Source of the DNA: Catajapyx aquilonaris
Lineage: Eukaryota
Length of the DNA: 43,215 nt
Direction: 5' to 3'
Assembly (NCBI GenBank): GCA_000934665.2
Contig: JYFJ02003362.1
Coordinates: 1-43,215, forward strand
Shown here: in pieces, positions 1-43,215 of the stretch
Numbering within the stretch: position 1 is the first letter of the stretch
Layout: each line of letters opens with the position of its first letter
Notes under the pieces: model-generated
Seen by the model: the letters and a program-made list of their open reading frames with translations, nothing else
Database searches by the model: none
Told to the model about the DNA's origin: nothing
Program-made: the position numbers and the translations under genes

Positions 1-252
1 TCCTTTCACTAAATGTTTGTAAGATAACACATTAAAGAGGATGACAGAACTGAACCCACTGACTATTTACTGTGTGTACCTAACCGCTCGGGTCACAGTA
101 TCATTTTATTTTACAAAGCGCCAATTATGGAAAATCTCCGATCATGTACACAGATATTAATAATTTAATTAATATTGTACCATATTACGTATATTATAGA
201 GAATGATTAAAATAACAATATTACAATTATTGCAATTACAATAATGTTGCAA

Positions 253-345
253 TATTGTACTGAGGCAAATGATGGAAAATCTCCCATCATATAATTTAAT
301 AGCTATGTGCATAATAAGATTTTCCATATTTGCCTCTGTACAATA
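253..345. repeat. Short inverted repeat (foldback/MITE remnant)
   Basis: TATTGTACTGAGGCAAATGATGGAAAATCT pairs, with one mismatch and one indel, with AGATTTTCCATATTTGCCTCTGTACAATA around a ~35-nt spacer. Confidence 0.6.
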
Positions 346-1276
346 AATAATGCAGTGAACATTGATTGAAAAATTAAAATTGAGGCCCTAAATAAATTTT
401 AGTCAATCTGATATTAGAATATTAATACGATCAGTAGCTCCAAAGAGTAACCTAAAGTTGATGAAAATCTTCCAATATTATATTGACTCGAATTTATTTA
501 GGCCTCCAATTTTAATAAATTTTCGAGTAATGTGTATCATTTGTTTGGGGGTCATACTGAAAATAATCAGATTAGTGCATGAAACGCCTGAAGTACTACA
601 TAGGAGACCTATTTATAGCTGTCAGCAGATTGGGTTAAAGAGGAACTCTGTCGTTAGCCTTTTTAGCAAATTTCCCCTTCGGACTCGATCAGCACCCTTT
701 ATTATCTGTGCTCGAAGCACCTAATCACGATGCTCCATATCAAAGCAGAACTACTTAATCCCTATAGGTCACCTGCAGCCTGTCAGTTTTTTTTCTTCTT
801 TTCCTTCCAGATATTATCGCTCTCTCTTTCTCTCTCTCTCTAATAGTACATAAAAAAGTGGGACAGTACTTTTGGGTTGCAGTGTAATTAATATTTCACG
901 TGTACACACAATGAGATCGATGTGCGTGATGGTTACCAGCATTTATCAAAACCATTGCACGATCTTTTTTTATTATTGGGATCATATTGCCAGATCTTTG
1001 TTGGGACACTTTTGAAGTTCAGGCCAGATCGTGCCAGTGTGAACGGTCAACATTTTATGACAAACCTATACCTGGAATATTCCAGGTAGAGTTGAGAAAC
1101 TTATTGCATTAATCTATATCATAATATGTATAGCATACGTATATAAAATGCAAAGTTTGTTTGTTTGTCCTGTATGTGAGCATTACATTGGTATGAAATG
1201 CTGTTTGTTTGATTGTCCAGGTTTAGTTTCAATGGCAACAGGCTTCGTTGCTATTGTCCATAAATAAGTAAATAAG

Positions 1277-1311
<35 letters not shown>

Positions 1312-1969
1312 ACCGCAAAGGATTTGAGGAAGTGTGTACCCCAGCAACCAGCTTAAATAGAAGCAACTACAATCTGATTGGTGATTCCAACATGTTTCTC
1401 TTTTTTTGTTGTTTTTTTCATGGTTGCTGGATTGAACAAACCTTAAAAATTATTTATTCCCCCATCATGTGGCACTTGGGCCATGTCACACCCTCTTGCA
1501 TATTATCATCAACAGTGACAGCCGGTCACAGTTCACATAACTCGTGTGGAATTCGTCACAAACAATGTACATATAGGGGTGCGTTCCTGTAACCCCCCCC
1601 CCCTCCCGCCCCCTTGCATTTTTCTGTTGCTCTGTGCAGTACGCCCTGAAGCTATAAAATTGTATGTGCGCAGTGCATGTAACTGTACTTTTACTTGTTA
1701 CATGACTCATGCCAGGAATGCAAAGAGTGTCGTGGGATTCTTTTCCGTAAACAACATTGTATTTCATGCACCTTGCAATCATCGAGACTATAATTATTAT
1801 ACGGCCTCTCTATATGAATGGTGGACGACAATAAAATATTTCATATAATAACACTGTCTCTTTATGAATAATTATTGCACATACACTCCCAACATGTAAC
1901 GAAAGTTGTTCATTCCAGCAACCAGTTTATATAATGTCATTAGTAACCAATTTGAGATATCTTCAGTTT

Positions 1970-2404
1970 CAGCAGTAACTAGCAGTGCTAACTTAGCAGT
2001 AACTAGCAGTGCTTACTTAGCAGTAACTAGCAATACTTACTTAGCAGTAACTAGCAGTACTTACTTAGCAGTAACTAGCAGTGTTAACCTAGCAGTAACT
2101 AGCAGTAACTAGCAGTCCTTACTTAGCAGTAACTAGCAGTGCTTACTTAGCAGTAACTAGCAGTGCTAACCTAGCATCAGCAGCAACTAGCAGTGCTAGT
2201 TCCTAGCAGTAACTAGCAGTGCTTACTTAGCAATAACTAGCAGTGCTAACCTAGCTAGCAGTAACTACCAGGGCTAACCTAGCAGTAACTACCAGGGCTA
2301 ACCTAGCAGTAACTAGCAGTGCTTACTTTGCAGTGCTAACTTAGCAGCAACTAGCAGTGCTAACCTAGCAGTAACTAGCAGTGCTTACTTAGCAGTAACT
2401 AGCA
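1970..2404. repeat. 24-bp minisatellite (AGCAGTAACT + AGCAGTGCTTACTT/AGCAGTGCTAACCT)
   Basis: Directly visible tandem array of alternating 10-bp and 14-bp subunits. A single related unit also occurs at ~18523-18547. Confidence 0.95.
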
Positions 2405-3044
2405 AGGGGGTGAAAACTCCACTCATAATCTACATGATGTTAGGGTTAGGTTAGGAATTCCTCCGAATTTATTTTGATTTTCATGCATTAGGTCCTTTAT
2501 AATCAGTTATATTACTCTGAATTTTTCGCATCTTTTGTGTCTCATAATTTCAGCCAAGTGGACGAATTTCGCGGAAAAAGGTGGGGCTTGTTTTGTCCGT
2601 TGGCCATATATTGCACACAGGTGGTAGTTTTGTGGGGGGTTGGAAAATGTGGTGAGTCAGTTCAGACACTAGTTAGACAATTTCGACCTTCACAAAAGCA
2701 ACAAGCTCGCCGGTTATTGGTCCGAGTCACGTGACAAACCAGGTCCCTCCAAGGCCAACTCAGGAATGTCGGTTTGGGGCTTAACACCTGACCACCTACC
2801 AGAAAACTTTTGGACCGGACGAGGGTGGACTAGAGGCACCGGTGCAGCTGGTACCTACGCACACTTACACACACACCCGAGTCCATATGTAGGACAAACC
2901 ACTTTCACCCATACATATACGACATGTTAGACTAACTACTAAACTGCTTCTGCACCTGCCCACATTATCATTCCTCCACTCCTTATTCTGACACCTCAAG
3001 TATGGTCGTACGTACAGACACAGCATTTGCGATAATTCATTGCT

Positions 3045-3232
3045 CAACGAACGTTACTGTGGCTTTGCCAATCGGACACGTTGAAACACCGCCCCTGGGA
3101 AACAAACTTTGCAATTTTGTATATACCGTATATAGATTTGTACGGTATACAAAAGGCTAAGTTTGTTTATTGTTTTCCGAGTTGGTGTTTCAACGTAGTG
3201 TCCGATTGGCAAAGCCACAATAACGTTCGTTG
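3045..3232. mobile_element. MITE-like foldback element with ~50-bp inverted arms
   Basis: Left arm CAACGAACGTTACTGTGGCTTTGCCAATCGGACACGTTGAAACACC is the near-exact reverse complement of GGTGTTTCAACGTAGTGTCCGATTGGCAAAGCCACAATAACGTTCGTTG. No TSD identified. Confidence 0.75.
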
Positions 3233-3321
3233 GCCTGAGTCGGAACAAGACGGACACTAGCAAAATGGTTTTCTATAGATTCATCTGGACCACTGTCAGC
3301 CATATGTTGCGTCCGGACCAA

Positions 3322-3499
3322 AAATGCTCTAAGTGCTCGAAATGCTCGAAAATGCTCGAAATGATCGAAATGCTCGAAATGCTCGCAGTGCTAGAAATGC
3401 TCGAAATGCTCAAAATGCTCGAAACGCTCGAAGTGCTCGAAGTGCTCGAAATGATCGAAATGCTCGAAATGCTCGAAATTCTCGAAGTGCTCGAAATGC
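3322..3499. repeat. 9-bp tandem repeat (AAATGCTCG)n
   Basis: About 20 copies with point variants. It explains the MLEMLE/ARNARN/ISSISS ORFs. Confidence 0.95.
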
Positions 3500-4158
3500 A
3501 CATTGCGATTTGCCATTGACTTTTCCTGTAAATTCCTGTGGATTCTTTGGATTCCTTTGGACTCCTATATGGATTACTGTGGAGCTGATCATACCCGAAT
3601 TTTTGAATAAAACTGAGGCAATATGTCCTACAAAGTTGAATCATTATTTTGGCCTGATTTTGTCTGTCTATTGAGCCACATAATGTTGCGTGTTGACGTT
3701 CAATCACTCCGGATATCATTGGCAAACCGATCACATATTAGCAGACCGGATACTGAAGATCAACTGTCACACATTTTTCCCATGTAGGGCGAGGGTTTTG
3801 TACTACAATATGTTCTGTTGTTGTTGTTGTTGTTGGCTCAAATCAGGTGCAATTATCAAATTCGGTTACAAGACCGAAGATATATGTCAAGAATAAAACA
3901 ATATCTAACTGATGCAATTGGGCTGTGGTGACATTTAAAAGTAGTGGTCAATCCGGAATGAAGTACCAGGTGTTGCCTGATTTTTTTAAACAAAATTTAA
4001 CGACCGGTTTATCATTTACCATCAGATATGAGTCAACCATTTAGCTTGTTTGAAGAATTGGGGCAGATCGGTATAAATCGAATAAAAACCTTTCTCATTG
4101 CCTTGAACAACTCATCAAGCAACTGCAAAAATCTTGTTCAGGCTATGTATCGTAAGTA

Positions 4159-4216
4159 CAGGGTGACCGAAAAGTCTGGACAATAATTGGCATCCTTGGC
4201 AACCTGGGTCACCCTG
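4159..4216. mobile_element. Tiny Tc1/mariner-type MITE remnant
   Basis: TA|CAGGGTGACC ... GGTCACCCTG|TA: 10-bp TIRs with TA duplication. Confidence 0.65.
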
Positions 4217-6557
4217 TACATTCAGTGGTAATGTTTAACAAGTTTGCAATCACAATCATTACATGGGAATTTGCACCTAGGTGAAAGTCTGACTGTTTTA
4301 CTACCCAGATTGCTTCTTTGCAAGTGGTTGCTGGAGTAAGTAATCCGCAACTTGTGGAGATGCCCACACCTTCTTATCCTCTCCAGAACTTCCTTTCAGG
4401 TTCTTCGCCATATTTTTTTTTACAAATAAAATAAAAGGAAGCCAAGGGCACCAACCTGAATAATTTTGGCACTGATCTCCTGTAATGTTTTTTTTTTTGT
4501 GTGTGTGTGTGTCCTCCTCTGTTACTGATTGTCCACTTATTTTCACTAATAATTTATCCAGATGTTTTTGGTAATAATTATAGCACAGCTTTTTGTCCAG
4601 CGCACAGCAACGACCGTTCCAGCACAGGGACTAGAGCCACACTATTCTCTTTCGCGGTCCTCTGGTTCACCTGGGACCCAACGGGGTACTTCTCTTTTGC
4701 TTGTGGGAGGAAACCATGGGAGAGGGTGGAGAGGAGGAGGTTTGGGTGGTGGTGGTGGATTGCCTTTTGAAAAACCGGTCTGTAGGAAGGGAGGGGGGGT
4801 TGAGGGAGGGTAGGGAGAGAGAGACCAGTGGGTAATTAATAGGTCGCTACCCACTCGTGCTTAGTTCCAACCTTGGATGAGCTGAATGGCTTGTACGCCC
4901 AATCACATTCCAAAGCCCTCCCTCAACACATTTATATCCATAAAAAAAATATTTGGAAGAAAAAAAAAAGAATTAATGGGGTGGTCAGGTGATGTGACAT
5001 CATTTAGGTATGGGTTACGGTGGGTCAAGATTGATGTCATGTTGTTGATGTCATGTATGGTAAAATATGTTATCAAAAAATAAATGGAGGGAAATTAATT
5101 ACATTTGTAGTCATTTACTTGTACGTATAGTAAAATCACCTATCCAACATAATTGTAGGGAAATTAATCGTTTGTAGTCATGTACGCATGGTAAAAATCA
5201 CTTATCCAAAAATAATATTGTAGGGAACTTAATAATTTGCAATAAATTGTAGGGAAATATGTAATTTGTAATTTACAACATGTCTGTATTAATAATGCAA
5301 AGGCTACGTACTAAAAAAAAATAACCGTGTATTGAATTTGAACACAATTATCATCAACAACAACTAACCCAGATTTGCCTCATGTCTTGTTCGTATAGAT
5401 GTTTATATATTACGTTAAACAAAAAAAATAATTAAAATTTTAACAGAGAATACCAGTTCGAGTTGTACTTATTTTTCATTAATTTTCCTATCATTATCTG
5501 TGGTATGCGTTTCAAAAAGAAAAGACTGACTGCGCGTTGCATTTCATGTTCATACAGACATATTTATATCTAAGTACAAACGCTATTTGTTAATTCACAA
5601 GGTCTTATCTGACGTGAGCGAGAAAAAAAAAACGGTTGCGTTTCCTACATTTTCGCAATTAGTTGTGCGACACGTGCAAAATTTAAATGACATGTTCAGC
5701 TTGCATTACTTAGCATTTGTCGGTCAGTTAACTGCCTAAAATGTAGTTAATGGGGTTCGACAAACAAGCATGCACTGTACTCATGCACGTGCACGTACAG
5801 TTGTCACAATTGCGCTTGTCAAATTCATTTTTTGAACTATAGCCGATCATATAACCAGAATATTATTGACATAATAGTGCATTTAAAAAAATTAATTCGG
5901 CACAATTGTGTTTGTCTTAATTTTTTAAGCTAGTCACAACCAGAACATGATCATATTTTTGGTGTACCTCAGTGTAGTGCATTTTCAGATGCAACATTAT
6001 TGGTCACGTATTGTTCTGGTTTTACGAGGCTAACCATTCAAATTAAAGTTTTCATTCCCTAAACAAACGTGGGAAAAGACTGGGTATGTTCTCCCAAGAT
6101 GAAAGTGTTTCCCGCGCTTCTTCACTTGGTCCTCTTTTTTTCATCTCTCGGTGCCTTAATCTTTTTTTTTTACATAGTCTCGAAACCTCTTGTTGCAAAT
6201 AATTCTCCCATGACGACACGCATACCTTTTTATTGCGGTCTGGCCCAAGCAGCAACGAAAAGGAAGTTTTTTTAATGCCTTTTTTTTTTTTTTTTAGTTT
6301 GTGACTCAACCTTCTTTAGGTCGGTTTTTCAGAGGTGCGGACATCAACAAAAGAGAAGACAGAGACTCGTGCGCTCGAATGAGACACCAGCTTATACATA
6401 TTTCCTCCTATACATTTTGAGGATGAAGTGTGTGTGTGTGTTTTTTTTGTGGTTGTGGGAAGTGGGGGGGTCAGGTGGGCAGCGTCCTTTTTTTCCCTCA
6501 GGTGAATGGACCAGGTGTGCTCCACGTTGCCAGTGTGTAGGTTCAGGTTTTTATCAA

Positions 6558-7342
6558 CTAGCACTGGCTGTCTACAAAAAAAAAATGCAGGAAAGAAAAA
6601 TTCATGAATGAAAATGCAGGAAAGAAAAATGCAGGAAAGAAAAATGCAGGAATGAACAATGCAGGAAAGAAAAATGCAGGAATGAAAAATGCATGAATGA
6701 ACAATGCAGGAATGAAAAATGCAGAAAAGAAAAATGCATGAATGAACAATGCAGGAAAGAAAATGCAGGAATGAAAAATGCATGAATGAACAATGCAGGA
6801 ATGAAAAATGCATGAATGAACAATGCGGGAAAGAAAAATGCAGGGATGAAAAATGCATGAATGAACAATGCATGAATGAACAATGCAGGAAAGAAAATGC
6901 AGGAATGAAAAATGCAGGAATGAACAATGCAGGAAAGAAAAATGCAGGAAAGAAAAATGCAGGAATGAAAAATGCAGGAAAGAAAAAACTACAGGAAAGA
7001 AAATGCAGGAATGAAAATGCATGAATGAAAAATGCAGGAATGAAAAATGCAGGAATGAAAAATGCATGAATGAAAAAATACAGGAAAGAAAATGCAGGAA
7101 TGAAAAATGCAGGAAAGAAAAATGCAGGAAAGAAAAAATTGGTCAAAACAACACCGTACAAAGTCAATTAACACTGTAAATATTTGGTAATTTTTAAAAA
7201 TAATGATCTTGTATTGCGTCCAAAAACTTGTTATTACCAATAAACCATCAGTGTGCTCAGTTTCAGCACTCTCAGTAGTACGGAAGTGGGTTAGGTAGCC
7301 CGAACATACAGACGAACCTTCTGCTTTATGTACAGTATAAGA
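6558..7342 (-). mobile_element. Possible non-autonomous Helitron carrying the 15-bp minisatellite
   Basis: On the minus strand it begins A|TCTTATACTGTACATAAAGCAGAAGGTTCGTCTGTATGT and ends CTAG|T, matching the Helitron A|TC...CTRR|T rule. The 3' hairpin is weak. A similar 5'-end motif (A|TCTATATCATAAT...GTTTGTTTGTTTGT) is at ~1113 on the plus strand. Confidence 0.4.
6581..7138. repeat. ~15-bp minisatellite (AAAAATGCAGGAATG/AAAAATGCAGGAAAG variants)
   Basis: Directly visible tandem array of roughly 37 units. It explains the FFIPA/HFSFL ORFs. Confidence 0.95.
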
Positions 7343-8430
7343 TTTAGGAATTTAGCGTTGAGTTTATGCCTGTAGGAATTAACTGTTTTGATAGTGACCT
7401 ATTAGCTCATCATAATGCTAATAATCTCATTTTTTTTAAAGATAGTAATTATTGAACTCCTCATTTTGACATATTTTATATTAATTGGGTGTGGGTGTTT
7501 TCCTCATTTGGTTTTGCCATACGTACTGTACCGTTTTGGTGAGGTTCGAAACCCGCCCTAGCATGACAAGCCTCACATTTTTGTGAGCTTTCAAGGCTGC
7601 ATGGATCACAGAATGAAAGCAATCAGATGGTACGCTCGTGTCTGAAAAACCACTGGCCTTGTCACCTCTTTTTTTTAAAGGAAGGTAAAAAATAATTAGT
7701 CGAAGGGGAAATCGACAAAATGCACCCTGCGATCACTTGTAATAATTATTCATGTGTAGGAAAAATGTATTGAGCTGGAATTTGTTGAACACAGTCATGT
7801 TGCCGGAAGAGATTACAAAGTCGTTCAATTTCAATGATACGTGGCATTGAGACGTATGCAAATGTCGCAAGACAATAAGATGTCGAAATAATTGCTCTCC
7901 ATTCAATGTTAATGGTTCAAAACCAAGGAAGGATTACACCCATCCATTAAAAAAAAATGCGGAATGCAACCTACCACACTTTCACAACACGACAACCACA
8001 CGATTTGTGTGAATCCGCAGCATCGTTCGTCCTTGGTACATTGAACACCATTTAATGGTTTGTTTGCAGCACTAGTGGGATTCATTTGAATCAAATTTTG
8101 TACTACAATGGACCTGAAAACCGCCAATAATCAGGTGCTTCCGAAGGGGGCTGATGGAATAAAATTCCTTTCCAAACCCGATCCGACGGAGTCCTTTGAG
8201 GCCACCAAATAAGAAGACCTAAAACCCACTCTTTGGGGTCCCATTTACCTGGTGGCCTGCTTTTGAAACCGGACCCCTCAAGCTGCCTACCTCAGACAAC
8301 ACACAGGTGCAAAAGGGCTCCCTCAGCTGGTGAAGGAAAGAGAACCAATGGAGTGAATGGGGGAGAAAAGTAGGAAGAGAAAAAGAGAAGTCATATTGAC
8401 TCATCAACTTCAACCAGAGGTTGCCATATA

Positions 8431-8928
8431 CACTCTAAGAAATGTCCGGGTTAAATGTATTTATCCCGGAAAAAATATCACTTTTGTCATGGTTATTTAA
8501 CCCGGACATTTCTTAGTCATGGTTATTTAACCCGGACATTTCTTAGAGTGTATACACTCTAAGAAATGTCCGGGTTAAATGTATTTATCCCGGAAAAAAT
8601 ATCACCTTTGTCATGGTTATTTAACCCGGACATTTGTTAGAGTGTATACACTCTAAGAAATGTCCGGGTTAAATGTATTTATCCCGAAAAAAAGATCACT
8701 TTTGTCATGGTTATTTAACCCGGACATTTCTTAGTCATGGTTATTTAACCCGGACATTTGCGGACATTTGTTAGAGTGTATACACTCTAAGAAATGTCCG
8801 GGTTAAATAACCATGACTAAGAAATGTCCGGGTGTATACACTCTAAGAAATGTCCGGGTTAAATAACCATGACAAAAGTGATCTTTTTTCCGGGATAAAT
8901 ACATTTAACCCGGACATTTCTTAGAGTG
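8431..8928. mobile_element. Array of five MITE copies (26-bp TIR CACTCTAAGAAATGTCCGGGTTAAAT) joined by TATA
   Basis: Units at 8431-8550, 8555-8644, 8649-8778, 8783-8834 (truncated) and 8839-8928. Each is bounded by CAC...GTG with TA flanks, and the last two are inverted relative to the first three. Confidence 0.85.
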
Positions 8929-10753
8929 TATGTTGCGGGGAAGTAAGGCTGCCAAGAGCAAGTAAAAAAAAATGTCAAAATTGTCTCACATGTATTGTGT
9001 TTTTAAAACGAGCGCAACCGAGTGCGCACCCACTTTCGCGCAGTTCCCTCACAAGGGTAGTGTTGGAAATAAGTGCAGTATAACAAGTGCAGTTTAAAAA
9101 AAAATAATAATCATGTGATCATGATGATGAAGCATCAGCCTGATAATGATAACGAGAGAAAATGAAGCTTCTAATGTCACGGGTCAAGGTTTTTATAATG
9201 TAATCTATAGGCTTCATCTTCTTACGAGTTTGAGCAATGGAAATAACCGGTAGTGTACTTTTCATATTGTTCCGACCTTGCTGTATAGTCTCTCTCTCTC
9301 GGAAAAGGAAAACCGGAACTGCATGATCGCATCGATTGTACTGTACAAAAAGGAAAGAAAAAAAAAATTGATTTACTTCATTGCCAACTCTTACCAATGC
9401 AAAAAAAAATTGGGGGAGGTCATATCAGTGACACCTTAGGTGGTTATAAAATTTTCGCGGACAATTACCCGCTACTTTGTCCTTTACAAAATGCGACCAA
9501 GGTCTGTACCTCGAAGATTCAATGACCAGTGATAGCCGTGCTTTTAAATTATTTATTGCAGAGTAAAAGTAACTCCCCCTTTTGCCTCCCAGATTATTAA
9601 TTGCCAACCTCTGATAAATTTGAATAATGTCATGAACATAACGTAGCAGCACCATCTTCAAGTTAAATATTATCAAAGTCACGCATGTTGTTTCATGAAA
9701 ACCGCAGCACGACACCATGCATATTATAATAACAGCCTTTCAATGACAATAAATTAACAATTCAAAAAAGTGCTTCCGGCTGACTAAGCCCGAAGGATCA
9801 TATAATTTAGTGGAAAAGCTTATGACGATAAAAATGGAGGCCATGAAAGTTGGCCAGAGGCCCTCAGGCATGAACTACGTTGGGAGTTCTGATGTGTCTA
9901 GTGCTGTTCGTACAGCAGTTAATCGCGCCATGGCAGAAGGGGCAAAAGCATCTGCCTTCCCGATGTTACGACCATGTGATTACAATTGCATAAATTATCC
10001 AAGAAGTACATTACGTCTTACATTTAGGCACCTTGGGAAATTCTACAACGAAAATACCATAATTGCGCATAGTTATTTCAGCTTCACCACCGAATTAACT
10101 GATTTAATCACAAATTGGTCATAGCAACTTAGCAAAGGTGACGGGAGATATGAAGGTCAGGCATCAGCAATTCCTTCAAATGTCTTACAAGATTACAAGT
10201 ACTTCCGAGGAGGTGCTTTCCAAAGTGACCCACATCAAAAATGCACTCAAAATTTAGTAATGAAAAACATGTAGTATTTCAAGTTCCTTTATTAGGCCAT
10301 GTGCACTTTTGCCAAAATGCAAGGGCACAGGCACAACTTCTTCCCGCATATGGAAAAAAAAAACAGTGAAGCCCACCACCAACAGTAATACAATTCTCTC
10401 AAGTATGACGACTTCAACCATCCTTACAACGACTCTCACTCCTCAAATTCACCTTCTGAACATTGTCAGTGGAAATCTCATTATTATTATAAACAGGTAC
10501 ACATCCTCAGTTGAAACACACAACTTTCTCATCAAATATAAATTACATTTAACTAAATACTGTATTCTAGTAAACAGTAACGATCATAATCCTTCCTTAC
10601 ATAACTCCCATGCATAATCATTTAAGAAAATCAACTTGTTAAGCCTTAAACGGACAATAAAATGTTAAGGCAAGTGCTTGGGAGTTTCACTCGCAAATGG
10701 AATGTCTGCTTCATTTGCGAAGACAAAATTCTTTCTTTATCTTGTATACATGA

Positions 10754-10828
10754 CGACGCCTAAGGATTATATTGTCGTACGTCCATTGTTAAAACGTGGA
10801 CATACGACAATATAATCCTTAGGCGTCG
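10754..10828. repeat. Perfect 26-bp inverted repeat (hairpin/MITE remnant)
   Basis: CGACGCCTAAGGATTATATTGTCGTA ... TACGACAATATAATCCTTAGGCGTCG. Confidence 0.85.
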
Positions 10829-11079
10829 ATGAGAAGACACCATAGACATTGCCATGATGGAGTACTGTGATTATGATTTAAACAAAGTATTCAAAATAAA
10901 GGTCAAGTAAATGCAAAACTCAAAACGCACATGATCTCGCTTTCACATCTCATTCCACGCAACATAATAATCAACAAGTGACGAAATGAAGAGCATAAAT
11001 CTGAGCATAGTTTCAGGCAATAAAATATCTGTGTGCTTTCAAATTACATAAATGATTCCCTCTTATTAGTCCAGCATTA

Positions 11080-11216
11080 CGGGGAAGTACGGCAATTCCT
11101 TAACTCATTCGAAGACCGAATGTCCTTTTGATGGGACGAGTTGTTATGGAGTGCAGCACACTTCCGCTTCCATCTTCTGGTCTTCGAATGCGTTAAGGAA
11201 TTGACGTACTTCCTCG
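11080..11216. mobile_element. Tc1/mariner-type MITE
   Basis: TA|CGGGGAAGTACGGCAATTCCTTAACTCATTCGAAGACC ... GGTCTTCGAATGCGTTAAGGAATTGACGTACTTCCTCG|TA: ~38-bp imperfect TIRs with TA TSD. Confidence 0.8.
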
Positions 11217-11589
11217 TACATGCCTGTTGGATGTACTACTCGAGAAATTAATTGATGGAAGACATTCCCATGATTTTCAATGAATACAAAAACAATCTAT
11301 CATTTTGCTCTAGTTTTAAAGTAGTCACATGCAGTAATTTTTGGACAGAAATCATAGGTAGTCACATGATATGGACAAATGCAATGGAATGGTCGCCATG
11401 TGCTAATACTACACATGAACGCATGATAAATGCACTTATAAATGAACACAAAAATAAGTTTGACAGGTTCAAAACCACAAAAAAATGAAACATTTTTTCC
11501 CAACTGTAAATTTGTAAAAGAAAAAAAAATAAACAACGTTTAAAAAATGTAAACTGCTCCTTTCAAACGTATTGATTGTCTTGCATGGT

Positions 11590-14500
11590 TCAGTCTTGCT
11601 TTATTCTGTGTCGGAACACGACCGAGCTCCCTGGGGATTCATCCTGGAAAGAACGGGGACGTAAAATTTTCGTTTCAAAAAAAATAAATCCTACCAACAA
11701 AGCATTACGAACGTACTGTGCTTGTGCACGTTCCCACTTCCGCAGCTCCTGCTTGGTCTCCGTGCTGCTGGCCCCATTCATCACCATACGAAGAGAAATC
11801 TTCGATTTTACAAAATCTTTGACTTCCCCGAACAGCCAGTCAGGCACCTACAGACACATACAAGATATTATGCTTATCGTGAACTCATAACACTCTGAAA
11901 CTTTGCACTGCACAAGTTACTAATACATGGAACCAAAATGCCTGGAGTGGCTTCTACCAATGCTCCACTCACCAGTACAGGTGTCCCAGAGTCGCTAGTC
12001 TCCAGCACGGCAGCCTTCCTTTTCTTCCCTACTGCCACCGTGACAGGCACCTTGCTTCGGTTTTGCAGGGCCTCATCATGTTTCAGGTCCCTTTTTGGGC
12101 ACGAACATATGCGTAGCTCGAGGCAGTGCCGCCCAAGCAAGACCTCTCCGTCCTCCAATGTGAAAATCAGGCGCAGAGGGCGCCTGTTTATGCCGCCTGA
12201 ACAGGAGCTCAGGCACATAAACTTCATGTACGCAACCGTACCGATGGTTCCCTCCGGCGAGACGGTACTGTCGAGTGGCAGGACCACACTCAGACGACGA
12301 GAATTTAGGTCTGAGTGGTACTCCGCACGCTGGTCATCAAGGCGGACCAGGTGGCGTACATGGGGGAAACCTGAAAATTATTAAAACTAATTAGAATACT
12401 TGAAGAATACTTGGAATCATCAAATCTGCTTGACCAATCATCTAAGTTTTTGGCTTTGACATTCTCAATTCGGGAAGACGCATGACTTACCCTGATCGCT
12501 TGTATTAGCGTGCATGAAGCAACGCTCGACCACCTCGGAGGCGGAATCATCCGTTGCGAACGTTGGCAGTATCCGCACCACCAAGCGCTCAGCATAATGG
12601 ACGTTGGAGTCCACGCTTATTTTAACAGGGCAAGGTCCACCCATGACGGAATACAGTTTGTTCAAGTCCCGGGAATACTAGATGGATAGGGAAAAAATGT
12701 AAGAAAATCATCCATCACATACTAACAGTAGCTCACAATACTGTTATCTCAAAGATGCAACTGTACAATTTACAAATCAGCTGTGAGCTGTAGGAGGCAT
12801 TAATTATAGGTTCTGCACACTTATGCATGTAATGCACCAAAAGCAGACTTACGATCCACTGTTTTTTCCCGTTGATTTCAGTGGCATCCACCGTAAAATT
12901 ATGCGGACCACTGTATGGCTCCACTGACGGGTGGGTTCCCGTGAACTTGGAAATGGTATGATGCTCTTGATCCATACTGCCAAAAAACCGATTGGCAGAA
13001 ACCGGAGTCATCGGGGAAGCTCCAATTGGAGACGTAGAGCTGCTGGGTTGCTGCATATCATCCATCGTCTGCACATATGTAATGTTGGATGCAGAAACTG
13101 AGTTATGCACCCTGAATTCGGAAAATGGGGTCTGCAAAGCATTAAAATCCAAAGTCAGTGAAACCATGACTTCGCTTCAAAATCTGGGAACGTACCAGCA
13201 GTGGATCGCTGTGGCCCAACATATCATCAGTCGTTATATGCTCTGCGAAGAACTTAACATCGCTGAAAAGAACATGAAAAATTAGTAAATGGATTCTGTC
13301 AAGGCCAACTGCAAGCTAGCAGTACCATTCGGACAATTACATTCATACAGATACTGTATCACTCAGCAGAGTTCGACGGGAAGGAGAATTTCATGAAAAT
13401 TACCCCACCTAACACCGGCATGTAGCTCTGTGCTGGGTAATGCAGCATAAAACAAATCCAACATCAAGTAATTACATGGCACAAAAGGTCAATAATGTGC
13501 CCTACCGTACAAAAAAAAAAAACAGTATTCAATAATGTACAGTACCCACATGGCTTGTCTAATGCACAAAAACATTAGTGTTACACAAATGCAACTAAAT
13601 GCTCAATTTACTCCGTAAACACACTCCAGATATGGGCCACAGCCCAATTAAATCTGGCATATCAATCGCTAGTGCATGTGAATGTAGTAGTGCATGCAGA
13701 AAAAGCACAGACTTGAAGGCATTAAACTCAAGAGGCACGTTATCACTTGTTTGCTACAAACATTTTGGCGGAATGGAGCGATTCCGCTAAACGCAAGTTT
13801 CCCTGTAGTCGTAACTTTCAATAGGAAAATCATGCTTCGCCAAATAAGCATACGAAGATATTGAAAAAAAAAATCAGCAAAAAGTGTGTGCATTTTCATT
13901 CTCTATGAGATGGTCATACTCATTCATAGTGCAGTACTGGTGGCGCCGCGAGCCATTGGCGCCAAAAGTGCGAATTCATTTCGATTCGCTCTTTAGCCGC
14001 CTCGGGCATGTGGCGCTACCAGTACGACACCATTTAATGTCCCTTATGCTGTTTCTTTGATCAATAGATGCTGAGCATGATTCTGATCCCTTCTGTTCCG
14101 TTTTTAAAAATGTGAGTTCAAAAGTCAGCGTCTGAGCTAGAAAGGACGCTTAGAGTTCTGTGCACCTGCCAAGCCATATAGAATTGGCTCCACTTTGTCC
14201 CTGATCACCTAGGTGCATGTAGTTAGCACTAGTGCGCCATCTGGTAGTGGCCTACCGTACTATGTTGAAGTGAGGGCGGGCCGGGCAGTGTTGTCAAACT
14301 TTGCTTTTCGGTGCCCTTGTTGGTCTAGTAAACTATGGAGGAAATGGCCAAAAGTCCCAAGAAAAAGCCCAAAAGCCCCAATAAGTTGGACTATGAAGGC
14401 GACGAGGCCCACTCGGAAGGGGACCAGGAAGAAGATGAGGTGGATCCCCATTTGGATTCACGGAGAAAGTGATATGCGAGATAGTTCGTCAATCTAATGT

Positions 14501-15908
14501 ATAAGCCAAGATTATCGGAATGGGCATTTCCAGCCATCCAGGGAACTCAAGTGGTCGGAAGTGACTTACGACAGAGGACAGGTCAGACTTTTGACACTAT
14601 CAAACCCGCCATTATACATGACTACAATCGTCATACGGGAGGGTTGGATCATACGGACCAGTTTTTGTCTTACTACACATTGAAACAGCGATCTCAGACG
14701 TGGTGGAAAAAATGCTTCTGGCGACTTGTAGACATAGCCATTGTGAATGCGTATGCTTGCTTCTGTTTTCACGAACACAAAATTCCGCAAAAAAAGTTCA
14801 GACTCGAGCTCGCGACGCAGCTGATTGTACCGTTCGTGTCGACAAAAGCTGGTCCGCTTCGTCCACTCGGTCCTCCTGGCCCTGCCGCTTCCGCTGCAAC
14901 TTCGCGCTATCACTGGCCTGAGACAGGCAAAATAAGGCGTCAGAGTCCATGGTGCCCCAACCCAGATCATCATAAAACATACGATGTATGCTGCAGTTGC
15001 AAACTTCACCTGACCAAAAAATGTTTCGTCGAATATCATCACAAAACGTTTGGAAAACCCTGGTATATGTAAATGCGGCTGAATTATTTAGCCACATTTA
15101 CACCGCAGAATTTTTGTACAAATTTTCGTAGCATAAGGTCCCTATTTTTTCTGTTACCTTGCCTGTACATAGTGTGAATCTGCTCAAAAATGACATGTGG
15201 ATGTCGTTTTACATAATAAAATAAATGGTGCAACTACTGTGTATTTGCACCTTTAACGATCCCTTCTTTCGACTCGAACGTTCCATAAACTTGCAGAAAA
15301 TCTCATGAGAAACGTCCGACTACAAGTATTTGCAATTGTCGCAGCGAGAACAAGTACACATTAATTACATTAGAATACCACACCCAACATGGAAAAAATA
15401 ACAAGTTGTCCGCAATTATCACAATTAAATTACTTGCCTCACAGGCTCGATGCGTCGGAATCAATTAAGGATTAAAAACGGTGAGATTCATTCAAGCCTG
15501 CCTCTCTTTGAAAGCAAAATTGCATGCGTGCTCAACTGACTTTCACACACGAAATTTGCACTCTACAAGCTGCCATTTTTGAACAAACAGTGAAAAATGA
15601 ATGATTTACTTCTACTCACTTTTACCGTCTTCAAAAAAAAAATGACCTAGACTGCAATAGAGAGGGTGTATTTCACAACATATTCTCAGCAAAACGATCT
15701 AACTGGAAATCGATGCAAAAGATATGAATTATGTAGCTGCAATGCTAGAAGATGAATTTACTCACTCGGGCAGCTCCAGCAGGTCGGAATCGGACAGAGG
15801 CGGCTCAGTTCCCTGAGAGTCGGTCCTACCACATGAAAAAAATGCAAGCGATAAGAAACACGAACATCGTACGTATTCAACCGAAAGTACTCACCTGTAG
15901 AGAGTCAT
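11590..15908 (-). CDS. p53: p53-family transcription factor (~420 aa, no SAM domain)
   Basis: Phase-consistent GT-AG exons: 15908-15895, 15825-15766, 13262-13196, 13131-12853, 12677-12491, 12370-11973, 11847-11590 (a further small intron in the last exon is possible). DBD motifs: YSRDLNKLYS, EVVERCFMH (Zn ligands C/H), FMCLSSCSGGINRRP, LRICSCPKRD. Also an NLS (KKRK) and N-terminal EPPLS. Confidence 0.93.
13934..14025. repeat. Imperfect inverted repeat in p53 intron, just upstream of the piggyBac relic
   Basis: GTACTGGTGGCGCCGC pairs with GTGGCGCTACCAGTAC. Confidence 0.55.
14335..15072 (+). mobile_element. Internally deleted piggyBac-family transposase relic, antisense within a p53 intron
   Basis: ORF 14497-15072 has KPAIIHDYNRHTGGLDHTDQ, WWKKCFWRLVDIAIVNAY, FRLELATQL and a degenerate Cys-rich tail (CCSCKLHL...CFVEYH), typical of the piggyBac C-terminus. 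A short acidic ORF at 14335-14472 resembles the acidic N-terminus. The catalytic core is missing and no TIRs were identified. Confidence 0.85.
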
Positions 15909-16253
15909 GGCTGGCACACTGGCGGCGAACTTGGCACTGCAAAAAGTACATTCAAGTTGTTCAACAGTAAGCTCAATCACACTGAACAGAATGTAATTAG
16001 CCACGTCCGACGAGCCACGTTGCAGGTAAGTAATTGGGGGGGGGGGGGGGAAAGTACCCTATCGGCACTAATTGCTTTCAGACACAACTAGCCAAAATAA
16101 AAAAAGTGGCATCGAATAATCATCATATCAAAACGCATGGCTATTATTTAAACCCACGTGGGGCTATTGTTGACAGCAGATGTAAGACATCATGAGACTG
16201 CAGAAATAAGTCTACTGTACTATACTACTATTACTATTAATAATATTAATAAT

Positions 16254-16254
<1 letters not shown>

Positions 16255-16299
<45 letters not shown>

Positions 16300-16552
16300 G
16301 ATACCCCGTGATAGGCCCCTTGGGCCTCTTAGGGGATCATCTTTTCGTGAACCGACTTTGATCATTTGCCTGAAATGTGATGGATTTTGATAGCGGGAGG
16401 AAACGGGAGAACCCCGAGAAAACCCACGCGAACACGGAGAGAACCCATCGAAACTCTTTCCACATAAGTATCCTCCGTCCGACCCGGGGATCGAACTCGG
16501 GACCTTAGAGGTGGAAGGCTGCGGCGCTAACCACTCGGCCACCGTGTCGCCC
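16255..16552 (-). mobile_element. tRNA-derived SINE with V-domain-like core and (TAT)n tail
   Basis: Minus strand starts GGGCGACACGGTGGCCGAGTGGTTAGCG (A box) and has GAGTTCGATCC (B box). Its core GTTCTCTCCGTGTTCGCGTGGGTTTTCTCGGGGTTCTCCCGTTTCCTCCC resembles the V-SINE central domain as I recall it. It ends in a TAT microsatellite. Confidence 0.85.
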
Positions 16553-16561
16553 TTATTGTTG

Positions 16562-16621
<60 letters not shown>

Positions 16622-16665
16622 GCTAAACCCGCCTAAACCCTAGTCGAGTGTTGTTGTTATTATTA

Positions 16666-16710
<45 letters not shown>

Positions 16711-16724
16711 GCTCAGCCCTAGTC

Positions 16725-16783
<59 letters not shown>
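16553..16783. repeat. (TTA)n microsatellite blocks separated by a repeated GCTAAACCCTAGTCAAGTG-like motif
   Basis: Three TTA runs, each followed by a related ~20-30-bp spacer. Confidence 0.85.
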
Positions 16784-17169
16784 GCTAAACCCTAGTCAAG
16801 TGGAACAGACGTATTTTGAAGAGCATAATAACTTTCTTTGTGAGAAAGAGACGTACATGTAAGTTGAACATGTCAGCGTTGTAAAAATAGAGAGACGCGC
16901 ACATGGCTCGATGATTAGGCATGGCTCTTGGGCAGCCTGCCACCCCCACGTACATAAGTTTTATGACTAATTTATGTTTACAAACAAATGGTGGTGACTC
17001 ATGCCGTGATCTCTTACCTAATTTCAACGGTGTGGAGACAGAAGAGCTGGAGGGAAAAACAGTCTGACAAAGAGTCTGAGTCACTCGCACGCCATCATAT
17101 CATCGGGAAGGATCGCCATGTGCCGGCCGGGGTCGACTACGCCGGACTAGTCGCGGAGGACATGCGCGG

Positions 17170-17730
17170 GACGGACCAATCACAAGCCCAGATCGGTTGG
17201 GGAGAGCCAATCAGCCGCGTTGGAGGGTCCGGACACTGGGTGGTGTGAACCAGGCCGAACACAAAGAGCGGCCATGTGACGTCACACGACAGCGATTAGC
17301 CAATAGGAACGCCGCGAAATCGTCGCGATAACGTCGGGCGAACACACGGATCAGTCGCAGTAAAAAAGAACCAATCACAGACCGAGCTCGATTGTGGACA
17401 GCCAATCGCCTGGACGTTAAGTACAACCAACTGGAAGGTGTAAACTGCAATGATGTGACGTCACACTTAGCCATCAGCCAATAAAAATGCATCAAACGTC
17501 ACATAGATGCAGCATATATGGATAGCCGTGATAACGAATGATGCAATGTTGCGCAATGTTTATGCTGCTCATTGCTCAATGTCATTTTCCATAATTATGC
17601 AATCAAAATGTTAATGACCCGCACTTGCATAATGCTGACTGCCTGACTCACTAATTAGCCAGCTCTAGTTGGCGTGCTTCCGGTTGTATATATATGGTCT
17701 CTATAAGCCCCCCCGCCAAAATTTGAACGT
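17170..17730. promoter_or_regulatory. Candidate bidirectional promoter (p53 / SYCP3-like)
   Basis: Six same-strand CCAAT boxes (17176, 17207, 17300, 17371, 17402, 17478) and two identical palindromic CRE/ATF sites TGTGACGTCACA (17275, 17454). Also a TATATATA run at ~17687 and CCCGCC-AAAA-TTTGAA (E2F/CHR, 17712-17727). A GTAAG donor near 17016 on the minus strand suggests a non-coding first p53 exon. Confidence 0.7.
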
Positions 17731-18112
17731 GCTAATTGCATTATTAGGACAAATTGAGCAATGTTTTGAGTACAGAGGTCATACCAGGAATGAAATGAGT
17801 AGGAAGAAGCACTCGTGGTAATCAGGCCGCAAACTCCATTACATTTAGTTACAGCTATGGTTACAGCATCTCGTCATAATAAATGGACAGCATATAATGG
17901 ACGTTAAGTAATGAGGCATAATTAGCCTCTCGAAGTAATAATGTATTGCAATTATTATTATTTTATTCTAGAACAACGGTAGCCAATCCCTTGGTTGCCA
18001 TACCGCAATAATTGTCACGATGACAACCGTTCAGTCAACAACCTCAAGTTTGTTCTGATCGGACAGCTTGTCCTGACTGTTCAGTTGAGACACTTTTGGT
18101 TGCGCTGAAGAG

Positions 18113-19410
18113 ATGGCTAAGTCGTTGGGATTCTCCGCAGGCTCCGCGGGTGAGGCGTCTCCTACCCACTCTCCTCGAAGCGGAGGAGACGAGGACGATG
18201 AAGCAGGAGACTCTACCTACTCAGAGTTCCTGAAGAGGACGGACGAGAGCGTCAAGGAGCAGATGAAGCTCTTCAAAAGTGAGATCCCCCTAATTAATAT
18301 CGTTGGCCACTAATTAAACCGGGGAACATGTCGCGAGCCAACTCATGCCGTGCATTCCAATGCTGTACGACAACAATTAACAGCTCGTCAACAATTGAAG
18401 GGTCGCCCCCCGAATATGCATGGGTTACAATAATCACTTACATTATTCGGGGCGACCCTTCAATTATTGCCAACGCAGACTGTTTACGAATTCTTATCGA
18501 CAAGTTGAATTTTTCCGAGCCACTGCTAACTTGGCAGTAACTAGCAGCAAATTCGACCCATTATTATATTTTTTTTTTTTGTAGCGGATGAAATCTGAAT
18601 TTTTTTTAAAAATGGGAGACATTTTTTTTGTGGCTTTCCATTTCCAGATGCGTACAAACCGGTGTTCGAGAAGATGGAGCAGATGCAGGTGCAGCACGCC
18701 ACCGAGCGTAACGACCTGTACGACAGCTACCAGGAGGAGCGGGACAACCTGCACAACCAGTGGAAGGAGAAGGTCAGGCACAGCAACGAGATCATCAAGC
18801 AGATCCTCGGAAGCCTGGGAGAAGGAAACGACATCAACAATGTCAGTACACCGCAACGATTATAGTCCAATACGTACAGTCAATGAGCAATTCAAATCGC
18901 TATGGATATGCCCACGTGCAACAATCGGAGTAAACACTTGTCGATTGTTGCACGAGTGCATTTTTCAACGGAAATGTCAGTGTGCTGTCAAATGAAAAAA
19001 AAAAAAAAAAAAACGTAATTGTGCTAATAATTGCGCTACTAATAGGCTGACAACCTGGTTCAGCAGGTGGAGGAACTGGAGAAGAAGCTGGAGGAAAACC
19101 AGGTGGAGGAGAAGGACCTGCTCAGGCAACTGGACGACCTGCAGGAGAAATACAAGCTGGTAAGTTGCCGGATTTTTTTTTTTATGTGCTTTGTACTTGC
19201 GTAACCTCTTTTTTCTTTTCCAAGCAATGCGAGGACCTGATTGCCGAGCAGCAGAAGAAGCTGGACGAAGTGACCTCCTCGATGGAGAAGGAGGCGGATG
19301 AGACCCAGGCTAAGGCTCTGGACCAGATGAAGGACCTGGGGCAAGAGCTGGGAAGAATCAACATGAAGTCGTTCGGTGGTAATGATGACGATGACGACGA
19401 ACAAGAGTAG
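18113..19410 (+). CDS. 213-aa coiled-coil protein, candidate divergent SYCP3 (Cor1/Xlr family)
   Basis: Phase-consistent exons 18113-18278, 18648-18841, 19064-19159 (NAGNAG acceptor), 19225-19410, with strong GC3 codon bias. The gene model is secure. The SYCP3 identity rests on a by-eye match (K.E...R..L...Y......L..QW and E.L......L...KE....Q.K). Confidence 0.8.
18389..18469. repeat. Hairpin/MITE remnant in intron 1 of the coiled-coil gene
   Basis: CAACAATTGAAGGGTCGCCCC..CGAATA pairs with TATTCGGGGCGACCCTTCAATTATTG. Confidence 0.75.
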
Positions 19411-20963
19411 CCTGATCTGAAAGAGGAGTGGTGGAATTGCCGGCTGTTTTTTTTTTAGTAGCGCCCACCCTCCCTTAGCCTCCATCCTGCCGTGATAGCT
19501 CCCAAATGGCTTCAAGTCAAATGTTCAATTTCTTGTTAGACGCGGGCTTGAGCTTGCTTTTATGGCCATTTGGAAGGGCTGACAAAAATAAAGGTTCACG
19601 TATATTTCCAATCGTTTTTGGTTTCGCTCTCAGCACATATGAAGATCTCAACAGTAGTTGTCGTATGTAGCCATAATGTTTTTTTTAAAAACACGGCAGC
19701 AAGTTTCTAACTAGTCGAATATGAGCCAGGCTTATAATAAACGGCATGTCGAAATACACTGCGACACTTTTTAATGTACCTTAAAAATTATACATCAAGG
19801 TTCAGCTCCTGCGTAAAAAATATACTACCTTCGTATTAAATGGCAGTTAGTAAGTACATAAATAATGTCGTTGTATGAGCATATAAATATAATTATACAT
19901 CTTCAAGGCCAGGTTGCACCGGCTCCAGGAAAATTTGTCTGGTCGAAGAAGAGCCGGGATAATTGGCTATTCATTGTTGTCAACAATTACGTCAACAATG
20001 ATGCGTAACAAACCATCCATTCGGCCAGACAAATTTTGCAAAATCGCCTTAACTGCAATGCTAGAGTAGGAATGAATGGACGTAAAAAACACATTTTCAG
20101 AGATTACGGAGGCACAAAATGAATAAGTAAAGGACCGCCAATTAGACATTGGGTGCTGACGTCACTAGCCTTAAATACTGAGAGGTAAAAAGTTAATCGG
20201 TGGCATTAATAAGCGTCTTATTCGTTACCGTGACGCCAGCACAATCAAGTTCTGATGATGCTAACGTACAAGTGGACATTCAAATGAAGCGAGCCAAAAA
20301 ATCGACTCAAAAAGTAATATAAGAATTCGGAAATCTTGCGTAAACGTTCTGTTTAAAATTGGTCGATGTCACTTAAACACTAATGTTGATCAACAGAACG
20401 CTTAACATTTAATTCGTGGTACACACTATGAATTAATTATTGGAGGACGGCTAAATTAGTGCTCAAGTGACATCACATGATTTTAAACAGTGCGTTTAAA
20501 ATTAACTTCCCTGAACATTGCCCATAGCTTTTCAAATTTGTAAAAGCGTACACAGGAGCATTTTCTGATGACAAGTGAAGTAAACAAGAAACAGGTTTGA
20601 ACGTGTGAACACTTTTAAGCGTAAATATTTCTAGCGTATGATATATCGAGTAAGGCTCTGTGAACACTGCATGGTGCTGTTTTCCCGGCATATGCAGCCC
20701 AGTTCGCAACTAGGCTTTGGTCAGTCAAAAATCAACTAGCAAATGATACGCATAAATTTTGGAATGCTGCAACAATCAACGAATAAGTTAAATGCATATC
20801 ATCAGAACTTGAGCAATTAGTTCCGACAGTATTTGGTGAATTAGAATCATGCATTTTAAATGCAACTGGGTCCCATACTTGTATAAAAAAAACCTTACAT
20901 TATAAACGGAAACCTTATGTGAAAAAAAACTACGTGTATATGAAACATGGTAAACCAATAGTT

Positions 20964-23284
20964 TTAAAAGTCGGCATCGTCAGCAAAGTCGTTCTCCTCC
21001 TGTTCCACCATGACGCCAGACTTCTGATATTCGCCGACTCGCTTCTCGAAAAAGTTCGTCTTGCCCTCTAGCGAGATGTGTTCCATGAAGTCAAACGGAT
21101 TTTCCACACCGTACAGCTGCAATGAGTTCGTTATGATTAAATCGTTTTGTTATAAAGAGACATGTACTAACCTTTGGGCATTGCAGTTCGACCAAAAGCC
21201 TATCGGCCACAAACTCAATGTACTGCTTCATGAGCTGGCAGTTCATTCCAATCATGTCCACGGGTAGTGCCTTAGTCAGAAATTCCTGCTCGATTGTCAC
21301 GGCATCGGCAATAATCGCAGTGACTCTCTCTTTCGACGGTTTGTTGACCAGATGTTTGAACATGAGGCAGGCAAAGTCGCAGTGGAGGCCCTCGTCGCGC
21401 GAGATCAACTCGTTGCTGAAGGTAAGTCCAGGCATAACGCCACGCTTCTTCAGCCAGAAGATGGCGGCGAAACTACCGGAGAAGAAAATGCCTTCCACCG
21501 CAGCAAAAGCGATTACACGTTCGGCAAACGTGGACTGATCATCCGCTATCCACTTCAGGGCCCAGTCGGCTTTGCGCTTAACGCAAGGCATGGTTTCGAT
21601 TGCATTGAACAGGAACTCCCTGCAATAATTCATAATTATTAGGTATTCATTGATTAATATCAAATGATAACCAACCTCTGCGTTTCGTCCGCAATGTAAG
21701 TCTCAATTAGCATGCTGTACATCTCCGAGTGGACGTTCTCCATAGCGACCTGGAACCCGTAAAAGCAGCGGGCCTCTGTCACTTGCACCTCCTGCCCGAA
21801 CCTCTCGACCAGATTCTCGTTGACGATCCCATCCGAGGCGGCGAAGAAGGCGAGGACGTGGGATATGAAGTGGCGCTCGTCGTCGTTCAGCTTCTCCCAG
21901 TACTTCAGGTCTCTGGAGAGATCCACCTCCTCCACGGTCCAGAAGGACGCCTCTGCCTTCTTGTACATGGCCCAAATGTCGGGGTATTTGATGGGGAAGA
22001 CCACAAATCGGCCTGGATTCTCTCGCAGAAGGGGCTCGGACTGGACGTCATGCGAGACGACACCACGCTTCGGTTTGGCGACGGGAAATTCCTCCGCTGA
22101 GGAGAGAGAAGCCTGCAAAAAAGAAATAAATGTACGTGGCGACCATCGAAAATTGCAATTACTCCAACCGCACGCAATCCTCACCTTATCCGAAGCGTCG
22201 TCCTCTTCGATCACATTCTGATAGTTGCTGCGAAGAGGCGTGCTCGGACCCTTCTTCGGCGAACCCTTCCTCTGCAAAATGACACCACTGTTGATTTCCA
22301 CTTTCAAACGAGCCACACGCTTTTAAATTAAAAACCAACTCTTTAACTTTAAACATCGTCACAGTTAAATATAATAATTAAAATTAATGCTGTCATAAAG
22401 TGATTGCGATATTATAATGAGCAAAAATAAAAGCATTAAATTATATAAAAATTAATTAATAACTGAAATAAATTACCCAATAAAAATAATAACTGATAGA
22501 AATTACTCAATAAATAACTAAACTCATAAAATAAATGAGCAACAGATAAAAATAGAGATAAATATATATATAACTGAAAAGCATATAAGCAACAGATAAA
22601 TAATGGGTAAAATAATTAAATGTTATTAGTATGCGCTTAATGTTATAATTAAATGTTATTAGTATGCTTAATGTTATAATAGGATTATAATTAATACGGT
22701 AATTAAATATGACAATAATTAACGCTGTAATTAATGTCAATTAACCCTAGAATATTAATGTGCCTATAATACTGTAAATACTATGATAATTAACCTTTAA
22801 CAATATATTATTATTGTAATTAGAATACTGTAAATAGTATGATAATTAACCTTTAACAAGATATTATTATTGTAATTAGAATACTGTAAATACTATGATA
22901 ATTAACCATATTCTACGATATACTATTAATATGATTAAAATTAATACTGTAAATACTATGATAATTAACCAATATTAATGTTATTAAAATTAATACTGTA
23001 AATAAATACGATCATAATTAACGCTGCAATTAATGATGAATTAACACTGTAATTAAATATGGCCAAAATTAACTATGTACTTAATACGATCAATAACGCT
23101 ATAATAAATGTGATTATTATTACTGCTGTAACTAAAATATGGTCATTATTATTATTATTATTAGTGTTGTATAGGCAAAAGACTTATTCCGAACCTTTGG
23201 CGACTGGTTATTCTCCTTGTCGTCGGTCAACTTGAGCTGGTCCTCCAGTGCCAGGGCGAGGTCGTCCTCTCCGGTGGAGGGCAT
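20964..23284 (-). CDS. RRM2: Ribonucleoside-diphosphate reductase small subunit (404 aa)
   Basis: Exons 23284-23195, 22271-22185, 22112-21676, 21619-21172, 21116-20964. Hallmark motifs: [74 protein letters not shown]-terminal DADF. The N-terminal KEN box (DKENNQSPK) is characteristic of the cell-cycle RRM2 type. Confidence 0.97.
22768..22990. repeat. AT-rich ~55-bp tandem repeat in RRM2 intron 1
   Basis: AATACTGTAAATACTATGATAATTAACC... repeated about four times within an extremely AT-rich intron. Confidence 0.75.
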
Positions 23285-23376
23285 CTTTGGGCAGCTGGGT
23301 CAAAGGTTAAGAGTAGGCTTCAACGAGGAGGAGAGAGAACAAGTCTTACCACGTTCGGTGAGGCAACAACAATAAA

Positions 23377-23405
23377 TGGCGAATCCCGCCGGATTTTACC
23401 CGCCA
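23377..23405 (-). promoter_or_regulatory. RRM2 proximal promoter with tandem E2F-like sites
   Basis: Minus strand TGGCGGGTAAA and GGCGGGAT lie immediately upstream of a GCCATT initiator-like motif and a short 5'UTR exon with a GTAAG donor at 23349. A further TTTGGCGCCAA site lies at ~23767. Confidence 0.6.
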
Positions 23406-24997
23406 ACTACGGACAATCGGATAGGAATCGACGCTTGTGCATCTCATTGCGTGGTTATCGCCGATTATTAACAGCGTCATTAAATTATTGAAATTAAAAG
23501 CATAAAATGGAATTATATATTTGGGCATTTGGAATGAAATAGTGATTCTGCGAGGTGTTGCACATAATGGCCGCTGAAATTTGAGGCGCTGCTACCCACC
23601 CAATTTTTATACGGAAGGCCTGGGTTTCCTATCATATTAATTAGTTTTTTACTGGCGTTAACGTACTAATTAGCATTACAAAAATTTTAATGGGTCTGGC
23701 ATGGCATGTGCTTATTTTTGAATGAGTGTAGTGCTTAAACTGAATTGGTTTGTGAATTGTTGAAGTTTGGCGCCAATAACAACCGGCGACTTCTTGGAAT
23801 TCCCGGAACATGTTATTAATTATCATATTCAAAAATTAATGCTATTAATGACGCTCCATTAATGTGTAACATGCTGATAATTAATTATTAATCATGTATT
23901 GTATGTACGGTACACACATTTATTTCTGACTGACATAATCAACCAGTTATTATATATTTTGTCGAATATATGCCTAATTGATCTACTTCACCCATGTCAT
24001 TTTAATTAAGCTAAACAGAATTATTCTATATAGGACTGTTGCTGAGGGAGCCTACTGCATGGAGAGTGTGACATTGAGCCTATTTTGCTGTGCCCACTTA
24101 AAATGTGGCAAAGTTCGTCCCATTCAACTACATACATTTAGTCATCATATATTGACAGTTGTTAAAAATTCCACAGGAATAATTCCCATAAAGACGCACT
24201 TGTAGCGTTGTAGGTGCTGGGTACTAATACATTATAGTGTTACAGATGACGCAAGAGACTCCTTGTACAGCTGCAGTGTTCAAGGCTCTTTCTGGATCGA
24301 GTGTAAGGCTCTCCTGAAGAGATTTTCCCCGTATCACGCATGCACGAGTCTCGCCCCGCTCCTGACGCGCGCCAACTGCAAGGGGAACATAGGCACCTAG
24401 GAGGTGGACTCTGCACGTGCCCTTCTTGCACTCTGGGGTTGTTCACGCTCTGCCCGTTTGGCTCAACACGGGACCCAGTGCAAGAAGGGCACCAGGGAGA
24501 AGGCGGGGCCTGGCGCGTCTCTTGGACGGTTTATACGCTCAGCCTCACTGCCCTGATTAGTCGTCTGAATAAGAGGGAGGGCTTGGAGCAAGAACCGCAC
24601 AAGTGACGGGCCACTCAGGCCACGTGGTCACCACGTGGGTTTGCGAGACACGTGTTTTCCCCCCACCCCCCCGCCCTTTCCAGTTCTCTCAAGCACACGC
24701 TGCGCCCTTGAGCTGTGCTCGCAACTAAATATGGAAAACAGGCCCAGATTGGGCCCAGAGGTCAACAACTGTGGCTGAAAATCCACTCCTGACTCCGAGG
24801 CCATCACATTATTATTGGCTTAATGATTATCAAGCAATGTTATCAAAATATTTGCTGTGTAACCCCGGAACTACCATAAGCATCTTTAAATTCCCGTTTC
24901 ATACCAATTATTTCCACTAATAAGCTGCTTATAATCAAGAACTGCTATTGAAATATTAGCTACACAGCCAATGGGTTAACCACTTCGGTATACACTC

Positions 24998-26381
24998 CGG
25001 TGTATAGGTGGTATCGGCGTGACGTCACCGGCTCCTGGCGTGACGTCACCAGCGGGCGGCGGCCATATTGTAGAAATAAGAGTGTTGCCTGCCCATTGCC
25101 TACATAGTGCCGTAGCTTGCTAACGTGAATATTTGAGCGGATTGTAGGCATTTCACAGTGAGGATATGGTTTTTTGTGCGATTGTGGGTTGCTCTGAGAG
25201 GTAAGGGAGAGACCGGACAGATAGGGTTGCATTTTATGGCCTGCCTACAGTAATAAATAAATCGGTGCGATCGGACGAAGGAGCTGTCAAGCGAAAGGAG
25301 AGCCCTCTGGCTTTCTCGTATTCATCGTGCTGATCTGCTGAGGAAACCATTATATAATTATATTAACATATTATTATATTAACATAAGGTATTATTATAT
25401 TAATATATTATATTATACCATATAATATATATTATATGATATAATAATATATATTATACCATAAAATATTATATAGCCTATTATACCATATAATATACAC
25501 TATACTATATAATATTATATATTATACAGTATATCCAGGATCCGGGATATATTATATCCGTGCCAATGAATACACGGGTGTGGCGGGATAATCGGAAAAC
25601 ACTGCTAATCTTAAAATTGTCTTAGCTACCGTGAAAATGAGCAATTCGCAGGTTTTAAATGAACTTCCGGACGTATGCATGCTGATTTAAATAACTTAAT
25701 ATTAATTTAATCGACATAATAAAGTTACCGTATATTTTTAGTTATTATTCTTTAAAAAAGCATGTTAAATTTCCTTTCCTGCGAGACGGACGTTTTTTCG
25801 GACTTTAATTTCTGACTTTATTTTTTGTCGGTGCACGAATAATCCGCACCCGGATAATCGGGAGTGGAGTTCTTTAGCAAGAGCATTTCTCATCATTTCA
25901 AATATTATATAAATATAGTAAGTTAATGGTATGAGTTGTTATCAATTCGTGCGAAACCTGAGATTTCGCTAAATTATTTAATTGTGCGAATCCCTTGCGG
26001 TTTAGCGACACATGCATGTCTACATAAAGGTTTCAGAATAATGATAGATTGCGAGTAAAATAAAAGGCATTAAAATCGGACGATTAGGAGCTGATTTACG
26101 GTCATTTGAAGAAACCGGTGGCGGACATCTTGAATGGTAATTATTTTGCTGACCTACACCGAATTTGAAGTGCCTCCCGGTTTTAAAAGCTCTGGTGTGA
26201 CCTCATCTATGATCCCTGAAAGTGGCATATTCCAGTCAAGAAGTGTAGCCTTTTTATTGTACCAGACGTACTATTAACTCCTACTCGGAATAATTTTCTA
26301 TTTCTACAAGATGGCCGCCGCTCGCATTAGTTCGATAAAATACCCAGAGATGGCTCTCTCGCCGATACCACCTATACACCG
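24998..26381. mobile_element. ~1.4-kb non-autonomous DNA transposon-like element
   Basis: Perfect 22-bp terminal inverted repeat CGGTGTATAGGTGGTATCGGCG (24998-25019 / 26360-26381), plus a subterminal IR GCGGCGGCCATATTGTAGAAATA / TATTTCTACAAGATGGCCGCCGC. No ORF, no clear TSD. Confidence 0.75.
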
Positions 26382-26502
26382 CCTGCTGGCTGCTGCAGTT
26401 GGTATGCGGTACTTCCAGGTACCTTACTCTTATTTGGTACTCCTTGAATTTTGGTGCTCCAATGTCAAGTGTCCAGTGTATACACTTTTACACCCCTTTT
26501 TG

Positions 26503-27350
26503 CTACAAACTGCTGTGTAACTGCTTCATTATAAGAAGCTTATTAGTTGCTCATTACCTACGATACGATCCAATTGATATTTTCGGATCCAAAGCTGCTT
26601 ACTATAAAATATTAGCTACAGTTACACATTTCCTATATGTAGCTACTTCATAATAAAAGGAGCTTCGCGCAATGTCATCATAAAATATAGCTATACACAA
26701 ACTGCTGTGTGGGCTGTGTAACTGCTTCATTGTAAGCAGCTTATTATTAGTTGCTCATTATATATCTACGATACGATCCAAATGATTTCGGACCCAAAGC
26801 TGCTTACTGTAAGAGCAGCTATCAAAATATTAGCTATACAATGCAGTTACACATTTGTTATAACTATATAGATGCTTCATAATAAGCAGCTTAGTGCTGA
26901 TCGGGCAAATCAAAATGTTATCATAAAATATAATAGCTACACAAACTGCTGTGTGACAGCTTCATTATATAAGCAGTTTATTAGTTGCTCATATCCCGAA
27001 TAAAGGCCATATTTCACACAAAAAAAACGCGCGGCAAACGGCGCGCGTTGCGGCATATTTGTCGCGGGGCATATTATTGCCAATAATTAATAATAATTGG
27101 CGGGGCACACGTTTGCCGCTTGTCGCTGCCGCAAATTTTTTTTGTGTGTTTCGGACCCAAAGCTGCTTACTATATCAAGCAGCTATTTGTTAAAAAAAAG
27201 TATTAGCTACCGCGCTACACATTTGCTGTAAATGTAGCTACTTCACAAAATAAGCTGATCGGGGGCGCACCGCTTGATCCGATTTCAATGTCGTCAATAT
27301 GTTATCAAAACTGTATTCAGCTACACACATTTCCTGTAACTGTTGAATCA
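26503..27350. repeat. Degenerate ~190-240-bp tandem repeat (about 3 units) with a MITE inserted in the third
   Basis: Recurring CAAACTGCTGTGT...TAAGCAGCTTATTAGTTGCTC...TTCGGACCCAAAGCTGCTTACT...ATTAGCTAC. Related sequence occurs at ~24830-24966. An insert at ~27004-27148 has CACACAAAAAAAA / TTTTTTTTGTGTG inverted ends. Confidence 0.7.
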
Positions 27351-28846
27351 GCTTTAGTGCTAATCGCGGGCAATATTAGTGTCGCGTTCGGCACCACCTG
27401 CGCGAAATCACTAGCTTAGTGACCGGTTAGTGACACATATTTTTCGAAGCCAACGCGGCGCGGCGGCGATTAATAATCGCGTCCGGATTGGCCACTCAGC
27501 GGATGTTGTGGGCGTGACTTGAGTGATTGGCATGAGGATGTGCTCGGCGCTTGCGGTGTATGTCGGGAAGGGAGGGAATCATGGGGATAATCCCCTAGCC
27601 CGAGTCTGAGAGTGAAGGCGCGGGAGGGAAAGAAAAAGACGCGGCGCGCAGGGATGTAGCAGCAACCCGTTGATAGGGGAGCATCAGGGGATAGGAGGTG
27701 GTCTACATCCCTCGCTCGACCGTGTGTGGTCCCAGTGGCAAGTGCAACCACCTGGCAACCGATAGACTGCATGGAGGAGGGTGTGAAATGGGGTCGTCCC
27801 ACCACACCAGCAGCCCCTGACGCGAAGAAGTGTGGGGGTGAGTAAGCCGGGTTGGGGGCCGGTCCCCACAGCACTTCATGTCCGGACAGTGCCACTCCGG
27901 AGGCGCCGTGACTGAACGCAGTGCATCCCACTCGACAGGGGAACATCACATTGCGGGAGGAGTAGCTGTCAGGCAGGGTGGCCAGGCTTGGGCAGCAGGA
28001 GGTCGCACCACGCAGCGTATCGATATGTACAATTTGCAGGAATCGGACCTGTACTGTGTACAGTAGGAACTGGATTACAAATTAGGCGAAATTATGCATC
28101 GGTTTAATTGCAACGGTACAGTACGCATCAACACATACGTAACGGATTGGCGGATAATAAAATCGGAAAGCAGGTCGATATATCGGCCGTATCGATATAC
28201 TGAAGTTTGTGCGGGGTTGCCACATTGCGCGTGGTTTGCGTTCTAATTATACTGTTTAAATGAGTATGTCAGGAATTTAATGCCGGATTAAATACACAGC
28301 GTTGCCGGATTTCTTTAAATTGAGCTGTCTTTTTTTGGGTGAGATGCGATGAAAAGGGAGAGATATGGCAACTCCGCCTTTTTAGTTTTCCAGCTGTTCC
28401 AAAGGCGATAAACTGGTTCTTCTTGTGTCTGATGTAGGTGCAAAACGTTGCTGAATTGCGAACAATTACATCTGGAACTGGCATTAGAACGTGCAAGGCC
28501 AACAGCACGTGGAATTCGGACGAAAAAAGAATCGAAAAGGAAGGTACAACGCTATCGTAAGAATAAGTGCGATGTCGCATCCTCTTTACCTCTAGTACGC
28601 TAATTATTCTGTACCGAGTCCTGTACGGTTGGAATAACTAGTCCATTATTATACAAAGCAGAGAACATTGTCGATAATTTTTTTCCGCAATAATTGGTAA
28701 CGCGATTGATTAATGAATTATTATTATTCGGCCAATCGCATGTGACAAACGACGATCAGAATGCGCCCCCTTTAAAAAAAAGGCGGTATGTTTAAAATCG
28801 GTTTTGATTTTTTAAAAATTTGCAGGTCAAGTGTGTGACCTTGAGG

Positions 28847-29919
28847 ATGCCCAAGTCCCAGGCGGATATTGTGGCACGGTTGACCTGGCGGAAGGAACTG
28901 GTGGCCAAGAAGGAGATTCTCATCCAGGAGGTGAAGAGCAGGCAGCCCTTGTGGGACAAGACTAGCGGACGGAGGAAGCGGGACGTGGTGTGCAGGCTTT
29001 GGAAGGAAGTGGCCTCCGCCTTGGGCATATCAGGTCAGTTCTGCTGGATGACCTGGTCAGCCCGGATTAAACTTATAAACTGGTCCACTGGTCGAGTGGG
29101 AATGCTGGGTATTTCATGCGCTGTACATTTTGCAGTTACCGAGGCCAAATTCATGTGGCGGAACTTGAGTGACCGGTTCCGTCAGGTGCATTGCGATGCC
29201 ACACGTGGGAAGAAGGTCAAGTGGGTGCATTACTCGTCCCTCATGTTCCTGCAAGACCAAATATGTAGAAACCATTCGTAAGTACCGCAATGGAAAATGT
29301 ACTGTCTTCAATAATATACGTTGTTATCCAATTTGCAGAGTCACGGAGGCAATTACTGAGCCTCGGGAAACGGGCGACGTGGAAGACATGTCCTCTTCTC
29401 ATCCCGTCCCAACTGAAACTGGTACTGAATTATTTGTTGAACTTGCCCTCCATATATATTGGCATGTCACGATCGTTTGCATTTCAGAACAACACATCCT
29501 TGTGTTTGCTTCCGAGACTCCGTCACTTGCGACAAAACGGACGCAACAGCCACCCTGGTTAAATATAAAGAGGGCAGCAGAGGTGACGGACCATGAAGAT
29601 GTAGAGAAGCAGCTGAGCAGTCTGAAGCAGTGAGTCTCATTCGGAGCATGCCGTCATTGGGCAAAGAAAATTTTTTTAAAGATAATTTCCATATGTTTCA
29701 AGGTCAGTTGATCACATCCTCCGTGAGCATTCAAACGACAAGTACACCGCTTTGGGCAATTACATTTCGGCGACTTTGAAGAATGATGTGCCTGAGGAGC
29801 TTAAGAAGAAGTGCGAGTGGGACATCCTCAAAGTTGTTCAGTCCTACTCCTTGGGAAAGGTTCCTATTGTTCAGAGTGCAATTGATGATTGTGAGATGAG
29901 AGTAGTAGAACTGATTTGA
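28847..29919 (+). CDS. MADF (Myb/SANT-like) + BESS-like domain transcription factor (256 aa)
   Basis: Exons 28847-29033, 29136-29277, 29339-29421, 29488-29629, 29703-29919. MADF pattern LIQEVKSRQPLWD...WKEVASAL...WRNLSDRF...WVHYSSLMFL. C-terminal DKYTALGNYISATLK..VP...KKKCEWDILKV resembles BESS. Confidence 0.88.
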
Positions 29920-30671
29920 TAGATGCCATTTTAACCATCCGTAATTCGCACGTGATAAAGTGAACTCTCCTAATGAATGGTTCCCACCGTTAGTTCAAAA
30001 TGTGCCAGGCCCACTAATGCATTTAATAAGTTTCGACAAAAGGTACGTGAAATGAAGCAATAAGCGGCATGTATGTTTGCATGAATAAAATTCTGTTTCA
30101 TGATAATGCTGTCGGATAAGTAATGTAGCAATTTCATGGTATTAAAATGCTACGCTTATAAGTCACTCGAATTATAGTTATGTGACTGGGATTGTACTAT
30201 TATTCTTAGTTTGTTAATAAAATGTCATATTTATTCTTTTCACATGAGTTTTAACAGGAATAACATTTCAACAACATTGAGCGATTATTGCGGGTTGAAC
30301 TTTTTGCTTCACACATGTGTTGGACCTGTTGCTTAGTGTTTACGTAGGACTTACGTCAACTAGTATATCATGCGACAAATTGACTTGAACAAGCTCATTA
30401 GAGTACAAAACACCTTATGCTAGTAATTATATCATGTTGAAACAATTATATGTACGTTGAGTAGCAAGAATGAGGCTTTAGGAAACATTGAGCTAAGTGT
30501 GATAAGCAGGCAAGTTGTTCGTGATGCTGCTGTAACAATGTATAGCCAATGATTCTATAAAGCCAAATACTTTGCATTAATATTCTTCGAACTGCTGTTT
30601 ATATCTTGAACTTATTAAGATGCAGATAATCAGAGTGTGGTAGGTATGTTTTTGACTGTTTCTGCCGTCTT

Positions 30672-33600
30672 TCATGCCATATAGACATACGTATCGGTAG
30701 ACGTCTTCTCAAGAAACTCCCTTGCAGTCAGGCGGATAATGGATTTCTGCATGGAAAAAGACAATAGTTAGAGACATAACGCTTGTAATAGTGAATCGCC
30801 TTCATTAAATACGTCTAATAATTTTTCAGAATTCCTAAACTTTCTGTATAAATTGCATATATAGGTCCACTATGTGCCTTCACTTTTACTGACAATGCGC
30901 AGAACGTCCTTTGTTCTTGCACAACATTGCTTAAACTCACAGTGATGTCAGAGACGTCTGGCTTGAACTTTTCAGCTAGTTCGGCTAGTACGAGAGTCAC
31001 CAGCACTTGGAGAGTTAGTACTCTCTTGGCCTTCATAATCCTCACAACGGCTGCATCGATGACAGCATCCCGCTCGATCTCTGCATTCCTCACCACTTCC
31101 TGACGCTCTTTCTGGATCTCAGTTTTCGCAGTCGAGTTGATGATTACACGGTGCTTCTTGCTGTAAGGCACACAGTACACAATCATACGCAATTTGTCAT
31201 CCGCAGTTTTTAAATGGTTAAATCTCACTGCGTGTAGTCTGTTTGCAGGACCAGTTGTGTGTTGTTGTCAAACTCGTCAATCTTGCTGGCGTTTGCTTTC
31301 AGCAGCTGGACCCTGATGAGGCTCTCGACCACAGTGTTCAACACCTCCTTGGTCAACTGAGTTGCTTCGAGTAACTGGCCCAGGCTGCATTCAACACCAT
31401 TATTGAACTCCAGGAGCACCACCATCTGGTATGTTGATGCCTGAAATACATATCTGAAAGAGCCATAAAGGCTCATTCACACAGGCCGTCGGCGGTTTTG
31501 GTTTTTGGTCGCGTTGACCCTGCGGACCAATCATGACCCATGTAAACAAGCTCTAAACAATGGGTTGTTTACATGAGTCATGATTGGTCCGCGGTGTCAA
31601 TGCGACCAAAAACCAAAACCGGCGATGGCCTGTGTGAATGGGCCTTAATGTGTAAACAACAACAATTGCTTTATCGACAGTGTAAGGCCGCGTTTACATG
31701 TGAGCAATTTGATCAGCGATGTGCAGTGATCGCTGATCAAATCGCTCACATGTAAATGTGGCATGAAACAGATACTTATATAGATTGCGACTAATGGGAA
31801 CTCTCTGACCTGGTGTCGAAGCAGTTGCCGACCAAGTCTCCTCGGGACATCTGGTAGAGGTATATGAGCTTTCGTCCCTGGTGCTTTCCAAGGTAGAAAC
31901 CATTGAAAAGACTTATGCTTCGCTCGATCTGAAATGTGACGAGGTAACCAGCTGAATGTTTCGACATTAGCTGCGCATCATTCTGAACGGCTAGCTACTT
32001 AGCATATTTTTTGGGGGGTTTTGTTCCACTACTAACAAGTACTCACCACAAAGGGTAAGGAAAACGGGTTTGCCTCTCTGAAAGGCCAGACGTTGGACGC
32101 GAGCACCTGGATGCTGAAGTCAATATCCAGGGAGAGGTTGCATTCATCCGAGTAGGTCTTGTACTCCTCGCACAAGTCCTTCGACACTATCATGTCCTGT
32201 AGGAAAACAGTTAGAAATTATTCGCTCAATGCTGCATTGCCGTCACATGCCTTACCTGAAACATCTTCTTAAGTTTGGATCCATAATCAAACCCGCAGTC
32301 TCCCTGCAGGAGGCTGACCATCATCATCTCCATGTCGTCACTGATTGAATTGTGCAGGACAAGGCGCTTGGCCAGGGCATTGGCGTAGAAGTGGAGGAAC
32401 ACGTCCTTCGACTCCAAGAATACAAACACTGTCATCTGGAGAAAAAAATGTGTCGTCTCAGTTTGAATATTGAATACAATTAAAATTACCATGACATGAC
32501 AGAGGCATAAAGTGTCCAAAAACGTGTTGCAAATCGCGTATTTAATTTGAGACCATGATTATCCGAGTAACTTACAGCTTTGTCAAGTGCTACAGTTATT
32601 TGCTTGTCGTCCTGGTATTTGCTCCCTCTCTTGAGGACTGCGTCGCAAAACTTGGCCACAAATTCAGCCGAAGCGGCTGATCGCCCGTACTTGTCAGTGA
32701 TTGCATTGATGTTGATTAACTTTTGGCAGGCTTTGTCCAGGGATGACAAACATCCGGACTCGATGGGAAACGCTAACTGCAAAAAGTCCTTGTTTTCCTT
32801 GTGGAATGAGGAGATCAATTCCACGTAAGACGTTGCATTCTGCAGAGATAAATGCTAATTAAAGTATGCCGTGGAATATTCATAGTTGTTGACTAATGTA
32901 CATGTTGTAAAATAAATGTTGTGAATGTTGTTTGTTCTTAGCAATGCAAATCAATACGGAGCACTCGACCTTATCGGAAACTGGCTTTTTCATTAACTAA
33001 CCTTCTCAATATCGTCAACATTTTCCTCTATTATACCCAGACCCTGCTTGTGTAGGAATGACGTTAACGATTCCTGAAACTGCTTCACTCCGACTTCACC
33101 GTTGGAGATAATGCGATAGAGTCTCGTAAGGTCGTCCACACTCTTTGTGAGCATCAGGTTTGGTAGGACTGCAGTGATCTCATCCAATCTGTCGGCGATC
33201 AGAACTTCGTAGCATCTGTCCATCACTGGAGTAAGGGTACTCTCGTGCAGGTAACTATTGACAAGCCTGTTCTCATTAGATAATATCTGTTCCACCTTGT
33301 GAAATTGGGGAAAAAAAAAAGATCATTACGGAAAGATCTTAGCAGTCTGCATCATATGGTACATACCTTTTTCAAGTATGCAACAATAGAATTGTCCTTC
33401 AGGAATGCATTGCTACCGTCGAACAGAAAGTACACGGTGCTAGACAAGAATGGTGTTTCAAAGTATCTTTTGTAGGGGATGATGCAGAGATCCTTATCCG
33501 CACTAGGTTCAGCAAGAGACCCTGCGATTACAACAATAGGGTAATATGTAAGTACGACTGAAATGAATCATACAGACATGTAAAGAGAGTAGGGATTCAC

Positions 33601-35873
33601 CCAGCTCTAGAAAGCTGTCCACGACCCATCCGAGGAGAGCCAAGTCCACCACTTCACCGTTTCTCTCCATGTTGATCAGCGTCATGGCGCCATCCAATAC
33701 CTGTCCAATAAAATGTACATAGCGGCAATAAACTTTGATTTTCAAATAATATATGCATTTACCTTCATGTGTCCAGGCTTGAGCAGCTCATTCAGCCAAG
33801 AGACATACGAAAGCGTAGATACGTTGCGAACTTCATAACGTCCCTCCTCTTGTTCCTTTATGACCCAGTACCTGCACAACATTAGGACCATATTGAGCAA
33901 TTGACATATTTGGTTGACAGTTTTGTTTCAACTATTTGGAAGCACCAAATAAGTCAACTAAGGCTAACACTTGTAACGCAATTACTTATTCAAGTAGGAG
34001 AAGACGTTGTTCAAAGCTTTGGTGCTCTCCTTGAAAGCCCTCCATGCATCCAAATAGAACTTCAGGATGGAAGCCGTGGCAGTGGTTTCCGAAGCCTGCG
34101 AATAGTTCAGATTACTTATTATTTCCACTTTTGAGGACTTATTATCAGCACATGTTTTCACCTTTAGCAGACGCCTGACGTAGCCATTGATGGTCATTTG
34201 CAGGCGGTTGTACAGTTTTTCACCGATCATGAACTCGCTTGTCTCTTCCAACTCAAAGTCAGGTGTGACTCGCCTGATTACCGGAATGCCGCTGCAGTAG
34301 TTATGAACAATCCTGAGTGAAATTAAAGTTAAGGCAATAAAAGAGCCCATACCATGAAATGTTTATTACACTATCGGCCACCTTATAATAATCTAATTAT
34401 TATACAATTATTTCACTTATTCATGTGAAATGCTTACTGTACTGTCTGGTCTATCGGTGCAACGACTTATTATATACAACAGTACTCATCAATATGACCC
34501 AATAATTTGGTCTAAAGGATCATGATCCTGAAGTGAAACTGAATCGATAAGACAACGATGCACTATAGTGTCGAGTTATAATAATAAAGGATACGTGAAT
34601 AACTCCATGAATGTGCATTGGTCTAGCACTTCTCCACGATAAATTCTATCAATTCCATCCTTCAGTATCTTCCACACCTCATCCAGAGTCACCCTCCCGA
34701 CAAAGAATTTCTTCTCATCCTTGTTCGTCTTTGTTTCCAGCAATTTGTCCTGAAATAATGTAATCGGACGATGTTATGCAATAATGTGTCAACCCACACA
34801 CAAAAATGTCCAAAATTGACATATAAGCCCAGAGACAATTATACCTAAAGGGATCTTACTTTAATTCAGTTACAATCACGCTGATGAAATTTGCATATAA
34901 ATGACTGAAAATAATATAAATGACTGAAAAGAACACTGATATAATTTCACATACCTGTAAATGTGCAATAATGAGTCAACCCACATGAGAATTCTCATGT
35001 GTGTTGACTCATTATTGCATATTACCATCCAATTAGGCTATAATTAGGTTAGGAATATAAATGACTGACAAGAACACTGATATAATTTCGCACACATGTG
35101 AATGTGCAATAATGAGTCAACCCACATACGAGAATGCTCATGTGGGTTGACTCATTATTGCATATTACCATCCAATTAGGCAATAATTAGGTTGTAATTA
35201 GGTTATGAAGATAAATGACTGAAAAGAACACTCGCTGATATAATTTCACATACCTGTGAATTTGCAATAATAAGTCAACCCACATGAGAATTCTCATGAG
35301 GGTTGACTCATTATTGCACATTACCATCCAATTAGGCTATAATTAGGTTGTAATTAGGTTAGGAATATAAATGACTGTAAAGAACAACCTGTGAATGTGC
35401 AATAATGAGTCAACCCACATGAGAATTCTCATGTGGGTTGACTCATTATTGCATAACACCATCCAATTTAGGATTCTTACAGTAAATGCGTCATTTTCCT
35501 GGTTCATCGAACAGTTGTCGTCTCCAGCAGGTTTCTTCTGGAACCTTGGAGGAATCTCGCCGCGACGTCGACGGCGGGGCCTATTAGGCGGTGCTGCTGG
35601 CTCCGGGTTATTCTGGGGCTGCTGCTGGGGCGGGGGGATAACCGAGGGATGAACAATCTGAACGGGCCTCGAACTGTTCTGTTCGATTATTATTGGAACC
35701 GCTGTGGTTATTGGAACAACTGTCGTGTTTGATGGAACAGAAGGGATGGGCAGTGGCGGCGGCGGCGGCGGCTCATCTCTGGTGGTTCTGGCCGTGTTCC
35801 CCCTGGCCCCAGCGTTGGAGAGGATAACCGTGGTGTTCTGGTTGCGTCTCCAGCCCCGCTTGCCTCGAGCCAT
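30672..35873 (-). CDS. Divergent cullin-1-like protein (899 aa) with Arg/Pro-rich N-terminal extension
   Basis: 15 phase-consistent exons: 35873-35481, 34749-34595, 34312-34162, 34095-33986, 33871-33763, 33700-33601, 33521-33367, 33295-33002, 32839-32576, 32435-32256, 32196-32047, 31928-31810, 31453-31229, 31160-30941, 30746-30672. CUL1-type motifs: [59 protein letters not shown], neddylation site AAVVRIMK, C-terminal DTYVYMA. Confidence 0.92.
31469..31645. mobile_element. PIF/Harbinger-type palindromic MITE in a cullin intron
   Basis: TAA|AGGCTCATTCACACAGGCC ... GGCCTGTGTGAATGGGCCT|TAA. Nearly fully palindromic over 177 bp, with a 3-bp TAA TSD. Confidence 0.88.
31686..31763. mobile_element. 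Second small Harbinger-like palindromic MITE
   Basis: GCCGCGTTTACATGTGAGCAATTTGATCAGCGAT ... ATCGCTGATCAAATCGCTCACATGTAAATGTGGC. Confidence 0.75.
34893..35470. repeat. ~135-160-bp tandem repeat, each unit containing a 56-bp loopless palindrome
   Basis: TGCAATAATGAGTCAACCCACATGAGAATTCTCATGTGGGTTGACTCATTATTGCA at 34964, 35105, 35263 and 35398 (the last copy is perfect). A half copy lies at ~34777. Confidence 0.93.
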
Positions 35874-36093
35874 ACCGCGTACGGATGATGTTAAGGGCAA
35901 CGTGATTCGAACGCGATTTATTCGTTCGCGACTCTGCTTTTTAATTCGGCCGGAAGAGGCGCTGCAGGGCTCTACTTTCAAGCGTCTCCGCCAGAGGGAA
36001 AACTTTCAAAAAAAAATCTTCCCGCCTTTTAGACAAAAAAAAATGCAGCGTACTTTTTATTTTTGCTGCAGCAGTTTATACATTATACAATAA

Positions 36094-38809
36094 TTACGAG
36101 TACAGTATGTACTGCAGAATAATTAGAGCGCACTGATTCATTATTGCGCTGCTTGAAGCTGATGAAGTGTCTTTGCAGTGCTGTCCAAGGCTTGTCTTTG
36201 TCTGTTGGTTAAGTAAACCTCGCATGTTGCTGCAGTAAGGATGATGGAAATTATGCATGTAATGAGACTTGTACACGACGAGCCACGCCTCGGTGCAATC
36301 ACACTGAAGATCATTACCTGAAATCACAAACAATAATAATGTGATTCATTGTGAGAGACAATGGGTGGAATTTTCGTCGTACAAGTTATACTTTAGTACC
36401 AGTGTAATTAATACAATGGTACTGCTAATAAGTTAACCGTAACTAATAAGTAGTACGACGAAAATTCTACCCAATCAAACAGCACCTCAGATTTTTTTAA
36501 ATACATCTTTTGAGGTGTATTTCCATCATATTAACCCGCAATTTTTATTATCGCACTGTACTCACAATTTGCGGAATTAATTCATGGTAATTGTTTTTTT
36601 ATTTTATATACATTTTTTAAAATCAAAATACTGTATAGCAGTTTACCTGTTCTTCGCACGGGAATTTTACATATAAAAGCATAAAAGGTAAAGCATGTCG
36701 GTATGTCCCAGCGGCGTAGCCAGGAAATTTGTAAGGGGCGGGGGGGGGGGGTCGTGTGAGGGTAGAACGAAGAGGCCCGCCGCAGGCGAAATTTTTTTTT
36801 GCTGTTCAAGCTCAATAAGCTACAATATTTGCGCATGTGCGTTTTAACACCTTAAAATAATTGCGGATTGGAACTATAATAATTATTTTTTGGGTCCGGG
36901 GGGGGGGGGGTTACAACTACGGGAATTTTACATATAAAAGAATAAAAGGTAAAGCATGTCGGTATGTCCTATTGCGCTCCCCTCTACCGCCCCGCCCCCA
37001 CGGGTCGCCATAGCAACAGGTTATTACCATAGCAACGGGATTCTTCGATTCCCGTTGCTATGGTAACCTCCCCGTTGCTATGGAGACCCTCGGGGGCGGT
37101 TTAGGGGAGCGAAATAGGACATACCGACATGCTTTCCCTTTCATATACAGGGTGGTCCAAGTTCAAGTGTCGTTTTATATCGGCGATTAATAGCAGTGAT
37201 TTTGCGATGACGTAGCAGCGACGAGTAAAATGTCCCACTTCGGCGCATCTTCGGCGCAATCGAAGTGGGCAATTTTACACGTCGCTGCTACGTCATCGTT
37301 AAGCGCTTCTATTAATCGCCGTTATAAAACGACACTTGAACTTGGACCACCCTGTATATAAAATTCCCAAATATTCGTGGATATCCACTGGACGTCCAGG
37401 GGATTTTAGCCCGACATCCCATGGATGTTCATGGGATATTCGTGTGCTATACTTGGGTCCATTTTATATATAAAATTGGGGTGTTATGATTGAAGCATTA
37501 GCGTATTGGTTACCTCCGACATGTATGATCGTTGAAGTCGAGTTGTCCAGCAATCCTCTGAAGGTATCCTCCGGAAGATGGGTCAGATTGTTGTATGCCA
37601 AACCTATTTCGAGTTGTCCAATGTTCCCGAAGGATTGAGGGCTTATTGCGGATATGTGGTTCTCGTCTAGGTAGAACTTTGCTGCGGATTGGAGTTTGCT
37701 GGAGAAGTGAAGACTTTGGTTCGGAAGCTCGTGTAGTTGGTTGGAATGCAGGTCGAGCTTCTGGAGGTTGATCAGACCGGAGAAGGCAAGACGTCCCAGG
37801 GTCCTTATCCGGTTTCTGGACAAATCCAGGACGTTCAGGTTGCGATGCACGACCGAGAAGGACCGGTCTGGTATTTCGGTCAGACGATTGTCGTTCAGTC
37901 GTAACGTTTGAAGCTGAGGAAGTCGATTGACCAACTCGAACGGAAATGTGATCAGAGGTGACGAAGCTGTAATTATTATCCGAAACTCCTTATTAGTGTC
38001 TAAAACAAAAATATGGAATTGGGTAGGCGTTGTCTCCACACGCGCTGACTCATCACCAACGTGCATGTAGTACCAATAGTTACCACCATGGTAGCAGTGT
38101 GCAGAGACGGTGCGCGCCATCTGTTTGTGGCATATAGTAATACGTCCATTGTGTGGAGGGCTGGGCAGGGTTGCCAAATTTTGGCTTTCCGCAGTTTATG
38201 TAATCACAAACACTATATACTCACATATTTCTAGGACCTTGATAGTCGCGCTCATTCCAGTAAAAGCGTCATCGTCGCAGCTTGTAAACTGGACATGATG
38301 TAGCAGAATCCTCTCGGCCAAAAGGTCATTAAAGAGAGGCCGCGTGATTGGCCCCGTGATTCCGGTGTTGCTGACGGACAGGATGTGAAGACAATGCAAA
38401 GTTCCAGTGATGACAGTGAATAACTTCCTGTCGTCCACATAGTCGCAGTACAAGCTCGGATATTCGGCTCGATCTGGATGATGCTCACACTATACGAATA
38501 AAAGAAAGGAATTGGGTGCATTCAACATATGGGAACCGAACCCGGTCCAGACCAATGTCCACTGAAGACGAAAACAGCTTTCGGCGTATAGATGTTGGCA
38601 TGATATCAATCAGGCTGCAAAATTGTGGACCGGTTCCGGACCCAGCTCAGTTTCCTCAAGCCAATCTGTATAAATAAACTTTATGAAAGACATCCTCTTA
38701 CCAAACATGCACTAAGTAATTCTGTGTCTGAGGGGCAACTAATAAATTCTCCAGCAAGTCCAGTTGCAACAGTAGTTAGTGCCAGTACCCATAATTGTAC
38801 CGAGCACAT
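36094..38809 (-). CDS. Secreted/possibly GPI-anchored leucine-rich repeat protein (349 aa), Oplophorus luciferase non-catalytic subunit-like architecture
   Basis: Exons 38809-38702, 38489-38225, 37966-37514, 36317-36094. Signal peptide MCSVQLWVLALTTVATGLA, LRRNT CPSDTELLSACLC, typical LRRs (LQTLRLNDNRL, LNVLDLSRNRI, LQKLDLHSNQL), LRRCT GNDLQCDC...W, and a Ser-rich plus hydrophobic C-terminal tail. Confidence 0.88.
36921..37368. mobile_element. Palindromic MITE interrupted by a nested mariner-type MITE
   Basis: Outer arms GGGAATTTTA...AAAGCATGTCGGTATGTCCTATT / AATAGGACATACCGACATGCTTT...TAAAATTCCC. A partial duplicate of the left arm at 36660-36709 is followed by a hAT-like CAGCGGCGTAGCCAGG end. 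Confidence 0.8.
37148..37354. mobile_element. Tc1/mariner-type MITE (nested)
   Basis: TA|CAGGGTGGTCCAAGTTCAAGTGTCGTTTTATA ... TATAAAACGACACTTGAACTTGGACCACCCTG|TA. Perfect 32-bp TIR, largely palindromic interior. Confidence 0.9.
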
Positions 38810-38979
38810 TTCAGGTCGTGATGTCGATATGTCGTATGTGAACTTGAAGACAGCAACGTAATCTAATCGCCAACTGATAATATGCATGAGTTATACTACC
38901 TGTCATCTTCCTATGGAATGTTGAATTTATCATAAGTTGTTTAAATCATAGTTGTAAAAACTTGCCATTTTTTTCTTGG

Positions 38980-39323
38980 TTCGGTAAGAGGCGCTAACAT
39001 TCGATTTCCTCGTCTCTCTGTTTGGGGCCGTTGCCAAGGCTGGCGGCCATTTTGAAGTGTGGGCAACGCCAACGAGGTATAAATAGGGTCAAGAGCTCTT
39101 GATAGGGTACAGGCTGAAATAGGGTCCGCCATCTTTGATTCGCGCGTGTTCATCTTGCCGTGTAGCTGCCATGACCGCGCCAAAACCATCAAAGATGGCG
39201 GACCCTATTTTTGCCTGTACCTATTATTTATACCTCGTTGGCGTTGCCCACACTTCAAGATGGCCGCCAGCCTTGGCAACGGCCCCAAACAGAGAGACGC
39301 GGAAATCAATGGCGCTGACCGAA
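38980..39323. mobile_element. Long palindromic foldback element between the divergent LRR and OBP-like genes
   Basis: Arms of ~140 bp: CGTCTCTCTGTTTGGGGCCGTTGCCAAGGCTGGCGGCCAT...GGGTCCGCCATCTTTGAT mirrored by ATCAAAGATGGCGGACCC...GGCCCCAAACAGAGAGACG. Confidence 0.85.
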
Positions 39324-39828
39324 GTTTGCGCCTCTTTATATGTAGTAGGTGCTCCCTGGTTCGGTACAGTTATGGTTCAAGTGAATGCATTACACAATAA
39401 TGTCAAGGGAAGTCCTGACCCAAAAGCTAAGTCACATTATACTGTATTATTAGCTCCTGACTGTATATAGGAAGTTGTCTGGTCAGTTATGCCGGTTCTC
39501 CATCGAAATAACTGTGATTTTGCTGAAAACATATCCTAGAGATAGTGATGCTGGGCCCCTTCGAAGCTATAACCCACACAGGTCAACACAGATAGTGCGG
39601 GAATGTCATATCTTTGCTTCATAATAGGCGAATCTCACTTTGGGTGTCACGAATCCGTAGCCCCCCTTTTCATTATTAGATCTGACAGATACATATTCAT
39701 CAGGCTGCAACATCCTGAGGGGGGCTCATTTGCATATGGCTCTTCATGGCAACAATGCAATAAAATATATGAATTTATTATTTTTTCTTCGTGTCCGATC
39801 TGTTCGTGTGGCTAGTCTGCTGTAAGCC

Positions 39829-40609
39829 ATGGCTCGAGTTATTAGGAGTTTGATATTGTCGCTGGTTATTAGTTCGATTCTGTTTGATGCTGCGCTGGCC
39901 ATTGGTGGTTGCGATTTTGGACAGGCAGACATCCTGGAATTTCTTATTCCGGCCAAGGAATGCCTGGACGAACATCCGACCAATCAATTAGTAAGTGGAC
40001 TCCAATACTTAATAATTAACCAAACTGATGATTGATTGATGATCAAGAGAGCTGTTTGGAAATATGTTTTTCTTGACATAATTAATTCGGTGACGTCATT
40101 TAATTACAGTGCTGGATGAAATGCTTTGGAATGAGGCTGGGGATGGTAAGCCACAATTTGACAGAATTTGGTTCGAATGTGCTCAGTATGTTTAGTGCAT
40201 GAATTATTGTGCGCAGGTGGACGAAAATGGAAACGTTCACATGGACGCAGTTGAGACGCATTTGAACAAGATTCCGCCTGGAAAGCTGAAAAACGCGTTT
40301 ATCAAGGCAAAGAATAAGTGCGCCAAAGAGAGTAAGTGAGGCTTTTTTTTATAAAAAAAATCCTACATTACACTTAAAATGGTTTAAACCTCGTTTTTTA
40401 TTTCGTATATCCGCAATGCAGAAGTGGACAACAAGAAGGCATACTGTCAAGGCTACCTCGGCATCGGTCTTTGCATCAGAAAGATATTAGTGAAGGTACG
40501 TATACTAATTGCCCCTGATGAAGTGTAATTGCACCTGACGTTACAAATGTAATGACTTCATTGTCACTTTTAGAGTTGCCCCGAGATGATGCAGATCTTC
40601 AAGCAGTAA
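39829..40609 (+). CDS. Odorant-binding-protein-like secreted protein (140 aa, 8 Cys, Plus-C-like)
   Basis: Exons 39829-39990, 40110-40145, 40217-40331, 40422-40495, 40574-40609. Signal peptide, CWMKCFGMRLGMVDENGNV (C-x3-C plus G..D..G motif), C-x8-C and a terminal CP. Cys at 28, 45, 55, 59, 101, 113, 122, 131. Confidence 0.78.
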
Positions 40610-41002
40610 TCATGCAGGCAAACTCAGCACCAAAAAACACTAAACTGCTGCTGCTGCTCTATGTACTGAAAATTGTAACAATTAAAACCGCCTATTTCTT
40701 CTAGCCTACATCATTTAGAGATATTATAATTAAAAGACAACCTTGATTTGACAGTGTGTGTTTGAGCACTGCAATATTCACATCTGGTTATGTAAGGCAA
40801 ATGAAACAAGTACTTGAGTAGATTTAACACTATTAGGACAAAAATGGTCATTGTTGTTGTCTGGGGTCACCAACAAAGAGACCTGGTCAGATGCTAACAG
40901 TCTACTTCTTTTAATACCTTTTTTTTTACATACTCATTTCTTTTAATATACTTTCTTTAACACTCTTTAACAATGGAAAATATAGTTATCAGAACTGCAG
41001 TA

Positions 41003-42153
41003 TTATGGGTAGTGTGCTATGGTCATTCCTCGTCCAACTCCGAGTGACTGATACTGGTATTGTTCAATGTCTCCAAATAACCCAGGCGGAGGAGGGATGT
41101 TGGACTGCCTCACAGAACCTGAAATGTCCAAATTACATCTCTTTATACTTTAAAAAATACTTTCGAAACAGAAGCAGCGTATTGTAATTAAAAAATTAAC
41201 AAATAAAAATCGGTTGGAAACCAGAATGAAGCTGACCTCGACCAAAAGTCCTGACGATTATCTCTTTCTCAACGGCTGCTGGAGAAGCATGACCTTTGCC
41301 CTCGACGTGGCTGACCTTTGCTTTGGCCAGAAGCGACGGCATCCCTGGCATGGTCGGACCAAAACGAGGAAGACGCATCGGCTTCTCCATGTCCTTCGTC
41401 GACTCCTCAACAGTGAACTTCGTGAAGACTTTTGATGCACTGACCATACAAGGAGGATCGTCTGATCTGAAATATTTTAAAAAGAGGGATTAATCCTACA
41501 AAAATTAAATGCAATTAATGTTCAACGTACGTTATCCCTTGAAACAGGTCGAACTGAGCTTTGCGAAAAGCCTTTCGCTGTGCCTTGGTCTTGGCTTGTG
41601 GGACACTATAGAAATAATGTGGACAGATAGTTTGCTGCTGTTCAAAATGCTGATGGGGGTCTACTTACACCAGGTATGCTTGTTTCGATAGCTTAATTTT
41701 TGGGTCGTATGTCTTCCTGCTGCCTCTGTTGAGGTCATCTTCATCGTCTTCCTCCCAGTTCTCCTCCGATGCTGCCATCACCATCTCGACAGATGATGAT
41801 GGATCTGGCTTGCTCACAGCAAACGCCGACTGGGCCTGTCCCTCAACTTTTAATTATTGAAGAAGAAAAAAATGTCAAGATCAGCACACTTTTTTAAATG
41901 TTGGGTACGTGACAAATAATTATACTGAACTGAGAAAGACGTCGTTGAAGAGTATGACCCCTGCTTGACACAGATTCTCGTGGAAGCGTAGCTCCATCTT
42001 CCTGACGTGATGTGACGAGTCGAATCGACATATCCCGATCTCCTCGCAGGGGTGGTTCCTCCTGCATTTGACCAGGTGTGAGGCCAGCTTCTCTCCAAGG
42101 ACCATGTGGGACTCGTTGTACGGACACTGGTACATCTTCTCGTCGACGGACAT
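41003..42153 (-). CDS. GTSF1: Gametocyte-specific factor 1 / Asterix homolog (tandem CHHC zinc fingers, ~273 aa)
   Basis: Exons 42153-41931 (weak GTTCAG donor), 41846-41669, 41605-41531, 41466-41237, 41118-41003. CPYNESH...HLVKC and CRFDSSH...HENLC fingers, followed by ENWEEDD, TYDP and TKAQRKAFR as in invertebrate GTSF proteins. The frame is open upstream of the ATG, so the start may lie further 5'. Confidence 0.85.
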
Positions 42154-42616
42154 GCCGAACACCGCGTTGCTTCGTAGCCCCACGATCTGGGCAGGGTGTG
42201 ACAGCCCTTGAGCTGATGGCAGCAATCATTGAACCTTTTCATTAATAAACTCAACGCTTCGAAGGTTAATTAACAACACAACTATTATACCACATGACAT
42301 GTTGGCGGGTATGTAGACACAACACCACTGATGGAAAAGATCTTCACTGGTCCTACTTCGCGCACACACTGACTCAAGAATGATGCAAAAACTGATATGC
42401 AGTGCTGCAGTTGCATTGTCCAACATAACTGCTGCATTGGACCATATGTAGCATATATAACCCATAATGATATGTGCCGAATTATTTTTGTTATGATTTT
42501 GTTAAATGAGTACCGGTACTGTAAGTGACGAACTTACATAATGATTAAAAATGTAACAACTATTATTGTGAATTTTGTGTACTGTAGTTGCCTAATGTTG
42601 ATCCTAATGGCTTGAC

Positions 42617-42648
<32 letters not shown>

Positions 42649-42773
42649 CATCATCATCATCATCATCATCACTGCGTTTCCCAAACACAAATGTGTTAAA
42701 TAATAAAAATAAAAATAAAAATAAAAATAATAATGATGATGATGATGATGATGATAATAATAATAATAATAAC

Positions 42774-42824
<51 letters not shown>

Positions 42825-42889
42825 GATAATAATAATAATAATAATAATAATGATGATGATGATGATGATGATGATGTTAATAATAATAT
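42617..42889. repeat. Compound trinucleotide microsatellite (CAA/CAT/GAT/AAT)
   Basis: Directly visible. It explains the poly-Q/H/D/N/I/M ORFs. Confidence 0.95.
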
Positions 42890-43215
42890 GCGAACATGTC
42901 GCCTTAACATCAGGGCGAAATAAAAAGTATTAACTTTCTTCCGAAGTATGATATCAATTTTTTGGGAGATTTCAGCTGCATTCACCAAAAAAAAACCTTA
43001 GATTTATACCAACGGATAATTACAACTTTTTAATTTACTTTCAAAAGAGCAACACTAACGTATTTAAAATAGTGGCTGCTCCGAGATGCTTAATAACGAT
43101 TTATTTACAGTTGAGCACTTATTTGGTAAGTAATACGGCACATATGTTTTTACATAAGTGGCAATGTGGTTGTTGCCTTCAACAGATTGTTTCTGTATGT
43201 ACATTTTTCAAACAA

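Follow-up and report, generated by a model that had tools for sequence, protein, structure and literature searches.

The 43,215-nucleotide stretch of Catajapyx aquilonaris DNA analysed here (positions 1 to 43,215 of contig JYFJ02003362.1, assembly GCA_000934665.2, hereafter the window) carries a four-exon predicted gene on the plus strand at 18113-19410, flanked by a p53-family gene and a transposase remnant on its upstream side and by a convergent gene for the small subunit of ribonucleotide reductase on its downstream side. The features of the gene and of its immediate surroundings are as follows, in the order in which they lie in the window.

11874-12377, minus strand: exon encoding the DNA-binding domain of a p53-family gene, upstream of the coiled-coil gene (E 8e-31)
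14485-15072: piggyBac-like transposase remnant, between the p53-family gene and the coiled-coil gene
18113-18278, plus strand: exon 1 of the coiled-coil gene, comprising 55 codons from the start codon on, plus base 1 of codon 56, and ending at a GTGAGA donor; it encodes an N-terminus rich in Ser, Gly and acidic residues (1-35) and then the predicted onset of the helical region, YSEFLKRTDESVKEQMKLFK
18648-18841, plus strand: exon 2, residues 56-120, predicted long helix 1, terminating in a Gly-rich segment
18668-18790, plus strand: Cor1/SYCP3-like stretch, residues 63-103, a sub-threshold match to PF04803 that includes Y83 and W94
18809-18841, plus strand: Gly-rich segment GSLGEGNDINN, residues 110-120
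19064-19159, plus strand: exon 3, residues 121-152, predicted start of helix 2
19225-19410, plus strand: exon 4, residues 153-213 and the stop codon, with the remainder of predicted helix 2 and then an acidic tail
19369-19407, plus strand: acidic tail SFGGNDDDDDEQE, in exon 4
19587-19592, plus strand: AATAAA, the first one 3' of the stop codon, found by pattern search
21091-22322, minus strand: RRM2, ribonucleotide reductase small subunit, downstream and convergent

Farther along the window lie a frame with a MADF domain and also a cullin gene and an LRR gene, and a search of the whole window with Rfam returned 0 matches. The neighbouring genes do not bear on the function of the coiled-coil gene.

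The four-exon model was derived from the frame listing and the GT/AG combinations under the standard code, runs from an ATG at 18113 to a stop codon at 19408-19410, and reproduces exactly the 213-aa spliced product that a first-pass annotation of this DNA had claimed. An in-frame stop is found upstream of the exon 1 start in the ORF listing. The three introns, of 369, 222 and 65 nt, open with the donors AAA|GTGAGA, AAT|GTCAGT and CTG|GTAAGT, and all of them end in AG. Use of another acceptor, at 19046, would lengthen exon 3 by 6 residues and the product to 219 aa, and the remaining open splice combinations rely on weaker internal AGs. The coding sequence has a GC3 of 0.79, compared with an intron GC of 0.34-0.41, and this value sits at the top end of the 0.50-0.83 found for neighbouring coding exons. 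The AATAAA at 19587 is likely the polyadenylation signal, and the 3' UTR would then be some 180 nt long. Judged by these signals, the four-exon locus looks like a real gene.

The protein that this gene would encode has the layout previously claimed for it, that is, a Ser/Gly/acidic N-terminus followed by a helical body. Residues 1-35 are rich in Ser, Gly and acidic residues, with a net charge of -5, and heptad-like sequence extends from about residue 36 onward. Over its full length the protein has a pI of 4.5 and a net charge of -25, with 53 Asp and Glu residues versus 28 Lys and Arg, and its C-terminus is of a poly-Asp type (DDDDDEQE). No 6-residue window anywhere in the 213-aa product holds at least four Lys or Arg residues, the sole basic pair of the N-terminal region being K41-R42. 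When modelled with AlphaFold2 in single-sequence mode, exon 2 and exon 4 each form one long, confident helix: that of exon 2 spans residues 3-58 of 64 with a mean pLDDT of 91.2, falling to 83 and then to 54 across the Gly-rich segment, and that of exon 4 spans residues 2-50 of 61 with a pLDDT of 88.3, the acidic tail being unstructured. The Gly-rich insert, put at about 10 aa in the first-pass annotation, is 11 residues long (GSLGEGNDINN, 110-120), and in light of these models it is probably a hinge or turn linking helix 1 and helix 2. The peptides on which an alignment with human SYCP3 had been built are all present in the product, namely residues 64-94, the KQIL motif at 106-109, residues 140-157 and the stretch containing MEKEADETQAK.

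The coiled-coil protein is without a close annotated relative in a database that holds many arthropod proteomes. A word-index protein search with exon 2 returned five candidates of longer length, none of which scored, and no candidate of near length, and a HMMER scan of 1.84 billion representative proteins with the same exon gave one match, which was judged spurious. That match, P0001, is 7,162 aa long and consists of A/E/K/D-rich repeats in tandem; it aligned over 16 weak stretches at 25% identity and was rejected as a repeat artefact. A scan of metagenome contigs yielded 250 pattern matches and 0 that were confirmed, and tblastn with the joined product gave no further copy anywhere in the 43-kb window. 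The predicted helix of exon 2 had 0 Foldseek matches in the PDB, as is expected of a lone helix, and a literature search with three short exon-2 peptides found no published mention of them. For the neighbouring RRM2 exon, searched against the protein database, the best named matches were arthropod proteins 83-86% identical to it (from hemipterans, an ostracod, a barnacle and a springtail), with no identical entry, so that the source is probably an arthropod and its own proteome missing from that database. A 64-residue query needs, by estimate, roughly 40% identity or more to surface in so large a library, and because of this detection floor the lack of relatives implies only fast evolution or a poorly sampled lineage.

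The unbroken translation of each exon was scanned separately against the 24,736 models of Pfam at E <= 10. For exon 2 (64 aa), the best family was PF04803, Cor1/Xlr/Xmr, with an E of 0.0011 and a score of 19.6 bits, and because this lies below the gathering cut-off of 32.1 bits for that family the match is not a Pfam-grade assignment. Coiled-coil composition is able to inflate profile scores. The match pairs residues 7-47 of exon 2, without a gap, with profile positions 23-63 of 132 (41 on 41), and in the full product it covers the first block of the earlier alignment, residues 64-94, which had itself been drawn up without any profile. By simple arithmetic, the placement of profile position 23 at residue 63 puts the implied start of the Cor1 region near residue 41. 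Six families in all were listed for exon 2, the runner-up being a 5'-3' exonuclease domain at E 0.024, about 20 times weaker and unrelated; the matches below it, to thrombin light chain, NEMO, SOGA and DUF2120 at E 0.05-0.12, are unrelated as well.

Outside exon 2, the scan at E <= 10 gave no Cor1 match for exons 1, 3 and 4, and exon 1 had no match whatsoever, although the HMMER filters discard most matches above an E of about 0.1, so that very weak contributions would be invisible. No family besides Cor1 was supported for any exon at this threshold. Geminin, prefoldin, TPD52 and SYCE/TEX12 were also considered, and no exon had a Pfam match to any of them at E <= 10. When exons 2 and 4 were compared by phmmer with 177,635 distinct PDB sequences, four matches were listed at E <= 10 for exon 2 (three forms of Cas8f-HNH and one hypothetical protein) and two for exon 4 (cytochrome oxidase subunit 6 and apolipoprotein A-IV), none of them SYCP3. 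Pairwise likeness to human SYCP3 is thus not significant by itself, being visible to the family profile only, and in helix 1 only. The alignment originally offered survives in its first block, where the profile match of exon 2 falls, and not in its later blocks in exons 3 and 4, which had no Cor1 match and read as ordinary heptad sequence. The HMMER comparison with the Cor1 family, which had been suggested as a check, had a similarly divided outcome: the family comes out on top for exon 2, but below threshold and in one exon of the four.

The crystal structure of human SYCP3 provides residues against which the protein can be read. In the tetramer, as described in PMC4102245, W111, along with the aromatic cluster Y125/F129/F133, packs against Y179/F182 plus I175, L178, I183 and M186. 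W136 marks the transition from the bundle to a central coiled coil, which is built from I150, F154 and L161 and from Q157/Q158, called 'highly conserved'. The same paper describes bonds between W136 and Q168, D139 and R171, and Y95 and K214, a requirement of DNA binding for the basic patches 52-KRRKKR-57 and 88-KRKR-91, and two terminal self-assembly motifs, Nt6 (69-EVQNML-74) and Ct6 (the last six residues). The comparison that follows depends on the human strings, and on their pairing with the product, as given in the first-pass annotation. The spacing of the aromatic residues in these strings does agree with the numbering printed in that paper (W111, Y125, F129, F133 and W136; I175, L178, Y179, F182 and M186), and for this reason the human fragments deserve some trust.

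In general build the two proteins are alike, since both the Catajapyx product and human SYCP3 (Q8IZU3) are small and have a brief unstructured stretch at the N-terminus ahead of a long helical body. Within the ungapped first block of the earlier alignment, human Y125, W136, R118, L121, L132 and I150 correspond to Y83, W94, R76, L79, L90 and I108. Only two of the five core aromatics are kept in this block (Y83 and W94); the counterparts of W111, F129 and F133 are Q, R and H, and that of D139 is K. Under the same alignment, human F154 and Q157/Q158 fall in or beside the Gly-rich loop, because GSLGEGNDINN follows I108/L109 (human I150/L151) and no QQ comes after it, such that the 11-residue loop occupies the place of the human central coiled coil. 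The basic patches of human SYCP3, BP1 and BP2, are absent from this acidic protein of pI 4.5, and the Nt6 motif EVQNML is without a clear counterpart, the nearest being KEQMKL at residues 48-53, with two of six positions identical by eye. One part of the SYCP3 family signature is thus present, and several parts are absent.

A second line of comparison comes from a modelled complex of fragments, consisting of two copies each of exon 2, exon 3 and exon 4, with exon 2 as the scored partner and with three controls. The complex scored 0.78 versus 0.46 for the best control, and the verdict of the tool is that the model supports binding. Of the solved complexes, 51 of 78 attain the mark used for this verdict, as do 2 of 108 mismatched pairs, with the caveats that the job is unlike those of the calibration, that a pass may reflect memory of a solved complex, and that fragments of one protein tend to pass. 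The runs share at least 96% of their contacts, with a partner pLDDT of at least 80. All 25 of the lowest-error pairs set exon 3 against exon 2 in antiparallel orientation, with exon 3 packing on exon-2 residues 31-49, and the index sums of these pairs (53-61, mean 56.6) place the dyad at about residue 116, within the Gly-rich loop. With the offsets of the earlier alignment, +42 for helix 1 and +32 for helix 2, the sum in human numbering comes to about 307, and the human contacts printed in PMC4102245 (Y125-Q181, W136-Q168, D139-R171 and Y95-K214) sum to 304-310.

The modelled antiparallel packing is thus in a register compatible with that of human SYCP3, by way of these offsets, and this agreement may be taken as mild support for the SYCP3 reading. 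The support is only mild because the second offset, +32, rests on an alignment without statistical backing. A helical hairpin of any family would produce an identical antiparallel picture, and on the model a dyad inside the loop would also be expected of a folded-back helix-loop-helix. The multimer check suggested in the first-pass annotation, run here on fragments, shows antiparallel contacts between exons 2 and 3 (0.78 versus 0.46), while stoichiometry and the choice between a hairpin and an extended form are unreadable from pieces.

The explanation that we favour, in which our confidence is evenly balanced, is that the locus encodes a fast-evolving, coiled-coil-only protein of SYCP3 type, belonging to the Cor1 family and most likely a component of the meiotic axial/lateral element. 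The analysis shows the gene signals, the predicted helices, the sub-threshold Cor1 match in helix 1 and the modelled antiparallel contact; from these we infer to which family the protein belongs, what oligomer it forms, and that it is expressed in meiosis and acts at the axis, so that an SYCP3-type identity is plausible rather than proven. The proposal of a divergent SYCP3 draws on PF04803 as the top family for exon 2, on the human residues kept under the ungapped block, on the modelled contact and its register, and on a fitting size and layout, since a product of 213 aa in which exons 2 and 4 are each a single long predicted helix is consistent with the small (~200-250 aa) coiled-coil-only build of such proteins. 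Set against it are a match that is sub-threshold and confined to one exon of the four, PDB matches that do not include SYCP3, and the absence of the basic patches, of Q157/Q158 and of three of the five core aromatics.

If the protein is of SYCP3 type, helix 1 (residues ~59-109) and helix 2 (~121-202) would pack antiparallel to form a bundle of four helices, with the register that the human SYCP3 tetramer has between its antiparallel chains, and such bundles would stack as fibres along a cohesin/SYCP2-type axis. Because the basic DNA-binding patches of vertebrate SYCP3 are missing here, a partner would be needed for contact with chromatin, which would be reached via that partner protein. The assembling unit may also differ in shape; because the 11-residue Gly-rich loop lies at what is the centre of the human tetramer, the unit could be a rod with a hinge, or a hairpin dimer folded back on itself, instead of a rigid 20-nm strut.

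One alternative with a substantial, though lesser, claim on the data is that the gene encodes an unrelated, lineage-restricted acidic protein of helical-hairpin or coiled-coil type, perhaps a small dimerising helix-loop-helix adaptor or scaffold, in which the Cor1 likeness is a chance heptad similarity. Much of what has been described would suit such a protein: the lone family signal is sub-threshold and restricted to 41 residues, SYCP3 is absent from the PDB matches of exons 2 and 4, no relative other than the spurious 7,162-aa repeat protein was found among 1.84 billion representatives, and the product is strongly acidic and free of basic patches. The placement of the Gly-rich loop at the exact centre of the modelled packing is what an ordinary intramolecular hairpin would have, and the codon bias of the gene equals that of the neighbouring RRM2 (GC3 of 0.79 versus 0.66-0.83). 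Chance similarity must nevertheless account for the fact that, among 24,736 Pfam models, the top one is exactly the family that had been named in advance, about 20 times ahead of the next, that no alternative family emerged for any exon, that size and layout suit SYCP3-type proteins, and that the modelled register fits the contacts of the human crystal structure when the earlier alignment is applied. That the locus might be non-functional altogether, a set of chance open frames or a decaying pseudogene, is very improbable: in its favour, neither the protein searches nor the scan of metagenome contigs found a homologue, but the gene has four open exons joined across three introns with consensus GT/AG borders, a GC3 of 0.79 against an intron GC of 0.34-0.41, an AATAAA about 180 nt past the stop, and confident helices in exons 2 and 4, the two exons that were folded.

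Two further possibilities keep the protein within the Cor1 family and differ from the favoured reading in what became of it there. In the one that we consider rather unlikely, the gene is a true descendant of SYCP3 that has been remodelled, with a Gly-rich loop inserted at the ancestral tetramer dyad, acidic tails in place of the basic patches, and a partner to carry it. With a loop at the dyad the chain could fold back on itself and make the same helix-helix interface in a 'closed' form, as a hairpin bundle of half the length or as a rod with a hinge, and the protein would then be an axis protein without DNA clamping of its own, carried by its partner. Less probable still is that the gene is a Cor1-family paralogue that has departed from the axis role, comparable to mammalian XLR/SLX/FAM9, with a canonical SYCP3 elsewhere in the genome. 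The lost basic patches and conserved centre and the acidic tails would fit a relaxed or changed function, and mammalian Cor1 paralogues with roles outside the axis are documented, according to PMC7743899 and PMC2954115, but tblastn found no second copy within the 43-kb window.

Were the favoured identification as a fast-evolving SYCP3-type protein to be confirmed, the gene would supply a marker of the meiotic chromosome axis for this arthropod lineage, and an unusually divergent case of SYCP3-type evolution in which the DNA-binding patches have been lost and a loop has come to lie at the tetramer centre. Were it refuted, the gene would be one further lineage-restricted coiled-coil gene. Even the confirmed identity would overturn nothing, as SYCP3-type proteins are already reported in insects other than Drosophilidae. 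In the survey of Tromer et al. 2021 (PMC8131943), divergent SYCP2-3 orthologues are recorded in Lepidoptera and Diptera, with none in Drosophilidae and Nematoda, and the silkworm protein (XP_004932505, 205 aa, Cor1 at 56-170) was found with plain blastp from mouse SYCP3 at 25% identity (PMC10151401). The first-pass annotation had held that SYCP3 is hard to detect in Ecdysozoa, which holds for flies and worms and is too broad for arthropods as these two papers describe them, and it had suggested that the gene may be a missed arthropod axis protein, a claim of novelty that is overstated given that Bombyx SYCP3 and insect SYCP2-3 proteins were already in print in the same sources. The novelty would be modest even if the identification is true, amounting to an unusually divergent addition to the SYCP3-type proteins already published for arthropods. 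Ecdysozoan synaptonemal complex proteins are described as more divergent and fast-diverging in PMC9882977, and together with the divergent insect SYCP2-3 orthologues this lends plausibility to a divergent copy in an arthropod. PMC5803294 deals with SYCP1, not SYCP3.

A close published comparison is with Bombyx SYCP3. The two proteins are of nearly equal length (213 versus 205 aa), each has a coiled-coil body, and the Cor1 region of each begins ~40-55 residues in, the implied onset in the Catajapyx product being the arithmetical one; in the mouse protein, of 254 aa (Table 2, PMC4132317), the Cor1 region is placed at 101-224 (PMC10151401). They differ in how readily they are recognised, for the silkworm Cor1 region is called by CDD and the protein can be reached by blastp, in the published account, whereas the Catajapyx protein gave no SYCP3 by phmmer against the PDB. 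Because the Catajapyx protein is so much more distant than the silkworm one, a better SYCP3 may sit elsewhere in the genome. A similar position is occupied by those SYCP3-type proteins of the SYCP2-3 family that consist of coiled coil only, among them ASY4 and KKT16, whose membership is likewise unsettled by one-way similarity; for candidates of this kind, reciprocal HMM matches or an SYCP2-type partner from the same lineage are needed, as set out in PMC8131943. XLR, SLX/SLY and FAM9, finally, share with the Catajapyx product, on its SYCP3-type reading, the character of small Cor1-domain proteins diverged from SYCP3, but they are mammal-specific, multicopy, sex-linked and non-axis proteins, whereas the Catajapyx gene is single-copy in the 43-kb window.

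The candidate gene, which encodes an acidic, helical product that may be a divergent SYCP3-type protein, lies between two recognizable genes, both on the minus strand, and three further coding features are found in the remainder of the window.

11874-13176, minus strand: p53-family gene, one exon frame of which matches the P53 DNA-binding domain (E 8.3e-31)
21091-22322, minus strand: gene for the small subunit of ribonucleotide reductase (RRM2), split into two or more exons (Pfam E 7e-61 and 2e-49)
28808-29281, plus strand: MADF-domain frame
30815-34362, minus strand: multi-exon cullin gene, with Cullin and Cullin_Nedd8 matches
37464-38195, minus strand: leucine-rich-repeat gene

Relative to the candidate gene, the p53-family gene is divergently transcribed and lies approximately 5 kb upstream, and the RRM2 gene is convergent. 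A protein database search with an RRM2 exon found arthropods as the closest named relatives, at 83-86% identity, with no identical protein in the database searched.

Two of the candidate gene's introns each carry a hairpin.

18389-18469, plus strand: hairpin 1, in intron 1; 21-nt arms, 95% complementary; -39.9 kcal/mol, z -6.65
18908-18961, plus strand: hairpin 2, in intron 2; 20-nt arms, 90% complementary; -28.5 kcal/mol, z -4.94

Both hairpins are stable, with CAACAAT-like words in both arms. No further copy of either was found within the window, and neither had a match in Rfam. They could be remnants of small inverted-repeat transposons, or they could be intronic hairpin RNAs.

Traces of transposons and simple tandem arrays are found elsewhere in the window.

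6581-7137: minisatellite, 15-nt unit AAAAATGCAGGAATG, 37 copies, 85% matches
8486-8873: palindromic tandem repeat, 94-nt unit, 2.4 copies, 95% matches
14485-15072, plus strand: piggyBac-type (DDE_Tnp_1_7) transposase remnant, E 9e-10
16238-16783: long trinucleotide array, (TAA)n/(TTA)n
42699-42888: long trinucleotide array, (AAT)n

The transposase match is limited to the C-terminal end of the domain. The palindromic tandem is flanked by related repeats of 26-30 nt, and the whole looks like nested ends of inverted-repeat elements. Some arrays also generate open reading frames: the long, Phe-rich frames on the minus strand of the minisatellite are artefacts created by its 15-nt unit, and the (AAT)n array yields a frame with runs of Asn, Asp, and His.

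Repetitive sequence is also a feature of P0001, the one protein matched by exon 2 of the candidate gene in an HMMER scan of 1.84 billion representative sequences. This protein is 7,162 aa long, and its N-terminal third is made of near-identical repeats of ~170 aa that are rich in Ala, Glu, Lys, Asp, and Val. Its E value of 4e-18 against the 64-aa helical query was reached by adding up 16 weak stretches, and is misleading. P0001 stands as a warning for database searches that use coiled-coil queries.
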